Origin: an uncultured bacterium
Lineage (GTDB): Bacteria > Omnitrophota > Gorgyraeia > Zapsychrales > Aceulaceae
Direction: 5' to 3'
DNA: 64,000 nt
NCBI GenBank assembly: GCA_937930175.1
Contig: CALGLP010000004.1
Coordinates: 2,163-66,162, forward strand
Shown here: piece by piece, positions 1-64,000 of the stretch
Numbering within the stretch: position 1 is the first letter of the stretch
How the letters are laid out: each line of letters starts with the position of its first letter
Translations under genes and position numbers: made by a program
The notes under the pieces: model-generated
What the model saw: only the letters and a program-made list of their open reading frames with translations
Databases searched by the model: none
Told to the model about the DNA's origin: nothing

Positions 1-749
1 ATCGACGCCTTAGCGCGCACAAGAACCTTGCCTCGACCTGTGTTATAGGCGTCGAGGAACCCTTGGCGTCCACAAATAATGCCTCCGGTTGGAAAATCCG
101 GGCCCTTCACGTGACGGCACAATTCTTTGATTTCAATATCAGGATTATCCACAACGCTTACAATGCCGTCGACAATCTCAGATAAATTATGAGGGGGCAT
201 ATTCGTGGCCATACCAACCGCGATGCCGCTTGAGCCGTTGATCAAAAGATTAGGAATCGCAGACGGAAGAACTTGAGGCTCTTCCAAAGAATTATCAAAG
301 TTGGGCGAAAAATCAACGGTCTTTTTTTCTAAATCCTTGAGGATTTCTTCCGCAATGGATTCCATGCGAACTTCGGTATAACGCATGGCCGCCGCGGAAT
401 CACCGTCAATGGATCCAAAGTTTCCCTGCCCATCCACCAAGGGATAACGCAAGGAAAATGTCTGCACCATGCGCACAATCGAATCATACACCGCCGTGTC
501 GCCATGGGGATGATATTTACCTAACACCTCACCGACGATACGCGCGCTTTTTTTATAAGATTTGTTATGCTCCATACCAAGCCCTTGCATCGCGTAAAGA
601 ATGCGCCGATGAACAGGCTTAAGCCCATCACGGACATCCGGCAAAGCACGGCTCACAATAACGCTCATCGAATAAGAAAGATAAGAGCTTTTCATTTCTT
701 CTTCGATATTAATCGGAAGTATTTTTTCCTTCGCTGTAAAGTCCTTCAT
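1..749 (-). CDS. gyrA: DNA gyrase subunit A, N-terminal 249 codons (gene runs off the window start)
   Basis: My translation of the minus strand from the ATG at 749 gives [54 protein letters not shown], the canonical GyrA N-terminus. It is absent from the ORF track because there is no stop inside the window. It lies directly downstream of gyrB. Confidence 0.9.
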
Positions 750-891
750 ATGTTTCTTATGCCTTTCTTAAAATAATCAATACCCAAGATACAAACACCA
801 AACTAGTTTCAAATCCCAATCAACAATAACCAAAATCCAATAAATATTATTTAGTTATTCGAGCTTGTTTATTCACTAATTATTCGTTGAC

Positions 892-3653
<2,762 letters not shown>

Positions 3654-3654
3654 A

Positions 3655-4746
3655 TTAAATACGCATTGGCAAGGCTAAATACAAATAATCCTGCAAACGA
3701 ATGACCCCCGGTTTATCAGGCCCAAGCAATTCAAGGTTAATTTGTTCCTCGACAATATTTTTCAATACCTCAATAAAAAACCCAGGATTGAAACCAACAA
3801 TGGTTTCCCCGCCGCCATACTCAATAGCCACTTCTTCCCGTGATTCTCCTACATCAGGTGTAATTTTCGAGACAACAAGCTTATCCTTAAAAACTTCAAA
3901 TTTCACAGCTTGAAAATCTGGTGTAGCAAGTAAATTGGCCCTTCGAATCGCCGAAAGAAATTCTTGAGTATTCATCTTAATCTTAATTTTTTGTTCCACA
4001 GGAATCACTTGATTATAATTAGGAAATTCTCCCTCAACAATTCGCGTGGCAATCAAAATATTATTAACATCAAATAAAATTTGATTAATTCCTATTAAAA
4101 AAGAGGTTGTTCCTTCATCTTTAAGATTACGCGTAATTTCATTAACCGCTTTAATTGGAATAATAATTTTCATTTCTTTTTTAAACGCATTTTCTAATGT
4201 GCGTTCAATCTTAGCAAGTCTGCGACCATCGGTTGCCACAATCCGTATAATATTTCCTTCTATTTCTAATAAAACACCATTTAAAACATATCTTGATTCT
4301 TCGTGTGAAACAGCAAAAGAAGTCATCCGTAACATTTCCTTTAAAACCGGTTGCTCCAGTGTGATCGCTTCTGTATTTTTAAACTCGGGAAATTTAGGAA
4401 ACTCTTCCTTAGGTAACCCATTTAGTTTAAATAAAAATTTTTCTCCTTGAATTTCGATTTGATTATTTTTTTTCGTTGAAATCATAATATCCCCTGTCGG
4501 CAATTCCTTGATAATATCGCTAAACTTTTTCGCAGGGATTGTAATTGCACCTTCTTCTAATATTTGTACAGGGATTTCACAAGAAATACCAATATCGAGA
4601 TCTGTTGCATAAAGTTTAATAGTAGAATTTTTTTTTGTTTCTACAAGCATATTTGCCAAAATTGGTAATGTAGCTTTTGGAGAAACAGCATTTTGAACCT
4701 TAAGGATGCCTTGGAGAAGATGTTCTTTAAAAATTTTTATTTTCAT
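3655..4746 (-). CDS. dnaN: DNA polymerase III beta sliding clamp
   Basis: 363-aa ORF immediately downstream of dnaA, with beta-clamp length and typical N- and C-termini (MKIKIFKEHLL..., ...YLYLALPMRI). Confidence 0.9.
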   Translation of the reverse strand: MKIKIFKEHLLQGILKVQNAVSPKATLPILANMLVETKKNSTIKLYATDLDIGISCEIPVQILEEGAITIPAKKFSDIIKELPTGDIMISTKKNNQIEIQGEKFLFKLNGLPKEEFPKFPEFKNTEAITLEQPVLKEMLRMTSFAVSHEESRYVLNGVLLEIEGNIIRIVATDGRRLAKIERTLENAFKKEMKIIIPIKAVNEITRNLKDEGTTSFLIGINQILFDVNNILIATRIVEGEFPNYNQVIPVEQKIKIKMNTQEFLSAIRRANLLATPDFQAVKFEVFKDKLVVSKITPDVGESREEVAIEYGGGETIVGFNPGFFIEVLKNIVEEQINLELLGPDKPGVIRLQDYLYLALPMRI

Positions 4747-4894
4747 ATTTTTTATGCCTTCTTATATGGTAGTAAAATTAAAAATAGTTGTAGTATTATT
4801 AGGGTCTGTGGATAATATGAACAAGCATTAAACCTTATTAAAATAAACGAGTTATAAAAATATTATATGTGAAAAAACGGTGAATAAAATAAAA
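4747..4894. promoter_or_regulatory. dnaA-dnaN spacer with a perfect DnaA box; possible second half of a bipartite oriC
   Basis: TGTGGATAA, the exact complement of TTATCCACA, lies at 4807-4815 in a very AT-rich 148-nt spacer. Confidence 0.45.
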
Positions 4895-6226
4895 TTATGC
4901 TTTAATTTCAGTGGATAACTGTTCTAAAATATTTTTTAACTGATGATCTACTTCTATTTCTCTTTCAATTTTTTTACAAGAATGTAAAACTGTTGTATGA
5001 TCTTTTCCACCAAAAAAACCACCAATTTCCGGTAATGATAAATTAGTCAATGTTCGCGCAAGATACATGGCGATTTGCCTAGGCAAAACAACATTTTTGT
5101 TGCGTCGCGTGGCCTTGAGATCAAATAAGGAAATATTAAAGTGATTGGCAACGACTTTTTGGATCATATCAACATTAATAATTTTTGTTGTCTCACTTAC
5201 CATATCTTTTAAAATTGTTTTAGCCATGGCAAGGGAAATCGTTTTTTCTTCTAGTAAAGAATAGGCTAGGACACGGACGAGAGCCCCTTCAAGCTCGCGG
5301 ATATTTGTTTTAATCTGTGTCGCAATAAAAACAATGACATCGTCGGGTACCTTGGTGGGCTCACGTTCAATTTTTTTTCGTAAAATGGCAACGCGGGTTT
5401 CAAAATCTGGTGGCTGAATATCAGTGATTAGGCCCCACGCGAAGCGAGAGCGCAATCGCTCTTCCAGATTGGTAATACTTTTAGGAGGCTTATCCGAAGA
5501 AATGACGATTTGCTTGTGGTTTTCATGAAGCTCATTAAAGGTGTGAAAAAATTCTTCCTGTGTTGATTCTTTGCCGGCAATAAATTGGATATCATCGATC
5601 AAGAGAACGTCAACACTGCGAAAGCGTTGACGAAATTGAGTAGCGGAGCGATGGCGAATCGCGTCAATGAGGGCGTTGGTGAAGCTTTCTGATGAAAGGT
5701 AGCAGAATTTAGTTTTTGGATGCTTTGTTCTAATATGGTTGGCGATCGATTGCATAAGGTGTGTTTTTCCCAACCCTACTCCCCCGTAGATAAATAAAGG
5801 ATTATATGCTTTAGCTGGAGATTCTGCTACGGCGAGACTTGCGGCTTGTGCAAAGCGGTTCCCTGCGCCAATGACAAAATTGTCAAAGGTAAAGCGCGGT
5901 GCGATGACGGATGTTTCTTTTAGGATGGATAGGGGTTCTTCGTCTGCAAGAGTGTGTTTTTTTGGTTTATCGGAAGAAAGAGGCGCGTTGACTTCAAACT
6001 CAATATTGATATTTGTCGAGCAGAGAGTGCCAACGGTTGTTTCGATTATGTTGAGATAATGTTCAATAATCCAATTTTTAAAAAACTCATCCGGAGTTCC
6101 AATCACAAGTGTTTCAGGGTTTTTTTCTCGAACGCTTAGGGATGAAAACCATGTTTCGTAAGAGGTTTCTCCAATCTGTTCTCGAAGGGATTTTTGCGTT
6201 TTCTTCCAAACATCTAAGATCTGCAT
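4895..6226 (-). CDS. dnaA: Chromosomal replication initiator DnaA
   Basis: 443-aa ORF with Walker A GGVGLGKTHL, LLIDDIQF, and the C-terminal DNA-binding region (GGKDHTTVLHSCKKI). Confidence 0.95.
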   Translation of the reverse strand: MQILDVWKKTQKSLREQIGETSYETWFSSLSVREKNPETLVIGTPDEFFKNWIIEHYLNIIETTVGTLCSTNINIEFEVNAPLSSDKPKKHTLADEEPLSILKETSVIAPRFTFDNFVIGAGNRFAQAASLAVAESPAKAYNPLFIYGGVGLGKTHLMQSIANHIRTKHPKTKFCYLSSESFTNALIDAIRHRSATQFRQRFRSVDVLLIDDIQFIAGKESTQEEFFHTFNELHENHKQIVISSDKPPKSITNLEERLRSRFAWGLITDIQPPDFETRVAILRKKIEREPTKVPDDVIVFIATQIKTNIRELEGALVRVLAYSLLEEKTISLAMAKTILKDMVSETTKIINVDMIQKVVANHFNISLFDLKATRRNKNVVLPRQIAMYLARTLTNLSLPEIGGFFGGKDHTTVLHSCKKIEREIEVDHQLKNILEQLSTEIKA

Positions 6227-6516
6227 GGTGAGTCGTCAGAGTTTCTTTTTTAAAAAGTTATTAACAGTTCTTCCACATAATACACAGGTTTTCCACAGGC
6301 TAATAAGCAATCAAGCAGGAGCATTTTTTTATAAAACCTAAGCCTTGTAAAAAAGTGAACCTATTATAACAAAGGAAAAATGAATTTCAACAGAAAAACT
6401 TTTTATAACTAAAAAAGAGTTTTTATTTAATAAATATTTTGTTTTAAGCAAAAGAAAAAAATGTTCGTAAGGCTTTAATTATGAAAACTTTTTATCTTTC
6501 ATGAAATGAAAAAAAC
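6227..6516. other. Candidate oriC / dnaA promoter region
   Basis: Intergenic region between divergent dnaA and rpmH. A DnaA-box variant TTTTCCACA sits at 6289-6297 and a weaker TCTTCCACA at 6269-6277. About 6380-6500 is extremely AT-rich and could be a DNA-unwinding element. Confidence 0.4.
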
Positions 6517-6544
6517 TTGACTAGAATAATGCGCGTGATATACT
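6517..6544 (+). promoter_or_regulatory. Sigma-70-type promoter for rpmH-yidD-yidC
   Basis: TTGACT (6517-6522), a 16-nt spacer, then TATACT (6539-6544), about 78 nt upstream of the rpmH ATG. Confidence 0.45.
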
Positions 6545-6621
6545 TAACCAAATATTTATGATTTTCTTTTTTATCGAACGCTGATAAACAGCGCTCGGCG
6601 GGTTAACGTTAAGGAAAGTAA

Positions 6622-6759
6622 ATGAAAAAACATCTAAAGATACCAACAAAGATTAAAGGGAAAAAACGTCACGGTTTCCGTCGAAGAATGAAAACTGCTG
6701 ATGGGCGAAAAGTTTTGAAAAGACGACGTCAAAAAGGACGAAAAAAACTATCAGTTTAG
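6622..6759 (+). CDS. rpmH: 50S ribosomal protein L34
   Basis: My translation gives [45 protein letters not shown] (45 aa). It is below the ORF-track size cutoff. An AGGA-type RBS lies upstream. Confidence 0.9.
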
Positions 6760-6782
6760 TGTGACCCTGGTAGACAAGCACT

Positions 6783-6995
6783 GTGATGATAAAAATTTTG
6801 TCTTTTATGATCGTTTTTTATCAGAGGATAAAGCACGCGGTGGTTCCATCAACGTGTCGTTTTTATCCCTCCTGCTCCGAATATAGCCTTTTAGCTTTAA
6901 AGAAATACGGGCTTTTTAAAGGAATGATATTGTCTGTAAAACGCATATTACGTTGCTCTCCCCTGTCTGCGGGAGGGTTTGATCCCCTAAAATAG
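6783..6995 (+). CDS. yidD: Membrane protein insertion efficiency factor YidD
   Basis: 70-aa ORF with CRFYPSCSEYSLLALKKYG...RILRCSPLSAGGFDP, the YidD signature. Confidence 0.85.
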   Translation: MMIKILSFMIVFYQRIKHAVVPSTCRFYPSCSEYSLLALKKYGLFKGMILSVKRILRCSPLSAGGFDPLK

Positions 6996-7008
6996 AAAAA
7001 GGAATATC

Positions 7009-8622
7009 ATGGAAAAAAGAACATTTTTAGCTATTATATTATCAATATTTGTATTATTTGGGTATCAAACTCTTTTTGTCAACAAAGTAGCGAAAAATGT
7101 TCAGCCTTCATTAATTGATTCACAAACTATTGCAAAAGAAGAGTTTACATCTGATTTAAAAATAGACAAAATACAGAAAAATGATATCGTAAAAAATATT
7201 CAGGAAAATATTGAAAAAAAAATAATAACAATTGAGACTAGCAAGCTTTTGCTTACTTTTTCGAATATCGGCGGAGCGATCGTTGGAATTGATATAAAAA
7301 ATCAGCAAGTCCTCCCTGTCACAAATATTTCGACATTAATCGAATATGCAGATCTACCATTTGAACTTTTAAGTAATCGTAATGGTGAGGTTGTTTATAG
7401 GCTTGTTTTTGGTGATTATGAGATTACAAAAATTTATAATATGTCCAATCAGGATTATTTAGTAAATACTGAAATTTTAATAAAAAATATATCTAAAATG
7501 TCCAATGTGAAGAACGTAGAAATTGGAGCTTTTCAAGTTGATACAAAGTTAATAAAAAATAAAAAAGATAATGAAAATGGTTTATATGAATATAGTATTG
7601 CAACAGGAACGAAAACTATTCGAAAATCAAATGCTTACAAGTTTTCAGTCAAGGAGTCTAAGAGTGAAAATCAGCCTGTAAGATGGCTGGGATTTCGCGA
7701 TAAATTTTATTGTTCAGTGTTTAAACCAGAATTTGATGCTATCGGTTATAAAATAGATCCAGAAATAGAAACAAAGCTTAATATTTCTGTTGAGTCAAAA
7801 ACAACAAGTCTAAATCCAGGAGATCAAGTATCATTAAAAAGTACATATTATTTTGGGCCTCAAGATCAAGACTTACTGAAAAGTTACGAACTTGGCGATT
7901 TCGTTGTTTTTAGCCAGTTTGGATTGCTTGACATGATATCAAAATTTGTTATAAATATTGTTAAATTTATGCACAAATTTGTTCCAAGTCTGGGTTTATG
8001 TTTAATTCTTGTAAGTATTATAATTTATGGAGCAATGTATCCATTGACCATGAGCGGTATGCTTTCTATGAGAAAAATGCAAGCTTTGCAACCAAAAATG
8101 GCAAAGTTAAAGGAGCAATATAAGAATAATCCTCAGAAATTGAATCAAGAAGTAATGAATTTATATAAAGAAAATTCAATAAATCCATTTGGTGGATGCT
8201 TACCTTTTTTATTACAAATGCCAGTTTTTATAGCTCTTTATCAAGCGCTGTGGAGATCTGTTATATTTCAAGGCCAAGGATTCTTGTGGATTAAAGATTT
8301 AGCACTTCCAGATAGGTTTTTTATTTTACCCAACAAACTGCCTATAATAGGGGACGAAATCAATCTTTTACCATTATTAATGATGGTTGCTATGTTTTTT
8401 CAACAAAGACTTTCAACAAAGAATATGCCTGTTACAGATCCTAGTCAAGCTATGCAGCAGAAGATGATGGCATGGTTTTTCCCTATATTCCTAGGAGTTT
8501 TGTTTTATAAGTTCGCAAGCGGACTCAATCTTTATTTCACTGTATTTTACACGCTTTCAACTCTTACGCAGTTAAGAATGTCCAAAATGAACACATGTTT
8601 GGTACCAGAATCAAGGTCTTAA
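7009..8622 (+). CDS. yidC: Membrane protein insertase YidC
   Basis: 537-aa ORF with an N-terminal TM segment, a large periplasmic domain, and the conserved C-terminal core (NPFGGCLPFLLQMPVFIALY, LYFTVFY). Confidence 0.9.
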   Translation: MEKRTFLAIILSIFVLFGYQTLFVNKVAKNVQPSLIDSQTIAKEEFTSDLKIDKIQKNDIVKNIQENIEKKIITIETSKLLLTFSNIGGAIVGIDIKNQQVLPVTNISTLIEYADLPFELLSNRNGEVVYRLVFGDYEITKIYNMSNQDYLVNTEILIKNISKMSNVKNVEIGAFQVDTKLIKNKKDNENGLYEYSIATGTKTIRKSNAYKFSVKESKSENQPVRWLGFRDKFYCSVFKPEFDAIGYKIDPEIETKLNISVESKTTSLNPGDQVSLKSTYYFGPQDQDLLKSYELGDFVVFSQFGLLDMISKFVINIVKFMHKFVPSLGLCLILVSIIIYGAMYPLTMSGMLSMRKMQALQPKMAKLKEQYKNNPQKLNQEVMNLYKENSINPFGGCLPFLLQMPVFIALYQALWRSVIFQGQGFLWIKDLALPDRFFILPNKLPIIGDEINLLPLLMMVAMFFQQRLSTKNMPVTDPSQAMQQKMMAWFFPIFLGVLFYKFASGLNLYFTVFYTLSTLTQLRMSKMNTCLVPESRS

Positions 8623-8840
8623 AAACTGAGGATAAATTGAAGAAAGAAAATAGTGATAAAAAAGGTTTTGAATTTTACGGAAGAACAGTTGAAGAGTCAA
8701 TTCAAATGGCAATGAAAGAGTTCAATGTTCCACGTGAATCATTGGACATAAAGATAGTTTCTGAAGAGAAAAAAGGGCTTTTTGGTATGGATGGAGAAAA
8801 ACCAGCAAAAATTATTGCTTCTTTGAAGAAAAAGAAGTAA
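8595..8840 (+). CDS. Jag-like protein, N-terminal domain only (no KH/R3H part)
   Basis: 81-aa ORF directly after yidC. The segment GRTVEESIQMAMKEFNVPRESLDIKIVSEEKKGLFG resembles the Jag_N domain. The start codon is uncertain. Confidence 0.5.
   Translation: MFGTRIKVLKTEDKLKKENSDKKGFEFYGRTVEESIQMAMKEFNVPRESLDIKIVSEEKKGLFGMDGEKPAKIIASLKKKK
8726..8741. promoter_or_regulatory. parS centromere-like site (inside the jag-like CDS)
   Basis: TGTTCCACGTGAATCA matches 15 of 16 positions of the Bacillus-type parS TGTTCCACGTGAAACA. Confidence 0.65.
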
Positions 8841-8868
8841 TATGGTTTTGTAGAGAATTTATAAAAGC

Positions 8869-8884
8869 TGTTCCACGTGGAACC
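8869..8884. promoter_or_regulatory. parS centromere-like site upstream of parA
   Basis: TGTTCCACGTGGAACC matches 14 of 16 positions of the parS consensus and has a perfect GTTCCACGTGGAAC palindrome. Confidence 0.65.
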
Positions 8885-9008
8885 CCGTTTGAGAATTTGA
8901 TTGGTTGTCAGAAAAATGTTGGTGGAATGAAGCCCAGCCGAGAATCGTAATTAAGATGCAATTAAGATTTGAGATTCTCTGACGGGGTGGAACCCAGAGG
9001 GTATTTAA

Positions 9009-9806
9009 ATGGGAAAAATAATAGCTTTCTGTAATCAAAAAGGTGGAACAGGGAAGACGACAACAGCTGTTAATTTATCAGCAGCTTTAAGTGAGAAGAA
9101 TAAAAAAATACTTCTTGTTGATATGGATCCGCAGGGAAACGCAACAAGCGGACTAGGTATAAACAAAAATCAAATACAAAGATCTATATACGATGTTCTT
9201 TTAAATAAATCAAAAGTTAGTGATATCTCTGTCCAATCTGAATTTAAAAATCTTTTTGTTGCTCCATGTAATATTAATTTAACTGGAGCAGAGATTGAAT
9301 TGGTTGGTTCTTTGTCTAGAGAAACAAGGCTTAAGAGAGGCCTTGAGGAGATAAAAAGCGAGTATGATTACATTTTTATTGATTCGCCGCCGTCATTAGG
9401 ACTGATTACGTTGAATTCATTGGTTGCAAGCGATTCGATCATTATTCCTATCCAATGTGAGTTTTATGCCCTCGAAGGAGTCTCGCAACTTTTAAATACG
9501 ATTAATTTAATTAGGGAAGGTCTTAACCCAACTCTTCATATTGAGGGCGTTTTGATGACAATGGCAGACTTCAGAACAAATTTGACATCTGAAGTTATTA
9601 ATGAAATTAAGACTTTTTTTAAGGATAAGGCCTACAAAACAGTTATTCCAAGAAACGTTAAATTAAGTGAAGCGCCAAGCTTTGGAAAGCCGATTTCTGT
9701 TTATGATCGTAATTCAATCGGCGCAAAGAAGTATGAGCAGTTTGCAAGAGAATTTCTCGGCGAGAAGATAGCAGAAGAGACTGAAAAGATTCTTCAGACA
9801 AATTAA
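9009..9806 (+). CDS. parA: Chromosome partitioning ATPase ParA/Soj
   Basis: 265-aa ORF with the deviant Walker A CNQKGGTGKTTTAVNL and DMDPQGNAT. Confidence 0.9.
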   Translation: MGKIIAFCNQKGGTGKTTTAVNLSAALSEKNKKILLVDMDPQGNATSGLGINKNQIQRSIYDVLLNKSKVSDISVQSEFKNLFVAPCNINLTGAEIELVGSLSRETRLKRGLEEIKSEYDYIFIDSPPSLGLITLNSLVASDSIIIPIQCEFYALEGVSQLLNTINLIREGLNPTLHIEGVLMTMADFRTNLTSEVINEIKTFFKDKAYKTVIPRNVKLSEAPSFGKPISVYDRNSIGAKKYEQFAREFLGEKIAEETEKILQTN

Positions 9807-9821
9807 CAAGGGGAAGAGAAA

Positions 9822-10673
9822 ATGGAAAAAAGTGCTTTAGGAAAAGGCCTGTCTGCTTTGATTCCCGAGAATTTTAAAAGTGATACCGATGAAAGTATTG
9901 CGTATGTCAATATTTCTCAAATTCAGAAGAATAACTTTCAGCCGCGTAAAGAATTTAAAGAAGAGAAATTATCTGACCTTGTTTCTTCTATCAAAGAAAA
10001 AGGAGTTCTTCAGCCGCTTTTGTTACGCAAAAAAGGTGATGGATATGAACTTATCGCAGGTGAGCGACGTTTGCGAGCTGCGCAGTCTTTAAATATTGAA
10101 AAAGTTCCAGCGATCATCAAATCAGCCACTGATGAAGAATCTTTAGTCTTGGCTTTAATTGAAAACATTCAGCGTGAAGATCTTAACCCAATTGACGAAG
10201 CAAAGGCTTATCGACGATTGGTTGAAGATTTTAGTTTTACACAAGACCATGTGGCACAATCAGTTGGGAAAGATAGGACAACCGTTACAAACATGTTGAG
10301 ATTATTGACTCTGCCTGAAGAAATTCAAAAAAGTATCGTAGACGGTGCTTTCTCTGTTGGTCATGCGCGAACAATTTTGTCGGTCAAAGATAGGATGCGA
10401 CAAACGTTTTTATGGAAGAAAACCATTGATAAAGGATTTTCCGTTCGTGAACTTGAGAATATTATCAAATCTGAAGAGAGTGCCCAAGAGGGGAAGCGAA
10501 AAGTTGGCGCTGAGAAAAAAGATCCTTATGTAGTTTCTGTGGAGGAGGACTTGCAACGCGCTTTAGGAACAAAGGTTCGTCTTGTGACAAAGAAAAAAAG
10601 AGGAACAATTGTTATTGAGTATTATTCGAATGACGACCTAGGCCGCATCATCAAGGCCATTGTTCGTTCTTAA
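9822..10673 (+). CDS. parB: Chromosome partitioning protein ParB/Spo0J
   Basis: 283-aa ORF with the ParB box GERRLRAA, NIQREDLNPIDEA, and an HTH region. Confidence 0.9.
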   Translation: MEKSALGKGLSALIPENFKSDTDESIAYVNISQIQKNNFQPRKEFKEEKLSDLVSSIKEKGVLQPLLLRKKGDGYELIAGERRLRAAQSLNIEKVPAIIKSATDEESLVLALIENIQREDLNPIDEAKAYRRLVEDFSFTQDHVAQSVGKDRTTVTNMLRLLTLPEEIQKSIVDGAFSVGHARTILSVKDRMRQTFLWKKTIDKGFSVRELENIIKSEESAQEGKRKVGAEKKDPYVVSVEEDLQRALGTKVRLVTKKKRGTIVIEYYSNDDLGRIIKAIVRS

Positions 10674-10688
10674 CAAAAAAGGAACATT

Positions 10689-11510
10689 ATGATCAAAAGT
10701 ATGACAGGGTTTAGTTCCGTCGAGATCTCGCTTGGAGCGATGAAAGCTGTTTTAGAGATACGCAGCGTTAATCATCGTTATTTGGATATTGCTTATTTTT
10801 TACCCCTAGGCTTTACATCGTGTGAAGATCGCTTGCGGCAAGTGATACAGAAAGCCATTGCTAGAGGACGCGTTACTATTTCGATGAAGATTGTTAAGAA
10901 GCAGGAGCCGATGATTACTTTTAATAAAAGCGTTGTCAGGGATTATCTTAAGCGCGAAAAAGAAATTAAAAAAGAATTTGGCTTGAAAGGTGTCTTGATG
11001 TTAAGCGACTTGATTCGGCTTCCTGGGGTTGTAGAAATTCAGGATGTTGAGCCTAGAGCAAGCACGCTTTTACCAGCAATCGAAAAGGCTACGACGAAGG
11101 CTTTAAATTTGTTGATTGTTATGCGCTTGCGAGAGGGTAAGAGCATTGTTTTGGATATTCTTAAGCAAACAAGTCGTATGTTATTGGAAATAAACACGAT
11201 ACGAGCGAAAGAAAAAGAAATTTTATCCTATAAAAAACAGAAATTGAGTACTGAAGAATTTGAGTCGTATCAAAAGGGAATTGATGTCAATGAGGAGCTT
11301 GCACGCCTTGCACACCATATTGATGAGGTGAGACATCTTTTAAAGGCCAAAGAGGCTGTTGGAAAGAAAATGGATTTTATTGCTCAAGAAATGCAGCGCG
11401 AAGCCAATACAATTGGGTCAAAGCTTCAAGACAAGGTTGTTTCAAGCTCTGTTATTTCTTTGAAAAGCAACATTGAGAAATTGCGTGAGCAAGCACAAAA
11501 TATTGAATAA
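10689..11510 (+). CDS. yicC: YicC-family protein
   Basis: 273-aa ORF with the N-terminus MIKSMTGFSS...EIRSVNHRYLDI and the C-terminal FIAQEMQREANTIGSK motif. Confidence 0.8.
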   Translation: MIKSMTGFSSVEISLGAMKAVLEIRSVNHRYLDIAYFLPLGFTSCEDRLRQVIQKAIARGRVTISMKIVKKQEPMITFNKSVVRDYLKREKEIKKEFGLKGVLMLSDLIRLPGVVEIQDVEPRASTLLPAIEKATTKALNLLIVMRLREGKSIVLDILKQTSRMLLEINTIRAKEKEILSYKKQKLSTEEFESYQKGIDVNEELARLAHHIDEVRHLLKAKEAVGKKMDFIAQEMQREANTIGSKLQDKVVSSSVISLKSNIEKLREQAQNIE

Positions 11511-11514
11511 GGAT

Positions 11515-12114
11515 ATGAAAAGGTTGCCGGGTCGTATTTTTGTCTTGTCAGGCCCGTCGGGTTCTGGCAAAACAACCTTGCATCACACATTGCTCCTTGA
11601 TAAAAAAATGAGATCCTGTTTGGTTAAAACGATCTCTGCAACGACGAGGAAAAAGCGCGTCGGAGAACGTCAAGGCAGAGACTATTTGTTTTTAACCAAA
11701 AAACAGTTTTTACGTCGCATCGAGACTGGATATTTCTTAGAATGGCAAAAAGTTTTTACCGATTATTATGGAACGCCTAAGGCTCAAGCAGAAAAAATAT
11801 TAAAAAAAGGTAAGAATATTTTGTTGTGTATTGATGTGCAGGGTGCGCGTATTGTGTTCAAAACGTTTAAAGATGCGGTGGGTATTTTTATTAAGGCGCC
11901 ATCGCTAGCGATCTTGAAAAAACGTCTTCAAAAGAGAGCAACAGAAACTCCCAAGGCTTTGGCGTTTAGACTTGCAGTTGCTAAGCGGGAAATGAAGGAG
12001 GTTAGGCGATATCACCATGTTGTTGTTAATGACAGCGTTTTAAGAGCAGTCCACAAACTTAAAAGAATTGTTAACCATGAACTAAAGAAGAAATTAAGAG
12101 GAGGCAAGGCATAA
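11515..12114 (+). CDS. gmk: Guanylate kinase
   Basis: I prefer the internal ATG at 11515 (MKRLPGRIFVLSGPSGSGKTTL, P-loop) over the ORF-track start at 11473, which overlaps yicC. Confidence 0.9.
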   Translation: MKRLPGRIFVLSGPSGSGKTTLHHTLLLDKKMRSCLVKTISATTRKKRVGERQGRDYLFLTKKQFLRRIETGYFLEWQKVFTDYYGTPKAQAEKILKKGKNILLCIDVQGARIVFKTFKDAVGIFIKAPSLAILKKRLQKRATETPKALAFRLAVAKREMKEVRRYHHVVVNDSVLRAVHKLKRIVNHELKKKLRGGKA

Positions 12115-12115
12115 A

Positions 12116-12385
12116 ATGAGTTATCAACCGTTAGAAAAATTATTACCAAGAGCTGGAAAAAGTATTTACCAGCTTGTTTTGCTAGCTTCCAAGCGCGCTA
12201 CAGAGCTTGCGGAAGGAATGCCAAAGCTTGTCGAGCGACCGCTCACAATTAAGACAACAACACTTGCTCTTGACGAGATTTTAGAAGGCATGGTGGTGAT
12301 GAAGGGTTACGAATCTCAGCTGCATCACAGGGAGCCTGTTACAGAAGGTGTAGAAGCGAAGGCTGATAAAAAACATAAGGAATAA
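12116..12385 (+). CDS. rpoZ: RNA polymerase omega subunit
   Basis: 89-aa ORF immediately after gmk (conserved gmk-rpoZ synteny). SIYQLVLLASKRATELAEG is typical of omega. Confidence 0.85.
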   Translation: MSYQPLEKLLPRAGKSIYQLVLLASKRATELAEGMPKLVERPLTIKTTTLALDEILEGMVVMKGYESQLHHREPVTEGVEAKADKKHKE

Positions 12386-12390
12386 TAAAC

Positions 12391-12942
12391 ATGTCAAGAA
12401 ACAAGCATGTTGTGCTTGGTGTTACGGGGAGCATTGCAGCTTATAAAGCTTGTGAGATCATCCGTGCGCTGCAAAGGCAAGGCATAGACGTTTCTGTTGT
12501 TATGACCACAGAGGCCAAGCAATTTGTTACGCCACTAACTTTTGCGAGTCTTTCGCGAAATCGTGTTTATGGGGATATGTTTGTTAAGGATTGGGCTGAT
12601 TGGGATATTGAACATGTGAGCTTGGCAGAGCGCGCTGATCTTTTGCTTATTGCTCCGGCGACAGCAAATGTGATTGGTAAGATCGCTCAGGGATTGGCGG
12701 ATGATTTGCTTTCTTGTCTTGCCATGACAACGAAAGCGCCTATTATTATAGCTCCAGCGATGAATACAGGGATGTACATAAATAAAATTGTTCAAGAAAA
12801 TATTAAAAAGTTGCAAGCCCATGGTTTTCACATCATTTCTCCGGTGAAAGGTCTTTTGGCTTGCGGAACTGTTGGCGATGGACACCTAGCGGATATTGAG
12901 ACGATTGTAAAGAAAGTTTGCGCTCTTTTGAAAAATAAATAA
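12391..12942 (+). CDS. coaC: Phosphopantothenoylcysteine decarboxylase-type flavoprotein (CoaC half only)
   Basis: 183-aa ORF with VLGVTGSIAAYKA...PAMNTGMY, the flavoprotein signature. No CoaB domain is attached. Confidence 0.8.
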   Translation: MSRNKHVVLGVTGSIAAYKACEIIRALQRQGIDVSVVMTTEAKQFVTPLTFASLSRNRVYGDMFVKDWADWDIEHVSLAERADLLLIAPATANVIGKIAQGLADDLLSCLAMTTKAPIIIAPAMNTGMYINKIVQENIKKLQAHGFHIISPVKGLLACGTVGDGHLADIETIVKKVCALLKNK

Positions 12943-13065
12943 AATAGATGACGACGCCTCGCTTTATCTTTAAAACTATATAAAGGAAAAAGAAACGTAG
13001 TCAAGTCGAGGCAGAGTTCCTTTGGGAGATGAGGAATACGTTGTTATTTGGAATAAGGAGATTTT

Positions 13066-13083
13066 GGCGCGATAGCCAAGTGG
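13066..13083 (+). pseudogene. Orphan 5' fragment of a tRNA-Cys-like gene (positions 1-18)
   Basis: GGCGCGATAGCCAAGTGG matches 16 of 18 positions of the 5' end of the intact tRNA-Cys at 13363. It is followed by a 69-nt two-hairpin block. Confidence 0.6.
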
Positions 13084-13215
13084 GCCAGCTTTTCTTGAAA
13101 ACAATTAAGGAAGCTGGCATTCCGTTTCCGCTAAAAGTTTGGAGAAACGGAATAAGGTAGGACCCATAGTTCTTTGGAAAAATGTGTTTAAGCGCTCGAA
13201 ACAAGGTTTAGTCTT

Positions 13216-13234
13216 GGTGCGATAGCCAAGTGGT
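13216..13234 (+). pseudogene. Orphan 5' fragment of a tRNA-Cys-like gene (positions 1-19)
   Basis: GGTGCGATAGCCAAGTGGT matches 16 of 19 positions of the 5' end of the intact tRNA-Cys. It is followed by a 70-nt two-hairpin block. Confidence 0.6.
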
Positions 13235-13362
13235 GCCGATGTTTTCGTGAAACAGTAAAAGCATCGGCGCTCAACTTCCTCTAGAAATTTAAGGAATGTT
13301 GAGCGAGGCAGCATCCTTGTTCTTTTGGAGATGTTTGTCGTTCGTTTTAAAAGGTTTTTGCT

Positions 13363-13434
<72 letters not shown>

Positions 13435-13457
13435 TTAGTTTTTAAAACGAACGACAA

Positions 13458-13504
13458 AAGGTCTGCAAAACCTTTATCCGTCGGTTCGATTCCGACTCGC
13501 GCCT
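13458..13504 (+). pseudogene. Orphan 3' portion of a second tRNA-Cys (anticodon arm through acceptor 3' strand)
   Basis: AAGGT-CTGCAAA-ACCTT, TATCC, GTCGG-TTCGATT-CCGAC, TCGCGCC-T. The acceptor strand TCGCGCC is exactly complementary to the orphan 5' fragment GGCGCGA at 13066. Confidence 0.65.
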
Positions 13505-13678
13505 TAAATGTCCTCATAGCTTGTGCGACAAAACGGAGCGTAAGCTATTTGAGCGAACTTACTCCAAGCGATAGCGAGGAGTAAACGATAATCTATTTGT
13601 CTGAATTGACTCCGATGATTTCCGGAGCAAGTGATTTTAAGTGATTCCGTTAAAAGCGGAGTTCAGTATTCTTTGGGC

Positions 13679-13696
13679 GGGCAAGTGGTGGAATGG
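13679..13696 (+). pseudogene. Orphan 5' fragment of tRNA-Leu (positions 1-18)
   Basis: GGGCAAGTGGTGGAATGG is identical to the first 18 nt of the intact tRNA-Leu, which starts exactly 150 nt downstream. Confidence 0.65.
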
Positions 13697-13828
13697 TCCG
13701 ACTTCGTTCAAAAATATTCATGTTTGAACTACGTTGGACACATGGCTTTGGTGGCGCAGCGTGGCGAAGCTAAGCGCATACGTAATTTGGCAAAGACGGG
13801 CGAAAGCCCGGCGAAGTTTTACGAAGAC

Positions 13829-13911
13829 GGGCAAGTGGTGGAATGGCATACACGCAGGACTTAAAATCCTGTGGCTGAAAGGCTGTGAGGGTTCGACTCC
13901 CTCCTTGCCCA
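13829..13911 (+). tRNA. tRNA-Leu (UAA), type II
   Basis: Acceptor GGGCAAG/CTTGCCC, anticodon stem CAGGA/TCCTG with loop CTTAAAA, a long variable arm, and T arm GAGGG-TTCGACT-CCCTC. Length 83 nt, with no encoded CCA. Confidence 0.9.
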
Positions 13912-14059
13912 TAAAAATTCTGTTAGCAGAATTTTTATGGAGCAATTGAGCAATAGAGAAGCGAGCAATAGATATGCAACGGCCCAATTGCGATCAATTT
14001 TCAATTGTCGATTTTTGAAGTTTTCTTTTTTGATCTTTTAAGCTTAAATTATTTTTTGT

Positions 14060-14072
14060 GAGCTTATAGCTC
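14060..14072 (+). pseudogene. Orphan 5' fragment of tRNA-Val (positions 1-13, one mismatch)
   Basis: GAGCTTATAGCTC versus GGGCTTATAGCTC of the intact tRNA-Val 137 nt downstream. It is followed by a 64-nt two-hairpin block. Confidence 0.55.
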
Positions 14073-14196
14073 TCCGACGTTTTGATTGATAACTAGAAGT
14101 CGGAGTCCCGATCCCTGCAAAGCAGGGCGTCGGGACAGTTTTCAGCTCAAGGCGTAATGGAGATAAAGCTGTATTAGCATAGAACAAAGCAGGTGT

Positions 14197-14273
14197 GGGC
14201 TTATAGCTCAGTTGGTTAGAGCGCTTCCTTGACATGGAAGAGGTCTGAGGTTCGAGTCCTCATAGGCCCACCA
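14197..14273 (+). tRNA. tRNA-Val (GAC)
   Basis: Acceptor GGGCTTA/TAGGCCC, anticodon stem CTTCC/GGAAG with loop TTGACAT, and T arm TGAGG-TTCGAGT-CCTCA. CCA is encoded. Confidence 0.9.
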
Positions 14274-14491
14274 GTTTTTAAATGAGTCCGCGATTTATGG
14301 AGCTTAAGCGACATAAATCGTATGGACGAATTTATTCCGCTTACCTGAGCGCAAGTGAAGGAAGCGGAGCTAAAAATACAGGGAATAAAGAATGGAAATC
14401 TCGCAGTCGTCCGTCAAAGAATTATTGGCGGACTCCTTGGGATAAATTCGGTTGGACGATTTGCGTTCCTCACTTCGTTCGTCTGTAAAAC

Positions 14492-16234
14492 GTGACCTCA
14501 TTTATGGATCAAAATTATTTAGATACTTTACGACATAGCTGTTCGCACATCATGGCCCAGGCTGTTAAAGAATTATGGCCTGAGGTCAAGGTGGCAATCG
14601 GTCCTTCGATTGAAAACGGATTTTATTATGATTTTGATAAAAAAGAGCCGTTTACTCCCGACGATCTCAAGGCCATCACCAAGCGTATGCGACAGATCAT
14701 TGAAAAAAAGCCTGAATTTAAACAGAGCCTTATGCCCAAAGACAAGGCCTTGGCTTTTTTTAAAGAACGCAATGAAAACTATAAAGTTGAAATCATTGAA
14801 GCGCTTTCGGATGAAAATGTTTCGATGTATCAAACAGGCGAAGGCTTTGTTGATTTATGCAAAGGTCCTCATGTTAAGCATGCTGGGGAGATCAAGGCCT
14901 TTGCGCTGTTGTCTACGGCTGGCGCATATTGGCGCGGGGATGAAAAGAACGCCATGCTCCAGCGCATTTATGGAACCTGTTTCCCGTCGGAAAAAGAACT
15001 TAAAGAGCATTTAAAGCTTTTAGAAGAAGCCCAAAAACGAGATCACCGCAAGCTTGGACCTCAACTTGATTTGTTTAATTTTTACCAGGATGAAGCTGGT
15101 GCCGGGCTTATTTTTTATCACCCCAATGGCGCCATGGTGCGCAGAATCATTGAAGACTACATCAAGGATGAAAACTTAAAGCGTGGTTATGAGCTTGTGA
15201 TGACACCGCATATGCTGAAGGGAAAACTTTGGGAAATTTCTGGGCACGCAGATCATTACCGAGAGAACATGTATTATTTTAAGGTCGATAGCGAAGAATA
15301 TGCGGTGAAGCCCATGAACTGTCCAGGGCACATTTTGATTTATAAGTCACGAATACACTCTTATCGCGAAATGCCGGTACGTTATTTTGAGTTGGGGACG
15401 GTTTATCGACAAGAGAAAGCCGGTGTGTTGCATGGACTTTTGCGTGTGCGTGGATTTACACAAGACGATGGACATATTTTCTGCCGCGAAGACCAAATTT
15501 GTGAGGAAGTCAAGAATGCTATTGATTTTGTCTTTGCCGTGATGAAAGATTTTGGATTTGAAAAAGCTGAAATTGAATTGAGTACGCAACCCGCCAAGTT
15601 TATCGGCTCCCAAGAAAACTGGGACACGGCGACGAAGGCTCTAGAGGATTCGCTCAAGGAAAAAAATATTGCGTATAAAATTAACCTTGGCGACGGTGCT
15701 TTTTATGGCCCCAAAATTGATATCAAGCTTAAAGATGCTCTTGGTCGTCTTTGGCAGTGTGCGACAATCCAATGCGATTTTGCCTTGCCAGAGCGTTTTC
15801 AAATGACCTATGTCAGCGAAGACGGCAAAGAGAAGCGACCGATCATGATTCATCGCGCGATTTTAGGAAGCTTTGAGCGATTTTTTGGTACGCTCGTTGA
15901 GCATTATGCCGGAGCTTTTCCTCTGTGGCTTGCGCCAGTTCAGATTTTGTTGATCCCTATTCGTGAAGAGCAGGTTCATTTTACAAAAGAAGTAAAAGAC
16001 ATTTTACAAAATCAAGGGTTTCGGGTTATAATGGACGCACGCAACGAGACCTTGGATAAACGGATTCGCGAAGGATCGTTAAAGAAAATCCCATACCTTG
16101 TGATTATTGGTGAAAAAGAAATGACACAGCGTACAGTGGCCCTTCGCAAGCGAGGCGTAGGCGATGGGGGTGTTTTATCTATCGACGATTTTGTTAAGCA
16201 ACTTCAACAAGAACAACACGATAAAACAGCATAA
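14492..16234 (+). CDS. thrS: Threonyl-tRNA synthetase (no N-terminal TGS domain)
   Basis: 580-aa ORF beginning near the editing-domain motif LRHSCSHIMAQAV. Class II motifs and the anticodon-binding domain are present. The start is GTG 14492 or ATG 14504. Confidence 0.95.
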   Translation: MTSFMDQNYLDTLRHSCSHIMAQAVKELWPEVKVAIGPSIENGFYYDFDKKEPFTPDDLKAITKRMRQIIEKKPEFKQSLMPKDKALAFFKERNENYKVEIIEALSDENVSMYQTGEGFVDLCKGPHVKHAGEIKAFALLSTAGAYWRGDEKNAMLQRIYGTCFPSEKELKEHLKLLEEAQKRDHRKLGPQLDLFNFYQDEAGAGLIFYHPNGAMVRRIIEDYIKDENLKRGYELVMTPHMLKGKLWEISGHADHYRENMYYFKVDSEEYAVKPMNCPGHILIYKSRIHSYREMPVRYFELGTVYRQEKAGVLHGLLRVRGFTQDDGHIFCREDQICEEVKNAIDFVFAVMKDFGFEKAEIELSTQPAKFIGSQENWDTATKALEDSLKEKNIAYKINLGDGAFYGPKIDIKLKDALGRLWQCATIQCDFALPERFQMTYVSEDGKEKRPIMIHRAILGSFERFFGTLVEHYAGAFPLWLAPVQILLIPIREEQVHFTKEVKDILQNQGFRVIMDARNETLDKRIREGSLKKIPYLVIIGEKEMTQRTVALRKRGVGDGGVLSIDDFVKQLQQEQHDKTA

Positions 16235-16249
16235 CACAATCAGAAAGGG

Positions 16250-16795
16250 GTGGTTTGTATTAATAAGTATATTCGCATCAATGAGTACATTCGAGTTCCT
16301 GAGGTTCGCGTGATTGGGCCTAATTCAGAACAGCTGGGGGTTTTGATGGTCAGACGCGCGGTGGAGCTTGCGAAAGAACACGGTTTAGATTTAGTGGAAG
16401 TGGCGCCTATGGCCAAGCCGCCGGTTTGTCGCATCATTGATTTTAGTAAATACAAATATGAACAAGAAAAGAAAGAGCGTAAAAGTAAGAAAAGCCAGCA
16501 TGTGACACGCTTAAAAGAAATTCGCGTTAAGCCCCATATTGATGAGCACGATTATCAAGTGAAGCTCAAGCAATCGGCTTCCTTTTTAGATAAGCATGAC
16601 AAGGTCAAGATCAATTTGTTTTTTCGTGGACGAGAAATGGCCTTTAAAAGCCAAGGACGGCAAGTGCTTGACCGATTTGTTGTTGACCTAGCTGAGCACG
16701 GACAGCTTGAAAAAGATTTAGGGGTGGAAGGGCGCGTGATGTCGATTGTCATGGCTCCAAAATCTGCTAAAAAACAAGAACTACCAAAAGGATAA
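16250..16795 (+). CDS. infC: Translation initiation factor IF-3
   Basis: [22 protein letters not shown]...[17 protein letters not shown]. The start is ambiguous: GTG 16250 or the ATT at 16259, which would fit the AUU start typical of infC. Confidence 0.9.
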
Positions 16796-16799
16796 TTCT

Positions 16800-16997
16800 A
16801 TGCCAAAGCTTAAAACAAACCGGTCCGCGCGAAAAAGATTTCGCATCACAAAATCCGGAAGACTTAAGAAACGAAGCGCCAATCGTGGCCATATGTTAGG
16901 AAAAAAGTCACGTAAGCGTAAACGCCAACTGCGCCATAGCACCTATACCACAGGAGCTGACGCTAAGAAGATCAGGAAAATTTTACCATACGGGTAA
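16800..16997 (+). CDS. rpmI: 50S ribosomal protein L35
   Basis: [31 protein letters not shown] from the internal ATG at 16800. The ORF-track start at 16746 overlaps infC. Confidence 0.9.
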
Positions 16998-17036
16998 AAA
17001 CAAAGATCATCAAGGAAGTAAGGAGGATGTTGTTCC

Positions 17037-17396
17037 ATGACACGAGTATCTCATGCGGTTGCGTCACGCCGACGAAAAAAAAGAGTTTTAAAACTTGCCA
17101 AGGGGCAGTTTGGGCACCGTAGCAAGCGGTATCAACAAGCGGATCGTTCTGTTCGTAAAGGACAGAAGTATTCTTATCGCGATCGCAAGGTTAAAAAACG
17201 CGAATTTCGCAATCTCTGGGTTACGCGCATCAATGCGGCTTGCCGCGAGGCAGAGATGACCTATAGCCGTTTTATCAGCGGCCTCAAGAAAGCCAAGATT
17301 GACATGAATCGTCAAATGTTATCTGAGCTTGCAGTGAGATCACCCGTAGCTTTTAAGAAGCTTGTGGATATCGCGAAAAAAGCAAATAGTAAGTAG
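17037..17396 (+). CDS. rplT: 50S ribosomal protein L20
   Basis: 119-aa ORF starting MTRVSHAVASRRRKKRVLKLAKGQFG..., typical of L20. Confidence 0.95.
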   Translation: MTRVSHAVASRRRKKRVLKLAKGQFGHRSKRYQQADRSVRKGQKYSYRDRKVKKREFRNLWVTRINAACREAEMTYSRFISGLKKAKIDMNRQMLSELAVRSPVAFKKLVDIAKKANSK

Positions 17397-17433
17397 TTGT
17401 TTACAGTAGCGAATAATTAATAAAGAGAAAAAA

Positions 17434-17475
17434 AGAAAGGTGCGCCTGTTGGTATGACAACAGGCGCACCTTTCT
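17434..17475. terminator. Hairpin terminator after rplT (18-bp perfect stem)
   Basis: AGAAAGGTGCGCCTGTTG-GTATGA-CAACAGGCGCACCTTTCT, with an A-run upstream and T-rich sequence downstream. The core GTGCGCCTGTTG/CAACAGGCGCAC recurs at 18759. Confidence 0.6.
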
Positions 17476-17586
17476 TATCTTGTTATTTTGTTTTGTGTCC
17501 CCGCTTTTGGTGAATATAACCCTACCTTGTCAATCTTTTTTTCTATGCTATCCTTATCTTAGGATACAGGTAAAAAAGGAGGAAAA

Positions 17587-18714
17587 ATGTTATTTCGAGG
17601 TTTATTAAAAAGTATGCTACGGCTGTGGTTGTTGGGGCTTTTTATTTTAAGTGTATGTCCTATTGTTTTAGCAAATACTCTTTTTGTGCCTAGCCAATAT
17701 GCGCAAATTCAGCAAGCGATTGATGTCGCGCAGGCCGGGGATACCGTTTTCGTAGAGGCAGGGGTCTACGATATTCTGGACAGCATTCACATGAAAGAAA
17801 AAGTTAACTTGGTCGGCGCTGGCAGTCAGGTTACTGTTTTAAATGGCATCGATGAGATGGAGGTTCTTGTTTATGGGGCGAGTCATAGCCTGCTCTCAGG
17901 ATTTAAGCTTAAAAAAGAAATTGCTTCAACTGGAGTGCCCACGTATGGCGTGGCCGTTTATCTTGACAATGTCCGGCAGATGGTGATTAAGGATAATGGT
18001 GTGGTCGGGCATATGGATATCGGCATCTATTTAAAATCTAGCCATTATAATGTTCTTGAAAACAATATTGTCAAATCCATCGAGGATGACAAGGTGATTA
18101 GCCATGCCCTTTCACTGAATGCCTCTTCTTATAACTACATTCTTGATAATTCTGTCGATGGGTTTTGGGCGGGAATTTTTTCCTATTATGGAAAGAATAA
18201 TAAAATAGAACACAATTTTGTGCGCAAGGTCGAATTCCTCTATGGGCAGTCAACAGGGGGAGCCATCCATCTTTTTACCGAGAAAGATACAACGCTATTA
18301 CATAACACATGCTTGAGCATGACGCAGAACGTGACTCCGGGAGGAGGCTTAACGCTAGAGTATCCTCTTAATGTTCAGGTTAATAATTGTTTAATTTATG
18401 GAAAAAAACATGGGCTTTATGTTTCGGGAGACCTACCGGCAGCAGTTTCGATTCAATATAGCGATATTAAAGGTGAGGAGCAAGATGTTGTGTTGAGTGG
18501 AAGCATTAATCCTGTTTACGGCAGCGGCGTTTTGTTTCTTCCGCCTAAGGTGAATTTGGGGAGTGGAGCGCTTTATGCCAACTCGCCTTGCCGCAACGCA
18601 GGGGACCCAGGAACGCCTCATGATCCTGATGGATCAATAGCGGATATAGGGGCTTTTTATTATGTTCTTCCGAGCAGTCCTCCTGTGCCTAATATTCGGC
18701 GTGATAACAAGTAG
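17587..18714 (+). CDS. Secreted right-handed parallel beta-helix repeat protein
   Basis: 375-aa ORF with an N-terminal signal/TM segment (LWLLGLFILSVCPIVLA). Repeated units (NNIV..., LDNSV..., HNF..) are typical of pectate-lyase-fold/NosD-like beta-helices. Confidence 0.55.
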   Translation: MLFRGLLKSMLRLWLLGLFILSVCPIVLANTLFVPSQYAQIQQAIDVAQAGDTVFVEAGVYDILDSIHMKEKVNLVGAGSQVTVLNGIDEMEVLVYGASHSLLSGFKLKKEIASTGVPTYGVAVYLDNVRQMVIKDNGVVGHMDIGIYLKSSHYNVLENNIVKSIEDDKVISHALSLNASSYNYILDNSVDGFWAGIFSYYGKNNKIEHNFVRKVEFLYGQSTGGAIHLFTEKDTTLLHNTCLSMTQNVTPGGGLTLEYPLNVQVNNCLIYGKKHGLYVSGDLPAAVSIQYSDIKGEEQDVVLSGSINPVYGSGVLFLPPKVNLGSGALYANSPCRNAGDPGTPHDPDGSIADIGAFYYVLPSSPPVPNIRRDNK

Positions 18715-18758
18715 AGGTATTTTTTAGGGATAAGTATTTGGGATTGATATGTTTTTTG

Positions 18759-18798
18759 GTGCGCCTGTTGTTGTGACAACAGGCGCACTTCTTTTTTA
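18759..18798 (+). terminator. Rho-independent terminator after the beta-helix gene
   Basis: GTGCGCCTGTTG-TTGTGA-CAACAGGCGCAC followed by TTCTTTTTT. The stem arms are the same as in the hairpin at 17434. Confidence 0.6.
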
Positions 18799-18903
18799 GT
18801 AAGATTATTAGGATTTTCGAAATGCTTTAGAAAAGATAGTTTTTTATTTCTTTTCTAGTATAATAAGCATAAGTTATTTTTATTAATATATTGCTTAGTC
18901 ACT

Positions 18904-19950
18904 ATGTCCTCTTGGAATTTTAACGAACTTACGTTAACCGCAGAACAAGAAATTCAATCTGTTGTTGATATTGAAGCCCTTGAGCTTTTGCGCGTCAAAT
19001 ACCTTGGCCGCAAAGGACTTGTAGCTCAGATCTATGATGGCTTGGCCCAAGCTTCACCTGAAGAAAAACCGTTGATTGGCAAGGGCGCCAACGAATTACG
19101 TAAGAAAGTCACTGAGCTTCTGGAATCAAAGCGCGTAACCCTTGTAGAGGGGAATCTTTCTCTACAAAGCTCCGCAGACACCCTTGATTTAACTCTGCCT
19201 GGCGTTGCCCCAGAGCTTGGTCGACGACATATTTTATCGCAAACGATCAATGATATCTGCAGCATTTTTGAACATTTAGGCTTTGCAGTTTTTGAAGGCC
19301 CGGAAATTGAAACTGAGTTTAATAATTTTACCGCGCTTAATATTCCCTTGGATCACCCTTCGCGTGATGCCTTTGATACATTTTATCTTAAAGAAAAAGA
19401 TCCTCAAAGTCCTGCGCGCCATTTGCTGTTGCGCAGCCATACGTCGCCGGCACAGATTCGCGTAATGCAAGCGCATAAGCCACCCTTGGCCGTGATTGTT
19501 CCAGGCAAGGTGTATCGACCTGATGCTATGGACGCGAGCCATTCCTACATGTTTCACCAAATTGAAGGACTCGTGATCGACGAGAACATTACATTTGCAG
19601 ATCTTAAGGGATTTCTGACTAATTTCTGTAAGAAATTTTTTGGCCCGGACATCAAGATGCGTTTTCGTCCGCATTTTTTCCCTTTTACAGAACCATCAGC
19701 TGAGGTCGATATTTCGTGTTATATTTGTGGTGGGCGGGGTTGTTCGGTGTGCGGTCGTAAAGGGTGGCTTGAGATCTTAGGTTGCGGCATGGTCCACCCG
19801 AAGGTGTTTGAGGCCGTAAAATATCCTAAGGGTCAATATGCCGGCCTGGCCTTTGGTATGGGTGTTGAACGCATTGCAATGCTTAAGCACGGCATCAACG
19901 ACATTCGCTTGTTCTATGAAAATGATTTAAGGTTTTTGAAACAGTTTTAA
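18904..19950 (+). CDS. pheS: Phenylalanyl-tRNA synthetase alpha subunit
   Basis: 348-aa ORF with class II motifs (HPSRDAFDTFY, FRPHFFPFTEPSAEVD, GMGVERIAML). Confidence 0.95.
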   Translation: MSSWNFNELTLTAEQEIQSVVDIEALELLRVKYLGRKGLVAQIYDGLAQASPEEKPLIGKGANELRKKVTELLESKRVTLVEGNLSLQSSADTLDLTLPGVAPELGRRHILSQTINDICSIFEHLGFAVFEGPEIETEFNNFTALNIPLDHPSRDAFDTFYLKEKDPQSPARHLLLRSHTSPAQIRVMQAHKPPLAVIVPGKVYRPDAMDASHSYMFHQIEGLVIDENITFADLKGFLTNFCKKFFGPDIKMRFRPHFFPFTEPSAEVDISCYICGGRGCSVCGRKGWLEILGCGMVHPKVFEAVKYPKGQYAGLAFGMGVERIAMLKHGINDIRLFYENDLRFLKQF

Positions 19951-19971
19951 TGAAGGAAAGGAAAAGAAGGA

Positions 19972-21492
19972 ATGAAAAAAATCGTTTTTGGGATATTGTT
20001 TGGTGTTTGTTTTTGTTCTTTGACTTTTGCCGAGAGCTTGACGCTTACCACTTATTATCCAGCACCGTTTGGAATGTATAAAGAGATGCGGGTGATGGGG
20101 AAGTTGGGGGTTGGGATAACAGATCCAACACATAAGGTAGAGATTGTGCCAGATGCTGGTCAAGGAGCCCTTGTTACTGGAACAGGAAACACTGCGTCAG
20201 ATGGTTCCTCTGCTTTTGGCACAGGAAATTCAGTGAGTGGAACCAAATCTCTTGCTTCAGGAACTGGCAATACCGTTTCAGGGAATACATCTTTTGCTTC
20301 AGGAACCGGTAATACCGTCTCTAGTGCAACATCTTTTGCTTCAGGAGCTTCTAACACTGTTTCAGGAATTCAGGCTTTTGCTTCTGGGACAGGAAATGAT
20401 GTTTCTGGAGCTTTATCCTTTGCTTCCGGTGTATCCAACATTATCTCCGCAACAGGAAGTCAGTCTGCCGCCTTTGGCTGGGAAAATAACATAACGAAGC
20501 CTTCGAGCTTTGCCACAGGTTACGGCAATACGGTTAGCAGTCAGCAGTCTTTTGCTGGGGGTGAGCATGTAACAGCGCAAGCTGCAAATTCTTTTGTTTT
20601 TGGAAGATACAATGTTGTTTCTGGGAGTCCTGTGAGCTGGGTTCCAACCGAGCCTTTGTTTGTTCTTGGAAATGGAACAAGCGCCACTCCGTCTAACGCC
20701 ATGACTGTCTTAAAGAATGGTAAAGTTGGTGTTTCTACTGCGTTGCCGCAAGCAACTCTTCATGTTGGTGATGGCATAGGTATGCCACCTGTCGGATCTG
20801 CTGAAGCGTTGACTTTAATAGGAACGGTGGCGAATCAACCAGCCTTAATTGCTGTTTCTAGGCCTACAAGCGATCCTGATCCTGCGAGCATAGCAACAGG
20901 ACGCATGGCTGTTTATGCTGCAGGGCTTGACTATGGCATTTATTCTGCTCAAGGAGAAAATTATTTTGCAGATAGCGTAGGCATTGGAGCGCCATCGGGA
21001 ACACAAAAACTACATGTCTACAACGATACCTCTCCATACACCGCAACAATTACAAAGAATTCTGATAGCAATGGCGCTGCTTTGCAGATTTACTCTGGAA
21101 ATGGTGGAATGTCTTGGGTAGGGGGAAAAGCAGGCATATATATGAACAATGCCAACGGGCATTACGGCATTTTTCAGGCAACGAATTCTGGAGCGACAAA
21201 AAATTATTTTGGAGGCAACGTGGGCATCGGAGTTGTAGATCCCACGGTGTCTTTGGACGTTTCTGGTCAGGCGCGTATTCAAATTGCGGAAACTAATGGA
21301 TCATGTACGAGTGCGGCTGATGGAGGGAAACTAAATTTTACACCAGCAGTAACTTATATGTGTGGAGGGAGTTCATATACTACGTCAGTTTTGCGTCTTT
21401 GTTCCAGGGATCATGGTGGTACTTGGGCTTGGCGGCAGGTGCAAGGCGCGTGGTCTGGAGATCTTTGCGGATCGGCAGCTTTGCCGGATTAA
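19972..21492 (+). CDS. Secreted repeat protein, paralog 1 (14-residue SFASG..N.VSG repeats; adhesin/fibre-like)
   Basis: 506-aa ORF with a signal peptide and then ESLTLTTYYPAPFGMYKEMRVMGKLGVG. About 10 tandem 14-residue repeats resemble YadA-head/Hep_Hag beta-roll repeats. A conserved neck (FVFGRYN...PLFVLGNG...NAMTVLKNGKVGV) is followed by a Cys-containing C-terminal domain. Confidence 0.6.
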   Translation: MKKIVFGILFGVCFCSLTFAESLTLTTYYPAPFGMYKEMRVMGKLGVGITDPTHKVEIVPDAGQGALVTGTGNTASDGSSAFGTGNSVSGTKSLASGTGNTVSGNTSFASGTGNTVSSATSFASGASNTVSGIQAFASGTGNDVSGALSFASGVSNIISATGSQSAAFGWENNITKPSSFATGYGNTVSSQQSFAGGEHVTAQAANSFVFGRYNVVSGSPVSWVPTEPLFVLGNGTSATPSNAMTVLKNGKVGVSTALPQATLHVGDGIGMPPVGSAEALTLIGTVANQPALIAVSRPTSDPDPASIATGRMAVYAAGLDYGIYSAQGENYFADSVGIGAPSGTQKLHVYNDTSPYTATITKNSDSNGAALQIYSGNGGMSWVGGKAGIYMNNANGHYGIFQATNSGATKNYFGGNVGIGVVDPTVSLDVSGQARIQIAETNGSCTSAADGGKLNFTPAVTYMCGGSSYTTSVLRLCSRDHGGTWAWRQVQGAWSGDLCGSAALPD

Positions 21493-21558
21493 AAGGATTC
21501 GTAAAAATTAAAGCTGTGCTATCGGTAATTTAATATTTTCTTAAAGGGAGGAAACGAA

Positions 21559-23046
21559 ATGAAAAAAATCTTTTTTGGGATATTGTTTAGTGTTTGTTTT
21601 TGTTCCCTGGCTTTTGCCGAGAGCTTAACGCTTACGACGTATTATCCAGCACCGTTTGGAATGTATAAAGAGATGCGTGTGATGGGGAAGTTGGGGGTTG
21701 GGACAACGGCGCCTGTAGCCAAAACTGAAATTGTAGCTTCTGGGGCAGAAGGAGCCCTTTTGGTTGGAACAGGAACAGTGACAAATTTATCCTCTGCTTT
21801 TGGTACAGCTAATACGGTGAGCGGAACTAAGTCTTTTGCTTCTGGAGCATCTCATAGCGTTACTGGCGATCAATCCGCTGCTTTTGGCTCAGCTAATCCG
21901 GTGGGAGGAGATAATTCTTTTGCGGCAGGAATAAATAATGATGTTTCTGGAGACAAATCTTTTGCTTCTGGAGAGTCCAATCTCGTGCCTGGGGCCAAGT
22001 CTTTTGCTGCTGGAAAATCAAATACAGCTTCCGGAGACCATGCTTTTGCTGCCGGGGAAGGCGTGACAGCGCAAGCTTACGATTCCTTTGTTTTTGGAAG
22101 GTGGAATATTATTGCAGGAACTTCAGACGCTTGGGTTGATGCTGACCCTTTGTTTGTTGTTGGAAACGGAAGAGATAATGCTGCCAACAGATCCAACGCT
22201 GTGACTGTCTTAAAGAATGGAAGCGTTGGGATCAACACTAGTGTTCCTGAGTATAGCATGAGCTATCTTGAAATCTTTGATGATGCGACTAATGGCGCAA
22301 ATGGCATGCAGATAACATCAGGGGCTTCTTCAGAGGATGATCCTAGAATTATCTTGAAGCGAAGGCATGGCATTCCAAACAATAATAATGATGGGTTTAG
22401 CATTGCCTATGATCGAAGCGCAGATTCGCTAGACACTTCTTATGTTAACGCTAATCTTACAGGAAATCCTCTTTTGACAATTAAACAAGCTGGCAACGTT
22501 GGCATAGGAACCACCGATCCTGCCTCTCGGCTTGATGTTGGCAACGGAACGATTACCCTGGGGTCTGGGAATATTTCTAATGCAGGAGATGCTGATCGAG
22601 GTATTTTTATTGATAGCGATGGTAATATTGGTCTAAACAAGACAGACCCGGACGTTCTTACTCATGTTGGAGCGTGCTCGGGAGGATCTTGCTGGGCCGA
22701 AGATGCAACGATTTTTAAAGTAGATGGGCGGGCTGACACAGGACATCTTGTTGTTGGGACCTATGCGGTTCCGCGAAATGCTTATGTTTACGGATATATT
22801 CGTCCTTCATGGTCTTCCGCTCCGTGTGATGTTGATCACATAGGTGCGATTCGAGTAGCACAATATGCAGCTGCAGGAAGTAATCGTTGCGCTTTAGAGG
22901 TTTGTTATCCTGGTCAATCGAAGTATTGGAATGGCATAGCGTGGACGGTTGTTCAGCCAACTAGCATGAGCTGGAAAGGAACATGTCATCTTATTGACGG
23001 AGGAGCAGTTGTACCTTATGAAACCACTCCTGCTATTACTGATTAA
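21559..23046 (+). CDS. Secreted repeat protein, paralog 2
   Basis: 495-aa ORF. The first ~50 residues are almost identical to paralog 1, and it shares the same repeat type and neck motif (FVFGRWN...PLFVVGNG...NAVTVLKNGSVGI). The C-terminal half is unrelated. Confidence 0.6.
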   Translation: MKKIFFGILFSVCFCSLAFAESLTLTTYYPAPFGMYKEMRVMGKLGVGTTAPVAKTEIVASGAEGALLVGTGTVTNLSSAFGTANTVSGTKSFASGASHSVTGDQSAAFGSANPVGGDNSFAAGINNDVSGDKSFASGESNLVPGAKSFAAGKSNTASGDHAFAAGEGVTAQAYDSFVFGRWNIIAGTSDAWVDADPLFVVGNGRDNAANRSNAVTVLKNGSVGINTSVPEYSMSYLEIFDDATNGANGMQITSGASSEDDPRIILKRRHGIPNNNNDGFSIAYDRSADSLDTSYVNANLTGNPLLTIKQAGNVGIGTTDPASRLDVGNGTITLGSGNISNAGDADRGIFIDSDGNIGLNKTDPDVLTHVGACSGGSCWAEDATIFKVDGRADTGHLVVGTYAVPRNAYVYGYIRPSWSSAPCDVDHIGAIRVAQYAAAGSNRCALEVCYPGQSKYWNGIAWTVVQPTSMSWKGTCHLIDGGAVVPYETTPAITD

Positions 23047-23083
23047 TTAGGCAGGATGAGTAGAAGAAAAATATTAATCTAGA

Positions 23084-25204
23084 ATGAAAATATCTTTAAA
23101 TTGGCTCAAAGAGTATATTAATTCTAAGCTTTCTGCAAAGGAGCTTGCGCATCGGCTGACACTTTCTGGACTGGAAGTCGAGAAAGAGGAGATTGTCTCC
23201 GTTGATTCGATTTATCTTGGTTTGAGCTCAGGGGAAATCGAGACGTCCCCGCGTTCTATAGGGTCAAAACCAAGGAAGCTAGGGGACGATACGGTTTTTG
23301 AACTAGAGATCACGCCTAACAGGCCGGATTGCTTGAGCTTGATCGGTATTGCGCGAGAGCTTTCCGCGATCCTTAACGTGCCGCTTAAGACGCCCAAAGT
23401 CGGCAAGATCAAGATTCCTTCCAAAAAGTGTTCGATTGTTATCGAGGATAAAAAAGATTGCGCAAGGTATATTGGTGCGATTTTGACAGATGTCAAAATC
23501 GCACCATCTTCGGTGCGCATACAAGCCTTCTTAAGCGCGATCGGGCTTCGTCCGGTTAACAATATTGTGGATATAACGAACTTTTGCTTGATGGAAACCG
23601 GACAGCCCATGCACGCCTTTGATTACGACAAGCTTTCCGGAGGAAAGATTGTTGTGCGCCGCGCCAAGCCTGGCGAGAAATTGATTGCCATCAACGACGT
23701 GGAATACACCCTTGATCCTTCTATTCTTGTGATTGCCGATGCCGAGCGCGCGGTCGCAATCGCAGGCATTATGGGTGGCAAGGCTACGGAAGTCACAGCG
23801 AAAACAAAAAATATTTTGCTTGAAAGTGCGTCTTTTGATCCGCTTTTGATCCGTCGAGCATCCCGCAAGCTTGGCCTTCGCAGTGATGCATCGTATCGTT
23901 TCGAACGCGGCGTGGATATGGACATGGTTTACAAAGGATGCCTTCGAGCCGTGAGCTTGATGCTTGAAATTGCCTCAGGAACCTTTACTTCTTTGGCTGA
24001 TGTGGCTCAAGGAAAATCTAAAAAGCAAAAGCCTGTTTCGATTGTTTTTGATATTAAAAAAGCAACGAAACTTTTGGGCACCGCAATTTCTTCTTCTCAG
24101 GCCAAGAATATTTTAACAAAGCTTGAGTGTAAGGTTAGCTCAGCAGCCAAGGGAGGACTCAAGGTTTCTCCGCCGTCATTTCGTGCGGATATTAAAACGG
24201 ACGTGGATGTCATTGAGGAGATTGGCCGTATTATTGGTTTTGATCGCTTGTCCTCTCGCCTTTGCGCCATTAATCCTTTGAACATCGCAACAGACAAAAA
24301 GCGTATGTTCAAAGAAAAGCTTGCCACGCTTCTTGTTTCCCAGGGTTGCAGCGAGATTGTTTCTTATACAACGCTAAGCACCGCAGACCTTGTCAAGGCC
24401 AAGGTGTCCCTGCAAGGTCTTGTGTACAATCAGAATTTTCTTAATGAAGACCAAGAAGTGATGCGGCCTTCGTGCTTGCCGAGCATGCTCAATGTCCTAG
24501 GACATAATGTGAAGAACGGGCAGAAGAATTTAAGGTTTTTTGAAATAGGTAAGATTTATTTGCCGTCGGGTGAGAAGGATGTCTTTGTGATTGGGCTTAC
24601 GGGAGTACCGGCTCATGACTGGCGTTCGCCACAGACAAGAAAGAATGATTTTTATGATATCAAGGGTATTGTTGCGAACGCGTTTGAATTTTTTAAGGCG
24701 CAAGGCCTTGTTTTTCGGTCAGGGCAACATGTGTCTTTGGATCCCCAGGAAACCATGGACATTATTTTTGCAGGGCAAGCCGTGGGTTTTCTCGGCAAGA
24801 TTAAAAAAAATATTCTCAGCGCTTGGGATATTAAACATCAGGATGTTTTTTTTGCGCAAATCTTCATTGACGGTTTATGTCAGCATGATGCCAAGCGGAT
24901 TGCCGCTTATGTGCCTTTAAATGCTTATCCAAGCATTGTGCGCGATGTTAGCCTTGCACTCAAGAAAGAGATCAGCTATCAAAGCATTAAAGAGGCTATT
25001 GTTCATCTCCGCGAGCCGCTTTTGAAAAGCATTGATTTTGTTGAGCAGTATCTCGGCGACAAGATTTCTCCTGGACAAAGGGGCATGACCATTTCTTTGG
25101 TTTATCAATCATCGAGCAAGACGCTCACTGAGCAAGAAGTTGAAGAGGCACACCAGCGCATTTGTAGCCACATTGTGAGCGCGTTTCAGGCTGTTAAAAG
25201 ATAG
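23084..25204 (+). CDS. pheT: Phenylalanyl-tRNA synthetase beta subunit (short form)
   Basis: 706-aa ORF with MKISLNWLKEYI..., ITPNRPDCLS, B3/4, B5 and the C-terminal ferredoxin-fold anticodon-binding domain. The N-terminal OB-fold tRNA-binding domain appears replaced by a short linker. Confidence 0.9.
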   Translation: MKISLNWLKEYINSKLSAKELAHRLTLSGLEVEKEEIVSVDSIYLGLSSGEIETSPRSIGSKPRKLGDDTVFELEITPNRPDCLSLIGIARELSAILNVPLKTPKVGKIKIPSKKCSIVIEDKKDCARYIGAILTDVKIAPSSVRIQAFLSAIGLRPVNNIVDITNFCLMETGQPMHAFDYDKLSGGKIVVRRAKPGEKLIAINDVEYTLDPSILVIADAERAVAIAGIMGGKATEVTAKTKNILLESASFDPLLIRRASRKLGLRSDASYRFERGVDMDMVYKGCLRAVSLMLEIASGTFTSLADVAQGKSKKQKPVSIVFDIKKATKLLGTAISSSQAKNILTKLECKVSSAAKGGLKVSPPSFRADIKTDVDVIEEIGRIIGFDRLSSRLCAINPLNIATDKKRMFKEKLATLLVSQGCSEIVSYTTLSTADLVKAKVSLQGLVYNQNFLNEDQEVMRPSCLPSMLNVLGHNVKNGQKNLRFFEIGKIYLPSGEKDVFVIGLTGVPAHDWRSPQTRKNDFYDIKGIVANAFEFFKAQGLVFRSGQHVSLDPQETMDIIFAGQAVGFLGKIKKNILSAWDIKHQDVFFAQIFIDGLCQHDAKRIAAYVPLNAYPSIVRDVSLALKKEISYQSIKEAIVHLREPLLKSIDFVEQYLGDKISPGQRGMTISLVYQSSSKTLTEQEVEEAHQRICSHIVSAFQAVKR

Positions 25205-25394
25205 GATCTTAACGATCGAGCGCTTCTTGATCTTTCCCTGCAGTGTTCGTCGGAAGCCAAATATACTGAACCAATACAGTATATAAGGGAGCATTCGTTC
25301 TGTTAAATGTCTGCGGACATTTCAGAGAAGCACCCACTTGTAACGAACGGTTCATGTTACTAAGCTTCTGACGGCACAGGCGGGGTTCATTATT

Positions 25395-26753
25395 ATGCGG
25401 AAAAAATTTTCACCAGAAAATGATGATTTGTTGTTTGCTGAGCCTCTGAAGCCTGAGGAAGATTTAGCGATGATGGATCGCGATGCGCCTCTAAGCTTTC
25501 GCATGCGACCTGTGGCCCTTGAGGATTTTGTTGGGCAAAAACATATCTTGGGTGACGGCAAACTTTTGACTCGCGCCATCGAGGCGGATCGCTTAAGTTC
25601 TGTTATTTTTTACGGGCCCCCGGGCGCTGGCAAAACAACGCTCGCCCAGTGTATTAGTCGCAAGACTAAAAGTTATTTTGAAAGTGTTAACGCGGTTTGT
25701 TCTAACGTTGAAGAGCTGCGCAAGGTTTTGGCCGCGAGCCGCCAGCGCAAAAAGATCTCCGGACAGAAAACCATTCTTTTTATCGATGAAATTCATCGTT
25801 TCAATAAAGCTCAGCAAGATGTTTTGATGCCAGATTTAGAGCAGGGACACATTGTCCTTGTTGGCGCTACAGTGTTAAATCCTTTTTTTACGTTGATTGG
25901 GCCCCTGCTTTCGCGCTCCATGATTTTTGAACTCAAAAGCCATTCTCCAGAAGATATTTTAGTTATTCTTACAAGGGCGCTCAAAGATCCTGACAAGGGT
26001 TTGGGGCGATATAATGTCGAAATTGAAAAAGCGGCCCTTACCTTTTTATCGCAAACCTGCGATGGGGACGCCAGGCGAGCGCTCAATGCCTTGGAAATTG
26101 GTGTCCTGACAACCAAAGAAAATGAACGCGGTATTGTTTCGCTAACGCTTGCGATTGCGCAAGAATCCATTCAGAAGAAACAGCTTCTTTATGATCGCGA
26201 TGGCGACGCGCATTATGATACCGCGTCCGCCTTGATCAAGTCCATGCGTGGCTCTGATCCGGATGCCACGCTGTATTGGCTGGCTAAGATGATTTATGCT
26301 GGTGAAGACCCTCGTTTTATTGCTCGGCGTATTTGTATTTGTGCTTCTGAAGATGTAGGCAATGCGGATCCCCAGGCCTTAATTTTAGCCAATGCTGCTT
26401 TGCAGGCGTCAGAATTTATTGGTTTTCCTGAAGCGCGTATTCCGCTTGCGCAGGCTGCGGTCTATGTTGCGTGCGCGCCAAAATCCAACGCTGCGTATTT
26501 AGGAATTGAAAAAGCACTTAAAGAGGTTTCAGAGAAAAAACTTGAAGACGTTCCTGTGCACTTAAAAGATGCTTCGTATCCTAAGGCCTCTACGCTAGGC
26601 CACGGCGAAGGATACAAATACGCGCATGATTTTCCTCATCATTATGTTGTTCAGGAATATATGCCTTTAAAGAAAAAGTTTTATGAGCCTACCGATCAGG
26701 GCTTTGAAGAGCAGATCCAAAAACATTTAAAAAAGCTTCAAGACCTCTCCTAG
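25395..26753 (+). CDS. rarA: Replication-associated recombination protein A (AAA+ ATPase RarA/MgsA)
   Basis: 452-aa ORF with Walker A GPPGAGKTT, Walker B FIDEIHRFNK, and the MgsA C-terminal domain (YDTASALIKSMRGSDPDATLYWLAKM). Confidence 0.9.
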   Translation: MRKKFSPENDDLLFAEPLKPEEDLAMMDRDAPLSFRMRPVALEDFVGQKHILGDGKLLTRAIEADRLSSVIFYGPPGAGKTTLAQCISRKTKSYFESVNAVCSNVEELRKVLAASRQRKKISGQKTILFIDEIHRFNKAQQDVLMPDLEQGHIVLVGATVLNPFFTLIGPLLSRSMIFELKSHSPEDILVILTRALKDPDKGLGRYNVEIEKAALTFLSQTCDGDARRALNALEIGVLTTKENERGIVSLTLAIAQESIQKKQLLYDRDGDAHYDTASALIKSMRGSDPDATLYWLAKMIYAGEDPRFIARRICICASEDVGNADPQALILANAALQASEFIGFPEARIPLAQAAVYVACAPKSNAAYLGIEKALKEVSEKKLEDVPVHLKDASYPKASTLGHGEGYKYAHDFPHHYVVQEYMPLKKKFYEPTDQGFEEQIQKHLKKLQDLS

Positions 26754-26879
26754 CTTCCTTTTGATTGTTGTCCATCCTGCGTTTTTAGCGTTTTGTGAGG
26801 TCGATAATGCGCAATCGCCAATTTTTGTAAGTTCTGACATCCACGAACTTTAAAGTTGTGTGGAAATAAGAAAAATGAT

Positions 26880-27035
26880 AGAATGAGCCCCGTTAGAAAA
26901 TAGTATTGCTCGTGTAAGGAATAATGGTGGAATTTTCGTTTACGGCAGCGCTAGAAGCTATGCATGAGGCATTATCAATAACAACGGGGATTTTTTGAAT
27001 CGCGCTCGTTGGTTTTCTAACGGGGTGAGCTCGAG
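26880..27035 (+). ncRNA. ssrS: Candidate 6S RNA (ssrS)
   Basis: It lies in a 288-nt non-coding gap directly upstream of, and co-oriented with, the 5-formyl-THF cyclo-ligase gene (the classical ssrS-ygfA synteny). A 13-bp closing helix pairs CCCCGTTAGAAAA (26888-26900) with TTTTCTAACGGGG (27013-27025). I could not verify the internal fold by eye. Confidence 0.3.
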
Positions 27036-27056
27036 TAAGAATTGTGGCGGGGATTT

Positions 27057-27620
27057 ATGGATCGCATGCAAAAACAAACTTTACGTCAAAAACTTTTAGG
27101 ACTACTTAAGAATCAGAAGGAGGAAATCCGACGACAGAAAAGTAGGCTTATTCAGAAGCGGTTGTTTACAACGCCGGCTTTCCAGGCGGCAAAAACCGTG
27201 ATGCTTTATTGTTCGTTTGATGGTGAAGTGGAAACTGGGGAAATGATCAAGCAGGCTAAAAAGATGGGCAAGAACGTTGCTGTTCCAGTAACTGTGCGTA
27301 CTGAAAAGAAAATCATACCTTCTCTTGTGAACAACATTGAAGAAGAATTAACCGATGGACCGTATGGGATTAAACAACCAAAACAAGAACGTCAGCATTT
27401 TGTGGACAACGACCGTTTAGACTTGGTCGTTGTGCCTGGCGTGGCTTTTGACCGTTGCAATAATCGCCTCGGTCGCGGTGAAGGTTATTATGATCGTTTC
27501 TTAAAACTCTTGCCTTCCACAACGCCCACCATCGGGTTGGCGTTTGATTTTCAGCTTGTTGATGCTCTTCCTGAGCTTGAAGCTCACGATATTCCCGTTT
27601 CTCTCGTCTTAACAGCATAA
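27057..27620 (+). CDS. ygfA: 5-formyltetrahydrofolate cyclo-ligase
   Basis: MDRMQKQTLRQKLL... with the VVVPGVAFDRCNNRLGRGEGYYDRFL motif. I prefer the ATG at 27057 over the TTG at 27042. Confidence 0.85.
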   Translation: MDRMQKQTLRQKLLGLLKNQKEEIRRQKSRLIQKRLFTTPAFQAAKTVMLYCSFDGEVETGEMIKQAKKMGKNVAVPVTVRTEKKIIPSLVNNIEEELTDGPYGIKQPKQERQHFVDNDRLDLVVVPGVAFDRCNNRLGRGEGYYDRFLKLLPSTTPTIGLAFDFQLVDALPELEAHDIPVSLVLTA

Positions 27621-27681
27621 TCAAGAAGTACGTGTTAAACACAGGCTCAATTGTTTTATCAAACAAGAGGGAGATGTTCTC

Positions 27682-29250
27682 ATGACGCAGGCTACACCAT
27701 TTTTGCATAACGCAGGGATTTTAGCCCTAGCGGTTTTTTTACCTTTATCGGGATATCTTGTAAGCCGTTTTTTTAGTGATAAGCGGTTGCAAAAAACGAG
27801 GCTCAAATCTAAAGAACTTTTGGATAAAGCCCAACATGAAGTGGAAAATAAGATCAAAGAAGCCGAGATCAAAAGCCGTGATCTCTTGATTCAGGTACGC
27901 GAAAATTTTGAGCGCGAAACCAAGGAGCGCCGCGAGGAAATCACGATCGCGGAAAAACGTATTTTACTTAAAGAAGAAAATGTCGAAAAGCGCTTAGAGC
28001 TTTTGGAGAAAAAAGAAAAAGATGTGGAAGCGCGTATTGCAAAAGTTCATCAAGAGGAAACGGGTCTTGAGGAGAAGCATAAGCAGCTTAATCATCTTGT
28101 GGAAGAAGAAAAGCAGCGTTTACAGAAGATTTCATCCATGACCGTGGAGGATGCGCGTCATCTTTTGCTTTCTCGCGTGGATGAAGACTTACTTGGAGAA
28201 AAAGCCTCGCGTCTTCGTGCGATGGAGGAAGAGATTAAAGAATCTGCAGATAAAAAGGCCAGGGAAATTCTTTCCGCTGCTATTCATCGCTGTGCCAGTG
28301 AGCATGCTGGAGAGACGACGGTAAGCGTTGTCCATCTTCCATCCGATGAAATGAAGGGACGTATTATTGGCCGTGAAGGCCGCAATATCCGCGCTTTTGA
28401 AACAGCTGCCGGGGTTGATGTCATTATTGATGATACCCCAGAAGCCGCAACGATTTCTTGTTTTGATATGATGCGACGAGAAATTGCCAAGATTGCTCTT
28501 GAGCGTTTGATTCAGGATGGGCGTATTCATCCAGGGCGTATTGAAGAAATTGTAGAAAAGGTTAAAAAAGAGATTGAAGTGAAGGTGAAAGAAGAAGGTG
28601 AGCAGGCAGCTTTTGATTTGGGCATTCATGGCATGCACCCAGAGCTTGTGAAGCTCGTTGGAAAATTAAAGTATCGTACAAGTTTTGGCCAGAATGCGCT
28701 CAATCATTCTAAAGAAGTTGCGTCTCTGATGGGGATTATGGCTTCACAGCTGAATGTTGATTTTAAGCTGGCGAGGCGTGCAGGGTTGTTGCATGATATC
28801 GGTAAGGTAGCTGGGCAGGATGTGGAAGGCCCACACGCCTTGGTCGGCGCAGAGTTGATTCGTAAGTATGGTGAACTGCCGGAGGTTGTCAAAGCAGTTC
28901 AGTGCCATCACGAAGAAGTCGAGATGTCTCTTTTGGGTGTTTTGGTTGCCGCGGCAGATGCTGTGAGTGCCGCACGTCCAGGGGCTCGCGCAGAAACTAT
29001 GGAAACCTATGTCAAACGTGTTGAATCGCTTGAAAAAATTGCCAATTCGTTTAAGGGCGTTGAGAAAGCGTTTGCTCTTCAAGCTGGACGCGAAGTGCGG
29101 GTGATGGTTAAGCCAAGCAAGATCACCGATGACGAAGCGCTGGTTATGTCGCGGGATCTAAAGAAAAAGATTGAGGCTGACATGGAATATCCTGGGCAAA
29201 TCAGGATTATTGTTATTCGGGAAACGCGCGCGATCGAGTTCGCGAAATAG
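27682..29250 (+). CDS. rny: Ribonuclease Y
   Basis: 522-aa ORF with an N-terminal TM segment, a coiled coil, a KH domain (GRIIGREGRNIRAFE) and an HD domain (LLHDIGK). Confidence 0.9.
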   Translation: MTQATPFLHNAGILALAVFLPLSGYLVSRFFSDKRLQKTRLKSKELLDKAQHEVENKIKEAEIKSRDLLIQVRENFERETKERREEITIAEKRILLKEENVEKRLELLEKKEKDVEARIAKVHQEETGLEEKHKQLNHLVEEEKQRLQKISSMTVEDARHLLLSRVDEDLLGEKASRLRAMEEEIKESADKKAREILSAAIHRCASEHAGETTVSVVHLPSDEMKGRIIGREGRNIRAFETAAGVDVIIDDTPEAATISCFDMMRREIAKIALERLIQDGRIHPGRIEEIVEKVKKEIEVKVKEEGEQAAFDLGIHGMHPELVKLVGKLKYRTSFGQNALNHSKEVASLMGIMASQLNVDFKLARRAGLLHDIGKVAGQDVEGPHALVGAELIRKYGELPEVVKAVQCHHEEVEMSLLGVLVAAADAVSAARPGARAETMETYVKRVESLEKIANSFKGVEKAFALQAGREVRVMVKPSKITDDEALVMSRDLKKKIEADMEYPGQIRIIVIRETRAIEFAK

Positions 29251-29251
29251 T

Positions 29252-30034
29252 ATGAATATCCTTTGTATTGGAGACATTGTAGGAAGGCCTGGCCGCGACG
29301 CGGTGGCTGGCTTGTTGCCTAAACTCATCGCAGAGCATGATCTTGAGTTTGTTATTGCCAATGCGGAAAATGCCGCAGGTGGAGCAGGGATCATCCCCAA
29401 GATTGCCGATGAGCTTTTTTCTTATGGGTGCGATGTTTTAACTGCCGGTGATCATATTTGGGACAAAAAAGATATCTTGGATTATCTTGATCAGACCCCG
29501 CGATTGTTACGTCCTGCTAATTTTCCTGTGGACACACCAGGACATGGTTTTTTTGTGACGGAAACGAAGAAAGGCAAGAAAATCGGCGTGATAAATCTTT
29601 TAGGTCGTGTTTTTATACGCTATAATGTCCTTTGTCCGTTTGAGACGATGACCAAGGTTTTAAAAGAAATTTATCGCCAAACACGGATCGTGATCGTTGA
29701 TTTTCACGCAGAGGCCACGAGTGAAAAGATCGCCTTAGGGCATTTTGCGGATGGCAAGGTATCTGCTGTTTTCGGTACCCATACGCATGTCCAGACAGCG
29801 GATGAGAAGATCTTGCCTCTGGGGACGGGGTATTTGACCGATGTTGGCATGACAGGGCCTTTTGATTCTGTTATTGGGCAGAAAAAAGAGAATATTATTG
29901 AACGATTTTTGACGACGATCCCTTCGAAGTTTGAAGTGGCCACTGAGGATGTAGGCTTAAATGGTGTGGTCTTTACCATTGATGAAAAGACCGGACTGAC
30001 AACAAAGATTATAAGAATTCAAAGGAGGGTTTGA
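29252..30034 (+). CDS. ymdB: YmdB-family metallophosphoesterase (TIGR00282-like)
   Basis: MNILCIGDIVGRPGRDAV...ANAENAAGG...DFHAEATSEK...GTHTHVQTADE. Conserved rny-ymdB synteny. The start is taken at ATG 29252. Confidence 0.85.
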   Translation: MNILCIGDIVGRPGRDAVAGLLPKLIAEHDLEFVIANAENAAGGAGIIPKIADELFSYGCDVLTAGDHIWDKKDILDYLDQTPRLLRPANFPVDTPGHGFFVTETKKGKKIGVINLLGRVFIRYNVLCPFETMTKVLKEIYRQTRIVIVDFHAEATSEKIALGHFADGKVSAVFGTHTHVQTADEKILPLGTGYLTDVGMTGPFDSVIGQKKENIIERFLTTIPSKFEVATEDVGLNGVVFTIDEKTGLTTKIIRIQRRV

Positions 30035-30429
30035 TGAATCATTGGAACGGCTTGGAACGACGACAATTTCCCCGCGTTAACTATCCTTGTTTGATAACGA
30101 TCCGTTATGAGGCAAGCGGGTTGGATGCCTTTTTGACACATACGGAAAATATTGGAACAGGTGGAGTTTGTCTTCTTTTTAAGAAAGACATCAAGCTTTT
30201 TTCAGATGTCGAGCTAGAAATCGATTTATTGGACATGGAAAAAAATATACGATGCCGCGGCAAGGTCGTTTGGTCGGTGAAAGTGCAACCGGATAAACCC
30301 GCAAAGACACCTGTCTTTGATACGGGAGTTGAGTTTGTTGCTATTCTTCCTAAAGATCAAAAGCGTATTGCGGATGTTGTGAATCAGTTGATCAAAGAAG
30401 GTTTTGAGAAAACGCCTTACCGTGTTTAA
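30031..30429 (+). CDS. PilZ domain protein
   Basis: 132-aa ORF with the RRQFPR (RxxxR) and TENIGTGG (D/NxSxxG-like) c-di-GMP-binding motifs. Confidence 0.7.
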   Translation: MMNHWNGLERRQFPRVNYPCLITIRYEASGLDAFLTHTENIGTGGVCLLFKKDIKLFSDVELEIDLLDMEKNIRCRGKVVWSVKVQPDKPAKTPVFDTGVEFVAILPKDQKRIADVVNQLIKEGFEKTPYRV

Positions 30430-30489
30430 GGTTTTTAAACATCGTGACCCATCAGCGCCTTCGAGTTTCTTATCGCAAAAGGAAAAAAG

Positions 30490-31764
30490 ATGAAAGTTAG
30501 ATTTGCTCCTAGTCCTACAGGATATCTCCACATCGGCGGCGCGCGGACGGCACTCTTTAATTGGATGTATGCCAAAAGCCAGGAGGGGAGTTTTCTTTTG
30601 CGCATTGAAGATACGGATCTTGAGCGTTCAAAGAAAGAATTTCTCGATGAGATTCTAGAAAGCATGAAATGGCTTGGGCTTGATTGGGATGAGTTATTTT
30701 TGCAAAGCGAGCGTTTTGATGTGTACCGTCAGCATGCCACGAAGCTTTTAGACGAAGGCAAGGCTTACAAAGACGGAGAGGCTGTTATTCTTAAAATCCC
30801 GCCGCAGCAGATTAAGCTTTATGATCTTATCCGCGGAGAAATTGTTTTTGATTCCGAGACGATCAAGGATCAGGTCTTGATAAAATCCGATGGATCGCCA
30901 ACCTATAGTTTTGCCTGTGTGGTGGATGATGCCTTAATGGAGATCACCCATGTTGTACGCGGGGAAGACCATATTTCTAATACCCCTAAGCAGATGATTA
31001 TTTATGAAGCCTTGGGTTTTAAGATACCCAAGTTTGCGCACTTACCGTTGATTATGGGTGAAGATGGCGGACGCCTCTCCAAGCGTACCGGCGCTGTGGC
31101 CGTGAGCGATTATCGCAAGATGGGTTTTGTACCCGAAGGTATTGTGAATTATTTGATGCTCTTGGGTTGGTCGCCTGGGCCCAATCAAGAAATTGTCAAT
31201 CTTGAAAAGGCGTGTCAAAATTTTTCTATAAAAAAAATTAACAAAACAGCAGCGATCTTTTCTATGGATAAGCTGCGATGGGTTAATGCCCAGCATATCA
31301 AGGCCATGGCCCTTGATCGATTGACGGATCTTTTGATTCCCTTGCTTAAAGAAAAAAAATATGTAACAGACACCTTTGATCGTAAAAGACTTGAAAGCAT
31401 TGTGAGTTTGTTTAAGGGGCGGTTATCGACGCTGGAGGATTTTCTTGACTGGGCAGATTTTGTTTTTGTTGATACGCTTAGCGTGCGCGAGGAAGATAAG
31501 CAAAAATATCTTACGCAAGATAGAAAAAAAGAATTTATGATGTTGGCACAAAAGTTAGAAGCGTTAAAGGAGTTTACGCCACAGGCAACAGAATCTTCTT
31601 TTCGGGACGTGGTTTCAGAGCTTGGCATAGCGTCATCTGATTTGGTACACCCGGTGCGTGTTGCCTTAACGGGAAAATCAGTCGGGCCAGGTCTTTTTGA
31701 GACGATGAGTCTTTTGGGAAAAGAAAAGACCGTGGAGCGACTTGAAAAAGCTTTCATTTTGTAA
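30490..31764 (+). CDS. gltX: Glutamyl-tRNA synthetase
   Basis: 424-aa ORF with RFAPSPTGYLHIGGARTALFNW (HIGH) and RLSKRTG (KMSKS-like). Confidence 0.9.
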   Translation: MKVRFAPSPTGYLHIGGARTALFNWMYAKSQEGSFLLRIEDTDLERSKKEFLDEILESMKWLGLDWDELFLQSERFDVYRQHATKLLDEGKAYKDGEAVILKIPPQQIKLYDLIRGEIVFDSETIKDQVLIKSDGSPTYSFACVVDDALMEITHVVRGEDHISNTPKQMIIYEALGFKIPKFAHLPLIMGEDGGRLSKRTGAVAVSDYRKMGFVPEGIVNYLMLLGWSPGPNQEIVNLEKACQNFSIKKINKTAAIFSMDKLRWVNAQHIKAMALDRLTDLLIPLLKEKKYVTDTFDRKRLESIVSLFKGRLSTLEDFLDWADFVFVDTLSVREEDKQKYLTQDRKKEFMMLAQKLEALKEFTPQATESSFRDVVSELGIASSDLVHPVRVALTGKSVGPGLFETMSLLGKEKTVERLEKAFIL

Positions 31765-31791
31765 CGAGTAAAGAGGGGAAGGAGACTAAAG

Positions 31792-31965
31792 ATGTTGAAA
31801 AGATTGTCCGCTGTGATCCTCATTGTTCTGTTTTTTAGTGTTGTGGGATGCGAGACTTTTAAGGGGGCGGGACAAGGCTTTGCCAAGGATACGAGCAAAG
31901 GAGTACCTGCGCTATGGAAAGCTGTGAAAGATGCCGATACTTGGGTTAAAGAAAATCTTTGGTAG
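31792..31965 (+). CDS. Small lipoprotein, entericidin-like
   Basis: My translation gives MLKRLSAVILIVLFFSVVGCETFKGAGQGFAKDTSKGVPALWKAVKDADTWVKENLW (57 aa). It has a lipobox VVGC and a GGAG RBS upstream, and is below the ORF-track cutoff. Confidence 0.5.
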   Translation: MLKRLSAVILIVLFFSVVGCETFKGAGQGFAKDTSKGVPALWKAVKDADTWVKENLW

Positions 31966-32082
31966 GCTAGCGGGTGTGTTGTTGGATGGCATTTTTGATA
32001 GAAAAGTAAAATAAAAGAGCTGTTCTGATCTCAGGGTTGTTTGAGGCAGAAATTTTTTTTGAAAAAAAAGATAAATGTAATT

Positions 32083-32156
32083 TGCCCTGTCGTCTAATGG
32101 TAGGACTCAAGATTCTGGATCTTGCTATCATGGTTCGAGTCCATGCGGGGCAGCCA
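32083..32156 (+). tRNA. tRNA-Gln (CUG)
   Basis: Acceptor TGCCCTG/CGGGGCA, anticodon stem CAAGA/TCTTG with loop TTCTGGA, and T arm CATGG-TTCGAGT-CCATG. CCA is encoded. Length 74 nt. Confidence 0.9.
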
Positions 32157-33833
32157 ACCTTGACGCTCAGGCGAACTTCGAGCGTTCGATACAGTAACAA
32201 GCGCCTTGCAGGCATCCCCTGCAGGGCGCTTGTCATTTTTAGGGGCTTTTTGGGTCTCCGGGGCGGGCAGGCTGCATGAAATGCTGTCAACGGTGGGCTG
32301 GTCTATATACATTTTGATTTCGATATAATCCTTGTAAACGACGATTTCCTTGATCATGGCTTGTATAAGGCTCTTCTGGGCTTCCGGAGGGGCCTTTTCG
32401 ATATATTGCATGGCAAACCTAAGGTTTGAGTGCAAGAATTGCCCCGAGCTTGCCGACATTTGAGCCACGTTCTTTTTAGCCTGCAGTTTTTCCAGCTCGT
32501 CTTCTAGCCTGACAATCTCCTCATCAAGCCTCGCCATCTTGTCCTTGTAAGTCTTCCCTTGCGATATCCTGTTGTCCATAGCCAGTTCAAGAAGCCTGTT
32601 CGCTTCCTGTTTGGTCTCTTCAAGTTTCTCCTGGAGAGGCTTCATCATTTTCTCAAGGGCCTCGAGTTTTATCTGGGAATCAAGGATTGCGTCTCCGATC
32701 GCCTTTACGATGATGTCCTGATCAGTAGATGCCCGCTTGAAATAATCGATAAGCGCCTCATCAAAGCCCCTGGCAGAGAACCTAGACACATCACAGCCTA
32801 ATTTCTGCTTGGACCTGCCGCATACATAATAAAAGAATTTCTCAGCTGCCTGGCCGTTGCCGCTTTCGCAGACATAGTGGCTTCCGCATTCGCCGCACTT
32901 AAGGAGCCCGGCTAAGAGGTAGATATACTCCGGGGTCTGTTTTATAAAGCGATGCCCGGGAAGTTTTGCGGTGAGGACCCGGTTTGCCTTTAACCATAAC
33001 TCTTCGTCCACAATAGCAGGATGAGTGCCTTTGTGGATCTCCTTGCCGTATTTTATATAACCCTTGTGAAATTGATTCTTTATAATCCAGGCAATGCTCT
33101 GCTTGCGCCAGACTTTACCCGTAGGAGTCTTTATGCCTCTGCGGATTAACTCCTGTCCGATATCATAAAGCGACTTGTTATTAGCGGCCATCTCCCAGAT
33201 AAAGCGCAGCTTATTTCCTGTTTCAGGATCGACAATAATTTTATGCGGCTGCCTGCCGTTTGGAAGAGGCGCGCCGTCTGGTATCAATTTATAACCGAAG
33301 GGCACGTTGCCACCAACCCACCTGCCTTGTCGCACCCTGGCAACGCAGGAGGCCTTCACGCGCTCGCCGATGAGCTCCCGCTCAAAAGCCGATAGAATAC
33401 CGAGTATGCCGATTACTACCCTGCCTATGGCAGTTGAGCTATCAAGGTTTTCGCGTACGGATACGAAAGCGATCTCTTTGGAGTTGAATAGATCAATAAG
33501 CCAGTAGAGGTCACGGGTATTGCGGGTTAAGCGGTCAAGACGGAAGAAGATTATTCCGTCAAACGCGGCAGTTTTTCTGCGCACGTGGTCAATAATCATC
33601 TGGATGCCGGGTCTGTTGAGATCCTTGCCGGAATAGCCGTCGTCTTTTACCACGCCTTTATTGCCTATATCGGCAAGCTCATGCCCGAACGCATCCAGCA
33701 GATTCCTGCAGTGGTAGGTCTGGGCATCCAGGGTAGTAAAATCTCCCTGGGCCTGGTCGTCGGTAGAGCAGCGCGTATATATAACGTAGCGTTTTTTCTT
33801 ACGGGTATTATCTGTTTTAACATTCATAGCCAT
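32094..33833 (-). CDS. Large serine recombinase (phage integrase)
   Basis: 579-aa ORF with the N-terminal resolvase domain YVIYTRCSTDDQ (catalytic Ser) and LDRLTRN, a recombinase domain, a zinc-ribbon region (CGECGSHYVCES...YYVCGR) and a coiled coil. The last ~60 codons run through the terminator and antisense to tRNA-Gln, so the true or functional 3' end is uncertain. Confidence 0.85.
   Translation of the reverse strand: MAMNVKTDNTRKKKRYVIYTRCSTDDQAQGDFTTLDAQTYHCRNLLDAFGHELADIGNKGVVKDDGYSGKDLNRPGIQMIIDHVRRKTAAFDGIIFFRLDRLTRNTRDLYWLIDLFNSKEIAFVSVRENLDSSTAIGRVVIGILGILSAFERELIGERVKASCVARVRQGRWVGGNVPFGYKLIPDGAPLPNGRQPHKIIVDPETGNKLRFIWEMAANNKSLYDIGQELIRRGIKTPTGKVWRKQSIAWIIKNQFHKGYIKYGKEIHKGTHPAIVDEELWLKANRVLTAKLPGHRFIKQTPEYIYLLAGLLKCGECGSHYVCESGNGQAAEKFFYYVCGRSKQKLGCDVSRFSARGFDEALIDYFKRASTDQDIIVKAIGDAILDSQIKLEALEKMMKPLQEKLEETKQEANRLLELAMDNRISQGKTYKDKMARLDEEIVRLEDELEKLQAKKNVAQMSASSGQFLHSNLRFAMQYIEKAPPEAQKSLIQAMIKEIVVYKDYIEIKMYIDQPTVDSISCSLPAPETQKAPKNDKRPAGDACKALVTVSNARSSPERQGWLPRMDSNHDSKIQNLESYH
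32197..32240 (+). terminator. Rho-independent terminator downstream of tRNA-Gln
   Basis: ACAAGCGCCTTGCAGG-CATCC-CCTGCAGGGCGCTTGT (16-bp stem with one G-U pair) followed by CATTTTT. It is T-rich only on the plus strand. Confidence 0.6.
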
Positions 33834-33906
33834 AAACTTTCCACCGCATTTAACTCAGGCACCCGCCAGGCAGAAGGCACTCTCCTGCCTGGCGTCGCTA
33901 AAACAG

Positions 33907-34251
33907 TTATGCCTGGGCTTTCTGCTTTTTGCCTTTGCCCCAGCCAGCCTTCCATCTGGTCACAGCCCCAGCCACAATAGCATCAACAGCTTTCTGGTCG
34001 CCGATGTTCTTGAGAACGTCGGTGAGTTCCTGCTTGTTAAGCACCCGAAAATTCTTAACTCCGCGCTGCTTAGCTGTCAGCATTAGCTCGTTGCGTGTGC
34101 TGCCTGCCGCTAAGACAATACCTTCCTTAGGCGACGGAGAATTATCAACCGACGCCTTGGCTTTTTGAGTTTTTGGTTTCTTCTTGCCGTAATGCTTGGC
34201 GTGAAGTTTGTGCAAAAACTCCCGGTCTTTCTTTTTCTGCTCTGCGGTCAT
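33907..34251 (-). CDS. Basic hypothetical protein with SAP/Rho_N-like helix-extension-helix motif
   Basis: 114-aa Lys-rich ORF. NELMLTAKQRGVKNFRVLNKQELTDVL resembles Rho_N/SAP motifs. It is divergent from the early rightward genes. Confidence 0.45.
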   Translation of the reverse strand: MTAEQKKKDREFLHKLHAKHYGKKKPKTQKAKASVDNSPSPKEGIVLAAGSTRNELMLTAKQRGVKNFRVLNKQELTDVLKNIGDQKAVDAIVAGAVTRWKAGWGKGKKQKAQA

Positions 34252-34368
34252 GTGGTTTCACCCCCTTTCAGGTTTTTGGACACCCCAACCCTATAACAAA
34301 ACCCCTACAAGTCAAGAGGAATCGATGCATAGGCGCCCTATGTATATATCCCGTTTTTTTTCGCAAAA

Positions 34369-34414
34369 TGTCCCATTTTTATTGGGACAAATTGCAGAAA
34401 AAATCGGGATATGT
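34369..34414 (+). promoter_or_regulatory. Early-region promoter-like motif with overlapping palindrome (copy 1)
   Basis: The palindrome TGTCCCA-N7-TGGGACA (34369-34389) overlaps a TGGGACA-N16-GGGATATGT motif, 16 nt upstream of the ATG at 34430. The motif recurs at 35349. Confidence 0.4.
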
Positions 34415-34429
34415 AAGTAGAGGTGGAAT

Positions 34430-34645
34430 ATGGGGCAGACCATAAAGAACAATTTCAATAAGCGATTCGGAGGTCGGATTCGGATTGTCTACGCGCAGAA
34501 AGTATCCGCGTTAGAAAGGCAAATCCTTAATGAGAGGCTCTGCAAGGCAATGATAGAAGTGCTTACCGGAATTTTAGGCAGAGAGCCGACCCAGCGGGAG
34601 TTGCTGGGCATCGATGACCTCGCGAAAGCAATAAAGCATAAATAG
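34430..34645 (+). CDS. Hypothetical early protein
   Basis: 71-aa ORF with a GAGGTGG RBS. No motif recognised. Confidence 0.4.
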   Translation: MGQTIKNNFNKRFGGRIRIVYAQKVSALERQILNERLCKAMIEVLTGILGREPTQRELLGIDDLAKAIKHK

Positions 34646-34761
34646 AGATACCTCTGTATATATTTATGAGACCTCCGTGATTTACTTGGCCTCTCTAAAA
34701 GGCTAACGTTAGTAAGGGCTCATTTAAAGACACCTCAAGAAATAAAAAAAGGAGGTGTCTC

Positions 34762-35334
34762 ATGAGTCTCAATTACGGGAAGTTATTTGAGAGCTGGGAG
34801 CTTGCCACCGCGAAGTCAATAATCAATGAATACAGAGAGAAGTATAAATATTTAAGACAGGAAAGCTTTGATGATCTTTTGCAGGATTGTCTTATCTGCT
34901 GGCTGGACCTGCGGGAGCGATACGATCCTGGTCGCGAAGCGTCAAAGAAAACTTTTATGGCCGGGGTCATTAAGAAAGAGCTTGAGAAAATCGCCGAAAA
35001 GCTTAAGGCACATAAGCGAAAGACGATTTTTGAAGCAGTCTCTCTGGATGAGCCCCTTAATGATGACGAAGTCGAGTCCACCTTAAAAGATAAGATTCCC
35101 GAAGACAGGGACGCCCCGCCACAAACCGAAACGGACCTCAAGATAGAAATTTCCAAGGTATATCAAAAACTTACTCCCCAGCAAAAGAAGCTATGCAGAC
35201 TGTTGAGCGATGAAGACCTCAGCATAAAAGAGGTCTGCAAGCAGTTTGGCAAACAAAAGAGCAGTATATACAGAGAAATATCCCGAATTCGGGAGATCTT
35301 CGAGAGGGAAGGCCTTAAAGATTACCTGAAATAA
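34762..35334 (+). CDS. Phage-encoded sigma-70-family (ECF-like) sigma factor
   Basis: 190-aa ORF with a region-2-like segment (DDLLQDCLICWLDLRERYDP...TFMAGVIKKEL) and a region-4 HTH (LTPQQKKLCRLLSDEDLSIKEVCKQFGKQKSSIYREISRIREIF). Confidence 0.65.
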   Translation: MSLNYGKLFESWELATAKSIINEYREKYKYLRQESFDDLLQDCLICWLDLRERYDPGREASKKTFMAGVIKKELEKIAEKLKAHKRKTIFEAVSLDEPLNDDEVESTLKDKIPEDRDAPPQTETDLKIEISKVYQKLTPQQKKLCRLLSDEDLSIKEVCKQFGKQKSSIYREISRIREIFEREGLKDYLK

Positions 35335-35348
35335 TTTTTCAAAAAGGG

Positions 35349-35380
35349 TGGGACATTTTCAGGAAAAAATCGGGATATGT
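35349..35380 (+). promoter_or_regulatory. Early-region promoter-like motif (copy 2)
   Basis: TGGGACATTTTCAGGAAAAAATCGGGATATGT, compared with TGGGACAAATTGCAGAAAAAATCGGGATATGT at 34383. It lies 18 nt upstream of the ATG at 35398. Confidence 0.4.
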
Positions 35381-35397
35381 GTATGGAGGCAAATTAA

Positions 35398-35673
35398 ATG
35401 ACCGATGTGTGCAAATTCAAATTTCAGGAAAAGGTAGGCAAGAAGACGATTGATAAGCAGATCGCCCGTGCCATTGAGACCGCGGAATACACCTTCGGCC
35501 AGGCCAAGGTGCGGCTTCATGCCGGGTATCTGGCCACAGACGATAAGGCGGTCATTGATGTCTCAAGCGAAGTCGGTGAATACATCGCCCAGATATTTAT
35601 CGGCCTTATGACCCGGCAGCTCGGCGAGGACAAATTCACCGTGGAAAGAATAAGGAGGAGCGAAGAGCCATGA
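35398..35673 (+). CDS. Hypothetical protein
   Basis: 91-aa ORF with a GGAGG RBS, translationally coupled to the next ORF. Confidence 0.4.
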   Translation: MTDVCKFKFQEKVGKKTIDKQIARAIETAEYTFGQAKVRLHAGYLATDDKAVIDVSSEVGEYIAQIFIGLMTRQLGEDKFTVERIRRSEEP

Positions 35674-35852
35674 AAGTTATTCAGGGACTAAAGAAACTCT
35701 ATAAAAGCTTGAGTTGGTATAACCGCGATAGACTTGTCGAGGCAAACCGGCCGTTTGGCAAGGATCCAAAAGAATTCATAAGGATACTGATTTGGCTTTT
35801 TGCAATTTCATCGATCATTATCGGCATCCTTTTAATTATCGGAAGGCGGTAG
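35670..35852 (+). CDS. Small membrane protein
   Basis: 60-aa ORF with a C-terminal hydrophobic helix (ILIWLFAISSIIIGILLIIG). Confidence 0.35.
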   Translation: MKVIQGLKKLYKSLSWYNRDRLVEANRPFGKDPKEFIRILIWLFAISSIIIGILLIIGRR

Positions 35853-35858
35853 AGAGCA

Positions 35859-36104
35859 ATGGATGATGGTCAAGGAGACTTATTCTTATCCAAGGAAAAG
35901 CAGCTCTTAAATTGGTGTAAGCAAAAGAGGGTTTTCTCTAAAGCTGAAGTCATCTCCTTTGGCACTAAGAATTATTATCTCCGGGCCGATAGGACAATAA
36001 GGGATTTTGTCCGCAGGGGCATAGTAAGAAAAATAAGCAAGGAAGAATGCATCCGGCGGAACCTCAAGGGCAAGATGGCCTGGTATGAGTTTGCATCTTC
36101 TTAA
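35859..36104 (+). CDS. Hypothetical protein
   Basis: 81-aa ORF. No motif recognised. Confidence 0.35.
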   Translation: MDDGQGDLFLSKEKQLLNWCKQKRVFSKAEVISFGTKNYYLRADRTIRDFVRRGIVRKISKEECIRRNLKGKMAWYEFASS

Positions 36105-36116
36105 AAGAGTATTTTT

Positions 36117-36542
36117 ATGGGAAGCGAAAAGATAGATATCAGGGATTTGCGCGACGGCAAATTCCTTTGGATAGATAAGGCAGCATTAAGACTCATTAGT
36201 GAGAATGCTGGGACAATGGGCGTAGCTGTTTACTCATGGCTTTGTTATTACGCTAATTTTAAGGCGCAGGACTGTTTTCCGTCTATTACTACACTGGCAT
36301 ATCACTGCGGAGTATCCAGGCGCACGATCATGCGGGCAGTGAAGCAGCTTGAGCGGCTAAAAGCTGTCTCAATTGAAAGGAAGAAGGGCAAGCCGAATAT
36401 TTATAAGCTGCTTAATATTTCCGCAGTCAAAAGTTATCCACAACCAAGTAGTGACATTGATGTCACCAGTGACAGGGCTGTCACTGGGGTAGTGACACAG
36501 GCGTCACCAGAGGTAGTGACTGGCGTGTCACACGAACAATAG
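36117..36542 (+). CDS. Winged-helix DNA-binding protein, replication-initiator-like
   Basis: 141-aa ORF with FPSITTLAYHCGVSRRTIMRAVKQLERLKAV (HTH). Its 3' end contains four GTGAC-N6-GTCAC sites. Confidence 0.5.
   Translation: MGSEKIDIRDLRDGKFLWIDKAALRLISENAGTMGVAVYSWLCYYANFKAQDCFPSITTLAYHCGVSRRTIMRAVKQLERLKAVSIERKKGKPNIYKLLNISAVKSYPQPSSDIDVTSDRAVTGVVTQASPEVVTGVSHEQ
36451..36531. repeat. Four tandem 16-bp palindromic sites GTGAC-N6-GTCAC (iteron-like; candidate phage ori)
   Basis: The sites are at 36451-36466, 36469-36484, 36492-36507 and 36516-36531. An AT-rich tract follows immediately (36541-36600). Confidence 0.55.
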
Positions 36543-36726
36543 ATATATAACAAGAGATAACTATCAAAAGATAGTAGTAGAGGCTGTGAAATTGTGAATA
36601 ACTCTGGTTTGTTCTTAAAAGAAAGCTTGCGGGTCCTTCCAAGGGGGTGTGCGGCGCGGGTCGGGCGAGGCGCGGGCTTTCAGTGATTAGGGCTTAAAAA
36701 ATTGATGTCAATGTCAATGAAAATGG

Positions 36727-36760
36727 GTCCTACCCGAAAAGGGCGGAGGACTATCTTTTT
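36727..36760 (+). terminator. Hairpin plus T-run terminator in the 260-nt non-coding gap
   Basis: GTCCTACCC-GAAAA-GGGCGGAGGAC followed by TATCTTTTTC. Confidence 0.4.
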
Positions 36761-36805
36761 CATTTAACTATATATCTATTAAAGGGTTAGAAAAAGGAGG
36801 ATAGA

Positions 36806-38113
36806 GTGGCAAAGATTAACATAAAGCCCGAAATTAGTGACATAAAGTTATCAGAAATAAAGCCCGCCCCATATAATCCGCGGGAGATTACGAATGAGGC
36901 GCTTTCGGGCCTGCGGCATAGCCTGGAAAAGTTTGGCTATGTAGACTTACTGGTAGTCAATAAGCGCAACATGCATATCATCTCAGGGCATCAGCGGTAT
37001 AGGATTTTGCAGGCAGAGGGCGTTGCGACCGCACCGGCTATCTTGGTCGACGTTGATGAAATTCAAGAACAGGCAATGAATGTTACGCTCAATAACCAAG
37101 AGATTGCTGGTCAATGGACGCAGGCGCTTATCCCGCTTTTAGAGAAGTTGCGCAATGAGGCGGCTGATGATTACCTTGCCTTAAGGCTTAAGAATTTACG
37201 GGACAGTGTCGGAGACATGGGAGTTGAGAATTTAGGAGACGGTAAGACGCTTCCGGATGATATTCCTGAACCGCCTAAAGAGGCGATTACTAAAAAAGGC
37301 GACCTTTGGATTATGGGCGAACACAGGCTTCTCTGCGGCGATTCTACAAACGAAAGCGATGTGGCGCGGCTTATGGATAATCAAAAGGCAAGCTTGTTTG
37401 CTACGGATCCGCCCTATTGCGTTGATTATACCGGAGCCGACAGGCCTACCGGCGGCCACGACTGGTCCGGAGTTTATCATGAAGTCGATATTCCGGATGC
37501 TAAGGAATTCATAAAGAAGTTTTATGTAGTGGGCCTTAAGCATATCAAAGAAAATACCGCACTCTATCTTTGGCATGCTTCAAAACGAAGAGGCATGATT
37601 GAGAATATCTGCGACGAGCTGGGCATTCTCCTTCACCAGCAGATTATATGGGTTAAGCCTTGCGCGGTATTAACATATTCGTTTTATTCTTGGCGCCATG
37701 AGCCCTGTCTTCTTATGTGGGTTAAAGGACAAAAACCACCCTATAAGCCAAAAGACAAATCTATCGGCAGCGTGTGGATGATTGATTTCTTGCGCTCAGG
37801 TGATCCTGCTCAAGCCGAATATCATACTGATGTCTGGGAGCTTGATTGGGAAGGCAAGAAACGCAACCCAGGTCTGCATCATCCAACAGTTAAACCTACG
37901 GAGGTATTCGCTATTCCTATGCGCGTGCATACGTCGCCCGGAGAAATCTGTTACGAGCCGTTTAGCGGGTCTGGTTCGCAGATCATTGCAGCTGAACGGT
38001 TAAATAGGCGCTGCTATGCGATGGAGATCGAGCCTATCTTTTGCGACGTGGCCGTCAAGAGATGGGAGGAATTTTCAGGAAGGAAGGCGCATAGAGAAGA
38101 TAGCAATGGATGA
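36806..38113 (+). CDS. ParB-like nuclease domain fused to a DNA methyltransferase (beta-class N6A/N4C)
   Basis: 435-aa ORF starting at GTG with an AGGAGG RBS. It has a ParB-N domain (IKPAPYNPR...ISGHQRYRIL), motif IV DPPY (LFATDPPYCVDY), and motif I afterwards (YEPFSGSGSQIIAAERL). Confidence 0.8.
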   Translation: MAKINIKPEISDIKLSEIKPAPYNPREITNEALSGLRHSLEKFGYVDLLVVNKRNMHIISGHQRYRILQAEGVATAPAILVDVDEIQEQAMNVTLNNQEIAGQWTQALIPLLEKLRNEAADDYLALRLKNLRDSVGDMGVENLGDGKTLPDDIPEPPKEAITKKGDLWIMGEHRLLCGDSTNESDVARLMDNQKASLFATDPPYCVDYTGADRPTGGHDWSGVYHEVDIPDAKEFIKKFYVVGLKHIKENTALYLWHASKRRGMIENICDELGILLHQQIIWVKPCAVLTYSFYSWRHEPCLLMWVKGQKPPYKPKDKSIGSVWMIDFLRSGDPAQAEYHTDVWELDWEGKKRNPGLHHPTVKPTEVFAIPMRVHTSPGEICYEPFSGSGSQIIAAERLNRRCYAMEIEPIFCDVAVKRWEEFSGRKAHREDSNG

Positions 38114-38732
38114 AAAAAGTCAGAACTTAATAGAGATTGCCCGCAAAAAACGCTACATCTCCCTCGTTGAGAAACTGCAGCGAGGAACGCTATCAGCCAA
38201 GGAGCTTAAGGAGCTCGAGGAGTTTGAAAGATCCGAGCACAAAAAAGAAAGTAATGTACTTGATGGGACGGTTGACCTCGGGACAATTTCAGTATTCTTA
38301 GAGAAATCTCCCCGCATGGTCCGGCGTTACATAAAGCAGGGACTGCCGGTTATCCGGGATTCACAGGGAGAAATCTATCGTTTTAAAGTCAGCGATGTCT
38401 TCAAGTGGTTTTATGCTTCGCAAAATCCCGAAGACGGCAGCAAAGATTATTGGGAAAATGAATACCGCAAGAACCGCGCCAAATTAAGCGAGCTTGAATT
38501 AAAGCAAAAAGAAGGCGAGCTTATTCCTTTCGCAGATCACGCTTCATTAATCAAAAATCAGATCAGGGGTATCAGGGCAGGTTTTTTGAGATTACCAAAA
38601 TACATTGCACCTAAGTTGTACCAGCAGGAGCCGAAGGTTATTTGCGAGATGCTGGACGCAGAGCTTCGCTATATCATCAATCAGTTTGCAGGAGTGAAAA
38701 GTGGGGATAAAGATAGCCAAAGCAATAGTTAA
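38106..38732 (+). CDS. Terminase small subunit (Nu1-like wHTH), putative
   Basis: It lies directly upstream of the GpA-type large terminase. The HTH-like segment is ISVFLEKSPRMVRRYIKQGLPVIRDSQGEIYRFKVSDVFKWF. The start is taken at ATG 38106. Confidence 0.55.
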   Translation: MDEKSQNLIEIARKKRYISLVEKLQRGTLSAKELKELEEFERSEHKKESNVLDGTVDLGTISVFLEKSPRMVRRYIKQGLPVIRDSQGEIYRFKVSDVFKWFYASQNPEDGSKDYWENEYRKNRAKLSELELKQKEGELIPFADHASLIKNQIRGIRAGFLRLPKYIAPKLYQQEPKVICEMLDAELRYIINQFAGVKSGDKDSQSNS

Positions 38733-40551
38733 TACTGTTTTGCCTTATGCGGCGGAGGAATGGGTTTTGCCTAATAAGATGACGGTGAGTGAATGGGCGG
38801 ATGCATTCAGGCGGCTCGACGTGAAAACTTCTGCAGAGCCAGGGCAATGGTCAACAACCAGGACGCCGTATTTAAAAGGGATTATGGATGCGTTCACGGA
38901 TCCGTTTGTTGACGAAATAACGGTTATGGCAGCATCTCAAGTTGGGAAGACTGAAGCGATGTATAACATGCTGGGCTATGTCATTGACCAGGATCCGGGG
39001 CCGACGCTTATGGTCTCACCCCGGGCCGATGACGCAAAGAGCGTTTCGTATAATAGAGTCCGTCCAATGATTGAAGTTTCCCCTATATTAAATAAATATC
39101 TTCCTGAGAATCTCGATGATATCACGAAACTCGAATATCATTTTGACCGCATGATTCTTTATTTTGCAGGATCCAACAGCCCGGCCGATCTTGCATCGCG
39201 GCCTATCCGTTATCTGTTTTTAGACGAGGTTGATAAATATCCGAAATTTTCGGGCCGCGAGGCAGACCCGATAAAACTTGCCTCAGAAAGGCAGAAAACC
39301 TTTTGGAATAAAAAGACGATCAAGGTTTCAACGCCGACTACGCGCGAAGGATATATCTTCAGGGAATATGAGAAATCAGACCAGAGGCGATTTTATGTAC
39401 CATGCCCTCATTGCGGCAAACTGCAGGTTTTGTTATTTGGCCAGATTAAATGGCCGAGAGAGGAATCTTCGCCCGAGAGGATTAAGAATGAACGACTAGC
39501 ATGGTATGAATGTTTTCATTGCGGCAAGAAGATAGAAGACTCGCAAAAGCAGAAGATTATGTTAAGCGGTGAATGGATTCCAGAGAAGAAAGAAAAAAGC
39601 AGAAACCGCGGGTTTTGGGTAAGTTCTCTTTATTCTCCCTGGCTTACATGGAGTGACATCGCCTCGGAGTTCTTAAAATCAAAAGACTATATCGAGCTTT
39701 TAATGAACTTCGTCAATTCCTGGCTGGCAGAGGTTTGGGAAGAGAAAATCGAAGAGACAACAGTAGATAAGGTGCGCAACCTTGCCCGTGACTATGATGA
39801 GGGAGTTGTGCCGGATGAAGTTTTGGTTTTAACTGCAGGCGTGGATGTGCAGAAGGATCACTTTTATTTTGTGATACGCGGCTGGGGATATTACGAAGAA
39901 TCGTGGCTTATCCGCGCAGGCAGAGCTGAATATTGGGATGATCTGGTAGAAACCCTATTTAAAACAGAATACAAAAGATTATCTTCAGACGAAACCCTAG
40001 GTATCTATATGTCATGTATTGATTCAGGATTTCGAACGGATGAAGTATATCGTTTTTGCCGGAGCTGGGCCGATAAGACAAAAGCGATAAAGGGAGTTGA
40101 AGAAATCAGCGGAGGCAGATTTTACCGCGCAAACAAAATAGATATCAATTCGCGCACCGGCGCAGTTATCCCATGCGGGCTTGTCTTATGGCATTTAAAC
40201 GTAACACAATATAAGGATAAAATTAACCGGCTTATTACTTCCCGGGATCCGGTCAAGTGGCACATCTTTAAAAACCCAAGCGAGGAGTATCTGACTCAGT
40301 TTGCTTCTGAGCATAAGATATTGATACGCAACCGCACGACCGGCCGGGCAAAGGAAGTTTGGCAGAAAAAGAAAGAAGCAGCGGCAAATCACTTCCTTGA
40401 CGCCGAGGTTTACGCTTTAGCTGCGGCGGATATTATCCGCGCCTTGAATATCCGCAAGGACGGCGCCGTGAGAGTTTACCAGCCGAAAGCTAAAGAGCAT
40501 GAGCATTCAAGGGAAGATTGGATCCGGAAAAGGGAAGGGTCTTGGCTTTAA
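38701..40551 (+). CDS. Terminase large subunit, lambda GpA family
   Basis: 616-aa ORF with Walker A MAASQVGKTE, Walker B YLFLDEVDKY, and a C-terminal nuclease region. Size and order are as in lambda. Confidence 0.85.
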   Translation: MGIKIAKAIVNTVLPYAAEEWVLPNKMTVSEWADAFRRLDVKTSAEPGQWSTTRTPYLKGIMDAFTDPFVDEITVMAASQVGKTEAMYNMLGYVIDQDPGPTLMVSPRADDAKSVSYNRVRPMIEVSPILNKYLPENLDDITKLEYHFDRMILYFAGSNSPADLASRPIRYLFLDEVDKYPKFSGREADPIKLASERQKTFWNKKTIKVSTPTTREGYIFREYEKSDQRRFYVPCPHCGKLQVLLFGQIKWPREESSPERIKNERLAWYECFHCGKKIEDSQKQKIMLSGEWIPEKKEKSRNRGFWVSSLYSPWLTWSDIASEFLKSKDYIELLMNFVNSWLAEVWEEKIEETTVDKVRNLARDYDEGVVPDEVLVLTAGVDVQKDHFYFVIRGWGYYEESWLIRAGRAEYWDDLVETLFKTEYKRLSSDETLGIYMSCIDSGFRTDEVYRFCRSWADKTKAIKGVEEISGGRFYRANKIDINSRTGAVIPCGLVLWHLNVTQYKDKINRLITSRDPVKWHIFKNPSEEYLTQFASEHKILIRNRTTGRAKEVWQKKKEAAANHFLDAEVYALAAADIIRALNIRKDGAVRVYQPKAKEHEHSREDWIRKREGSWL

Positions 40552-40808
40552 TGGGGCGATGGCTTGAGAGAAAACCTAACTGGCTGAAAAATGTAGACCG
40601 TAATGATTCTGTTGAGCCGCAAAGAAATTTAGGCGGCAGGCCGCAGAATGAGTCAAAAGATTACGGAGTCAGATTTATTCCCTTAAAATGCCCCAAGTGT
40701 AAAAGCAAAGATATTAAATGTTATTCCAGCCATCCGCCGGTTAGATATCATATCTGCCAGAAATGCGGCCATAATTTCAAATCTGTTGAGGCTGAAGAGG
40801 ATGGATAG
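40551..40808 (+). CDS. Zinc-ribbon protein
   Basis: CPKCKSKD...ICQKCGH (two CxxC pairs). Its ATG overlaps the terL stop (TAATG). Confidence 0.4.
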   Translation: MGRWLERKPNWLKNVDRNDSVEPQRNLGGRPQNESKDYGVRFIPLKCPKCKSKDIKCYSSHPPVRYHICQKCGHNFKSVEAEEDG

Positions 40809-40987
40809 TTTTTACTAATTTGTAGTAACGACTATCTTGTCAATTACAGGGTTTCAAGTAATATAGAGTTAAAGAATATTTGCGCTAAAAGGTTGGCCGC
40901 CTTTATAAGCGCCCCAATAGTTTTATTAAGCCCGTTACCGTGCACGGCGGTGGCGGGCTTTTTTATTGGGTAAAATTGGAGGTTTAT

Positions 40988-41197
40988 GTGAGCGCGCCTA
41001 CAAAACAGGAAATGCTCGATGCTATTGAAACTGCTATCAACGGGTTAAGTTCAGGCGTGAAGTCATACACGATAAACGGCAGGACTATGACTTACCGCGA
41101 TATCGCAGACTTAAAACAAATGCGCGATCAGCTCAAGAAAGAAATGTCTCCCACATCAGATCGCACAACATACGCCTCTTTTAAGGATCCGTCATGA
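40988..41197 (+). CDS. Head-to-tail joining protein, gpW-like
   Basis: About 69 aa from the GTG at 40988, with a GGAGG RBS. YTINGRTMTYRDIADLKQMRDQL resembles the gpW family. It sits upstream of the portal gene, as in lambda. Confidence 0.5.
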   Translation: MSAPTKQEMLDAIETAINGLSSGVKSYTINGRTMTYRDIADLKQMRDQLKKEMSPTSDRTTYASFKDPS

Positions 41198-42780
41198 AAA
41201 AAAGCATCGGCGAAAAACTGGCAGACAGACTAGATGATATTATTTCTTTTTTCTCGCCCAAAGCCGGTTTTAAGAGGCGCATGTTCCGGCAGGCTATCGG
41301 TATTTCAGAGTCGTTTAGTTCTTATAAAGGCGCTTCAAGGTCAAGGCTTAGATCTAGCTGGCTTCCCGGAGGCGGCTCGGCAGATGAGGATTTATTGCCG
41401 GAATTAAAAGATATCCGCGAGCGCAGCCGAGACTTAAACCGCAACGACGCGCATGCTTCAGGGATCACCGGCACCATGACTACAAATGTTGTCGGTTCCG
41501 GGATAAGGCCGCAATCAAGAATTGATAAGGAATTATTGGGCATCGATGACGCTACGGGGAGCAGTTTCCAAAAACAAGCTGAGAGGGTCTGGAAGGACTG
41601 GCTTCCTTTTGCTGATGCCGGAAACCGCATGGACTTTTATGAAATCCAGCAGCTGGTGGACAGACAGATTTTAGAAAACGGCGAAGCAATCATTATCCCG
41701 AAGATGCTTAAAGAGCCCGGCAGGCTTTATTCTTTGGCGCTGCAAATTATCGAATCTGACCGGCTCGATACTCCGCCCCGTATGCAGGGGGATAAATCTA
41801 TAAGGTCAGGCGTACGGATTGGTGAAAAAGGCGAGCCGATTTCGTATTTCATTCAGAAGACGCATCCCGGAGATATCAGGTTTACAAAAAGGGGAGAAAG
41901 AGAATTTATTGAGATACCTGTCAGGAACGAATACGGGCGCAGGAATATTTTCCACCTGTATTTTGTTTTACGCTCAGGCCAGACAAGGGGCGTTCCATTC
42001 TTTGCGCCGGTCCTGACTTATTTCAAGGATTTAGCAGAATATGCTGAGGCCGAGCTTGTAGCGGCAAGGATAGCAGCGTGCTTTTCTCTTTTTATTACTT
42101 CGGAAGCGTCAATGGATGTAGCAGTTAATTCCGCTTATGACAAAAATTCTTCTGGGCAGCTTATCGAGTCATTAGAGCCGGGGATGATCAAACATCTTCT
42201 GCCCGGAGAAAACATTACCTCGTTTAATCCACAAAGACCGGGAGCTACTTTTGAGCCGTTTGTGGAAAGGATATTAAAAGCGATCTCTGCCGCCCTGGGC
42301 CTGCCGTATGAGCTGGTGGCAAAGGATTTCTCAAAGACAAATTATTCAAGCGCCCGGGCGGCTCTACTTGAGGCGCGCAGGTATTTCAGGATGAGGCAGG
42401 AGTGGCTTAGCCGTAAACTCTGCCAGCCGGTTTGGGAAATGCTTTTAGAGGAAGCATATCTTAACCGTCAGATTACGGCCGAAACATTTTATGAGAATAA
42501 GCGTTACTGGACAAACGCCTCATGGATTGCGCCGGGATGGGAATGGGTTGATCCGCTAAAAGAAGCGCAGGCCGCAGAGGTTGGATTGAAGAACGGCATT
42601 GTCACCTACTCTGACCTTTACGCGCAGGAAGGCAAAGACTGGGAAGAAAGTTTTGAGCAGCGCAAGCGCGAAGCCACAAAAATGAAAGAATTGGATTTGG
42701 AGTTTCCAAGCGATGAAAAAGCAAAAGAACCAAAAGAAACCAAAGATTCAAGCGGCCAGGAAGATAACAATCGGCAGTAA
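41194..42780 (+). CDS. Portal protein, lambda gpB family
   Basis: 528-aa ORF between the gpW-like and protease genes. Its length and acidic C-terminus are typical of lambda-family portals. Confidence 0.8.
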   Translation: MKKSIGEKLADRLDDIISFFSPKAGFKRRMFRQAIGISESFSSYKGASRSRLRSSWLPGGGSADEDLLPELKDIRERSRDLNRNDAHASGITGTMTTNVVGSGIRPQSRIDKELLGIDDATGSSFQKQAERVWKDWLPFADAGNRMDFYEIQQLVDRQILENGEAIIIPKMLKEPGRLYSLALQIIESDRLDTPPRMQGDKSIRSGVRIGEKGEPISYFIQKTHPGDIRFTKRGEREFIEIPVRNEYGRRNIFHLYFVLRSGQTRGVPFFAPVLTYFKDLAEYAEAELVAARIAACFSLFITSEASMDVAVNSAYDKNSSGQLIESLEPGMIKHLLPGENITSFNPQRPGATFEPFVERILKAISAALGLPYELVAKDFSKTNYSSARAALLEARRYFRMRQEWLSRKLCQPVWEMLLEEAYLNRQITAETFYENKRYWTNASWIAPGWEWVDPLKEAQAAEVGLKNGIVTYSDLYAQEGKDWEESFEQRKREATKMKELDLEFPSDEKAKEPKETKDSSGQEDNNRQ

Positions 42781-42830
42781 AACCCAGATGGCCATGCCGA
42801 AGGAGCTTGATATTCGGATAGGAGAACAAG

Positions 42831-43964
42831 ATGCCCAATAAGGATATTCTTTTTCGCACGGACATAGCACGGGCCGGAGGTGTCCGGGTCAGCAGGAATA
42901 ATGAGGTGGTTGAAGGCTTTGCAGTTGTCACCAAAGGCGTCACACATGACGAAAGGGGGGAGTTTGATGATACAGCGTTAGACAAAATTGTTGAACTGGG
43001 GAATCAGCCAAAGATGGGGATCAAATCGAGGTTTGGCCATCCCAACATGAGTTCAACCGCCCTAGGTACGTTTCTGGGAAGGGTTAAGAATTTTAGGCGG
43101 GACGGCAGCATTGTTAGGGCGGATCTGCATATTGATCAAACCGCGCATAAGACGCCAGATGGAGACCTTGCGGGTTATACCATGGAGCTTGCGGAAAGCG
43201 ATCCCGACGCATTCGGTTCTTCCATGGTCATACATTGGGACGAGGAGTACCGGCAGGAAAAAGACGGGTCCTTGACAAAGGATGAGAAGGGCAATGCTTT
43301 GCCGCCGCTTATCCGTGTTAAGAAATTGATGTCGGTGGATATCGTTGACGATCCGGCAGCGAATAACGGCCTTTTCGGCATGCCGTTTTTATCTGAGTCT
43401 GTAAAGCCATCAGCAGAGATGACGGGGTTTCTGGACAGGTTCTTAGAGCAGCCGGATGCCGTTGAGCGGGTGATTGCATTTTTGGAGAGGTATCGAACGA
43501 ATAAAGATGAATTTCAAACTATCTTAAAAAAACAGGAGGTGAAAACCATGCTTGAAAATTTAACCGTAGAGCAGTTGAAAAAGGAGCGGGCAGATATTTT
43601 TGATTCCGTCTTCAAGTCAGGTCTTGATGAGGGAGTCAAAAAGGGCGGCGAGTACGGGCAGAAACAGGAAAGAGAGCGGGTTGTAGCGATCTTAAAGAAA
43701 GCGAAGGCTTTCAAAGATATGAATGACCTTGCTATTGCCGCGGTTGAGAACGGATTGTCTTTAGAGCAGGCAACAATCAGTTTTCAGGACAAACAGCTTG
43801 CTGGCCTTCAGCATGCCCAGGCGCCGGATGTCGGGCCTGATAACGACGAGGACAAAGGCAAGAAGCCGACGACTCATCTTGAAAGGGCGCATGCCTATAA
43901 ACAGGAGCATAACTGTAGCATGACCGAAGCGTTAAAGGCAACAGCAGAAAAAAGAAAGCAATAA
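42831..43964 (+). CDS. Prohead protease / scaffold fusion, putative
   Basis: 377-aa ORF in the gpC/Nu3 position. An N-terminal globular half is followed by a coiled-coil C-terminal half (LENLTVEQLKKERADIFDSVF...ERERVVAILKKAK). Confidence 0.55.
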   Translation: MPNKDILFRTDIARAGGVRVSRNNEVVEGFAVVTKGVTHDERGEFDDTALDKIVELGNQPKMGIKSRFGHPNMSSTALGTFLGRVKNFRRDGSIVRADLHIDQTAHKTPDGDLAGYTMELAESDPDAFGSSMVIHWDEEYRQEKDGSLTKDEKGNALPPLIRVKKLMSVDIVDDPAANNGLFGMPFLSESVKPSAEMTGFLDRFLEQPDAVERVIAFLERYRTNKDEFQTILKKQEVKTMLENLTVEQLKKERADIFDSVFKSGLDEGVKKGGEYGQKQERERVVAILKKAKAFKDMNDLAIAAVENGLSLEQATISFQDKQLAGLQHAQAPDVGPDNDEDKGKKPTTHLERAHAYKQEHNCSMTEALKATAEKRKQ

Positions 43965-43983
43965 AAAACGAAGGAGGAGAAAG

Positions 43984-44337
43984 ATGTCACAGTTTAATAT
44001 CGGATCAAAAGCGTTTGTGGCGGGCGAGGCATTAGAAGCTTACCGCAGAGTAAAGTTAAGCGCAGGAAGCGGCACGCAGGTTGAATACGCAGATGCAGGC
44101 GAGGCCTTTATCGGGTTTACCGCGGCCAAGGCAGCGCTGGGCGAGATGGTCAGTGTAGATCTAAAGACCACGGGCCGGACATTTAAAGTTGAAGCTAACG
44201 GCGCGATTGCCGTCGGCGGAAATTTTTACGGCGCAAACGACGGAAAGGTAAGCGCTACGGTAAGCGGTTCGATTCAGGGCCGGGTGCTTGAAGCAGCTGC
44301 TTCAGACGGCGAGATTATCGAAGGATTATTGCTGTAA
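43984..44337 (+). CDS. Head decoration protein (DUF2190-like)
   Basis: 117-aa Gly/Ala-rich ORF immediately upstream of the major capsid gene. Confidence 0.55.
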   Translation: MSQFNIGSKAFVAGEALEAYRRVKLSAGSGTQVEYADAGEAFIGFTAAKAALGEMVSVDLKTTGRTFKVEANGAIAVGGNFYGANDGKVSATVSGSIQGRVLEAAASDGEIIEGLLL

Positions 44338-44364
44338 ACAAATATTTAAAGACAGGAGGATACA

Positions 44365-45324
44365 ATGGGAGTTGATTATCAGGGTTCAAGGGCAGTACCG
44401 AGGTTAGAGCTGGGCGAAGCGGCTTTGGAATTTATCCAGCAGCAGGATGAGTTTATCGGGACGCAGGTGTTGCCGATATTCCCGACCAAGAAAAAGGCAA
44501 GCATATTCCCCGCAATAACCAGGGAAAGCATCACGCGCGAAGCAGATACCAAGAGGGCCCCGCGCGGCAACTATAACAGGGACGGGTTTCAGGCAAAGGA
44601 CAAGCAGTATAACTGCGAAGAATACGGCCTTGAAGGGCCTCTTGATGACAGTGAGAGGAGCCTTTATGCGACGGACTTTGATGCAGAGCTTACCACGGTG
44701 CAAATCATCACGCGGCGTGTTTTACAGGCTCAGGAAAGGCGTATCGCAGGGATTGTGTTCAACACAGCCACGTTTGCCGGGCCCGCGCTCTACACCGACA
44801 ATTCCGGCGCTCCTTGGGACAACCCAAGCTCTGATGTTCCGCTGCAGGTGCGCGCGGCAAGAGAAAGGGTAAGAGCCAATTGCGGGATTGATCCGAACGC
44901 TCTTATCTGCAGCAAGGCCAATATTGACCGCCTATTGGCTAATAACAGCATCAAGGACGCGATCAAGTATGTGGCCAGGCTTACTGAGGCAGAGATACTT
45001 AACGCCCTCGCAGATATCCTTGGCGTGCGCAGGATCCTTGTAGGCAAAGGAATCTACAACACAGCCAAAGAAGGCAAGCCGTTCGCCAGCGCGGATATCT
45101 GGAATGACGATTACGCGATGGTAGCAACTATCGGAGATTCGCAGCGGCTTTCCGATCCGAGCGTTGGAAGGGTGTTTTTGTGGAGCGCTGACAGCCCAGA
45201 GAACGCGACAGTCGAGCAGTACCGCGACGATGCGGCACGCAGCGATATCTTCCGCGTAAGGCAGCACGTGGATGAAATAATCATCGATCCGTTTTTTGCG
45301 CATTTGATGAAAGTCGACGCCTAA
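44365..45324 (+). CDS. Major capsid protein, lambda gpE-like
   Basis: 319-aa ORF. Its position after the decoration protein and its size match the capsid E family. A strong hairpin follows it. Confidence 0.75.
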   Translation: MGVDYQGSRAVPRLELGEAALEFIQQQDEFIGTQVLPIFPTKKKASIFPAITRESITREADTKRAPRGNYNRDGFQAKDKQYNCEEYGLEGPLDDSERSLYATDFDAELTTVQIITRRVLQAQERRIAGIVFNTATFAGPALYTDNSGAPWDNPSSDVPLQVRAARERVRANCGIDPNALICSKANIDRLLANNSIKDAIKYVARLTEAEILNALADILGVRRILVGKGIYNTAKEGKPFASADIWNDDYAMVATIGDSQRLSDPSVGRVFLWSADSPENATVEQYRDDAARSDIFRVRQHVDEIIIDPFFAHLMKVDA

Positions 45325-45348
45325 TTAAGCGTCTGAAACAAGCAATGT

Positions 45349-45375
45349 GCCGGGAGGCTTTAACAGCCTCCCGGC
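45349..45375 (+). terminator. Stable hairpin after the capsid gene (attenuator-like)
   Basis: GCCGGGAGGC-TTTAACA-GCCTCCCGGC, a perfect 10-bp GC-rich stem with no clear T-run. Confidence 0.4.
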
Positions 45376-45396
45376 AAGGCTTGGAAAGCGGGGCCT

Positions 45397-45744
45397 ATGG
45401 CTTTCAAAGATAATTTAGCGCAAGATGCGGCAAAGATATTTTTAAACTCGGATGAGTTTGCCGAGGAAATTACCTACACGCCTAAAGGCGGCGCTGCGAA
45501 AGTTATTAAAGCGCTTGTGAACCGCAAGCGCATAGACCCTGCCTATGAGGATGCGGGCCGCGTCCTTTTAAACCAATTTGAGATATTTATTGCTAATGAC
45601 GAAACATCCGGCATCGCATCCATTAACAAAGGCGGGGATCTGGTTTCGCTTGCGGAGTTTATCGGCGGAGCTGCAATTGACTGGGTAGTGGCTGATATCT
45701 TAGGTCAAGACGAAGGGGTATGGCATTTGCTTTTGCAAAAATGA
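45397..45744 (+). CDS. Head-tail connector/adaptor protein, putative
   Basis: 115-aa ORF assigned by position in the head-tail joining block only. Confidence 0.3.
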   Translation: MAFKDNLAQDAAKIFLNSDEFAEEITYTPKGGAAKVIKALVNRKRIDPAYEDAGRVLLNQFEIFIANDETSGIASINKGGDLVSLAEFIGGAAIDWVVADILGQDEGVWHLLLQK

Positions 45745-46346
45745 GCGAACTAAGACTAGAGATTAATACAAAGAATTTAGAGCGGGCAATCAGGATTTTC
45801 CCTAAAGAGCTTAAATACGAAATTGCCGACGGGATGGATCATGCCACGAGGAAGTTCTTGAAAATCTTTAAACAAACCAGACTCCAGGGCCCGCCGGGAA
45901 TCAAAGGCAGGCCGCACGGGATATTTACTCATTTTCAAAGAGCAAGCTTTGTGTCGCAGGATATCGAGGGTATGGGTATGGTGATTTTCTCGGATTCGAA
46001 GATTGCCCGTATGCATGAGGAAGGCGCGATACTTAAGAATCCAGGCGGCGGGAAGCTTGCAGTGCCGCTTTCGGCAAGAAAAGAGCTTTTTACCTCTGAC
46101 GGCAGGCTTAAGAAGCAATACAAACAGCCCAGGCTGCTCAAGAATGTTATCCCTATCCAATTAAAAGGTAAAACATTCTTGGCCAAGGTTAAAAAGAAAC
46201 TGCGCGAGCTGATACCTATTTTTGTTTTAAAAAACAGCGTGCGCATACGCCCCCGACTTATGTTCTACAAAACCTGGGATGACATGCAGAATGAGCGGAT
46301 AGATATCTTAAACAAATCAATCGAAAAGGCGCTGAATAAAGTATGA
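45741..46346 (+). CDS. Head-tail joining / tail completion protein, putative
   Basis: About 201 aa, with an ATGA overlap to the previous ORF. Assigned by position only. Confidence 0.3.
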   Translation: MSELRLEINTKNLERAIRIFPKELKYEIADGMDHATRKFLKIFKQTRLQGPPGIKGRPHGIFTHFQRASFVSQDIEGMGMVIFSDSKIARMHEEGAILKNPGGGKLAVPLSARKELFTSDGRLKKQYKQPRLLKNVIPIQLKGKTFLAKVKKKLRELIPIFVLKNSVRIRPRLMFYKTWDDMQNERIDILNKSIEKALNKV

Positions 46347-46801
46347 CAGTCAGAGAAAGTATTTTGGAAAATTTAAAGATAACACTTGAGGCCATATCAA
46401 TTGCAAACGGCTATCACAATGACATTGCCAGCGTGCAAAGGTGGCGGCAGTCCGGCAATTCTCTTGTTTCAATTCCCTGCATTGTTATTAATGCCGGGCC
46501 CGAAGAAAAAGAGCCGGTGCCTAATCCTTTTACGACCTGTAAGCTTACCGTCTATCTCGATGTTTGGATGAGGCAGGCGCAGGATGATCCGCAGTCAACA
46601 GATACGCTCTTAAACAGTCTTTTAGGGGATATTGAAAAAGCGCTTATGGTTGACTACACGCGCGGAGGTTTTGCCAAGGATACAAATATTAAGTCCAATG
46701 TCCTTTTTGAAACTTTAGAAGGCCAGCCCCAGTCAGGCATAATCACAGAGCTTGAGATAATTTATCAGCACAAACAAAACGATCCCGAAGTGTCGGGATA
46801 G
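46343..46801 (+). CDS. Tail terminator-like protein, putative
   Basis: 152-aa ORF overlapping the previous stop. Assigned by position only. Confidence 0.3.
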   Translation: MTVRESILENLKITLEAISIANGYHNDIASVQRWRQSGNSLVSIPCIVINAGPEEKEPVPNPFTTCKLTVYLDVWMRQAQDDPQSTDTLLNSLLGDIEKALMVDYTRGGFAKDTNIKSNVLFETLEGQPQSGIITELEIIYQHKQNDPEVSG

Positions 46802-46814
46802 AGGAGGTTAAACC

Positions 46815-47957
46815 ATGCTTACGCGTAAAAGGCAGCTTGCTGCAAAGATAGAAGTGGCAGAAGGTGCTGCTGAAGCCTTGGCTGCGGCTGATGCCAGGCT
46901 TTTAGTCTACAACCCGAAGGTGAGTTTTGATATAGCTATGTTTGAACGCAACCCTGCGCGGCAGTCGTTCTCAAATATCGCCAAGCTTCCCGGCAAGCGG
47001 CCAGCAGGCCTGTCATATCGGCTGGAGTTAAGAGGCTCAGGCATTGCCGGTACCGTTCCTGAATGGGCGAAGATTTTACAAGCCTGCGGATTCGGAGTCA
47101 GCCAGCTTAAGTCAATGAATATAGGCGCAGTTACCAACGGGCCTTTTGAGCACGGAGAAACAATTACCGGAGGGACTTCCGGCGCAAAAGGCAGGGTGGT
47201 GGTTAATACTGCAAACGGCTCGCCGAATATTTACTTTGTATCTATCTCAGGGGCATTTGAGTCAGCCGAGACTATTACAGGCGGCACATCAGGTGCAACA
47301 GCAACTACTTCGTCTGCGCCGGTAACAGTGGGTAATGAGATTAAGCCTATCTCTGATAACATTCCCTCGCTTACCCAGGGCAGTTATGAAGACGGTGTGC
47401 GCAAGCTCTTAAAGGGCTGCCGGGGCAAGGTGAAGTTTAGTTTTAAGTCAGGCGAGCCGGTGCTTCTTGATTTTGATTTTCAGGGTGTAGAAGCGGGAGT
47501 GAGCGATTTATCTTTTCTTGCAGATGTCGCTTACGAGAATACAAAACCGCCGGTATTCTTAAGCGCGCTTTTCTCAGTGGATGCCTATTCGGCGAAGATA
47601 GGGGAGATGGATATCGATGTTGGTAATACCCTGGCGGTTCGCGATGACGTTAATGACCCAAGAGGGATTTTATCTTTTGCTGTCACGGGAAGGAGTGTTT
47701 CCGGCTCATTCAATCCGGAGATGGTTTCCTGCGCGGCGCACGATTTTCATTCCAAATGGTTTTCGGGAGCTGAGATGGTGATTGATTTTACTGTTGGCCA
47801 GACAGCCGGAAATAAGTTTAGGTTTTATGTGCCAAGGGCGCAGTATACCAAAGTCGACGATGAAGATAGAGACGGCCTGCAATTAGCCAAGAGCACTTTT
47901 GGTTTGAACGGATCGCTTTTATACGGCGATGACGAAGTATCAATCTTAGTATTTTAA
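46815..47957 (+). CDS. Major tail (tube) protein, putative, with an internal duplicated ETITGGTSGA motif
   Basis: 380-aa ORF immediately upstream of the tail chaperone pair. A GGAGG RBS is present. Confidence 0.5.
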   Translation: MLTRKRQLAAKIEVAEGAAEALAAADARLLVYNPKVSFDIAMFERNPARQSFSNIAKLPGKRPAGLSYRLELRGSGIAGTVPEWAKILQACGFGVSQLKSMNIGAVTNGPFEHGETITGGTSGAKGRVVVNTANGSPNIYFVSISGAFESAETITGGTSGATATTSSAPVTVGNEIKPISDNIPSLTQGSYEDGVRKLLKGCRGKVKFSFKSGEPVLLDFDFQGVEAGVSDLSFLADVAYENTKPPVFLSALFSVDAYSAKIGEMDIDVGNTLAVRDDVNDPRGILSFAVTGRSVSGSFNPEMVSCAAHDFHSKWFSGAEMVIDFTVGQTAGNKFRFYVPRAQYTKVDDEDRDGLQLAKSTFGLNGSLLYGDDEVSILVF

Positions 47958-47973
47958 CAAAAGGAGGAAAGCC

Positions 47974-48399
47974 ATGCTTACGGGAATTAATATTTACGAA
48001 ACCAAACCTTACAAGTCAAAACTGGATCTTGACAAAGATAACTCCACGGTTTTTCACGTCGGGCTTCTTGATTCTCATTCGAGGGCCTACATTGAGGATC
48101 AAACTACCTCTTTTGAATTCAGCTCCAAGAATCCGAAGGATCCGGCTAAGGCAAACATCAACGCCTCAAAGCGCAATCTCTTGGTGGTGAAGTTTGGGCT
48201 GAAAGGTTTCGACAACTTCCTGGATCCGCGCGACAGGAAGCCGCTCAAATTTGATACGGTCTCAACAGCTATAAACGGGAAGAATTATTCAGCAGTCGCA
48301 GATGAAATTATAGCGATGTTGCCTAAGGCTTTGATAGATGAGCTTTCGGAAGTGATTTTAGCCGAGAATTCTTTGAGCGAGGACGAAGAAAAAAACTAA
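47974..48399 (+). CDS. Tail assembly chaperone (gpG-like)
   Basis: 141-aa acidic ORF directly upstream of the tape measure gene. It ends at a slippery heptamer. Confidence 0.65.
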   Translation: MLTGINIYETKPYKSKLDLDKDNSTVFHVGLLDSHSRAYIEDQTTSFEFSSKNPKDPAKANINASKRNLLVVKFGLKGFDNFLDPRDRKPLKFDTVSTAINGKNYSAVADEIIAMLPKALIDELSEVILAENSLSEDEEKN

Positions 48400-48707
48400 T
48401 CCTGGCGGTCGGGCTGCATAAGTTTAGGCTCGACTGCCAGGCGTGCTCAGACGCTTTAAAGGTAGAGCGCGGCTGCGAGGAAGATTCGCCGATTGAAGGC
48501 GTCTGGAAGTTAAAGGACTGGGAGTTTAGGCGGTGTCCAAGGAAACTTGTTGCTAGGGCGAGCATTGAATATTTGAACGCGTATCTTTTTTTCGAGAAAG
48601 GATATCTGCCTAATCCCGGCGGCTGGTTAGATCAGCCGCTTAAATTTATCCAGGCAATAAAGATAATTGAGCGCGAGATTGCCCTGGCAAAAGAGAAAGA
48701 GGATTAA
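47974..48707 (+). CDS. Tail assembly chaperone frameshift product (gpGT-like; -1 shift at 48390-48396)
   Basis: The -1 frame is open from 48396 to TAA at 48705-48707 (103 codons: LILAVGLHKFRLDCQACSDALKVERGCEEDSPIEGVWKLKDWEFRRCPRKL...). It ends exactly at the tape measure ATG (TAATG). Confidence 0.6.
48390..48396 (+). promoter_or_regulatory. Programmed -1 ribosomal frameshift slippery site A_AAA_AAC
   Basis: An X_XXY_YYZ heptamer in the zero frame lies 1 nt before the gpG-like stop. Confidence 0.55.
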
Positions 48708-50251
48708 TGCCTACAAACAGAGAACTCGAAATCATCATGAAATTAAAAGACGAGGTCTCAAAGCGCCTGCAGGGGATTGAAGGCAATCTGCAGAAGTTTG
48801 CTAATTCCTGCAAGCAGCTTGGCGATACGCTGCGTAACGTAGGCAGAGAGATTGCCCAGGTCGGCCAGAACCTTGTTTTTATGGGCGGCGCATTGACCGG
48901 GCCTCTTGCTCTTGCCTTTAAGTCTGCAGAGAAATATTCCCTTTCCGTCTCAAATGAACTAAAACGCCTTGATAATGCCTTTATCGGGCTTCGTGTAAGC
49001 ATTGCCGAGGCATTAGTGCCGGTTGCGCATAAATTGGCCAATGTCTTTGGCAATCTGCTTAATCTCTGGAATAGCCTGACCCCCACAACGCAGCAGATGA
49101 TTGTGCAGACTATTGCCGTCACCGGTATTTTTATGACACTCGGCGGTGTAGTAGTTGCCTTGATAGGGCGCTTGATACGATTAGGCGGGCTCATTATTGA
49201 TTTAGTCGGCAAGCTTGCCCTGTTTGCCTTAGCGCATCCCTGGATTGCCGGGATCGCTATCGCCGTGTCTATTCTTATCGTTGTTTTCCTTAAATTCAGA
49301 GATGTGGCAGTGCCGGTCCTTAACGTAGTTGAGATCGGCGCGCAGATGGTCTACATCGGCTTTGTAAAACTTATTAAGTATCTCTTGGTGGGTTTTGACA
49401 AATTAGCCCTTGGTTTAGAAAAGTTCTATGAGGTCTTAGGCAAACTTCCCGGCAAACTCGGCGAGCCTTACAGGGAAGCTTCAGAGCATATCAAACGTTT
49501 CCGCGATAACCTGCAGGGCTTAATTAAAGCCTCTGACGCGGAGATGGACCGGGTAGGCAATAAGATTTCAAATATATTAGTTACCGGAGAGGGCAGCCTC
49601 GTTAAAGGATATGACAAAGCAAAGAACGCGATAAATAGTTTTATCGATGCCCTTAAGAATTTAGGCAAGGATATCAAGATTGAAGAGGTTGCGCAGAAGT
49701 TTGACGCAATTCAGTCTATGGGAGAAGGCGTTGCCCGGTCGCTGGGGAGCGTATTCAAACACTTCTTTAGTGATGTTTTTAAAGGCCAAATGGATGATGC
49801 CAAAGATTATTTTGCAGAGTTTGGCAACATGATGCTGGAAGTCTTGGCTGAGGTTTTGGCCAAGATGATTCTTGTTAAGACCATTGGTTCTATTTTTCCG
49901 GGCATGATCCCCTTCTTCCACCAAGGCGGCATGATATATCACTCTGGCGGCCAGATTTTACCTGTAAGAGCGCATGCGGGCCTTGCGCCTGATGAGGTGC
50001 CGATTGTTGCGCAGACCGGGGAGGGGGTTTTATCCAGGCGCGGAATGCGCGCATTAGGCGGGCCGGATAGTTTGAAATCCTTAAATGAAGGAAAACCCGC
50101 CAAAGCAGGCATAACCATAAATGTTAACCAGGTCATCCAGGCTTGGGATGCGCAGGATGTCTGGCGTAACCGCAAGATGCTTTCCAATGCGATTGCAGAC
50201 GACATTTATAACAACGGCAAGATCCGTTCGGTAATCAGGAGTTACACATGA
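48707..50251 (+). CDS. Tail tape measure protein
   Basis: 514-aa ORF with helical and hydrophobic central segments, in the position after G/GT. Confidence 0.8.
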   Translation: MPTNRELEIIMKLKDEVSKRLQGIEGNLQKFANSCKQLGDTLRNVGREIAQVGQNLVFMGGALTGPLALAFKSAEKYSLSVSNELKRLDNAFIGLRVSIAEALVPVAHKLANVFGNLLNLWNSLTPTTQQMIVQTIAVTGIFMTLGGVVVALIGRLIRLGGLIIDLVGKLALFALAHPWIAGIAIAVSILIVVFLKFRDVAVPVLNVVEIGAQMVYIGFVKLIKYLLVGFDKLALGLEKFYEVLGKLPGKLGEPYREASEHIKRFRDNLQGLIKASDAEMDRVGNKISNILVTGEGSLVKGYDKAKNAINSFIDALKNLGKDIKIEEVAQKFDAIQSMGEGVARSLGSVFKHFFSDVFKGQMDDAKDYFAEFGNMMLEVLAEVLAKMILVKTIGSIFPGMIPFFHQGGMIYHSGGQILPVRAHAGLAPDEVPIVAQTGEGVLSRRGMRALGGPDSLKSLNEGKPAKAGITINVNQVIQAWDAQDVWRNRKMLSNAIADDIYNNGKIRSVIRSYT

Positions 50252-50586
50252 GCGATTTCACGTATTTGCCGGATTTTCTCATTGATGAGGCACTTGAATA
50301 TAAGACGATTGTTTCGGAGTTTGAAAACGGAGCAGAACAGAGGCGCCGTAAATGGGCAAACCCTCAGCGCAAATGGACGCTTAGGTTTAATAATAGGACT
50401 CATACAGAAATGACGGAGGTTTCAGACTTCTTTAAGAGCAAGTTTGGAGCATTCATGGCGTTTACCTGGACAAACCCGAATGATTTGGTTGAATACACCG
50501 TGCGTTTTGTTGAGGACAGCTTTCAGTTTAGCCGCAAGGCATACGGCGTGTATGATTTTGAATTTGAATTTATCGAGGTGAAATAA
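50248..50586 (+). CDS. Minor tail protein, lambda gpM-like
   Basis: 112-aa ORF directly after the tape measure gene. Size and order are as for gpM. Confidence 0.55.
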   Translation: MSDFTYLPDFLIDEALEYKTIVSEFENGAEQRRRKWANPQRKWTLRFNNRTHTEMTEVSDFFKSKFGAFMAFTWTNPNDLVEYTVRFVEDSFQFSRKAYGVYDFEFEFIEVK

Positions 50587-51197
50587 TGCCGCGAGAGACA
50601 GACAGCACATTTAAGCAAGAGAAAGCCAAGCGCCAGAATTCACCGATATTTTTGTATACGCTTGAAAAATATGACGGCGTAAATGACCTGCGCTTAGCGA
50701 GTTTTGACGAGGATGTAATTTATAACGGCGTTACTTATTCGCGGTTTCCTATAACCCATGAGTTTGTCGGCGAGAATAATCAAGGCCAGATTGACCAGGT
50801 TAAGGTGCGGCTTGCCAATGTCTCAAGGCTGATCCAGCTCTACTTAGAGCAATTTGATTTTAGGGGCAGGAAGGTAACTATTCGTATGGTCTGGCTGGAT
50901 CAGTTATCTGATCCGGATGCCTTTATGGATGATATTTTCTACATCGACAGTTATACGGCAGATCAAAATAACGTGGAGTTTACTCTGACAGGAAAGTTCG
51001 ATGTTCTCGGGGTAGATCTTCCGGCAAGGCGCTACTCGCGGAATTACTGCAGTTGGAAGTTTAAGTCGCCAGAGTGCGGATATTCAGGAGCTGAGCTTAC
51101 ATGCAACAAGACAAAACAGAGATGCAAACAGCTGGACAACTATCAGAGATTCGGGGCGTTTCCGTCGGTACCGGCAAGGCGCATCTACGTGATGTAG
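50586..51197 (+). CDS. Minor tail protein, lambda gpL / BR0599-family-like
   Basis: 203-aa ORF with the C-terminal Cys cluster CSWKFKSPECGYSGAELTCNKTKQRCKQLDNYQRFGAFP, typical of gpL-type Fe-S tail tip proteins. Confidence 0.65.
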   Translation: MPRETDSTFKQEKAKRQNSPIFLYTLEKYDGVNDLRLASFDEDVIYNGVTYSRFPITHEFVGENNQGQIDQVKVRLANVSRLIQLYLEQFDFRGRKVTIRMVWLDQLSDPDAFMDDIFYIDSYTADQNNVEFTLTGKFDVLGVDLPARRYSRNYCSWKFKSPECGYSGAELTCNKTKQRCKQLDNYQRFGAFPSVPARRIYVM

Positions 51198-51601
51198 AGC
51201 AATATATCATCGACAAGTATCTTGGGTTGCCGTATCGGCACAGGGGCCGGTCTTTAGAGGGGCTTGACTGCTGGGGTTTCCTAAAGTTTGTCTATGCTGA
51301 CTTAGGCGTGAGGCTGTTTGATATTGAAGAACTGGAATACAGCAAAATCTGGGGAGCGGAGGGAAAGGATTATTTTAAAGAGCATTACTTCCATGACTGG
51401 GCAAGCGTTAAGGCGCCCGAGATGCTTGACGGAGTACTGTTTGTTAATTCAAGAAGAATTGCCAATCACGCAGGAATAATCTTAAGCAGCGGAAGATTTA
51501 TTCATTGCGCAAGGCCGGGCGTGATTATCTCAAGGATAAATGATCTCTCCTGGCAGGCAAGGATAGAGGGATTTTACAGGTTAAAAGACAAGATATGCTG
51601 A
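51101..51601 (+). CDS. NlpC/P60-family tail-associated peptidase (gpK-like)
   Basis: GLDCWGFLKFVY (catalytic Cys) ... NHAGIIL ... FIHC. The start is uncertain, because the ORF-track start overlaps the previous gene by 97 nt. Confidence 0.65.
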   Translation: MQQDKTEMQTAGQLSEIRGVSVGTGKAHLRDVEQYIIDKYLGLPYRHRGRSLEGLDCWGFLKFVYADLGVRLFDIEELEYSKIWGAEGKDYFKEHYFHDWASVKAPEMLDGVLFVNSRRIANHAGIILSSGRFIHCARPGVIISRINDLSWQARIEGFYRLKDKIC

Positions 51602-54600
51602 CTATAAGGAACATAGACAATCCGTTTAAACTGGAAGAGGCTCAGGTTAAGGAGGTCCCTTACTCCCGTCATAAGACGCTTCAGGAAGTTTTAATTGAGT
51701 CCGGGTTTGATTACGAGAATAAGCGCATTATTGTCAGCGGCAAGCGCATCGAGAATTTATCAGCATATCTTGATAATGAAGACGAGGTTACTATTATCCC
51801 GGAAGTAAAAGCGCCGGTGGTTGCGATTATCTCTGCCATAGTATCGGCAGTATGGGCCGTGGCAGTGGCGCATCCGTTCTTATTTACTTTTTTCGTGCTC
51901 TCCATGGGTTATGCCATTTATCAGCATATGAACCAGCCTAAGATGCCGGATTTTAATTTAGGCTCGGCAACCGGCATGGATGAGGGGTCGCCTACCTACG
52001 GCTGGGATGGCGTGCAGACTATCCAGGAAGTAGGAGTGCCGGTGGCAGTTGTTTACGGAGAACACAGGATCGGCGGGAATATTATCAATCAATTCCTTTG
52101 GGAGGATGGAGATAGCCATTACTTAAATGTTCTGCTTGCGCTTTGCGAAGGAGAGATTGAGTCAATCGAGAGCATTGAAATAAATAACAATCCTATTGCT
52201 AACTTCGGAGGAGTGACGGTTTCAAAACGATACGGCGCAAACTTTCAGAGTCTTGTCAGCAACTTCGAAGACCTGCACAATCTTTATCCGGTTAATGCCA
52301 ATCTGGTTAAAAACAACCCTTATGTTTACACTACCGTGGATTTAGATGTGGAAGGGTTTGAGATTCACTTAAGGCTGAATAACGGGCTTTACCAGCAGAG
52401 CCAAGGATCCGGCGATATCCAAAGTTGGAGCGTAACTTACAAGGTTGAATACAAGCTCCATTCAGAAGGCACTTATATTAATTTAGGCGAGACGACCATT
52501 TCGGAAAAATCCCGCTCCACAGTGCGCAGGGTGTTTCGCAAAGTCGGTTTAGGGCCCGGGCAATACGATATCCGGATCACCCGCACCTCAGATGACAGTT
52601 CGCTTTCACCGCTTCGGCAGGGTGATTTAACCTTATTTCAGATAGATGAGCTTAAGACTGATGATCTAAGTTATCCAAACACAGCTTTATTGGGCCTGCA
52701 GCTTTTGGCCACAGACCAGCTTAACGGCGGAACCCCGAATGTTACAGCAGTTGTAAAGGGCAAGAAAGTTTTAGTGCCGGACATAAGAAACACCGGTGTG
52801 GCGGTTAGCTGGGAAGATTATTATTGGGATGGAGGCGACTATCGTCTTTTATGTGACGATACTTTGCTTGAATGGGACGGCATAACCTATGTCCAGAAAT
52901 TCTCAGCCAATCCGGTATGGTGCCTCAGGGATTTCATTGTCAACAATCGTTATGGGCTGGGCGAGTTTATTTTAACCTCGCATCTGGATAACGCCTCGCT
53001 ATTGGAAATGTCGCAGTATTGCGAAGAGAAAGTGGCTGACGGAAAAGGCGGCTTTGAGAAACGTTTCAGGCTCGATGTCGTGATTGACTCAAATAACAAG
53101 GCGCTCGATATTCTGATTCAGCTAAGTGCTGTGTTTAACGCTATGCCATTATACAGTGCAGGCGGGATATCGTTCAAAATAGATAAGCAAACGCTGCCGA
53201 CTCAGCTTTTCGGCATGGGAAATATCGTTAAAGATAGCTTTGTGCAGAGTTGGAAGACAATCAAAGAAGTGCCGAATGTGATTGAAGTGCAGTTTACAGA
53301 TAAAGAGAAAAATTACCGCCAGGAAACCATTGCTTACATCGATGAGGATGCATTGGCTAACGGCGAGCCGATGCGCAAGAGCCAGCTTCGCTTATTTACC
53401 ACTGGCGCAAGCTATGCTATCCGCGCAGCGCGCTATGCCTTAAAGGTTGCCAAATATATTAACCGCTCAATTGTTTTTAAGGCAGGCATTGACGCAGTTG
53501 CCTGCCAGGCGGGAGATATTATTTCTCTTTCGCATGATGTGCCGCAGTGGGGATTTTCGGGCAGGGTAAAGGACGACTCCACAACGATATTAATTAAGCT
53601 GGACCGGCCTATGATTATTGAAGACGGCAAGTCTTATAAGATACAAATCAGATTCTCTGATGATTCGATTGAGGAAAAATTAATAACCTCGCCAGCCGGG
53701 ACCTATACAGAAATCGCCTGCCAGGCATTCACAAATACGCCGCAGGATTTTGATGTCTATGCCATAGGCGAAACGAATAAGGTCAAAAAAGACTTTAGAG
53801 TTGTAGCGATTCAAAGAGAAGGCAAGAACGAGGTGCAGATTCAGGCCCTGGAATATAACGAAGCGGTTTATGACGATTCTGATATTATCCTGCCGCAGAA
53901 TAACTACTCTTCTTTATCAGGAGAAATTCCGCCCGTATCAAATCTTACGTTAACCGAATCCCTGGTTAAGAAGACTGACGGCACAATTGAAAACGCGATT
54001 GATGTTTGGTTTGACCGGCCGGTGTATGTCGACCACTATGTCAAGTCCTTTGCCAAGGCAAAAATATATTTAAGCGATGACGGCGGCTTAAGCTGGGGTG
54101 CAAGAGGCGAAACAACCGGCTCATATTTCCGCATTATCGGCGATATTGTTGACCGGCACACCTATAAGGTTAAAGTCACATCGCTTACAGATATGGATGA
54201 GGAAAGCTCTCTTGTGACAGCGCCTGAATCCTCAATTACTGTTGTGGGCAAATCTGCCCCGCCAAGCGATGTTTCGACTTTCTTGGTTAACCAGAACAGG
54301 GATCAAATTTATTTCGGCTGGAGCGAGATCCCGGATGTGGACGTTTGGGGATACGAAATCAGGCGCGGAGTAGACTGGGAAAGCGGAGAGGTAATAACAT
54401 TTCAGCAGGGAACACACTATCTTACTACGGGTCTTAAGAAAGGCATTGATCAGAAATTTTGGATCAAGGCAATTGATACTTCCGGTAACTATTCTGAAAA
54501 CCCTACAGAATCAGTCCTTACTGTAGGTGAGATCCCGTTTAGGAACGTAATTGCTGAATATCAGGAGCATCCATTATGGGAAGGCGTAAAGACAAATCTT

Positions 54601-55215
54601 GAGGTCAGTTTTGAGACGCTGGTAATTTCCGACGGATTCCTTTCCGGAGAATATGATACGCCTGTCCGGGATATCGGCTATGTGGCAGCTGCCTTTATTG
54701 AGATAGAGGCAATCGTTTCTCTGTCAACAGGCAGAAGGTTTAACAGCGACCCGGACGCACGGTTTAACGACAGCCTGTCTTACCGGTTTACCGGCCAAGA
54801 GACGCAGAATGTGGCCAATTTTAAGATACGGTTGTCCGAAGACAATATCAACTGGTCCGAGTGGGCAGATTATCAGCCGGGGGATTATTATTGTCGGTAC
54901 TTTCAGCTTAAGATGATTTTAACGCGCGCAAACCTGGGTGACTATGTGACGTGCTCAACCCTGCAATATCTTGCAGACCTTCCTGATGTGGATGATTTCG
55001 GAAGCGATGCAGTAGCGGACGCAAACGAGGGGAAAGAGGTATTTTTTACCAAAACTTATCACGAGGAGCCGAATGTGCATATTGAGATAACTTCCGGAGG
55101 AGGCGTTTATACGCAGTTTGTTGATAAGTCTACGACGAGTTTTAAGGTCAAGTTATTCAATGCTCAAGGTGCCGCGCAGACAGGTACTTTTGACTGGCAT
55201 AGCCATGGAGTTTAA
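51595..55215 (+). CDS. Host specificity / central tail fibre protein, lambda gpJ-like
   Basis: 1206-aa ORF following the M/L/K-like genes, with an N-terminal TM-like stretch and a large beta-rich body. Confidence 0.8.
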   Translation: MLTIRNIDNPFKLEEAQVKEVPYSRHKTLQEVLIESGFDYENKRIIVSGKRIENLSAYLDNEDEVTIIPEVKAPVVAIISAIVSAVWAVAVAHPFLFTFFVLSMGYAIYQHMNQPKMPDFNLGSATGMDEGSPTYGWDGVQTIQEVGVPVAVVYGEHRIGGNIINQFLWEDGDSHYLNVLLALCEGEIESIESIEINNNPIANFGGVTVSKRYGANFQSLVSNFEDLHNLYPVNANLVKNNPYVYTTVDLDVEGFEIHLRLNNGLYQQSQGSGDIQSWSVTYKVEYKLHSEGTYINLGETTISEKSRSTVRRVFRKVGLGPGQYDIRITRTSDDSSLSPLRQGDLTLFQIDELKTDDLSYPNTALLGLQLLATDQLNGGTPNVTAVVKGKKVLVPDIRNTGVAVSWEDYYWDGGDYRLLCDDTLLEWDGITYVQKFSANPVWCLRDFIVNNRYGLGEFILTSHLDNASLLEMSQYCEEKVADGKGGFEKRFRLDVVIDSNNKALDILIQLSAVFNAMPLYSAGGISFKIDKQTLPTQLFGMGNIVKDSFVQSWKTIKEVPNVIEVQFTDKEKNYRQETIAYIDEDALANGEPMRKSQLRLFTTGASYAIRAARYALKVAKYINRSIVFKAGIDAVACQAGDIISLSHDVPQWGFSGRVKDDSTTILIKLDRPMIIEDGKSYKIQIRFSDDSIEEKLITSPAGTYTEIACQAFTNTPQDFDVYAIGETNKVKKDFRVVAIQREGKNEVQIQALEYNEAVYDDSDIILPQNNYSSLSGEIPPVSNLTLTESLVKKTDGTIENAIDVWFDRPVYVDHYVKSFAKAKIYLSDDGGLSWGARGETTGSYFRIIGDIVDRHTYKVKVTSLTDMDEESSLVTAPESSITVVGKSAPPSDVSTFLVNQNRDQIYFGWSEIPDVDVWGYEIRRGVDWESGEVITFQQGTHYLTTGLKKGIDQKFWIKAIDTSGNYSENPTESVLTVGEIPFRNVIAEYQEHPLWEGVKTNLEVSFETLVISDGFLSGEYDTPVRDIGYVAAAFIEIEAIVSLSTGRRFNSDPDARFNDSLSYRFTGQETQNVANFKIRLSEDNINWSEWADYQPGDYYCRYFQLKMILTRANLGDYVTCSTLQYLADLPDVDDFGSDAVADANEGKEVFFTKTYHEEPNVHIEITSGGGVYTQFVDKSTTSFKVKLFNAQGAAQTGTFDWHSHGV

Positions 55216-55217
55216 GA

Positions 55218-55433
55218 ATGGGTAAGAAACTGATACCGAGTAAAGTGATTATCGAGTTTGATAACGGCGCTTTTGTAAGCGGCGTTATTCTTTATAAAGT
55301 AAATGACAGCGGTGAAATAAGCCGGGTAAAAACAATCGGGATTAAGAATGCTGATTTCAGCAAACCGCTACTTAACGGGCTGCTACAAAAGTTTATTAAG
55401 CATGCGGAAAGCGCGGAAGGAACTCAAGAATGA
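55218..55433 (+). CDS. Hypothetical protein
   Basis: 71-aa ORF tightly packed after the gpJ-like gene. Confidence 0.3.
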   Translation: MGKKLIPSKVIIEFDNGAFVSGVILYKVNDSGEISRVKTIGIKNADFSKPLLNGLLQKFIKHAESAEGTQE

Positions 55434-55708
55434 TTTGCTCAAGATGCAAGCAAGAGATCCCCAAAGACATGGCCTATGTGCTGATAAGGGGAAGCATTAT
55501 TTTGCGTACTCCCAAAAAGCGGCCTTTAGTCTTTACCTGCATTGAGCAGGCATTTAATTACGCGCAAGCCTTATTTATGCACGATGTCTGCTGGATTGAG
55601 ACTTTGCGGGAGTACGGGTTAGAGCTTTATGACATGAATAAGGTCGCAGAACAATATAAGAATATGGAGGTGTCCGATGGCTTGGGACAAGACAAAGCCG
55701 GAAAATGA
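55430..55708 (+). CDS. Hypothetical Cys-containing protein
   Basis: 92-aa ORF with an N-terminal CSRCK motif, overlapping its neighbours. Confidence 0.3.
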   Translation: MICSRCKQEIPKDMAYVLIRGSIILRTPKKRPLVFTCIEQAFNYAQALFMHDVCWIETLREYGLELYDMNKVAEQYKNMEVSDGLGQDKAGK

Positions 55709-56249
55709 CATGCTTTTAATTAACTTCCCGGCTGCCTGCAGGGCAAACTGGGAAGCCTTAGAGTTAGGCACGGACCCGAATCTTTTAATTACGAATGCCA
55801 AGGTAGCGCCCGGGGCCGGAATTGAAGACACAAAGCTGGCACAGATAGTCACGCCGAATAAGGTGAGCGGCGCAGCTTTGACCGGCCTGGCAAGCATACC
55901 TTCTGCAGCCGGGGTCCTGCCGGAGGCGAATTCTCCTAATAAGCTGAAAGCCGATGTCAGTGATACAACGCCGGAGTATTTAGACGGGCTTATCGATACT
56001 TTGGTGTTTCAGATTTCAGGAAGCGATAAGCTGCAGCTAAAAGACGGCGGAGTCGGCACTGAAAAGCTGGAAGGAGGCGCAGCTTCTCCGGGGAATAACA
56101 AATGTTACGGAACCAATGCAGGCGGTGCCAAGGGGTTTTATGAGACTATCCCTGTTCACCTTGATTCAGTTCAAGACGGCCAGGGATTAAGATATAGCAG
56201 CGCCAATTCAAGGTTTGAGAACGCGCCGCCCAGAGCGGTATACGCATAA
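55677..56249 (+). CDS. Tail-fibre-like protein
   Basis: 190-aa ORF with the N-terminus MAWDKTKPENDMLLINFPAACRANWEAL and repeated I..(T/A)KLA....KVSGAAL-type segments, as seen in phage fibre N-termini. This is recognition only. Confidence 0.4.
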   Translation: MAWDKTKPENDMLLINFPAACRANWEALELGTDPNLLITNAKVAPGAGIEDTKLAQIVTPNKVSGAALTGLASIPSAAGVLPEANSPNKLKADVSDTTPEYLDGLIDTLVFQISGSDKLQLKDGGVGTEKLEGGAASPGNNKCYGTNAGGAKGFYETIPVHLDSVQDGQGLRYSSANSRFENAPPRAVYA

Positions 56250-56258
56250 AGGAAACAC

Positions 56259-56834
56259 ATGGGAAATTATACAAGCGGGCCCCCGAAAAGCTCCGGAGGA
56301 AATCCAGTACCTACAACATGGACGGACGATCCATTAGTTCAGGATGTTACGCCTATTAAAAAGACGCACATTGTAGAGCTACGGGCTTGTTTAGAAGCCT
56401 TAGACGGCCATTATCATGTATTCAATGGGAACAATTCAAACGCGGAAGTGCCGGATGTATCTGTGGCATGGGCAGAATCAAATGCGCAGCTTATTGTGGA
56501 TGAAACGCCGCCGAAGGCATCGCATACTAATGAGGTTATAAATTTTATCAAGGCCTTTAATGGTCACTACCATTATGTGCCAGCATACAGCATTAATTCC
56601 AACGCCTTTGCGCCCGGTTTTGCTTTTGAGGACGACCCGGTTACAGCGCTTGTTACATGGATCAAGGCATCGGCTCACGAACAATTAAGAAGCCATTTAG
56701 AAAGCTTGGCAGGGCATACGCATATAGTCTGCTGTGAATGCGAATGCACCTGCACTTGTACCTGCACGTGTACTTGTACCTGCACCTGCACCTGCCAGGA
56801 GCAGTGCTGCAGCGAATGCGATTGCGGAGATTAA
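56259..56834 (+). CDS. Fibre-module protein with three His-rich helical repeats and a 16-Cys C-terminal tail containing (Thr-Cys)x8
   Basis: 191-aa ORF ending HIVCCECECTCTCTCTCTCTCTCTCQEQCCSECDCGD. There are three copies of a ~20-residue K..H..EL(R)..LE.L.GH.H unit. Its stop lies 1 nt before the radical SAM gene ATG. Confidence 0.6.
   Translation: MGNYTSGPPKSSGGNPVPTTWTDDPLVQDVTPIKKTHIVELRACLEALDGHYHVFNGNNSNAEVPDVSVAWAESNAQLIVDETPPKASHTNEVINFIKAFNGHYHYVPAYSINSNAFAPGFAFEDDPVTALVTWIKASAHEQLRSHLESLAGHTHIVCCECECTCTCTCTCTCTCTCTCQEQCCSECDCGD
56748..56795 (+). repeat. Imperfect hexanucleotide tandem repeat (ACN-TGY)x8 encoding (Thr-Cys)x8
   Basis: acc tgc act tgt acc tgc acg tgt act tgt acc tgc acc tgc acc tgc. 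Confidence 0.9.
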
Positions 56835-56835
56835 A

Positions 56836-58122
56836 ATGAAGCCAAAATCTGCCTATATTTTTGTGACTAATAAATGCAACCTGCGCTGTAAATATTGCTA
56901 TGAAGAAAACCGCACCGGAGATATGACACCGGAAACTATGGTTGCGGCCATAGACTGGCTGGTAAGCCATTATGAAAAAGAAATGTTTGCCCGGCCTTTT
57001 GAAAGCCTGACCTTTACATTCTTTGGCGGAGAACCGCTTCTTAATTTTCCGACAGTCAGGGCTGGTATAGATTACCTGCGGGGCATATGCGATAAGCTTA
57101 ATTTTAAGGCAGGAATCCACATTTTATCAAACGGGACGGTATTTACAGATGAGATGACAGAGTATTTTAAGAACATTCGTCAATACAATAATTTCAACTG
57201 GCACTTTCAGGTGTCATTGGACGGCTGCGAGGAAACGCACAACGCTAACAGGGTATTTGCCAATGATGAGGGAAGCTATAAGGTTATTTCAGAAAACATA
57301 AAAAAGATCAGGGAAATTTTCAAAAGCGTAGGCGTGCGCATGACCGTTACGCCGGAGAATATAAAATCACTTTCAAAAGATTTTGAGGCTTTGCTTTCTT
57401 TTGGCACGCCTGTGACTAACCTTACGCCTATTGTAGAAGGCGACTGGAATGATGAGGTGATCGGCACATTCATAGATGAGCTTAAAAAATGCATTGAGCT
57501 GTATTACCGAAAAGGCCATAACCAGTATTTTAATTATCTGCACCATTCTTTGGAGAGGATAGTGGACAATTCATTTAACCGGCAGAAGGGCTGCAGGGCA
57601 GGGGAATTCTTGATAGGTATTTCAACTGAGGGCAAGATCTATCCTTGCCACAGATTTGTCGCCTATTCTAAGAAAGATGACTTTTGCCTGGGCGATGTCT
57701 GGAAAGGTATAGACGAAAACGGCGAGGCGTTTAAGAAAATAAAAGAAATGCGTCAGAGGGCAGTTAAGTGTTTAAACTGCAAGGTGTTTTCCTGTAACAG
57801 GTGTTTTGCAACAAATATGTACTTGAATCAGGATCCCGCGGCGATTCCCGACAACGGGTACTGCGAAATGAACGAAAAGATATCAAGCGCCTTGCGGCCG
57901 ATAATAAGGAGGTTGTTTGTGGAAGGAAAATTACCGCTTAAAGAAGGCGAAATGGCAGATCTAAAAGATAATGGTGTTATGTATAAGATAAGTAAAGACG
58001 AGCCTGCGGAGCTTGTAGAGGACAAGTTAGATGTAATGGCCCGCTGTATGATCCGCGTGGTGAAAGAACTGCAAGAGGTAAAGTCAGCGCTGTCTTTGCT
58101 TGCATCGAGGCATAAGGATTAA
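56836..58122 (+). CDS. Radical SAM enzyme with C-terminal SPASM-type auxiliary Fe-S domain (peptide-maturase/anSME-like)
   Basis: 428 aa from ATG 56836, with a GGAG RBS 6 nt upstream. Motifs: CNLRCKYC (CX3CX2C, 56875-56898), FFGGEPLL, and a C-terminal Cys cluster GCRAGE...YPCHRF...CLNCKVFSCNRCFATN...GYCEMN. Confidence 0.8.
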   Translation: MKPKSAYIFVTNKCNLRCKYCYEENRTGDMTPETMVAAIDWLVSHYEKEMFARPFESLTFTFFGGEPLLNFPTVRAGIDYLRGICDKLNFKAGIHILSNGTVFTDEMTEYFKNIRQYNNFNWHFQVSLDGCEETHNANRVFANDEGSYKVISENIKKIREIFKSVGVRMTVTPENIKSLSKDFEALLSFGTPVTNLTPIVEGDWNDEVIGTFIDELKKCIELYYRKGHNQYFNYLHHSLERIVDNSFNRQKGCRAGEFLIGISTEGKIYPCHRFVAYSKKDDFCLGDVWKGIDENGEAFKKIKEMRQRAVKCLNCKVFSCNRCFATNMYLNQDPAAIPDNGYCEMNEKISSALRPIIRRLFVEGKLPLKEGEMADLKDNGVMYKISKDEPAELVEDKLDVMARCMIRVVKELQEVKSALSLLASRHKD

Positions 58123-58125
58123 GCT

Positions 58126-59478
58126 ATGAAGTATTTATGCATCGTTCCATATGAATATACCACTATAACGATGATGTACCGGAATTCTCCGGTCGGCATC
58201 TATAAGGTTGCCACAAAACTGCGCAGAGAAGGCCATACTGTAGAGCTTTTTAACATGTACCCTCTTTACCGCCCGAGAAAGTTTATGGAGAATAAGCCGG
58301 GCGCGATGTATTTCAAGGGCATACCTGTATCTCAATTTATCGGTTATAAGAAGTGCGGTAATTTCGAGAACGAGAAATTATGCAGGGAGTTTCACAGGCT
58401 GGGACTGCCAATATCAGAACTTACGAAAAAGTTAGAGGAGTTTCAGCCTGACAGGATATTTGTTGGCAATACCTTTACTTTTCTCTGGAGGGCAGTTTAT
58501 GAGATCGTAGCCGAATGCAAAAAGACGATGCCTAAGGTTCCGGTAAAGGTCGGCGGGCTATATGCTATTCTTTGTCCGGATCATGCTGCAGCATCGGGTG
58601 CCGACGAAGTCATGACCCTGGAAGAAAAGACTACGAGCGATAACTTTATCAAAATAGATACGGATTTATTCGGTGATAACCTTCCAGAGAGGATATTTTT
58701 AGGGACCTCGGTAGGCTGCCCCAATCATTGCTCATATTGCGCTGTTCATATTGTAGAGGGCTGCACAAAGGTAAACACCAGCCCGGATGAAGTAGTAAGC
58801 GAGCTTAAGTATTATAAATCAATGGGAATAAGCAGGTTTATTTTTCTCGACGCCAATATCCTCTATGGATACGAGAATCATTTTAAAGTTATTCTCGATA
58901 AGGTTATCCAGGAAAACTTAAATATAGAGCTTTATTCCTACGGAGGAGTAGAGGCGCGCCTATTGACCGATGATATTGCAGAAAAGATGGTTAGTGCCGG
59001 GTTTCGTTCGGTGAATATTCCTATTGAGAGCGCAAGCGACATTATTATTAAAGAATGGAAGAGGAATTGCTTTGTTGCCGACTGGGAACAGGCGATGAAT
59101 GTTGCTAAGAGGCATTTTCAGCGTCTGCGTTCTTTCCTGATTATCGGCGCGCCGAATCAGACCGCAGAAGATATTAAGTCAACCATTGACCTGATTAAAA
59201 GCTACGGTGCAGAGGCGGTAACTCTGCCGTATACGCCGATTCCAGGTACTCCTGATTACGAGAAGTATAAGCATATCGATTTGGAGGACCTTAACCCGGC
59301 CTTTTATCCCTGCGCGCATGAGCGGATGAAAGCAGCTGATTTAGAAAAGTTTTACTCTGAAAACCGGAATGTCAGGTTTTGCTTAAGAGATTGGGATGAT
59401 GCTCAACAGAAAATACCGCCGCCCACAAAGACGATATTTGAAAGCGGACCGGCAGTAAAAACTAAAGGAGGGGATTAG
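58126..59478 (+). CDS. Radical SAM enzyme with N-terminal B12-binding-like (class B) domain
   Basis: 450-aa ORF with an N-terminal Rossmann-like segment (LCIVP...SPVGIYKVATKLRREGHTVELFNM) and a CPNHCSYC CX3CX2C motif (58717-58740). It starts 3 nt after the previous stop. Confidence 0.7.
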   Translation: MKYLCIVPYEYTTITMMYRNSPVGIYKVATKLRREGHTVELFNMYPLYRPRKFMENKPGAMYFKGIPVSQFIGYKKCGNFENEKLCREFHRLGLPISELTKKLEEFQPDRIFVGNTFTFLWRAVYEIVAECKKTMPKVPVKVGGLYAILCPDHAAASGADEVMTLEEKTTSDNFIKIDTDLFGDNLPERIFLGTSVGCPNHCSYCAVHIVEGCTKVNTSPDEVVSELKYYKSMGISRFIFLDANILYGYENHFKVILDKVIQENLNIELYSYGGVEARLLTDDIAEKMVSAGFRSVNIPIESASDIIIKEWKRNCFVADWEQAMNVAKRHFQRLRSFLIIGAPNQTAEDIKSTIDLIKSYGAEAVTLPYTPIPGTPDYEKYKHIDLEDLNPAFYPCAHERMKAADLEKFYSENRNVRFCLRDWDDAQQKIPPPTKTIFESGPAVKTKGGD

Positions 59479-59480
59479 CT

Positions 59481-59771
59481 ATGGGAAAGGTCATCAATCA
59501 CGAGGAGATAATTGTTGACGATATTGTAAAGAGCTTAACACCGTCGGTTTACGACCCGGGCAGCGGTGTGCCAGCCTCTTTTGCGCTTATTCACGCGGAA
59601 GGCGGGCCGATGAGATATTTCGTTAACGGGCAAAATCCTGCGCCGTCGTCCGGGGCACTTTTAGAGGATGGAGATATTGTAGAGCTTCCGTCAATTTATC
59701 ACATAAAGGATTTTAGGGTGGTTAAATCCGGGGATGATTCAGGAAAAATTACAGTAACTTATGAAGCATAA
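59481..59771 (+). CDS. Hypothetical small protein coupled to the radical SAM genes
   Basis: 96-aa ORF starting 2 nt after the previous stop, with a GGAGG RBS. Confidence 0.35.
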   Translation: MGKVINHEEIIVDDIVKSLTPSVYDPGSGVPASFALIHAEGGPMRYFVNGQNPAPSSGALLEDGDIVELPSIYHIKDFRVVKSGDDSGKITVTYEA

Positions 59772-59785
59772 AGGAGGCGTTAAGA

Positions 59786-60340
59786 ATGCAGCTGCATCTT
59801 AAACATCGCAAAGCAAGCAGAATAATTAAGCGGGTTACAGAAATAACTACAGATGGCGGGCTTCCAAAGACAGGCCAGACTATGATTTATCAGCCTGGAG
59901 ATGACGGGTCCTATCAGATGGGGTATCCGATAGGCGGCGTTCAAAGGTTTATTGACAACGGCGACGGAACAATAATCGATATGGCGACAGGCCTTATGTG
60001 GATAAAAGATCCTCAGGCAGCAGGTTTAAGGTCCTCTATGTATTGGTATGACGCAATCAATGCCTGCGAGAATTTGGATTATGCAGGCCACGATGATTGG
60101 CGGATGCCGAACATTAACGAGCTCTTGTCAATTGTGGATCATTCAAGGTATGATCCGGCATTCGATCTGATGTATTTTATACCATTCCCGGATACATGGA
60201 CGCCTAATTGGTCGTCAACCGTTTGTGCGCCTTGGCTGGACGGGGCCTGGTGTATGTATCCGTATGATGGTTACAAAACAGTCTGGAGCAGAATTAGTGA
60301 TATGTGTTTTGTGCGGCCTGTCAGAGGCGGTCAATCTTAA
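59786..60340 (+). CDS. DUF1566 (Lcl C-terminal domain)-like protein
   Basis: TGQT..YQPGDDG...FIDNGDGTIIDMATGLMWIKD...W.DAINACENLDYAGHDDWRMPNINELLSIVD matches the DUF1566 signature. Confidence 0.65.
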   Translation: MQLHLKHRKASRIIKRVTEITTDGGLPKTGQTMIYQPGDDGSYQMGYPIGGVQRFIDNGDGTIIDMATGLMWIKDPQAAGLRSSMYWYDAINACENLDYAGHDDWRMPNINELLSIVDHSRYDPAFDLMYFIPFPDTWTPNWSSTVCAPWLDGAWCMYPYDGYKTVWSRISDMCFVRPVRGGQS

Positions 60341-60354
60341 AAGGGGAGGCGAAA

Positions 60355-60537
60355 ATGGCAAAAGCTACAATTGAATATAAAAATGGAAAGAAAATCGTTA
60401 CCTATCCTAACGGCGAAAAGCAGGAACATTCCAAAGAAAGCCTTAAAACCGCGAAAGATATGTTTTTGCGGCATAGGCAGAAGATAGATGAGAATATCGC
60501 ATCAATCGATGACGATCTTGCAAAAATGACGGTGTAG
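60355..60537 (+). CDS. Hypothetical small protein
   Basis: 60 aa from ATG 60355, with a GGGGAGG RBS. Confidence 0.3.
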   Translation: MAKATIEYKNGKKIVTYPNGEKQEHSKESLKTAKDMFLRHRQKIDENIASIDDDLAKMTV

Positions 60538-60541
60538 TCAT

Positions 60542-60826
60542 ATGCATAATAATGGTAGCTGGACAAAATATATCACACCGGTTTTAGTGACGATTGCTAT
60601 TTTCATGCTCGGCACGATTATGGCACAGGTAAGCCGCATCGATGAGAAACTCTTTCAGCATTTGGCGAATGACCAGATACATATGCCGCGCAGTCAGTAT
60701 GTTTCAAAGGCAGAATTTGATCTGCACTGCAAATTCTTTGAAAAAGAAAACGAGCGGATCTTGAAGGCAATAGACGATTTAAGGAATGATTTAAAGGTAA
60801 GAAGCCGGGATGGAAGAAATAAGTAG
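60542..60826 (+). CDS. Single-pass membrane protein (holin/spanin-like position)
   Basis: 94-aa ORF with the TM segment ITPVLVTIAIFMLGTIMAQV followed by a coiled-coil tail. Confidence 0.35.
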   Translation: MHNNGSWTKYITPVLVTIAIFMLGTIMAQVSRIDEKLFQHLANDQIHMPRSQYVSKAEFDLHCKFFEKENERILKAIDDLRNDLKVRSRDGRNK

Positions 60827-61016
60827 AGTAAGGATTGAGTTTGACCTGCATGAGTATCGGCGGCTTGCCTTGGTTATCCGGGATCACAAAAGTCTGCTCT
60901 ATAAATTAAAAATGAACGAGCTGATCAAACAGGGCCTTATAAAAGACATGAACATTATTATAGGCATATTGGAAAGAGCCGAGGTTAAACCACAAAAGGG
61001 GGAGGTGGAAACATGA
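60810..61016 (+). CDS. Hypothetical small protein
   Basis: 68-aa ORF overlapping its neighbours. Confidence 0.3.
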   Translation: MEEISRVRIEFDLHEYRRLALVIRDHKSLLYKLKMNELIKQGLIKDMNIIIGILERAEVKPQKGEVET

Positions 61017-61123
61017 AGATGTTTATAGCTTTTACTTTGGGGAATATAGTCGGAGGCCTGGGAATGTTTTTTTATCTTTGGCTGAAAGGCAAGGTGCAGA
61101 GTGTCGGAAAGCGAAAAATTTAG
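61013..61123 (+). CDS. 36-aa hydrophobic peptide (holin-like)
   Basis: My translation gives MKMFIAFTLGNIVGGLGMFFYLWLKGKVQSVGKRKI. A GGGGGAGG RBS is present. It is below the ORF-track cutoff. Confidence 0.3.
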   Translation: MKMFIAFTLGNIVGGLGMFFYLWLKGKVQSVGKRKI

Positions 61124-61433
61124 TCTGCTTAAATTTGCCGGGAGTTTTTTTCAATTCCTGCCGTGGGTGAAGACGCTGCGTTATGCAGCCGGTATTGCGC
61201 TTGTCGGTTTTATCGGCCTGACAATTTACAGGGCATTCTTTATGCCGACGCAGACCACCAAACAGGTCACGCATATCATCGCCCAGCCTGGAGCACAGGT
61301 AACGGTGGATCAGAAGAAAGAGGAAAGGAAGCCCGGCCTTGAGGTTAGTCCTTTCGTAGAAGGCTATGGGTTCGTGGAATCCGACGAGCGCAAGGGCGCA
61401 GGCGCCAAGGCCGGGGTTAGGATTGACTTTTAA
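61101..61433 (+). CDS. Membrane-anchored hypothetical protein (last prophage ORF)
   Basis: 110-aa ORF starting at GTG, with the TM segment AAGIALVGFIGLTIYRAFF. Confidence 0.3.
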   Translation: MSESEKFSLLKFAGSFFQFLPWVKTLRYAAGIALVGFIGLTIYRAFFMPTQTTKQVTHIIAQPGAQVTVDQKKEERKPGLEVSPFVEGYGFVESDERKGAGAKAGVRIDF

Positions 61434-61471
61434 CATTCCTACGCACGCAGCCACAAACTTGGGAAATTACC

Positions 61472-61523
61472 TTGACAGAACAAAAATTGAATGGTATATT
61501 TTAATTGTGAACACCAGTTCACA
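61472..61523 (+). promoter_or_regulatory. Promoter plus palindromic operator upstream of the TetR gene
   Basis: TTGACA (61472-61477), a 17-nt spacer, TATATT (61495-61500), then the perfect inverted repeat TGTGAAC-ACCA-GTTCACA (61506-61523). Confidence 0.6.
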
Positions 61524-61550
61524 AATTAGATGGTATTCATGGGGGTATAG

Positions 61551-62168
61551 ATGAGTGTATTAAACAGGAAAGAAAGAGATAGGCAGTTGCGCAGATCCGA
61601 TATTCTCAGGGCCGCAGAGCATATATTTGCTTTAAAAGGGTACCACAAAGCGACAATAAGAGATATCGCAAAGGAAGCCCAATATGGAACTGGCACGGTT
61701 TATCTGCATTTTAAGAATAAGCATGCTCTTTATTTTGCTTTACTTGAAGAAAAGTTAAAGCACTTATTATCTATAATTAAAGAGAAGACCGGGCAGGTGA
61801 AAGATGCAAGAAAGAAGCTGGAGATTTTTATACTGGAAGGATTGACTTTCTTCGAGGAGAATCAGGATTTCTTTCAGATATTTGCTTCGGACTCCGAGGG
61901 AAGTGAATTATATGCAGAAGCGAGAGTCTTTAAATCTCCCATAGGCTTACAATTGCAAGAATACACAGCGAGCGTGCTTAAGGAAGCGCAAAGCCAGGAG
62001 GTTATTAGTAGCAGTTTTGACTTGGAACAGCTCTGCGATGTGTTTACGTCTCTTTTAAAGACGATTACTCTCAAATGGTTACAAAGAAAGGAGGGGAAGG
62101 GCGAAAATTTAGTTGGCCTATCTGAGGTAGTTCTTAAGTTGTTTCTGTACGGTGCCGCAAATAAATAA
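61551..62168 (+). CDS. TetR/AcrR-family transcriptional regulator
   Basis: 205-aa ORF with an N-terminal HTH (ILRAAEHIFALKGYHKATIRDIAKEAQYGTGTVYLHFKNKHALY). Confidence 0.85.
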   Translation: MSVLNRKERDRQLRRSDILRAAEHIFALKGYHKATIRDIAKEAQYGTGTVYLHFKNKHALYFALLEEKLKHLLSIIKEKTGQVKDARKKLEIFILEGLTFFEENQDFFQIFASDSEGSELYAEARVFKSPIGLQLQEYTASVLKEAQSQEVISSSFDLEQLCDVFTSLLKTITLKWLQRKEGKGENLVGLSEVVLKLFLYGAANK

Positions 62169-62211
62169 GCACTGGCCTAACATTCCCACCTAATATTCTT
62201 TAAAAATTATC

Positions 62212-62282
62212 TTGACAAAACCATTTGTGAATGGTATATTTTAATTGTGAACAGATGTTCAGATAGTGATGAAATGTTCACA
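62212..62282 (+). promoter_or_regulatory. Second copy of the promoter/operator, upstream of the efflux genes
   Basis: TTGACA (62212-62217), a 17-nt spacer, TATATT (62235-62240), then TGTGAAC-AGAT-GTTCAGA (62246-62263) and an extra GTTCACA half-site (62276-62282). The 25-nt core GAATGGTATATTTTAATTGTGAACA is identical to the copy at 61489. Confidence 0.6.
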
Positions 62283-62304
62283 ACAGACATAATTGAGGAA
62301 TAAA

Positions 62305-63627
62305 ATGAAAAGGGTAATATTTCTTATCAGTTTCAGTGTAGTTGCGCTATTTACCTATAATATAGCTTTGGCAGATAGCCCAGCGGAGGATTCTATTCTG
62401 CAAATAGGCCTTGATGAGACTATCAAACGGGCCCTGGATGCCAGTGAGGAATTAAAGATTAAGGATAGCGAGATTAAGAAAAGCAAAGGGGTTTACGGCG
62501 AAGTCCGCTCCGAGGCATTGCCGCATATTAGCGGCCAATCGATTTGGACTAACAATATGGATTACCCGGCTAAAGCCGTCGGCAAGTATTATGACCATTC
62601 ATTAGATAACGGCCTAAGCGCTTCGCAGCTTGTTTGGTCGTTTGGCAAAGTGATGTACGCAATAGATTCGGCCAAGAGTGCCGTCGAAGCGACTCGGTTG
62701 AACAAGGAAACGACTAGGCAGGAGGTTATTTTTGCCGCAAAATTAAGCTATTATAGCTGCCTGCTTGCTAAAAATAGCCTATCTATAGCCGAGAAATCAT
62801 ATGCGGACGTTCTTGAGAATAAAAAATTGCTCGGTCAGCGCTCTTACGGAGGCCGCAGCTCGAAATATGAGATCGTTAAAATAAATGCTGATGTCGCGGC
62901 TAGGATTCCGGCAGTCAATGAAGCCCGCACTCAATTTGATGCCGCCACCGAAACCTTAAGAAGGGTTATTGATGTTGATCTTAACCGCAAGATTGAGCTT
63001 GAGGGGAACTTTCAAGAACAATACGCCGATTTTAATTATGAAACGCTGGTGAATGCTATGTACGCATATGAGCCTTATTTGCAGGAGCTTGGCAAAACAA
63101 TCGACTCTACCGAGGCGAACGTAAAAAGCAAATATGCAAACTTTCTGCCTACGATTTCTGCGTTTGCCTCTATGAATTATAAAGGCGATTCCAATAAATC
63201 TAGTGTTTGGAGCGAGCTCGATAATTACTCTGCCGCCGGACTTAAAGTGAGTGTTCCGATTTGGGAAGGAGGAATAAAGGAGGCTCAGCTGAGCCAAGCC
63301 AAAGCGGTTAAAGAAATTGCTGTTCTCAGGAAAGAACAGGCAGAAAAAAATTTACTGTTAGAGCTTAAGAAAGCTTATTTAGAATATGAGCAGTATAAGG
63401 ATAATCTTAAAGCAAATATCGAAGCAGTGAGTCTTGCCGAAGAGGCCTTCAAGCAAACACAAGAGATGTTTTCTTCCGGACAGGTCAGTATCACCGATCT
63501 TAACATTGCAGAACTTTCTTTGACTAATCAAAGGCTCAATAAGGAAGCTACCCTTTACAATATAAATATAACACTGGCAAAAATTGAGAAGTTAGTAACC
63601 GAGAAATACGAAGATGAAAAACTTTAA
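62305..63627 (+). CDS. TolC-like outer membrane efflux protein (OEP family)
   Basis: It has a signal peptide (MKRVIFLISFSVVALFTYNIALA) and two OEP-type repeats of coiled-coil and beta segments. I prefer the ATG at 62305 (GAGGA RBS) over the TTG at 62293. Confidence 0.8.
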   Translation: MKRVIFLISFSVVALFTYNIALADSPAEDSILQIGLDETIKRALDASEELKIKDSEIKKSKGVYGEVRSEALPHISGQSIWTNNMDYPAKAVGKYYDHSLDNGLSASQLVWSFGKVMYAIDSAKSAVEATRLNKETTRQEVIFAAKLSYYSCLLAKNSLSIAEKSYADVLENKKLLGQRSYGGRSSKYEIVKINADVAARIPAVNEARTQFDAATETLRRVIDVDLNRKIELEGNFQEQYADFNYETLVNAMYAYEPYLQELGKTIDSTEANVKSKYANFLPTISAFASMNYKGDSNKSSVWSELDNYSAAGLKVSVPIWEGGIKEAQLSQAKAVKEIAVLRKEQAEKNLLLELKKAYLEYEQYKDNLKANIEAVSLAEEAFKQTQEMFSSGQVSITDLNIAELSLTNQRLNKEATLYNINITLAKIEKLVTEKYEDEKL

Positions 63628-64000
63628 GCGAGAGACGGTATACTTAATAATTATTATCGTTAGTTTAGCCTCCGTCGCAATACGTATCCAGGCAGTCAAA
63701 GCGGCCCGCGGAAAGGCAATTATCAGTTTCTATGAGGAATGGAAGAAGGCCGGGAAGCCGGTAGAGGTTCAAGCGATAGAGGCTGAGGATATCCCTGTGT
63801 ACGCCCAGTTTACAGTCAGGATTGTTGACGGATGCCTTGCCCGTGGTTTTGTAACTGGCGAAGTAAGGAATGCGCTTCAGGAAGGTCAAGAAATATACGA
63901 TCCGTATGATACATCTGTTATTTGTGCCCGATTAAAAAGCGTAGGCGCGGAATTAGATATGAACGCCGGTATGTTTCCGGTAGAGGTAGAATTCGATAAG
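63614..64000 (+). CDS. Periplasmic adaptor (membrane fusion protein)-like, partial; runs off the window end
   Basis: My translation gives MKNFKRETVYLIIIIVSLASVAIRIQAVKAARGKAIISFYEEWKKAGKPVEVQAIEAEDIPVYAQFTV.... It overlaps the TolC-like stop. An N-terminal TM anchor followed by a beta-rich start is typical of MFPs. It is absent from the ORF track because there is no stop. Confidence 0.45.
   Translation, partial: MKNFKRETVYLIIIIVSLASVAIRIQAVKAARGKAIISFYEEWKKAGKPVEVQAIEAEDIPVYAQFTVRIVDGCLARGFVTGEVRNALQEGQEIYDPYDTSVICARLKSVGAELDMNAGMFPVEVEFDK

Follow-up and report, generated by a model that had tools for sequence, protein, structure and literature searches.

We propose, as the reading that is on balance probable, that a prophage of an uncultured member of the Omnitrophota codes for a two-piece tail fibre, the outermost piece of which is matured by radical SAM (rSAM) enzymes. 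In the window (the whole stretch of DNA analysed, 64,000 nucleotides), a serine recombinase gene (32094-33833, minus strand) adjoins a tRNA-Gln; next in the prophage come the terminase gpA, the lambda-type portal, tail tube, tape measure and gpM/L/K/J homologues. The right end lies at ~61414-61433: the 86% nucleotide identity to the Ca. Velamenicoccus archaeovorus LiM prophage, whose Cys protein is 94% identical to that of the window, stops at 61414. From the gpJ homologue onward the genes are:

51595-55215, plus strand: gpJ/TipJ-like tail-tip protein; conserved left flank and anchor in the adsorption apparatus
55218-55433, plus strand: 71-aa ORF, conserved with the backbone
55430-55708, plus strand: 92-aa ORF, conserved with the backbone
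55677-56249, plus strand: fibre-like protein, 190 aa (conserved part 55677-56144, adaptor 56145-56249)
56259-56834, plus strand: Cys protein, 191 aa (N-domain 56259-56729, Cys-ladder tail and stop 56730-56834)
56836-58122, plus strand: radical SAM/SPASM enzyme, 428 aa, similar to PapB/ranthipeptide maturases
58126-59478, plus strand: B12-binding-like radical SAM enzyme, 450 aa
59481-59771, plus strand: 96-aa ORF, first gene of the conserved right flank
59786-60340, plus strand: Lcl_C/DUF1566-domain protein, 184 aa; conserved right flank
60355-61433, plus strand: four small ORFs (60, 94, 68 and 110 aa) at the right end of the prophage

The ORFs named in the preliminary description, their order, common plus-strand orientation and tight packing were all recovered as described, with successive intergenic gaps from gpJ onward of 2, -4, -32, 9, 1, 3, 2, 14, ~14, 4 and -17 nt; the last small ORF is preceded by an 84-nt gap. 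The start given there for the SPASM enzyme (GTG 56734) is less likely than ATG 56836, which lies 1 nt past the Cys-protein stop. The fibre-like gene, with GGAGG as its Shine-Dalgarno sequence, overlaps the 92-aa ORF by 32 nt, and the small ORF 3' of the DUF1566 gene starts with the ATG at 60355. Two of the small ORFs up to 61433 have hydrophobic N-terminal segments, and the four, which may constitute a lysis module, are retained alongside the 96-aa and Lcl_C genes in the related loci L030 and L018. No strong promoter-like or terminator-like sites were seen in the intergenic gaps of the cassette, and its GC content resembles that of the remaining prophage. With no internal promoter or terminator and gaps of ≤14 nt, the cassette thus bears no moron signature and, as its homologues sit in tail-tip, baseplate or fibre modules, the earlier placement in a receptor-recognition slot rather than a moron slot is supported.

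The genes upstream of this slot form a stable backbone. The tail-tip protein (133.6 bits on the NCBIfam TipJ-related subfamily model, just below the cut-off of 140, and 134.9 bits on the lambda TipJ model, the cut-off of which is far higher) retains 68-98% identity across sister prophages. Likewise, the 71-aa and 92-aa ORFs, which had no match in family searches including Pfam and PHROG, show 51-96% identity in all sister prophages, irrespective of the downstream cassette. The fibre-like protein shares residues 1-156 with 111 homologues of 163-333 aa that have differing C-termini, and its copies in L030, L031 and L032 are 74-88% identical to about residue 155-182 and divergent beyond; by sequence, residues 1-156 appear to be its conserved, virion-proximal part. 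Pfam and PHROG searches recovered no match to a known fibre family, and the AlphaFold2 monomer model (pLDDT 57.6) is uninformative. The C-terminal adaptor ends ..LRYSSANSRFENAPPRAVYA, and its last 31 residues have 42% identity with an otherwise unrelated 346-aa protein at the upstream position in L018 and L023. More generally, '..AVYA'-type fibre ends are found wherever a three-repeat Cys protein comes next.

The N-domain of the Cys protein (residues 1-157) is built from a beta-alpha repeat, 'WTDxP..K..H..ELR', that occurs three times, with an invariant HxH after each copy (His 51/53, 103/105 and 153/155); all six His are invariant in the family alignment, and the three motifs probably bind metal. 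The AlphaFold2 model (pLDDT 86.6) is compact, monomeric and pseudo-threefold, and searches of the PDB and BFVD found no match to its fold. The repeat is present in 1680 proteins; among ten long ones scanned, 4/10 have protease domains and others combine it with Ig, fn3, invasin or LRR; two small homologues have a signal-peptide-like hydrophobic N-terminus. Based on the confidence of the model and this wide occurrence of the repeat, the N-domain is a genuine domain and not a leader. This bears on a first alternative, which we consider unlikely: that the 191-aa protein is a classical RiPP precursor with a large leader, from which the modified tail is cleaved to act as a toxin, signal or metallophore after lysis. 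Typical RiPP leader peptides are far smaller than this 157-residue domain, which moreover is an independent fold with repeats shared by the above long proteins.

The tail (residues 158-191) reads CCECECTCTCTCTCTCTCTCTCQEQCCSECDCGD. Of its 34 residues 16 are Cys, and 11 of these alternate with other residues; from 159 to 179 each odd-numbered residue is a Cys, in phase with His 153 and 155. The tail is conserved among 46 family members, in which C159, E162 and C163 are invariant, a CX3D closes the type-A tails, and the residue between the fixed Cys varies (T, E, Q, D, N, H, S). In a comparison with an 87%-identical relative, 17 codons of the tail differ synonymously and 0 non-synonymously, as against 50 and 25, respectively, in the N-domain, which indicates strict purifying selection on the tail. 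Taken together with the mixed usage of both Cys and Thr codons and the conservation across 46 proteins, this 17:0 excess argues that the tail is not a chance product. Hence, the hypervariability earlier ascribed to the slot does not extend to the tail, and its strict conservation runs counter to what is expected of a host-range determinant. Such conservation is like that of bioactive cores, and the tail is predicted by AlphaFold2 to be disordered, so that on both counts it would suit the core peptide of a RiPP precursor.

The same residues suggest a second alternative, which we regard as quite unlikely, namely a metal or iron-sulfur tip: a series of metal ions or clusters would be coordinated along the fibre axis by the HxH motifs and by Cys left unmodified, with the rSAM enzymes building or inserting the metal centre or acting on another target. 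The odd positions of His 153, His 155 and Cys 159-179 would place them all on one face of a beta-strand; six His are invariant; CxC and CC are typical metal ligands; and the Cys stay fixed as the intervening residues vary. The T4 fibre proteins gp37 and gp12 carry iron at HxH motifs, and CxC sites occur in metallothioneins. Since CxC and HxH are classic metal ligands, free thiols might be the functional form. However, the model is of a monomeric pseudo-threefold domain, not an extended trimeric needle; the distant members P0075 and P0108 lack the HxH motifs yet keep the Cys tail, with P0075 lying among rSAM genes; and the conserved CX2E and terminal CX3D suit thioether chemistry.

Turning to the enzymes, the SPASM protein (Pfam Radical_SAM 53 bits; SPASM E 0.017) has its CX3CX2C at residues 14-21 and SPASM-region Cys at 253, 271, 284, 312, 315, 320, 323 and 343; as the rSAM motif begins at residue 14, it has no N-terminal RRE peptide-recognition domain. 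Its top NCBIfam model is PapB (210.7 bits against a cut-off of 340), and PapB/ranthipeptide models are also the top ones for the SPASM enzymes of all these cassettes. The B12-like rSAM (Pfam Radical_SAM 75 bits; B12-binding 23.6 bits, under the cut-off of 32.1) has its CX3CX2C at residues 198-205 and the PhpK family as its top NCBIfam model (92 bits against 600). Both enzymes fall short of every curated family cut-off. A homologue of the B12-like enzyme accompanies every (Cys-X)n-type tail, and is missing from the cassettes of L028, L029, L030 and L031. The tail is presumed to be the substrate of both enzymes, of which the SPASM protein is presumed to be a thioether synthase; for the B12-like rSAM, C-methylation is the default guess. 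PapB joins Cys to an Asp/Glu positioned C-terminal to it (PMC12373016), and the tail offers PapB-like motifs of this kind in its invariant CX2E and terminal CX3D. The (Thr-Cys)8 run has no acidic acceptor; hence, PapB-type chemistry alone would be insufficient there. That the enzymes are of the RiPP-maturase type (top models PapB, SCIFF, CXXX-repeat and CcpM) favours a cleaved RiPP product, as does the consideration that phage lysis would make an exporter needless.

What is exchanged can be read from sister prophages that agree in gpJ and in the fibre N-terminus. The whole 55.2-60.3 kb block had been put forward as a possible swap unit; the comparison instead delimits a stretch of ~56145-59480, with the fibre adaptor as its left edge. 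Besides the fibre C-terminus, this unit takes in the Cys protein and the two rSAMs. Beyond it lie the genes for the 96-aa and DUF1566 proteins, which are missing from the myovirus contexts. In L030 both flanks are kept, on the left gpJ (91%), the 71-aa ORF (85%), the 92-aa ORF (93%) and fibre residues 1-156 (88%), and on the right the 96-aa ORF (90%) and Lcl_C (79%); between them the locus codes for a 245-aa protein, which has three WTD repeats and a Cys-rich tail of another kind, for a 127-aa protein and for three SPASM rSAMs. The 96-aa ORF, which has no match in Pfam, PHROG or NCBIfam, is 52% identical in L018. The Lcl_C/DUF1566 protein (Pfam PF07603, 89.2 bits against a cut-off of 34.9; phrog_16004), for which no INPHARED match was found, is missing from L031 and L032.

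A further exchange lies within the Cys protein itself. In L033, gpJ (71%), the fibre (80%) and the N-domain of the Cys protein (82%) resemble those of the window, yet the tail is of type B (..CRCEPEM) and the rSAM matches the L024-type enzyme at 69-71% identity and that of the window at only 33-35%. Thus, a recombination breakpoint lies at the junction of N-domain and tail, across which tail and rSAM types co-segregate, independently of the N-domain. This co-segregation points to the tail as the substrate of the enzymes and counts against a tip of unmodified Cys with bound metal.

In two further respects the cassette appears tied to the architecture of the fibre. First, the fibre homologue P0208 (255 aa) of L031 has its own CxxxC-repeat tail, ending CSGCSWTCLSSCTGSCNSGCTGTCQGGCGGSCDGCDMG, and two rSAMs next to it, one of which reaches 148 bits with the model for CXXX-repeat-target maturases; judged from its sequence, this is a gene fusion joining fibre and Cys tail. 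Second, among viral contigs having a window-type fibre N-terminus, the rSAM cassette is present in the 19 with short '..AVYA' or fused fibres and in 0/24 of those with long fibres (212-1101 aa) or partner proteins of 358 + 360 aa. A three-repeat Cys protein always follows the short ..AVYA fibres and never the long ones. Both the fusion and this complementarity speak against a cleaved RiPP product. They also bear on a third alternative, which we deem very unlikely: that the 191-aa protein is a fibre assembly factor, namely a Tfa/gpU-type chaperone that is off the virion or only transiently on it, with the rSAMs modifying the fibre or the chaperone. Genes for tail-fibre chaperones of this type lie just downstream of fibre genes; likewise, the Cys-protein gene lies 9 nt 3' of the fibre gene, and the C-terminal adaptor of the fibre co-varies with the N-domain type. 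However, the Cys protein has no similarity to any chaperone family in Pfam, PHROG or NCBIfam; the absence of the cassette beside a long, self-sufficient fibre is more in keeping with a distal domain that has been replaced than with a helper; and the fibre polypeptide of L031 includes the Cys tail.

The linkage to rSAM genes and tail modules also holds for remote homologues, 22-42% identical to the Cys protein. In every recovered context rSAM genes adjoin them, and they lie beside the Cys protein in L001-L007, L009-L020, L023 and L024, i.e., all contexts having downstream sequence. Even P0056 (L028) and P0075 (L029), very remote variants in which the Cys-rich tail is of another kind, have six and three rSAM genes nearby, respectively. 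Where the flanks are classifiable, the homologues are directly 3' of baseplate, tail-tip or fibre genes on both siphovirus-like and myovirus-like contigs: the cassette follows gpJ or a DUF2460/BR0599/NlpC tip in the former, and Baseplate_J, gp25, a P2 gpI domain, gpV or PAAR in the latter. The immediate upstream gene codes for a Collar-domain, collagen-like or PTL_trimer protein, and in L001 the neighbours of the cassette are, by PHROG, a 'tail protein' on the upstream side and, downstream, a 'virion structural protein' (E 3.7e-30). This position within structural operons, with virion genes on either side, and the absence of protease, exporter and immunity genes from all recovered contexts are both at odds with a cleaved RiPP product. 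We found no relatives among 50,697 deposited phage genomes, which leaves the system without a cultured example, and no description of such a system in the literature searched.

Several characterised systems offer partial parallels. In the ranthipeptide (PapA/PapB freyrasin; SCIFF/CteB) and QhpC/QhpD systems a SPASM rSAM gene likewise adjoins a gene for a Cys-rich substrate; PapB (210.7 bits), the CXXX-repeat family, QhpD and SCIFF are the top models for the window enzyme, all below their cut-offs, and QhpD provides a case in which an entire protein subunit, and not a peptide, is cross-linked. Unlike in these systems, the window enzyme has no N-terminal recognition domain, and the cassette has no protease or exporter, lies in a tail-fibre module and swaps with the fibre C-terminus; unlike those of ranthipeptides, the substrate, a protein of 191 aa, combines a folded domain of 157 residues with a (Cys-X)n ladder in place of spaced CX3D repeats. 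Lambda stf/tfa and the Mu and P2 fibres with Tfa similarly pair a short fibre of conserved N-terminus with a separate partner gene, the two being exchanged between related phages as a cassette. The window partner differs in that its fold is unmatched in the PDB and BFVD, it carries a Cys-ladder tail, and it is inherited jointly with two radical SAM enzymes; to our knowledge, such joint inheritance is the case for no characterised fibre module. As in the T4 gp37/gp12 fibres and phage spike tips, HxH sites (here three, invariant) lie near the presumed distal end, but in the model they belong to one chain of a globular pseudo-threefold domain and not to a trimeric beta-helix. Finally, the B12-like rSAM shares an N-terminal B12-like domain and a CX3CX2C core with class B methyltransferases (PoyB/C, Mmp10 and the MCR glutamine C-methyltransferase), with weak matches to PhpK and the MCR glutamine methyltransferase; unlike in these, its B12 domain is below threshold in Pfam and its family scores are far below the cut-offs.

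The constant linkage of rSAM genes to tail modules, the alternative contents of the slot, the fusion, the fibre-length complementarity and the lack of a protease or exporter all favour the earlier suggestion that the product of the cassette belongs to the adsorption apparatus. Accepting a two-piece fibre, we advance the following plausible mechanism. The conserved N-terminal part of the 190-aa protein would bind the gpJ tail tip, and its last ~30 residues (..PRAVYA) would dock the 191-aa tip protein. Maturation would precede assembly, in the anoxic cytoplasm of the host, with both enzymes acting on the tail. The PapB-like rSAM/SPASM enzyme might convert Cys thiols to thioether bridges with side-chain carbons of neighbouring Glu, Asp and Thr, candidate sites being the invariant C159-x-x-E162, the terminal C187-x3-D191 and the (Thr-Cys)8 run, and the B12-like rSAM would add a second modification, probably C-methylation. 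The fibre would end in a cross-linked peptide that is rigid, redox-insensitive and protease-resistant and stands in for the folded C-terminal receptor-binding domain in the longer fibre of related phages. These observations suggest that in some phages of anaerobes the host-recognition tip is chemically cross-linked by enzymes otherwise known from RiPP pathways.

The cassette of radical SAM (rSAM) genes lies in a lambda-like prophage of about 29 kb, which carries a gpA terminase and a lambda-type portal. On the left it is bounded by a large serine recombinase gene next to a tRNA-Gln gene, and on the right it ends at about 61414-61433, where its nucleotide match (86% identity) with a prophage in the Omnitrophota bacterium Ca. 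Velamenicoccus archaeovorus LiM ceases and past which come a TetR gene and a TolC-like gene. A comparison of 31.5-34.5 kb with 61.3-61.7 kb gave no convincing attL/attR repeat, with no common word longer than 11 nt. The host is related to Ca. Velamenicoccus archaeovorus; its part of the window includes three clustered tRNA genes (Cys-GCA, Leu-TAA and Val-GAC) at 13363-14273, and the GC content of the window drops to 0.29 at 4-5 kb and 7-8 kb. The features central to the analysis are as follows:

32083-32156: tRNA-Gln, left boundary of the prophage
32094-33833, minus strand: large serine recombinase, 579 aa, adjoining tRNA-Gln and bounding the prophage on the left
51595-55215, plus strand: TipJ/gpJ-like protein
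55677-56249, plus strand: fibre-like protein, 190 aa
56259-56834, plus strand: Cys protein, 191 aa, with a three-repeat N-domain and a Cys-rich C-terminal tail
56836-58122, plus strand: rSAM-SPASM enzyme
58126-59478, plus strand: B12-like rSAM enzyme
59481-59771, plus strand: 96-aa ORF
59786-60340, plus strand: Lcl_C/DUF1566 protein

The ORFs listed in the preliminary description were all recovered on the plus strand with these boundaries, and its claim of tight packing was borne out, the spacing from gpJ to the DUF1566 gene ranging from -32 to +14 nt. The upstream neighbor of the cassette is the 1206-aa TipJ/gpJ-like protein, which just misses the cut-off of the NCBIfam TipJ-related model (133.6 against 140 bits) and is itself preceded by gpM-, gpL- and gpK-like (NlpC/P60) genes, the tape measure and the tail tube. 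The fibre-like gene starts about 460 nt 3' of gpJ, the rSAM-SPASM enzyme most likely starts with the ATG at 56836, and the Lcl_C/DUF1566 protein matches Pfam PF07603 across residues 61-180 (89.2 bits against a gathering score of 34.9). A moron, which would have a promoter and terminator of its own, an atypical composition and a location outside structural operons, was considered and rejected: the cassette sits inside the tail operon with gaps of at most 14 nt. Its GC content of 0.42-0.47 is like that of the remaining prophage, and consensus scans, which are weak evidence for Omnitrophota, returned no strong promoter-like or terminator-like site between its genes. No recognizable endolysin was seen in the tail/lysis region of the prophage at 48-64 kb, the stretch at 34-48 kb being merely sampled.

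We compared this slot across related contigs and prophages (handles beginning with L, each with its own coordinates). In close relatives with 84-98% identity the whole block stays collinear. The prophage L030 retains gpJ (91% identity), both small ORFs, residues 1-156 of the fibre (88%), the 96-aa ORF (90%) and the Lcl_C protein (79%); its slot is filled by a three-repeat protein of 245 aa whose Cys-rich tail is of another kind, a protein of 127 aa, and three rSAMs of the SPASM type. The swapped unit thus corresponds to about 56145-59480 of the window. Accordingly, of the suggestion that the block at 55.2-60.3 kb moves as one, the exchange at the slot stands while the extent has to be narrowed, and the same comparison rules out the DUF1566 gene, earlier counted with the cassette, and the 96-aa ORF as parts of it. 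These last two and the small, partly hydrophobic ORFs that follow (window 59481-61433) always occur together, in L030 and in L018 alike. Two further contigs present other occupants: in L031 a 263-aa protein and two rSAMs come after a fibre that is fused to a CxxxC-repeat tail, and in L032 a 184-aa fibre precedes proteins of 358 and 360 aa with no rSAM, an M15 endolysin coming next. The latter, a Peptidase_M15_4 gene at L032 11729-12130, takes the place of the window's 96-aa ORF and Lcl_C/DUF1566 gene. The proteins whose genes separate the Cys-rich substrate from the rSAMs in these alternative cassettes (L030 10221-10604, 127/135 aa; L031 9776-10567, 263 aa) have no family match and might be substrate-recognition or chaperone partners of the maturases. 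Taken together, the sister prophages support the original placement of the cassette in the receptor-recognition slot, as part of the adsorption apparatus.

Among viral contigs with the common fibre N-terminus, rSAM cassettes are carried by 19 with short or fused fibres and by none of the 24 with long fibres (212-1101 aa) or the L032 type of slot. Distant homologues of the Cys protein (22-42% identity) follow Baseplate_J, or a set comprising gp25, gp6, a P2 gpI domain, gpV and PAAR, in contigs of 82-133 kb; others follow a 1430-aa tip protein and a collagen-like protein, or a Collar-domain protein. In every case two to six rSAM genes adjoin, and the cassette of contig L001 has a PHROG 'tail protein' on one side and a 'virion structural protein' on the other. 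A tblastn search of INPHARED (50,697 deposited phage genomes) gave no match to the Cys protein, to the consensus three-repeat sequence or to the Lcl_C protein, and for the two rSAMs solely relatives below 30% identity.

As in tail fibres, the fibre-like protein follows the tail-tip gene and combines a conserved N-terminus with mosaic C-termini: its 111 homologues of 163-333 aa share the former and differ in the latter, and in viral contigs the homologues span 133 to 1101 aa. It has no Pfam, PHROG, NCBIfam or PDB match to characterized fibre families, the PDB sequence search returning noise alone (a pectate lyase at E > 0.1). Its AlphaFold2 model is mostly coil and of low confidence (pLDDT 57.6), so that the label 'fibre-like' derives solely from position and mosaic architecture. 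Otherwise unrelated upstream proteins have in common a C-terminal end of about 30 residues (..LRY....EN..PRAVYA), here termed the adaptor, when a related N-domain follows. Upstream proteins from two siphovirus lineages (L018 8950-9990 and L024 9489-9989) also bear a domain ..PRIDIL...G.L....G......P.P, which recurs with 38% identity over 74 residues in the protein at L003 8520-9353, from the corresponding upstream region of a 133-kb myovirus-like contig; that protein matches PHROG 3398, 'virion structural protein'.

The Cys protein has 46 homologues in 5.8 billion proteins, all of 168-207 aa, unnamed and without Pfam domains. Their alignment displays three repeats of the form W-T-D-x-P ... K..H..E-L-R ... 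L, with an invariant HxH after each of them (His 51/53, 103/105 and 153/155). The AlphaFold2 model from the family alignment is confident (pLDDT 86.6, pTM 0.78), with residues 1-160 forming three beta-alpha repeats and the tail predicted to be disordered; Foldseek found no significant match to it in PDB or BFVD, and a PDB search with the sequence profile returned noise only. In a profile search of 1.84 billion representatives, few had the full architecture (16 clusters at E < 1e-30). The repeat unit WTDxP..T.IKAVHIxELR is present in 1680 of the representative proteins; several are long, with the repeat near their C-terminus. Pfam domains in ten such long proteins comprise proteases in four and Ig, fn3, invasin or LRR domains in others; small three-repeat proteins preceded by a signal-peptide-like hydrophobic N-terminus also exist. 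This domain company and these N-termini suggest that the module is extracellular. The WTD..ELR domain is thus widespread, yet no Pfam model in the scans run matched its repeat region, whether that of the window protein or those of the ten long ones. Rather than a leader peptide, the N-terminal part of the Cys protein is an independent domain. This bears on the possibility that the product is a RiPP released at lysis: a RiPP precursor would have a short leader, a core and a protease and/or exporter, whereas here a folded domain of 157 residues precedes the tail and none of the contexts examined showed a protease or transporter gene. We therefore regard a released RiPP as unlikely.

The tail itself, CCECECTCTCTCTCTCTCTCTCQEQCCSECDCGD, has 16 Cys among 34 residues. 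From 159 to 179 all odd-numbered residues are Cys, specified by mixed codons and in register with His 153 and His 155. Relative to an 87%-identical homologue, the tail shows 17 synonymous and no non-synonymous changes, as against 50 and 25 in the N-domain. The mixed codons and this purifying selection rule out an artefact of DNA slippage, despite the imperfect 6-nt period reported by TRF. A hypervariable tail is likewise ruled out, the tail being identical across relatives at 84-98% identity apart from the number of TC units, (TC)8 or (TC)6, and one variant. The (TC)6 form, in L016 and L020 (10001-10564), reflects the loss of 12 nt within the 6-nt-period repeat; the variant, L017 10001-10603, has a Cys-to-Ser change and has lost its stop codon, the protein being nine residues longer. 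Among potential acceptor sites, C159-x-x-E162 is invariant and all tails of the window type (type A) end in C-x3-D (C187..D191 in the window); acidic acceptors are absent from the central (TC)8 run. That so Cys-rich a tail might instead bind a metal or a cluster is a reading to which we give slightly less credence than to the released RiPP.

A SPASM domain has about seven Cys and binds two auxiliary [4Fe-4S] clusters. The 428-aa rSAM-SPASM enzyme has the CX3CX2C motif CNLRCKYC at residues 14-21 (Pfam Radical_SAM 53 bits, cut-off 29.5), and its C-terminal Cys residues (253, 271, 284, 312, 315, 320, 323 and 343) fit CX12GX4C ... CX2CX4CX2C ... C, with the Pfam SPASM model reaching just 15.8 bits (cut-off 21.5). 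The best of 72 NCBIfam families is the PapB ranthipeptide maturase NF047865 (210.7 bits, below its cut-off of 340), followed by the nif11-like peptide, CXXX-repeat, QhpD and SCIFF maturases. PapB joins a Cys to an Asp or Glu positioned C-terminal of it (PMC12373016), and the tail offers this arrangement in its CX2E and terminal CX3D. An enzyme of this type would form S-C(beta/gamma) thioether bonds. The 450-aa B12-like enzyme has a clear rSAM core (Radical_SAM 75.3 bits, CX3CX2C at residues 198-205), an N-terminal B12-binding match of 23.6 bits, under the cut-off of 32.1, and as best NCBIfam match the PhpK family (92.4 bits against a cut-off of 600). The two resemble ranthipeptide, QhpD and class-B rSAM families, yet fall below curated thresholds. 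Other cassettes carry additional enzymes: at L006 14065-15581, a few genes 3' of the rSAM pair, a SAM methyltransferase and a GT2 glycosyltransferase; at L003 10637-12138, separating the Cys protein from the rSAMs, an aldo-keto reductase and a faintly DegT-like ORF of 173 aa. These hint at extra modifications, possibly with sugars. In myovirus-like contigs the rSAM gene directly 3' of the Cys protein is split by an intein that carries a homing endonuclease of the LAGLIDADG type (Pfam Intein_splicing, LAGLIDADG_3), with products of 763-775 aa:

L001 10589-12880: intein-split rSAM gene
L002 3985-6309: intein-split rSAM gene
L005 2197-4488: intein-split rSAM gene

The pairing of tail and enzyme is visible in contig L033, which is 71% identical to the window in gpJ, 80% in the fibre and 82% in the Cys N-domain, but has a type B tail ending ..CRCEPEM. 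Its rSAM shares 69-71% identity with the enzyme of the L024 type, as against 33-35% with that of the window; hence, tail and enzyme were inherited together across a breakpoint at the domain/tail junction.

We consider a two-piece fibre with an rSAM-matured tip to be the best-supported reading and think it somewhat probable; its chemistry, docking and incorporation into the virion are what we infer. Briefly, the 190-aa protein would form the proximal part of the fibre and the 191-aa tip protein the distal part, docking on the ..AVYA adaptor. Prior to assembly, the PapB-like enzyme would cross-link the Cys tail of the tip and the B12-like enzyme would modify it further. The matured tail might then serve as a rigid, redox-inert terminus that stands in for the folded distal domain of related fibres. 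Alternatively, the Cys protein might be a Tfa- or gpU-like assembly factor that is not retained on the virion; its gene position matches such a role but nothing else does, 56259-56834 having no Tfa-family match in Pfam, PHROGs or NCBIfam, and we hold this to be quite improbable. The proposed two-piece fibre with its matured tip has a similar gene arrangement to known two-gene fibre modules, from which it differs by the unmatched fold of the partner and the dedicated rSAM enzymes.

The rSAM/SPASM peptide maturases characterized so far, those of the families whose models were matched here, serve to produce secreted natural products and to mature a small number of enzymes, and characterized phage fibres fold via chaperones and metal ions. 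We found no paper tying rSAM maturases to phage fibres in open-access full texts and bioRxiv preprints; the proposed system would put known chemistry to a new biological use, in an architecture that is also new. As a serious possibility rather than an expectation, we advance the generalization that in phages of anaerobes a whole class of receptor-recognition tips are RiPPs built into the virion. Cys-rich tails on tip proteins or on the fibre would be cross-linked by dedicated rSAM maturases, the cross-links being redox-proof substitutes for disulfide-stabilized or folded binding domains, and 'tip plus maturase' cassettes would pass between siphoviruses and myoviruses in exchange, acting as modules for host range or stability. 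For peptide-stapling biotechnology, such cassettes offer compact enzyme–substrate pairs, here a 34-residue tail with two enzymes in a predicted pairing.

[quoted passage not shown] Were the wider class of built-in RiPP tips real, it would be the first instance in which a virus particle is built with the peptide-maturation chemistry of radical SAM enzymes. A fibre tip matured in this way would give virion assembly a new kind of post-translational chemistry. It could also partly explain the orphan rSAM genes of viral contigs from anoxic habitats, which are often taken for metabolic genes. The rationale would lie in the use of thioethers instead of disulfides by particles that have to endure reducing, sulfidic water.

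Follow-up and report, generated by a model that had tools for sequence, protein, structure and literature searches.

What does a phage gain from two radical SAM enzymes encoded directly behind a protein that ends in a strict alternation of cysteine with another residue? The question is raised by a prophage of Omnitrophota, whose distal tail module holds these three genes (Table 1; the window is the whole 64,000-nucleotide stretch of DNA that was analysed). We consider it somewhat more likely than not that they form a phage-encoded cassette for the post-translational maturation of a distal tail or fibre protein. The Cys-X tail is obligately linked to both enzymes, its distal end co-varies with them, and the genes lie in the tail module; from gene position only, the 191-aa Cys-tail protein is a candidate fibre or virion component. 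The pattern points to RiPP-type cross-linking chemistry on a folded phage tail-module protein, and in the literature we found no description of such chemistry on a protein of this kind.

Table 1. Features of the cassette and its surroundings (positions in the window)
Feature	Position	Strand	Evidence or remarks
gpJ-like tip attachment/host-specificity protein, start of distal tail module	51595..55215	+	PF24801 FNIII-A_GpJ 1.2e-20; PF13550 Phage-tail_3 1.3e-12
190-aa fibre-like protein directly upstream of tail ORF	55677..56249	+	C-terminus ...PRAVYA; syntenic in all close relatives
191-aa Cys-tail protein, proposed substrate	56259..56834	+	C-terminus HIVCCECECTCTCTCTCTCTCTCTCQEQCCSECDCGD
N-terminal domain, aa 1-157, predicted pseudo-threefold	56259..56729	+	three ~35-aa beta-alpha repeats
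HxH motif 1, H51-Y-H53	56409..56417	+	invariant in family alignments
HxH motif 2, H103-Y-H105	56565..56573	+	invariant in family alignments
HxH motif 3, H153-T-H155	56715..56723	+	invariant in family alignments
Cys-X tail, aa 158-191, 16 Cys	56730..56831	+	CCECEC + (TC)8 + QEQCCSECDCGD
Imperfect TGCACC hexanucleotide array encoding (CT)n	56745..56795	+	8.5 copies, 80% matches
428-aa radical SAM/SPASM enzyme, proposed Cys cross-linking maturase	56836..58122	+	PF04055 at 53 bits
CX3CX2C radical SAM cluster motif, C14/C18/C21	56875..56898	+	CNLRCKYC; invariant in SPASM-enzyme alignment
SPASM auxiliary-cluster Cys: C253-x12-G-x4-C271, C312xxC315xxxxC320xxC323, C343 (+ C131 upstream)	57592..57864	+	all invariant in alignment
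450-aa radical SAM enzyme, N-terminal B12-binding-like Rossmann domain	58126..59478	+	PF04055 at 75 bits
96-aa ORF, tightly coupled	59481..59771	+	kept only in Omnitrophota-prophage lineages
184-aa Lcl_C/DUF1566-domain protein, candidate adhesin or receptor-binding protein	59786..60340	+	PF07603 2.9e-25

The tail ORF, the SPASM enzyme, the B12-type enzyme and the 96-aa ORF follow one another on one strand at intervals of 1, 3 and 2 nt, as the first-pass annotation (made from the sequence alone) had reported. The tail-protein stop, TAA at 56832-56834, is followed by the ATG of the SPASM gene at 56836, which has GGAG 7 nt ahead of it and is the start indicated by homologue alignments, as opposed to the upstream GTG at 56734 given in a program-made ORF list. 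No terminator-like sites were found in the gaps between the cassette genes, and the G+C content of the cassette agrees with that of the phage. The same annotation had set the locus between gpJ-like and lysis-like genes: the gpJ assignment holds by its domain matches, and the gene is kept upstream of the cassette in close relatives, whereas no support was found for the lysis-like assignment, the downstream genes so labelled being without Pfam or PHROG matches. Neither the 190-aa fibre-like protein nor the 96-aa ORF has a family match in Pfam, NCBIfam or PHROG; analogues of the former in other lineages (L017, L134, L135) end in ...PRAVYA or ...AKYA. The 96-aa ORF, with which the Lcl_C/DUF1566 gene is syntenic, is found in lineages related at >=66% identity and absent from distant ones, and is outside the universal core of the cassette.

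The 191-aa protein has 17 Cys overall, a recount agreeing with the earlier figure of 16 within the last 34 residues and leaving 1 within the first 157, and among the 386 ORFs of >=40 aa in the window it is the only one with >=8 Cys in any 30 residues. Copy number of the dipeptide varies between close relatives, (TC)8 against (TC)6; the repeated codons account for the antisense ORF at 56662-57120. Within the tail, C159, E162, C163, C165 and C167 are invariant in the family alignment. The X of C-X-C is T in 51%, E in 21%, Q in 11% and D in 5% of cases across 50 distinct tails, these four residues filling 89% of X positions. Among these, Thr, Glu and Asp are known to accept the thioether bond in ranthipeptides or QhpC. 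AF2 confidence is <55 across the tail, which has no confident structure; the N-domain is a confident AF2 prediction, a pseudo-threefold beta-alpha repeat for which we found no solved homologue. Each repeat (consensus [WF]xDDP..T.IK..H..ELR..L..L.GHxH) terminates with an invariant HxH, the third of these lying 2 residues ahead of the first tail Cys. The N-domain is not itself phage-specific, since the repeat is common in ordinary extracellular bacterial proteins that have neither Cys tails nor radical SAM neighbours. No model in Pfam, NCBIfam, PHROG or PADLOC describes the 191-aa family.

If the enzymes act on this tail, the two should travel together. We collected 46 homologues of the 191-aa protein (174-207 aa), all of which keep the tail, down to 31% identity; among 1.84 billion proteins, 16 representative clusters match at E<1e-30. 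Every full-length member combines the 3 invariant HxH motifs with a tail of the form CCECEC(XC)n. Both enzymes are present at 37 of the 49 non-redundant tail loci. The other 12 end at contig edges with <1.3 kb of downstream sequence each, and because these are contig-end cut-offs, none of the 49 is a counter-example: linkage is complete at the 37 informative loci, which include lineages as distant as ~32% identity and loci where the genes are rearranged. The order is SPASM-tail-B12 in L020, and extra genes are interposed in L003; such variation favours selection on linkage over common descent of one operon. The reverse searches agree: every viral contig whose SPASM relative reaches >=32% identity has the tail gene, as do all 10 viral contigs found with relatives of the B12-type enzyme, so that the first-pass annotation's proposed check for a tail without enzymes, or enzymes without a tail, returned none. 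The theme is much more widespread, since in many phage contigs SPASM enzymes adjoin Cys-repeat proteins, among them proteins with CQxxCQxx repeats.

Locus L119 bears on the same point. It shares 66-73% nucleotide identity with the window over 50302-56796 and 59578-60349, and has no detectable homology to 56797-59577, the stretch that codes for the tail end and the two enzymes; the Cys tail of L119 ends in type B, that of the window in type A. As read from these alignments, L119 is a natural recombinant in which the distal tail end and both enzymes were exchanged together on an unchanged phage backbone. Similarly, in pairs with 60-75% identical N-domains (pairs that are phylogenetically non-independent), SPASM identity is 62.6% where the tail ends are of one type and 35.1% where they are of different types. 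By sequence, then, the enzyme lineage follows the distal-end type of the tail, not the N-domain or the phage backbone. Coincidental adjacency, with the enzymes as auxiliary metabolic or nucleotide-modifying genes, is close to refuted: radical SAM genes of other function (QueE-like, viperin-like) are known from phages, and weak matches to such enzymes appeared in PHROG/PADLOC-type searches, but the linkage is complete across divergent and rearranged loci, tail end and enzymes swap as one, and the best enzyme matches are peptide maturases.

Which chemistry the SPASM enzyme performs is suggested by its relatives. It was annotated at first pass as a radical SAM protein with a C-terminal SPASM domain, which the PF04055 match and the full SPASM Cys set bear out; PF13186 is spanned over its full length at 20.2 bits (cut-off 21.5). 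The question of grouping with sulfatase, nucleotide or cofactor families is answered in the negative, the best matches being Cys-peptide thioether maturases. Its top NCBIfam match is PapB (211 bits, cut-off 340), followed by a nif11-like peptide maturase, with the CXXX-repeat, SCIFF and QhpD maturase models matching below the PapB score, and its nearest solved structure is CteB (5WGG, E 1.2e-24), in an alignment that begins at CteB residue 98. By sequence the enzyme is thus closest to Cys-thioether maturases (PapB family, CteB). Because its score reaches the curated cut-off of none of the named maturase families in NCBIfam, other Cys chemistry is possible, for example formylglycine or another cross-link.

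The PapB-freyrasin and CteB-thermocellin systems share with the cassette a radical SAM core with SPASM, two auxiliary-cluster Cys sets and a Cys-rich substrate. PapB forms Cys-Asp/Glu and SCIFF/CteB Cys-Thr thioethers, and such acceptor-type residues (Thr, Asp, Glu) occupy positions between the tail cysteines of the 191-aa protein. There are also differences: the enzyme scores below the PapB cut-off and that of SCIFF (425), lacks the N-terminal RRE domain of CteB and has a C-terminal extension of ~80 aa; its proposed substrate, in place of a leader-bearing peptide of ~45 aa, is the end of a folded protein of 191 aa; the cysteines are spaced as C-X-C, not as CX3D or CX4T; and the gene belongs to a phage tail module, where it has a B12-type radical SAM enzyme as partner. 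In QhpD/QhpC, as in our proposal, a SPASM enzyme sets several Cys-to-Asp/Glu thioethers in a subunit kept in a larger assembly; QhpC, however, is a periplasmic subunit (quinohemoprotein amine dehydrogenase gamma) with three cross-links and a quinone cofactor, the system has no repeat tail, phage context or B12 partner, and the QhpD model gives 129 bits against a cut-off of 453. The CXXX-repeat maturase family (TIGR04115) likewise combines a SPASM maturase with Cys-periodic repeat substrates; the match (145 bits) is below its cut-off of 350, the cassette period is 2 rather than 4, and we found no paper describing this family.

The missing RRE also invites a reading as a classical RiPP with an oversized leader, in which the 157-aa N-domain would serve recognition only, as Nif11 or NHLP leaders do, and a modified, Cys-rich core of 33 residues, once cleaved from it, would be set free at lysis as a peptide with bioactive or metal-binding properties. 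A large domain could indeed do the recognition, the proposed modifications are concentrated in the C-terminal "core", and the nif11-like maturase is the second-best match. Yet the cassettes of the lineages examined contain no called protease, C39-ABC exporter, RRE or GG/GA-type cleavage motif, the invariant HxH triplets and confident globular fold exceed what a leader needs, and the cassette lies consistently within baseplate and fibre gene blocks, so we regard this reading as quite unlikely. The contrast first drawn between the substrate and a small leader-core peptide fits a 191-aa protein with a confidently predicted globular N-domain.

The second enzyme had been described as radical SAM with an N-terminal B12-binding-like domain, and it has that make-up: its PF04055 match is accompanied by a sub-threshold match to PF02310 (23.6-26.5 bits, cut-off 32.1), and in its CPNHCSYC motif C198, C202 and C205 are invariant in the alignment. 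Its nearest solved structure (9CCB, E 3.3e-10) is QCMT, the MCR glutamine C-methyltransferase, which modifies a protein residue. QCMT and class B enzymes share with it an N-terminal Rossmann/B12-like domain and a radical SAM core; the QCMT likeness covers the radical SAM half only, TIGR04014 scores 54 against a cut-off of 360, and cobalamin binding is putative. Judged from these matches, the putative B12-type enzyme is probably a second modifying enzyme, a C-methyltransferase.

Alternatively, the Cys-X tail and six His could be mainly metal- or Fe-S-binding, metallothionein-like or a CxC analogue of HxH iron sites, with the enzymes converting a few residues (Cys to formylglycine, methylations) or aiding the loading of a metal centre, and no thioether ladder. 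Metal-thiolate proteins typically have CxC and CC motifs, iron is held by HxH motifs in T4 gp37 and in proteins of the P2 gpV type, a strict period of 2 would set all thiols on one strand face, and the anSME model matches the SPASM enzyme at 61 bits. The likeness to thioether-forming maturases is stronger (PapB, 211 bits), though; the prevalence of T, E, Q and D at X, with its known thioether acceptors, is needless for simple metal binding, and more distant Cys-tail relatives have 3-5 radical SAM genes each, which implies heavy covalent chemistry. Metal binding as the main function is therefore unlikely in our judgement. As for the HxH sites themselves, those of the T4 gp37 needle and the P2 gpV/phi92 gp138 apex lie at the threefold axis of tail-tip proteins, whereas the 191-aa protein would supply three HxH from one chain to a putative metal site; PAAR caps are pseudo-threefold monomers, and by analogy it could likewise cap a trimer. 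No sequence or fold similarity of the 191-aa protein to HxH spikes or fibres or to PAAR was found.

The genomic settings would fit a place in the virion. In unrelated phages, of sipho- as well as myovirus type, the cassette lies in modules for tail, baseplate or fibre: L003 has PAAR, gp25, gp6 and P2-I as neighbours, the gene upstream of the tail gene in L005 has a phage tail Collar domain, Baseplate_J and virion structural PHROGs flank the cassette on both sides in L020, and myovirus-type contigs of 113-133 kb have it too, set between baseplate and structural genes. Tail modules can, however, also house accessory phage genes (moron or defence), and prophages often have defence genes near tail genes, which suggests another reading, that of a phage-carried defence or superinfection-exclusion system analogous to HXS. 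In HXS, the short-period repeat protein HxsA is matured by HxsB and HxsC, one of them a SPASM enzyme, and the effector blocks incoming phage DNA (PMC13128918). The first-pass annotation had named this His-Xaa-Ser system as a precedent, and the architecture does correspond (two radical SAM enzymes, one SPASM, and a short-period repeat in a protein, not a peptide). Family membership does not, the weak matches of the SPASM enzyme to HxsB (95.6, cut-off 370) and HxsC (49.5, cut-off 268) being far below cut-off. The repeat is C-x rather than H-x-S, the second enzyme is of B12 type, and no HxsD was found in the cassette, as its ORFs match NCBIfam models for radical SAM enzymes only. Moreover, HxsA is an exported host defence effector, whereas the N-terminus of the 191-aa protein (MGNYTSGPPKSSGGNPV...) has no hydrophobic signal-like segment; PADLOC yields generic radical SAM matches only and none for the substrate; the genes have the G+C of the phage and are tightly coupled to structural genes; and the large myovirus-type contigs carry the cassette as well. 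A defence role is thus very unlikely.

The first-pass proposal that the Cys-X tail is the substrate of the adjacent radical SAM pair is accordingly supported by linkage, module swap and enzyme affinities, all at the level of sequence, with each genomic check it had suggested pointing the same way. Maturation of a tail-module protein could proceed as follows. By analogy with the iron-binding HxH motifs in phage fibres and spikes, the six His of the three HxH motifs would probably make up a metal-binding site centred on the pseudo-axis, from which the chain would exit directly as the ~32-residue strictly alternating Cys-X tail. Because it has no RRE, the SPASM enzyme probably binds to the folded N-domain, to the invariant CCECEC at the tail entry, or to both; it would then remove hydrogen from the Thr, Glu, Gln and Asp residues at X, joining them to neighbouring Cys sulfurs, and by analogy with ranthipeptide or QhpC chemistry the tail may become a ladder of thioether rings. 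The B12-type enzyme would add a second modification, most likely C-methylation. In one lineage the SPASM gene contains an intein; such insertions typically survive in genes that the element carrying them cannot do without. The product would remain on the N-domain in the adsorption apparatus, where it might act as a tip or anchor that is rigid, withstands proteases and redox changes, and possibly binds metal.

The 191-aa protein encoded directly upstream of the two radical SAM enzymes consists of an N-terminal domain (N-domain, residues 1-157) and a C-terminal tail of closely spaced Cys (the Cys-X tail). Sixteen of its 17 Cys fall within the last 34 residues, which are laid out as CCECEC followed by (TC)8 and QEQCCSECDCGD, and it is the only one of the 386 window ORFs of at least 40 aa with at least eight Cys in any 30 residues. 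At the nucleotide level, (TC)n is encoded by an imperfect, codon-degenerate TGCACC array with 8.5 copies and 80% matches. An antisense ORF at 56662-57120 was dismissed as a mirror artefact of the repeated codons. The (TC)n tract (56745-56795) has eight versus six units among close relatives (loci L015, L019, L115 and L116), and the tail of the related locus L016 carries a Cys-to-Ser change and a stop-loss extension that may be a sequencing error. The tract was considered as a hypermutable contingency locus, and this was rejected because the repeat is codon-degenerate and relatives differ by in-frame multiples, with the one stop-loss variant in L016.

No model in Pfam, NCBIfam, PHROGs or PADLOC matches the 191-aa protein—nor the upstream 190-aa protein or the 96-aa ORF—and for the 191-aa protein neither a tblastn match among 50,697 GenBank phage records nor fold homology to known structural families was found. 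A word-indexed search recovered 46 homologues of 174-207 aa at identities down to 31%, all of which have 6-17 Cys confined to the tail. Residues R42, H51, H53, H103, H105, R144, H153 and H155 of the N-domain and C159, E162, C163, C165 and C167 of the tail are invariant in the family. The 50 distinct tails compared have a median of 13 Cys per 32 residues, and their C-X-C spacer residue X is most often Thr (51%), followed by Glu (21%), Gln (11%) and Asp (5%). The N-domain comprises three copies of a ~35-residue unit, [WF]xDDP..T.IK..H..ELR..L..L.GHxH (internal repeat alignments with z-scores of 11-12.5 against shuffles), each of which ends in one of three invariant HxH motifs. AlphaFold2 run with the family alignment models residues 1-160 at pLDDT > 90, with three helices and an HxH strand after each in the N-domain, and predicts no structure for the Cys-X tail (pLDDT < 55).

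In an exhaustive profile search of 1.84 billion representative proteins, the 16 clusters at E < 1e-30 correspond to the full-length family, all with three HxH motifs and a tail, whereas a further 2,761 representative proteins at E ≤ 0.001 share the ~35-aa repeat unit alone. The latter mostly carry 2-4 copies, located C-terminally in multidomain proteins whose domains are typically extracellular (Ig, fn3, subtilase, cohesin, RHS). Because most of these proteins lack both HxH motifs and Cys tails, the HxH triplet and the Cys tail are specific additions of the radical-SAM-linked family. The repeat unit appears to be an uncharacterised widespread module, over which Pfam scans of ten repeat-unit proteins and the window protein reported no family; its consensus in the wider proteins (cf. 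window 56319-56729; related proteins P0052-P0185) is [WY]TDP..T.[IV][KR]..H[IV].ELR.A[VI].

The stop codon of the 191-aa ORF (56832-56834) lies 1 nt before the ATG of the SPASM enzyme gene, and a GGAG is located 7 nt upstream of that ATG at 56836, which orthologue alignments support over the upstream GTG taken as the start in a mechanical ORF list (see the table for the neighboring genes). The cassette, i.e., the tail gene and the two enzyme genes, sits in a lambda-like siphovirus prophage that spans ~32.1-61.5 kb of the window, also encodes a gpA terminase and a lambda-type portal, and has the same G+C content in the cassette as in the rest of the phage. Direct repeats of at least 12 nt were not found between the two prophage ends, and this lack of long att repeats fits a large serine recombinase. 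On the other side the prophage boundary is at 61472-61551, where the strongest promoter-like site of the region (61472) lies ahead of a host TetR gene and then a TolC-like gene. The nearest genome, that of the Omnitrophota member Candidatus Velamenicoccus archaeovorus LiM, has a 94% identical copy of the 191-aa protein in the same gene block, and Omnitrophota MAGs carry a second cassette lineage. The prophage host is itself a member of the Omnitrophota with a relationship to strain LiM.

Coordinates of the cassette, its prophage and fibre-like neighbors, and Cys-dense ORFs beside distant SPASM relatives
Feature	Locus	Position	Strand	Remarks
tRNA-Gln	window	32083-32156		one prophage boundary
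Large serine recombinase	window	32094-33833	minus	3' end overlapped by tRNA-Gln
gpJ-like protein	window	51595-55215	+	prophage tail gene upstream of cassette
Fibre-like upstream gene	window	55677-56249		ends ...(P)RAVYA or ...AKYA
Cys-tail protein ORF	window	56259-56834	+	191 residues, C-terminal end HIVCCECECTCTCTCTCTCTCTCTCQEQCCSECDCGD
SPASM radical SAM enzyme gene	window	56836-58122	+	428 aa, motif CNLRCKYC
Second radical SAM enzyme gene	window	58126-59478	+	450 aa, starts 3 nt after SPASM gene, motif CPNHCSYC
96-aa ORF	window	59481-59771	+	starts 2 nt after second enzyme gene
Lcl_C/DUF1566 protein	window	59786-60340	+	next downstream gene with a family match
Fibre-like upstream gene	L017	6950-7990		same ending
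Fibre-like upstream gene	L135	145-1074		same ending
Fibre-like upstream gene	L134	upstream ORF		same ending
Cys-dense ORF	L047	7334-8359
Cys-dense ORF	L068	7334-8554
Cys-dense ORF	L096	3044-5923
Cys-dense ORF	L088	6602-8956
Cys-dense ORF	L078	3557-5719
Cys-dense ORF	L039	8281-8889
Cys-dense ORF	L101	8420-8971
Cys-dense ORF	L053	5519-5920

Both enzymes had been identified as radical SAM proteins from their sequence motifs in the first-pass annotation, and the family searches bear this out. In the first enzyme the Cys of CNLRCKYC are invariant in orthologues and PF04055 scores 53.2 bits against a cut-off of 29.5. The SPASM hallmark is a seven-Cys motif, CX9-15GX4C...CX2CX5CX3C...C, that holds two auxiliary [4Fe-4S] clusters. 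The enzyme's C-terminus is indeed SPASM-like, with C253-x12-G266-x4-C271, C312xxC315xxxxC320xxC323 and C343 all invariant, together with C131, among orthologues at only 32-45% identity; its middle block, CX2CX4CX2C, is a slight variant of the SPASM spacing, and PF13186 matches over the full-length profile at 20.2 bits (E 7e-4) against a cut-off of 21.5. Its best NCBIfam matches are maturases that cross-link Cys peptides or proteins, all below their curated cut-offs: the PapB ranthipeptide maturase (NF047865; 211 bits, cut-off 340), the nif11-type maturase (146 bits, cut-off 518.7), the CXXX-repeat target maturase (TIGR04115; 145 bits, cut-off 350), QhpD (TIGR03906; 129.5 bits, cut-off 453) and the SCIFF maturase (TIGR03974; 127 bits, cut-off 425). 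Since the PapB family is the best match and is still under its cut-off, the SPASM enzyme represents a related but distinct clade. Assignment as an anaerobic sulfatase maturase was rejected (TIGR03942; 61.4 bits, cut-off 349), and no sulfatase was matched among the scanned cassette ORFs and distal-tail neighbors. The closest solved structure is CteB (5WGG; E 1.2e-24), and because the alignment begins at CteB residue 98, the SPASM enzyme lacks the N-terminal RRE domain of CteB; it has instead a C-terminal extension of ~80 residues, spanning aa 350-428. In one lineage the SPASM gene is split by an intein (Intein_splicing plus LAGLIDADG; L001:8556-10880, L002:3985-6309, L005:2161-4488) inserted directly after the CX3CX2C motif, with homology to the window enzyme resuming at residue 21.

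The second enzyme likewise has invariant Cys in CPNHCSYC among its orthologues and a PF04055 score of 75.3 bits (cut-off 29.5). Its conserved Rossmann-like N-terminal region carries "ILxINPP...GG.Y" and the B12-binding profile PF02310 reaches 23.6-26.5 bits against a cut-off of 32.1, while its NCBIfam matches are weak and scattered across class B enzymes. The closest solved structure is 9CCB (E 3.3e-10), which is QCMT, a cobalamin-dependent glutamine C-methyltransferase that acts on a protein substrate, methyl-coenzyme M reductase, and it has also been proposed that a B12 radical SAM enzyme can form thioethers (PMC12931638, a 2026 review).

The first-pass annotation proposed the Cys-X tail as the substrate of both enzymes, a proposal against which tails without enzymes, or enzymes without a tail, would speak. 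Loci were drawn from exact-protein look-ups, IMG/VR, GTDB genomes and JGI metagenomes, scored by tblastn with the window proteins and stripped of duplicates. Both the SPASM and the B12-type enzyme lie near the tail gene in 37 of the 49 loci; six have one enzyme and then the contig end, and the remaining six have no enzyme and each at most 877 nt of downstream sequence, so that there are no counter-examples among the 49. L134, L135, L142 and L146, in which one or both enzymes are absent, were rejected as counter-examples because their contigs end early; the no-enzyme loci L135 and L142 run on into an aldo-keto reductase gene, the one located ahead of the enzymes in the related L003. Conversely, the tail gene is present in every viral contig whose SPASM relative is at least 32% identical, and in all ten viral contigs found with the B12-enzyme profile. 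The linkage survives rearrangement of gene order: L020 has the order SPASM-tail-B12, and in L003 the cassette is interrupted by a 235-aa ORF and two genes of sugar type and has two radical SAM genes in addition to the usual pair. Functional coupling of the tail protein and the enzymes is, in our judgment, highly probable, and coincidental adjacency of the enzymes to a Cys-rich protein is effectively excluded.

L003 belongs to a myovirus-type lineage. Its tail gene is separated from the SPASM gene by an aldo-keto reductase and a DegT-like fragment (8637-10138), and the two additional radical SAM genes (13590-15528) follow the B12 enzyme; the interposed and extra genes hint at further modification, possibly sugar-related. 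The IMG/VR records L007, L009 and L018 stop at, or 1 nt past, the stop codon of the Cys-tail gene, and the longer metagenome contigs L136 and L107, which have the same Cys-tail gene sequence, run on into radical SAM genes. It seems that provirus trimming at gene boundaries removes the enzymes as "host" sequence; the tail-enzyme association would then be hidden in viral databases.

The enzymes also co-vary with the end of the tail. The backbone of the related locus L119 is 66-73% identical in nucleotides to window 50302-56796 and 59578-60349, and the intervening 56797-59577, which is exactly the distal tail end plus both enzyme genes, has no detectable homology: the L119 tail ends in ...HCDCTCTCTCRCEPEM, versus ...QEQCCSECDCGD in the window, and its enzymes are only 31-34% identical to those of the window. 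As this recombinant shows, both enzymes and the end of the tail are inherited together, as a single unit. Among pairs with 60-75% identical N-domains, which are phylogenetically non-independent, the mean SPASM identity is 62.6% (range 50-82) where the tail-end type (the class of the distal end of the Cys-X tail) is the same and 35.1% (range 32-39) where it differs, and the B12 enzyme follows the same pattern.

At least four distinct lineages, from unrelated phage types, have the cassette within blocks of tail, baseplate or fibre genes. In the window it comes after gpJ and a fibre-like gene, and on a 133-kb contig it follows baseplate genes (PAAR, gp25, gp6-like and P2-I-like). The L005 copy lies behind a protein with a tail Collar domain, and on a 114-kb contig the cassette is flanked on both sides by Baseplate_J and PHROGs annotated "virion structural protein". 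The small genes downstream of the window cassette had been described as lysis-like in the first-pass annotation, for which family scans of those genes gave no confirmation. A virion role of the 191-aa protein is reasonably likely. In several lineages the fibre-like genes directly 5' of the tail gene end in ...(P)RAVYA or ...AKYA, and small downstream proteins of other lineages terminate in ...GYAVYAA; the shared ...(P)RAVYA/...AKYA ending may serve for docking. A set of small CPxC zinc-ribbon proteins (61-186 aa) lies between the B12 enzyme and the homologue of the 96-aa ORF in L017 (10944-12309), from the second Omnitrophota lineage, and another directly follows the tail gene in L146 (490-816), with similar C-termini, ...VK.Y.V.A.YE...

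No protease, exporter, RRE or immunity-type gene was called in the cassettes of the lineages examined, and no cassette ORF has a PqqD-like match. Assignment as a leader-core RiPP with an RRE-recognised leader was rejected on these grounds, the enzyme having no N-terminal RRE, and a classical RiPP with a giant leader is unlikely, given the missing protease and export genes and an N-domain that is predicted to be globular and bears HxH motifs. An HXS-like defence or exclusion module has a genuine precedent in that two radical SAM enzymes mature a protein effector in the HXS system (PMC13128918), but we consider it quite improbable here: HxsB scores 95.6 bits versus 370 and HxsC 49.5 versus 268, the repeat is C-x and not H-x-S, no cassette ORF matches the NCBIfam HxsD model, PADLOC gives no specific match, the N-terminus of the 191-aa protein has no signal-like segment, and the cassette lies in a structural-gene context.

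With the anatomy, conservation, obligate linkage, co-variation and context of the cassette demonstrated, a mechanism can be proposed. After folding of the N-domain, its six His would form a metal site on the pseudo-threefold axis, by analogy with other HxH proteins, and the Cys-X tail would exit directly from this site. HxH iron sites occur in T4 gp37 and P2 gpV-type proteins. The RRE-less SPASM enzyme may recognise the folded N-domain, the invariant CCECEC entry, or both, and would then bond the sulfur of Cys to a carbon of the Thr, Glu, Gln or Asp residues that alternate with it, in the manner of CteB, PapB and QhpD. The putative class B enzyme may add methyl groups or a further cross-link. 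Thioether chemistry on the tail is more probable than not in our estimate; that the tail mainly binds metal, with limited covalent chemistry, is a minor possibility. The cross-linked product would act as an intact protein of the adsorption apparatus. Taken as a whole, we tentatively suggest that radical SAM enzymes encoded by phages of anaerobes turn the tail of a pseudo-threefold, HxH-metal-capped tip protein into a covalently laddered (thioether, methylated) needle or anchor, in a family that would be only one branch of a large, unrecognised phage class. A structural protein of the virion would then be the target of RiPP chemistry.

Mechanistically, the cassette looks like Cys cross-linking of the ranthipeptide/QhpC type combined with class B radical SAM modification. 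It differs from the ranthipeptide and QhpC systems in substrate type, recognition mode, Cys periodicity and biological context, and falls under every curated threshold of the named maturase families tested. Full-text searches of the literature turned up neither an account of phage tail proteins modified by radical SAM enzymes nor a paper that describes the CXXX-repeat family (TIGR04115 is named in only one, unrelated to phages), and searches for similar systems returned the HXS papers alone, as an architectural precedent. Radical SAM/SPASM cross-linking is known from small secreted peptides and very few proteins (QhpC, HxsA), and C-X-C is the tightest Cys periodicity that we know of. If the proposal is true, viruses use such cross-linking on proteins of the apparatus with which they adsorb; folded proteins recognised without an RRE form a new substrate class; and the tail, whose 34 residues hold as many as 16 Cys that can be cross-linked, is a natural scaffold of interest to peptide and protein engineering. 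It would also give a testable reason for the recurrence of SPASM radical SAM genes in viral contigs—the SPASM enzyme has 171 relatives in IMG/VR—and a first functional handle on Omnitrophota (Ca. Velamenicoccus) prophages.

Cys-rich neighbors extend beyond the close family. Among 68 viral contigs with distant SPASM relatives at 24-35% identity (L037-L104), 32 have a Cys-dense ORF at most 1.5 kb away on the same strand. The encoded proteins are 130-960 aa overall, have no function in PHROGs, and contain CQxxCQxx (CXXX) repeats inside 270-960-aa proteins, CNCNYxCTC arrays or CDCDxC arrays. Those of L037, which matches the window SPASM enzyme at 31% identity by tblastn, and L101 begin with the H..ELR repeat unit of the window protein. 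Short relatives of the window protein likewise adjoin radical SAM genes: P0091, with two repeat units and a CxC tail, adjoins three (L147:161-4215), and P0081, with three HxH motifs and a CxxxC-type tail, adjoins five (L148:3070-8981). In L001 (3136-7275), a second, unrelated Cys-rich protein of 255 aa with 14 Cys, ending in ...SWSDWSCKCNPYTWTT, stands upstream of the Cys-tail cassette, with three more radical SAM genes directly behind it. Judging by these Cys-repeat/SPASM neighbors, the family in the window is apparently a single branch of a phage-associated class that is much larger and of which we found no description; if this holds, the class would unite phage SPASM enzymes beside CXC, CXXX and CNCNY repeat proteins in gut and environmental viromes. 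L148 also has a PTL_trimer-domain gene. For the distant SPASM matches in Campylobacter CP220-like phages and Phass-1, no neighbor suggests a Cys-repeat substrate, as judged by annotation alone. In the cultured myovirus Campylobacter phage CP220 (L150; NC_027997.1 164742-165911), the distant radical SAM relative is flanked by a "tail fiber attachment catalyst" gene and by baseplate genes.

Follow-up and report, generated by a model that had tools for sequence, protein, structure and literature searches.

A (Thr-Cys)8 repeat in the Cys-rich tail of a prophage tail-module protein encoded beside two radical SAM enzymes in Omnitrophota

Related systems and the locus

The described systems which come closest to the locus presented here are the ranthipeptides, with PapB (freyrasin) and CteB (thermocellin/SCIFF), where the gene for a radical SAM (rSAM) enzyme of the SPASM type lies beside that of a Cys-rich repetitive substrate. 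The documented thioether links are Cys-Thr for CteB/Tte1186, Cys-Asp for PapB and Cys-Asp/Glu for QhpD (PMC8172795; PMC12373016). QhpD installs several Cys-to-Asp/Glu thioethers in QhpC, the gamma subunit of quinohemoprotein amine dehydrogenase, which remains a structural part of the larger assembly (PMC8172795). In the CXXX-repeat system a Cys-periodic repetitive peptide is found beside a SPASM maturase.

A different set of likenesses is found among phage tail proteins and metal-binding proteins. In the P2 spike gpV, three HxH motifs at the apex, symmetry-related around one Fe, form an Fe-binding histidine cage (10.1101/2023.02.25.529910), and HxH iron sites are also reported in tail fibres of the T4 gp37 type. 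Metallothioneins have dense C-X-C and C-C motifs and are of low complexity. The gp38 of T2/S16-type phages is a small monomeric adhesin of the fibre tip, encoded right after the fibre shaft gene; it has a distal low-complexity repeat with motifs rich in Gly and is not known to depend on modifying enzymes.

The locus described here lies in a stretch of 64,000 nucleotides from an uncultured Omnitrophota bacterium, which was analysed as a whole and is called the window. The window contains a lambda-like prophage (Table 1) with the order tRNA-Gln (32083-32156, the left end), serine-recombinase integrase, methyltransferase, terminase, portal, head, tube, tape measure, J, fibre module and right end. 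The nucleotide match of the prophage to the chromosome of Ca. Velamenicoccus archaeovorus LiM is 86.6% and ends at 61433, and the GC content is 46.4% versus 41.5% in the flanks. No att repeats of at least 11 nt were found at the prophage ends, which is consistent with a serine recombinase. The Ca. Velamenicoccus papers covered make no mention of the prophage or of the cassette genes. The cassette consists of the gene for a Cys-tailed protein and two rSAM genes. Its three genes are contiguous, and a 94%-identical copy is found in LiM, which is enrichment-cultured and whose genome is complete.

Table 1. Features of the prophage and of the cassette region (positions in the window)
Feature	Position	Strand	Evidence
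Lambda-like prophage carrying the cassette, ~29 kb	32083..61433	.	PHROG matches, tRNA, nucleotide match, GC
GpJ-like central tail fibre / tip attachment protein	51595..55215	+	phrog_31 6e-150; Pfam FNIII-A_GpJ, Phage-tail_3
190-aa ORF directly upstream of the tail gene, possible fibre shaft or partner	55677..56249	+	position, conservation
Gene for 191-aa Cys-tailed protein (three-repeat HxH domain and Cys tail)	56259..56834	+	ORF, homologues, dN/dS
Domain of residues 1-157, folded, with three ~50-aa beta-alpha repeats in tandem	56259..56729	+	AF2, invariant columns, internal repeats
Cys-rich tail CCECEC(TC)8QEQCCSECDCGD, presumed substrate of the adjoining rSAM enzymes	56730..56831	+	sequence, pLDDT, dN/dS
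(Thr-Cys)x8 block, imperfect period-6 array	56748..56795	+	sequence read, pattern match, TRF
Radical SAM/SPASM enzyme, 428 aa	56836..58122	+	Cys motifs, NCBIfam, PDB match
Radical SAM enzyme of the B12-binding-domain type (putative class B), 450 aa	58126..59478	+	Pfam, NCBIfam, motif
96-aa ORF	59481-59771	+	kept behind the cassette in related loci
184-aa Lcl_C/DUF1566-domain protein	59786-60340	+	Lcl_C 2.9e-25; conserved downstream of the cassette

As in the ranthipeptides, a SPASM enzyme gene adjoins a Cys-rich candidate precursor, here with 16 Cys and 2 nt upstream of the enzyme gene, and the residues interleaved between the Cys include known acceptors, Thr for CteB and Asp and Glu for PapB (PMC8172795; PMC12373016). 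Unlike them, the enzyme scores below the curated cut-offs, with 211 bits against 340 for PapB (NF047865), its best NCBIfam match, and 127 bits against 425 for the SCIFF maturase (TIGR03974), and it lacks an N-terminal RRE. The substrate is a folded domain of 157 residues with a tail rather than a short leader peptide, the Cys recur at every second residue and not with CX3D or SCIFF spacing, and no NCBIfam family matches the precursor. There is also a B12-type rSAM partner, and the cassette is found inside phage tail modules with no protease or exporter gene nearby.

The QhpD family (TIGR03906) is among the top matches of the SPASM enzyme with 129 bits, but this is below the cut-off of 453, and instead of a CTQ cofactor context with qhp operon genes the setting is a phage. 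Likewise the CXXX-repeat maturase (TIGR04115) matches with 145 bits, below its cut-off of 350, and the Cys period is 2, not 4. A variant on the same three-repeat module, P0117, does have a C-x3-C tail and an rSAM gene overlapping it. The curated family of CXXX-repeat targets, TIGR04117, was tried as well and gave E=0.27 for P0117 and no match for the window's protein; a link to that family is rejected.

The repeat and the selection acting on it

In the frame of the 191-aa ORF the codons from 56730 are TGC TGT GAA TGC GAA TGC, followed by the repeat, ACC TGC ACT TGT ACC TGC ACG TGT ACT TGT ACC TGC ACC TGC ACC TGC, and then by CAG GAG CAG TGC TGC AGC GAA TGC GAT TGC GGA GAT TAA; the translation is CCECEC(TC)8QEQCCSECDCGD*. 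The first-pass annotation had described the Thr-Cys units as varying only synonymously, with the last three identical, and a reading of 56748-56795 agrees with this. The pattern (ACNTGY)x8 matches exactly once, against 0.00 matches in 100 dinucleotide-preserving shuffles, while TRF finds a period-6 array with 8.5 copies and 80% matches. Through 56730-56834 the repeat is free of stops in all six frames, and the two spurious ORFs which had been ascribed to it are indeed present, one at 56734..58122 (+, 462 aa, GTG) and the other at 56662..57120 (-, 152 aa). Since the cluster of rSAM proteins includes 462-aa members, some gene finders evidently call the 5'-extended rSAM ORF across the tail.

Pairwise differences in the (TC)8 block, counted among 10 close relatives, are 288 synonymous versus 0 non-synonymous; 15 of the block's 16 third positions are variable but 0 of the 32 first and second positions. 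The dN/dS is ~0 for the block, 0.004 for the whole tail and 0.062 for the body of the protein. The reading frame is intact in 69/69 related loci, and the frame-breaking variants which the first-pass annotation had named as evidence against peptide-level selection were not found in any of them. An artefact or a non-coding repeat is ruled out by the dN/dS together with the conserved frame, and the substitution pattern indicates that the repeat is under purifying selection at the level of the peptide.

The peptide-level part of the earlier claim of selection for a Thr-Cys peptide therefore stands, but Thr is not fixed between the Cys when the whole family is considered. The interleaved residues in 47 family members are T 237, E 100, Q 58, D 31 and other 43, which means that T/E/Q/D make up 426/469 (91%), and the Cys positions are fixed. 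In this family-wide comparison the window's run of 8 TC units is the longest seen and the homologues have 2-5. What the family conserves thus appears to be alternating Cys with Thr, Glu, Gln or Asp between them, and not Thr-Cys as such.

The mixture of codons had been explained by selection for breaking up perfect DNA repeats. Such selection could act against slipped-strand mispairing, or the array could be a contingency locus tuned by slippage; we consider both very improbable. There is a weak trend towards fewer identical neighbours: 11 adjacent identical hexamers are observed, versus 18.2 expected from pooled codon frequencies (P=0.04, with sequences which are non-independent). Under the null which preserves composition, permutation of the codons within each run, the expectation is 15.1 +/- 3.2 and the trend is not significant (P=0.12), and in the window's own repeat the number of identical neighbours, 2 pairs, is not below expectation. 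The synonymous sites in the repeat are saturated (pS about 0.6), and the mixed codons look like ordinary drift at such silent sites under a very strong amino-acid constraint.

The length of the repeat does vary. Among 21 distinct CDS, (TC)8 occurs in 15 and (TC)6 in 6; these are the sole alleles in the window's clade and no 7-unit allele was found among the 21. The two alleles are scattered patchily over the gene tree, which would suit a contingency locus, but each has a deep synonymous divergence of its own. The loci L036 and L038 differ in their tails although their bodies are near-identical, a sign of old alleles recombining rather than of ongoing slippage. Since length changes are rare and give only 6 or 8 units, the array is not a freely slipping microsatellite; in addition its units match at 80% only, and a 6-nt unit stays in frame and is unable to switch it. 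As to the earlier suggestion that units may be gained or lost by slippage, an in-frame length variant does exist, but the window's run of three ACCTGC units is one synonymous T-to-C change away from its nearest relatives and shows no sign of recent slippage when compared with them.

The Cys-tailed protein, its enzymes and its neighbours

The 191-aa protein consists of two very different parts. The AF2 model has a pLDDT >90 for residues 1-160 and <50 for residues 171-191, and the tail is thus predicted to be disordered. The internal repeats have z-scores of 12.6, 13.2 and 3.0, and each repeat ends in an invariant HxH motif (H51/H53, H103/H105 and H153/H155), which gives six invariant His on a single chain. 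Only 2-4 residues separate the last HxH from the first Cys of the tail, and the last 34 residues hold 16 of the 17 Cys of the protein in C-X-C and C-C motifs. The CCECEC..CTC core of the tail is invariant or nearly so among the homologues, of which there are 46 with lengths of 168-207 aa.

No family was matched in Pfam, NCBIfam or PHROG, a sequence-profile search of the PDB gave nothing (best E=0.07), and so did tblastn against 50,697 GenBank phage records. The exact sequence is absent from the protein collection searched, for the window and for the LiM genome alike, and the literature searched holds no published description of the family. The same three-repeat module, then without the HxH, is found at the C-terminus of many large proteins; the proteins which contain it number roughly 1,500. 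It forms the end of a 664-aa protein whose gene is directly followed by a holin gene, which is the position of a tail fibre. A second copy of the module was sought in the window and not found.

The ATG of the SPASM enzyme gene is placed 2 nt past the stop codon of the tail gene and its Shine-Dalgarno sequence GGAG falls within the final codons of that gene, an arrangement which suggests that the two genes are probably translationally coupled. The enzyme has the rSAM motif CX3CX2C (CNLRCKYC, residues 14-21) and complete SPASM motifs with 7 Cys for two auxiliary clusters: CX12GX4C at 253-271, CX2CX4CX2C (CLNCKVFSCNRC) at 312-323, and C343. After PapB the next NCBIfam matches are the nif11, CXXX-repeat, QhpD, SCIFF and CcpM maturases, and the leading curated matches are without exception maturases of Cys peptides. 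PapB is the best match in three divergent lineages, in L005 with 178 bits and in L021 with 213 bits, below the cut-off there as well. The best PDB match is 5wgg/5why (CteB; 1.2e-24), and SkfB is also among the best solved relatives. The rSAM motif begins so near the N-terminus that there is no RRE in front of it; the alignment to CteB starts at residue 98 of the chain, and the ScfB, CcpM and HxsB profiles are matched from positions 81-101 onward.

The second enzyme matches Radical_SAM with 8e-21 and has CX3CX2C at residue 198. It reaches 23.6 bits with the B12-binding domain, below the cut-off of 32.1, and its best NCBIfam match, the PhpK family, gives 92 bits, below the cut-off of 600. A cluster mate is named 'B12-binding domain-containing radical SAM protein' by NCBI. 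This enzyme is co-inherited with the tail gene.

The linkage of the Cys-tail gene to the rSAM genes was counted in loci with at least 1 kb of downstream DNA (n=56). In 56/56 of these loci, which span at least four tail types, the gene adjoins a homologue of one or both rSAM genes, and the B12-type enzyme usually accompanies the SPASM enzyme. In the window's clade the 2-nt spacing is kept, and the pair of enzymes is retained even where enzyme identity has fallen to 31-35%. Further Cys-tail variants which carry this module (P0117, P0053) also adjoin rSAM genes. Two variants with a CLCNC tail (L027, L071) have 381-aa neighbours which proved to be mutually unrelated and not rSAM enzymes; the contigs of these two are too short for linkage to be judged.

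This linkage bears on the possibility that the tail is never modified and that it joins with the three HxH motifs in binding metal or a metal-sulfur cluster in the manner of a metallothionein while the rSAM enzymes act elsewhere. The density of Cys in the C-X-C and C-C motifs, the six invariant His just upstream and the iron sites of the P2 spike apex and of tail fibres are all in keeping with such a role. The window's protein has no sequence or fold similarity to the HxH spike and fibre proteins, however, and unlike in gpV the three motifs are carried by a single chain, a pseudo-trimer of three tandem repeats behind which the Cys tail follows. The tail also differs from metallothioneins in being attached to a folded phage domain and in its obligate linkage to rSAM genes; the restriction of the intervening residues to T/E/Q/D fits thioether acceptors, and metallothioneins need no such restriction. 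An unmodified metallothionein-like knot, which had been offered as an alternative reading of the tail, is disfavoured by this invariable linkage to genes of the peptide-maturase type, and we regard it as unlikely. It should be noted that metal binding and modification are partly compatible, as a cross-linked tail would leave the His site free to bind metal.

The neighbourhood of the cassette is that of a tail module. The Cys-tail gene lies inside a tail/baseplate module by fibre genes in the window, where it stands between the genes for GpJ and the Lcl_C protein, and in L001, L003, L005, L006, L007 and L072. The architecture is that of lambda J in the window and of the Phage_BR0599/NlpC_P60 type in L005 and L007, while L001, L003 and L072 have contractile baseplates. 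In L006 the Cys-tail gene directly follows a gene for an N-terminal tail-fibre anchor with a collagen-like shaft and no head domain. That gene holds the position equivalent to the 190-aa ORF of the window, which is 83-99% identical among close relatives and has no match in Pfam or PHROG. The tail module continues past the two rSAM genes (59481..60340).

The position of the gene is difficult to reconcile with a classical RiPP pathway carried as a phage moron. There the 157-residue domain would be a large leader and the modified Cys peptide would be cleaved off and released, as a toxin, a signal or a host-manipulating factor. The disordered tail behind a folded N-terminal part and the peptide-maturase-like enzymes beside it would agree with this, large leader domains have precedents, and maturases of the Nif11/NHLP type are among the matches of the enzyme. 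However, none of the neighbourhoods examined contains a gene for a protease or peptidase or for an exporter or transporter, no conserved cleavage motif is evident in the short segment which joins the last HxH to the tail, and the enzyme has no RRE. Moreover, the gene is embedded among tail genes in at least four tail architectures and not at a moron position, and the supposed leader module also ends a protein in tail-fibre position. A released peptide thus seems to us an improbable product of the cassette.

A proposed role for the tail

The explanation towards which we lean, by a small step beyond even chances, is that the repeat forms the core of a 34-residue tail with Cys at every second residue, carried by a small protein of the phage tail module, and that enzymes of the phage cross-link this tail at the tip of the fibre. 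In the infected or induced cell the disordered tail would be processed by the two phage-encoded rSAM enzymes translated right after it. As it lacks an RRE, the SPASM enzyme presumably docks on the folded domain; it would then bond the sulfurs of the Cys to carbons in the side chains of the interleaved Thr, Glu, Gln and Asp, giving thioethers of the ranthipeptide type as do CteB, PapB and QhpD. The B12-type enzyme would add a further modification, most likely C-methylation. The product would be a compact, redox-inert and protease-resistant knot or rod which is still attached to the domain.

The domain may cap or tip a trimeric tail fibre and take part in the contact with the host surface. In this respect the protein would resemble gp38: both are small, are encoded directly after a shaft gene, would cap a trimeric fibre and have a low-complexity distal repeat, but there is no homology between them. 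The data show the sequence features, the purifying selection, the confidence of the fold, the linkage of the genes and their place in the tail module; that the tail is modified at all, by which type of chemistry, that the protein enters the virion and that it has a role in adsorption is what we infer.

In its general form the hypothesis, to which we give somewhat less than even chances, states that tailed phages of anaerobes, seen first in the prophages of Omnitrophota, use rSAM enzymes which they encode themselves to install a thioether ladder and a further modification in the Cys tail of a fibre-tip protein. This would be RiPP-type chemistry on a structural or receptor-binding protein of the virion, would sit on a single-chain pseudo-trimeric His6 domain, and in habitats that are anoxic and reducing would provide a redox-inert replacement for disulfides.

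Should the tail be modified as proposed, rSAM cross-linking in the style of RiPPs would have a phage tail protein as its target instead of a secreted peptide, and no description of this was found in the searchable literature. Ranthipeptide-like enzymes would then have a new substrate architecture, in which a folded domain replaces the leader, no RRE is used and every second residue is Cys. This would also hint at a way for virions to retain covalently stabilised tips under conditions which disulfides do not withstand.

The Thr-Cys repeat and selection on the tail

The eight Thr-Cys units described in the first-pass annotation lie near the C-terminus of a 191-aa protein, here called the Cys-tail protein, and are exact to the base in the window sequence. 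The degenerate pattern (ACNTGY)x8 has a single site in the window and no match in 100 shuffles, and TRF scores the repeat as an imperfect array of period 6 with 80% matches. The protein has 17 Cys, 16 of them in the last 34 residues. Since the repeat is free of stop codons in all six frames, two long ORFs run across it, a 5'-extended, 462-aa form of the adjoining radical SAM (rSAM) ORF and a minus-strand ORF, both called spurious in the first-pass annotation. The extended form starts with GTG, crosses the Cys tail in another frame and is used in some public gene calls (e.g., cluster members P0189 and P0199). The exact 191-aa sequence is absent from a collection of 15 billion proteins, for the window and for the genome of Ca. 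Velamenicoccus archaeovorus LiM; the gene may have been called with a different start there, or missed.

Features of the window discussed in the text
Feature	Position	Strand	Remarks
tRNA trio Cys-GCA, Leu-TAA, Val-GAC	13363-14273		host part
Lambda-like prophage	32083-61433		complete, about 29 kb; GC 46.4% vs 41.5% in flanks
ParB-like N-terminus fused to DNA methyltransferase	36806-38113		435 aa; upstream of terminase; phrog_498 5e-104, phrog_620 7e-26
NlpC/P60 peptidase-domain ORF	51101-51601		166 aa; 5.9e-12; overlaps minor tail gene end and GpJ-like gene start; gpK-like position
GpJ-like tip protein	51595-55215		phrog_31, 6e-150
Cys-tail protein gene	56259-56834	+	191 aa; C-terminus IV-CCECEC-(TC)8-QEQCCSECDCGD
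Minus-strand ORF	56662-57120	-	crosses repeat
Extended rSAM ORF	56734-58122		462 aa
Eight Thr-Cys units	56748-56795	+	ACC TGC / ACT TGT / ACC TGC / ACG TGT / ACT TGT / ACC TGC x3
SPASM rSAM enzyme	56836-58122	+	428 aa
B12-type rSAM enzyme	58126-59478	+	450 aa
Lcl C-terminal (DUF1566) protein	59786-60340		184 aa; 2.9e-25; just after two rSAM genes and 96-aa ORF

The claim that selection acts on the peptide is upheld. Viral contigs, genomes and metagenomes gave 69 related loci, with some 50 different tail DNA sequences among them (some loci are one contig present in different collections). In all 69 the reading frame is unbroken to the stop codon, without the frame-breaking variation that the first-pass annotation had named as contrary evidence. 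Nei-Gojobori counts among ten close relatives that align without gaps (87-98% identical in amino acids) gave a dN/dS of 0.062 for the body (155 codons; pS 0.51, pN 0.051), 0.004 for the whole tail (36 codons; pS 0.63, pN 0.006) and about 0 for the (TC)8 block (pS 0.60, pN 0). All 288 pairwise differences in this block are synonymous; its variable sites are 15 of the 16 third positions and none of the first or second ones. The tail is the most constrained region of the protein, and peptide-level selection on it is very strong. In one close relative (L017, 6001-6603) a tail Cys is replaced by Ser (TGT to AGT) and the stop is lost (TAA to AAA), which adds 13 residues that run into the start of the rSAM gene; this copy may be in decay, or the changes may come from sequencing or assembly.

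Codon choice and unit number

The codon alternation is real as an observation, but its cause is ordinary. Selection of codons to break up perfect repeats, as the first-pass annotation proposed, is not demonstrable: 19 distinct sequences hold 11 identical adjacent hexamers against 15.1 +/- 3.2 under within-run codon permutation (P=0.12), and against 18.2 +/- 3.9 under a null of pooled codon frequencies (P=0.04, the sequences not being independent), and the window repeat, with two identical neighbour pairs, is not depleted. Drift at saturated silent sites under a strict constraint on the amino acids is enough to explain the mixture.

It is very improbable that slippage-related causes explain the codon pattern. 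The three identical units of the window (ACCTGC x3) are one synonymous change apart from the ACC TGC ACC TGC ACT TGC of the nearest relatives. Unit number does vary, with (TC)8 in 15 and (TC)6 in six of the 21 distinct coding sequences of the window's clade and seven units in none. The (TC)6 alleles are scattered across the gene-body tree, the silent-site pattern is particular to each allele, and two loci with near-identical bodies (L036 and L038) differ in their tails, which argues for old alleles moved by recombination and not for ongoing slippage. Across the family the longest uninterrupted TC stretch measures 2-5 units, and no run exceeds the eight of the window. The conserved features are a Cys at every second position, with T (237), E (100), Q (58), D (31) or other residues (43) between them, and a tail start, CCECEC..CTC, which is invariant or nearly so. 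The interest lies in the system owning the repeat rather than in the codon alternation.

Prophage setting and the linked radical SAM genes

The prophage runs from a tRNA-Gln and a 579-aa large serine-recombinase integrase through ParB-methyltransferase, terminase, portal, major head and tape measure genes, and also encodes a tube protein, an NlpC/P60 tail protein and the GpJ-like tip. Two small ORFs, a 190-aa ORF, the Cys-tail gene, the SPASM enzyme (its ATG 2 nt past the Cys-tail stop), the B12-type enzyme, a 96-aa ORF and the Lcl protein follow GpJ in this order. The last two are kept in related loci, and the Lcl protein probably serves this fibre module as a further receptor-binding part. 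The complete LiM chromosome (NZ_CP019384, 1904649-1917221) has a prophage segment of 86.6% identity, but the DNA on its right flank differs; the similarity stops at window position 61433, where the TetR and TolC-like host genes bounding the prophage start. No att repeats of at least 11 nt were found at the prophage ends. Other relatives are in Omnitrophota MAGs.

In tblastn searches with the two window enzymes all 56 loci in which 1 kb or more of sequence follows had at least one rSAM homologue beside the Cys-tail gene, and the SPASM and B12 pair is kept down to 31-35% enzyme identity. The linkage spans several tail types: lambda J in the window, DUF2460/Phage_BR0599/NlpC_P60 in L005 and L007, and contractile baseplates (gpV, PAAR, gp25, gp6, or Baseplate_J) with four or five rSAM genes, one intein-bearing, in L001, L003 and L072. 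In L006 a tail-fibre N-terminal anchor with a collagen-like shaft, where the protein ends, lies 12 nt upstream of the Cys-tail gene (phrog_1640 6e-30, collagen-like minor tail matches). The NlpC_P60 domain, a separate ORF in the window, is part of the large tip protein in L005 and L007. An intein that carries a LAGLIDADG homing endonuclease (Pfam Intein_splicing, LAGLIDADG_3) splits the rSAM gene after the Cys-tail gene in L003 (10589-12880) and L004 (3985-6309), and this distant homologous cassette has a free-standing LAGLIDADG_1 gene a few kb downstream.

Residues 14-21 of the SPASM enzyme form the CX3CX2C motif, and all seven Cys of the SPASM signature are present. Without exception the enzyme's best curated matches are maturases of Cys peptides, all under cut-off (bits/cut-off: PapB 211/340, nif11-type 146/519, CXXX-repeat 145/350, QhpD 129/453, SCIFF 127/425, CcpM 116/500), and PapB is also the best match of divergent partner enzymes in L005 and L021. 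Among solved structures the best match is 5wgg/5why (E=1.2e-24), which is CteB, followed by SkfB. Alignments begin at residue 5 of the window enzyme against about residue 98 of CteB and positions 81-101 of other maturase profiles, so the N-terminal RRE is absent. It is by this RRE that CteB and SkfB bind leader peptides (PMC8172795). In the second enzyme a radical SAM core is recognised (8e-21), together with a B12-binding domain that scores below threshold; its best matches, which are weak, are to class B methyltransferases.

Proposed fibre capping and tail modification

The Cys-tail protein has no match in Pfam, NCBIfam, PHROG, PDB sequences or GenBank phages, and no annotation of its family was found. 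Its 46 homologues (168-207 aa) share one plan, with six invariant His forming three HxH motifs. An exhaustive profile search over 1.84 billion representatives returned only about 18 full-length Cys-tailed clusters and some 1,500 proteins in which only the repeat unit matched; most have it three times, at the very end of a chain of 300-1,400 aa with neither HxH nor a Cys tail. One of these (664 aa) has a holin gene directly after it, a prophage tail-fibre position, and no rSAM nearby; the "leader" is therefore a module that also ends a tail-fibre-position protein. We see the Cys-tail family as this module turned free-standing protein, with three HxH motifs and a Cys tail gained.

We lean, a little beyond even odds, towards an rSAM-modified Cys tail staying on a fibre-capping domain; the sequence features are observed, and from them we infer chemistry and function. 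The folded three-repeat domain would stand in for a leader peptide as the docking site of the SPASM enzyme, which would join the disordered Cys/Thr/Glu/Gln/Asp tail by several thioether bridges into a knot or rod. PapB is indifferent to donor-acceptor spacing and to the identity of intervening residues (PMC12373016). The B12-type enzyme would add a further modification, probably C-methylation, and the tail would remain attached. It is unlikely that the tail is a RiPP cleaved off as a free product: the maturase-like enzyme would suit one, but no peptidase or exporter was found in the neighbourhoods of the window, L001, L003, L005, L006, L007 and L072. In its proposed working the system is closest to ranthipeptide and QhpD-type thioether systems; membership of the PapB, SCIFF and CXXX-repeat families failed on curated scores, missing RRE and period-2 Cys spacing. 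That an unmodified tail binds metal is equally doubtful; the likeness to metallothionein is in motif density only, and rSAM genes accompany the tail.

As a single-chain three-fold repeat the domain would be suited to cap a trimeric fibre (e.g., that of the putative shaft protein upstream). Its HxH motifs may cage one metal ion, by analogy with the P2 spike apex, where three symmetry-related HxH motifs do so (10.1101/2023.02.25.529910).

Small proteins with the same module have other Cys-rich tails (P0083, P0091, P0130, P0061, P0117 and P0053; loci L027, L071, L072), of CLCNCxxHCSCNC..., C-x3-C repeat or His/Ser/Cys-rich type, HxH missing in most. P0117 (C-x3-C tail) overlaps an rSAM gene and P0053 lies among five, in a Baseplate_J module. 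Phage tail-tip proteins targeted by rSAM enzymes may thus form a broader superfamily. We found no paper tying radical SAM maturases to phage tail proteins. A plausible rationale is that thioethers would serve as redox-inert disulfide replacements on virions of phages of anaerobes.
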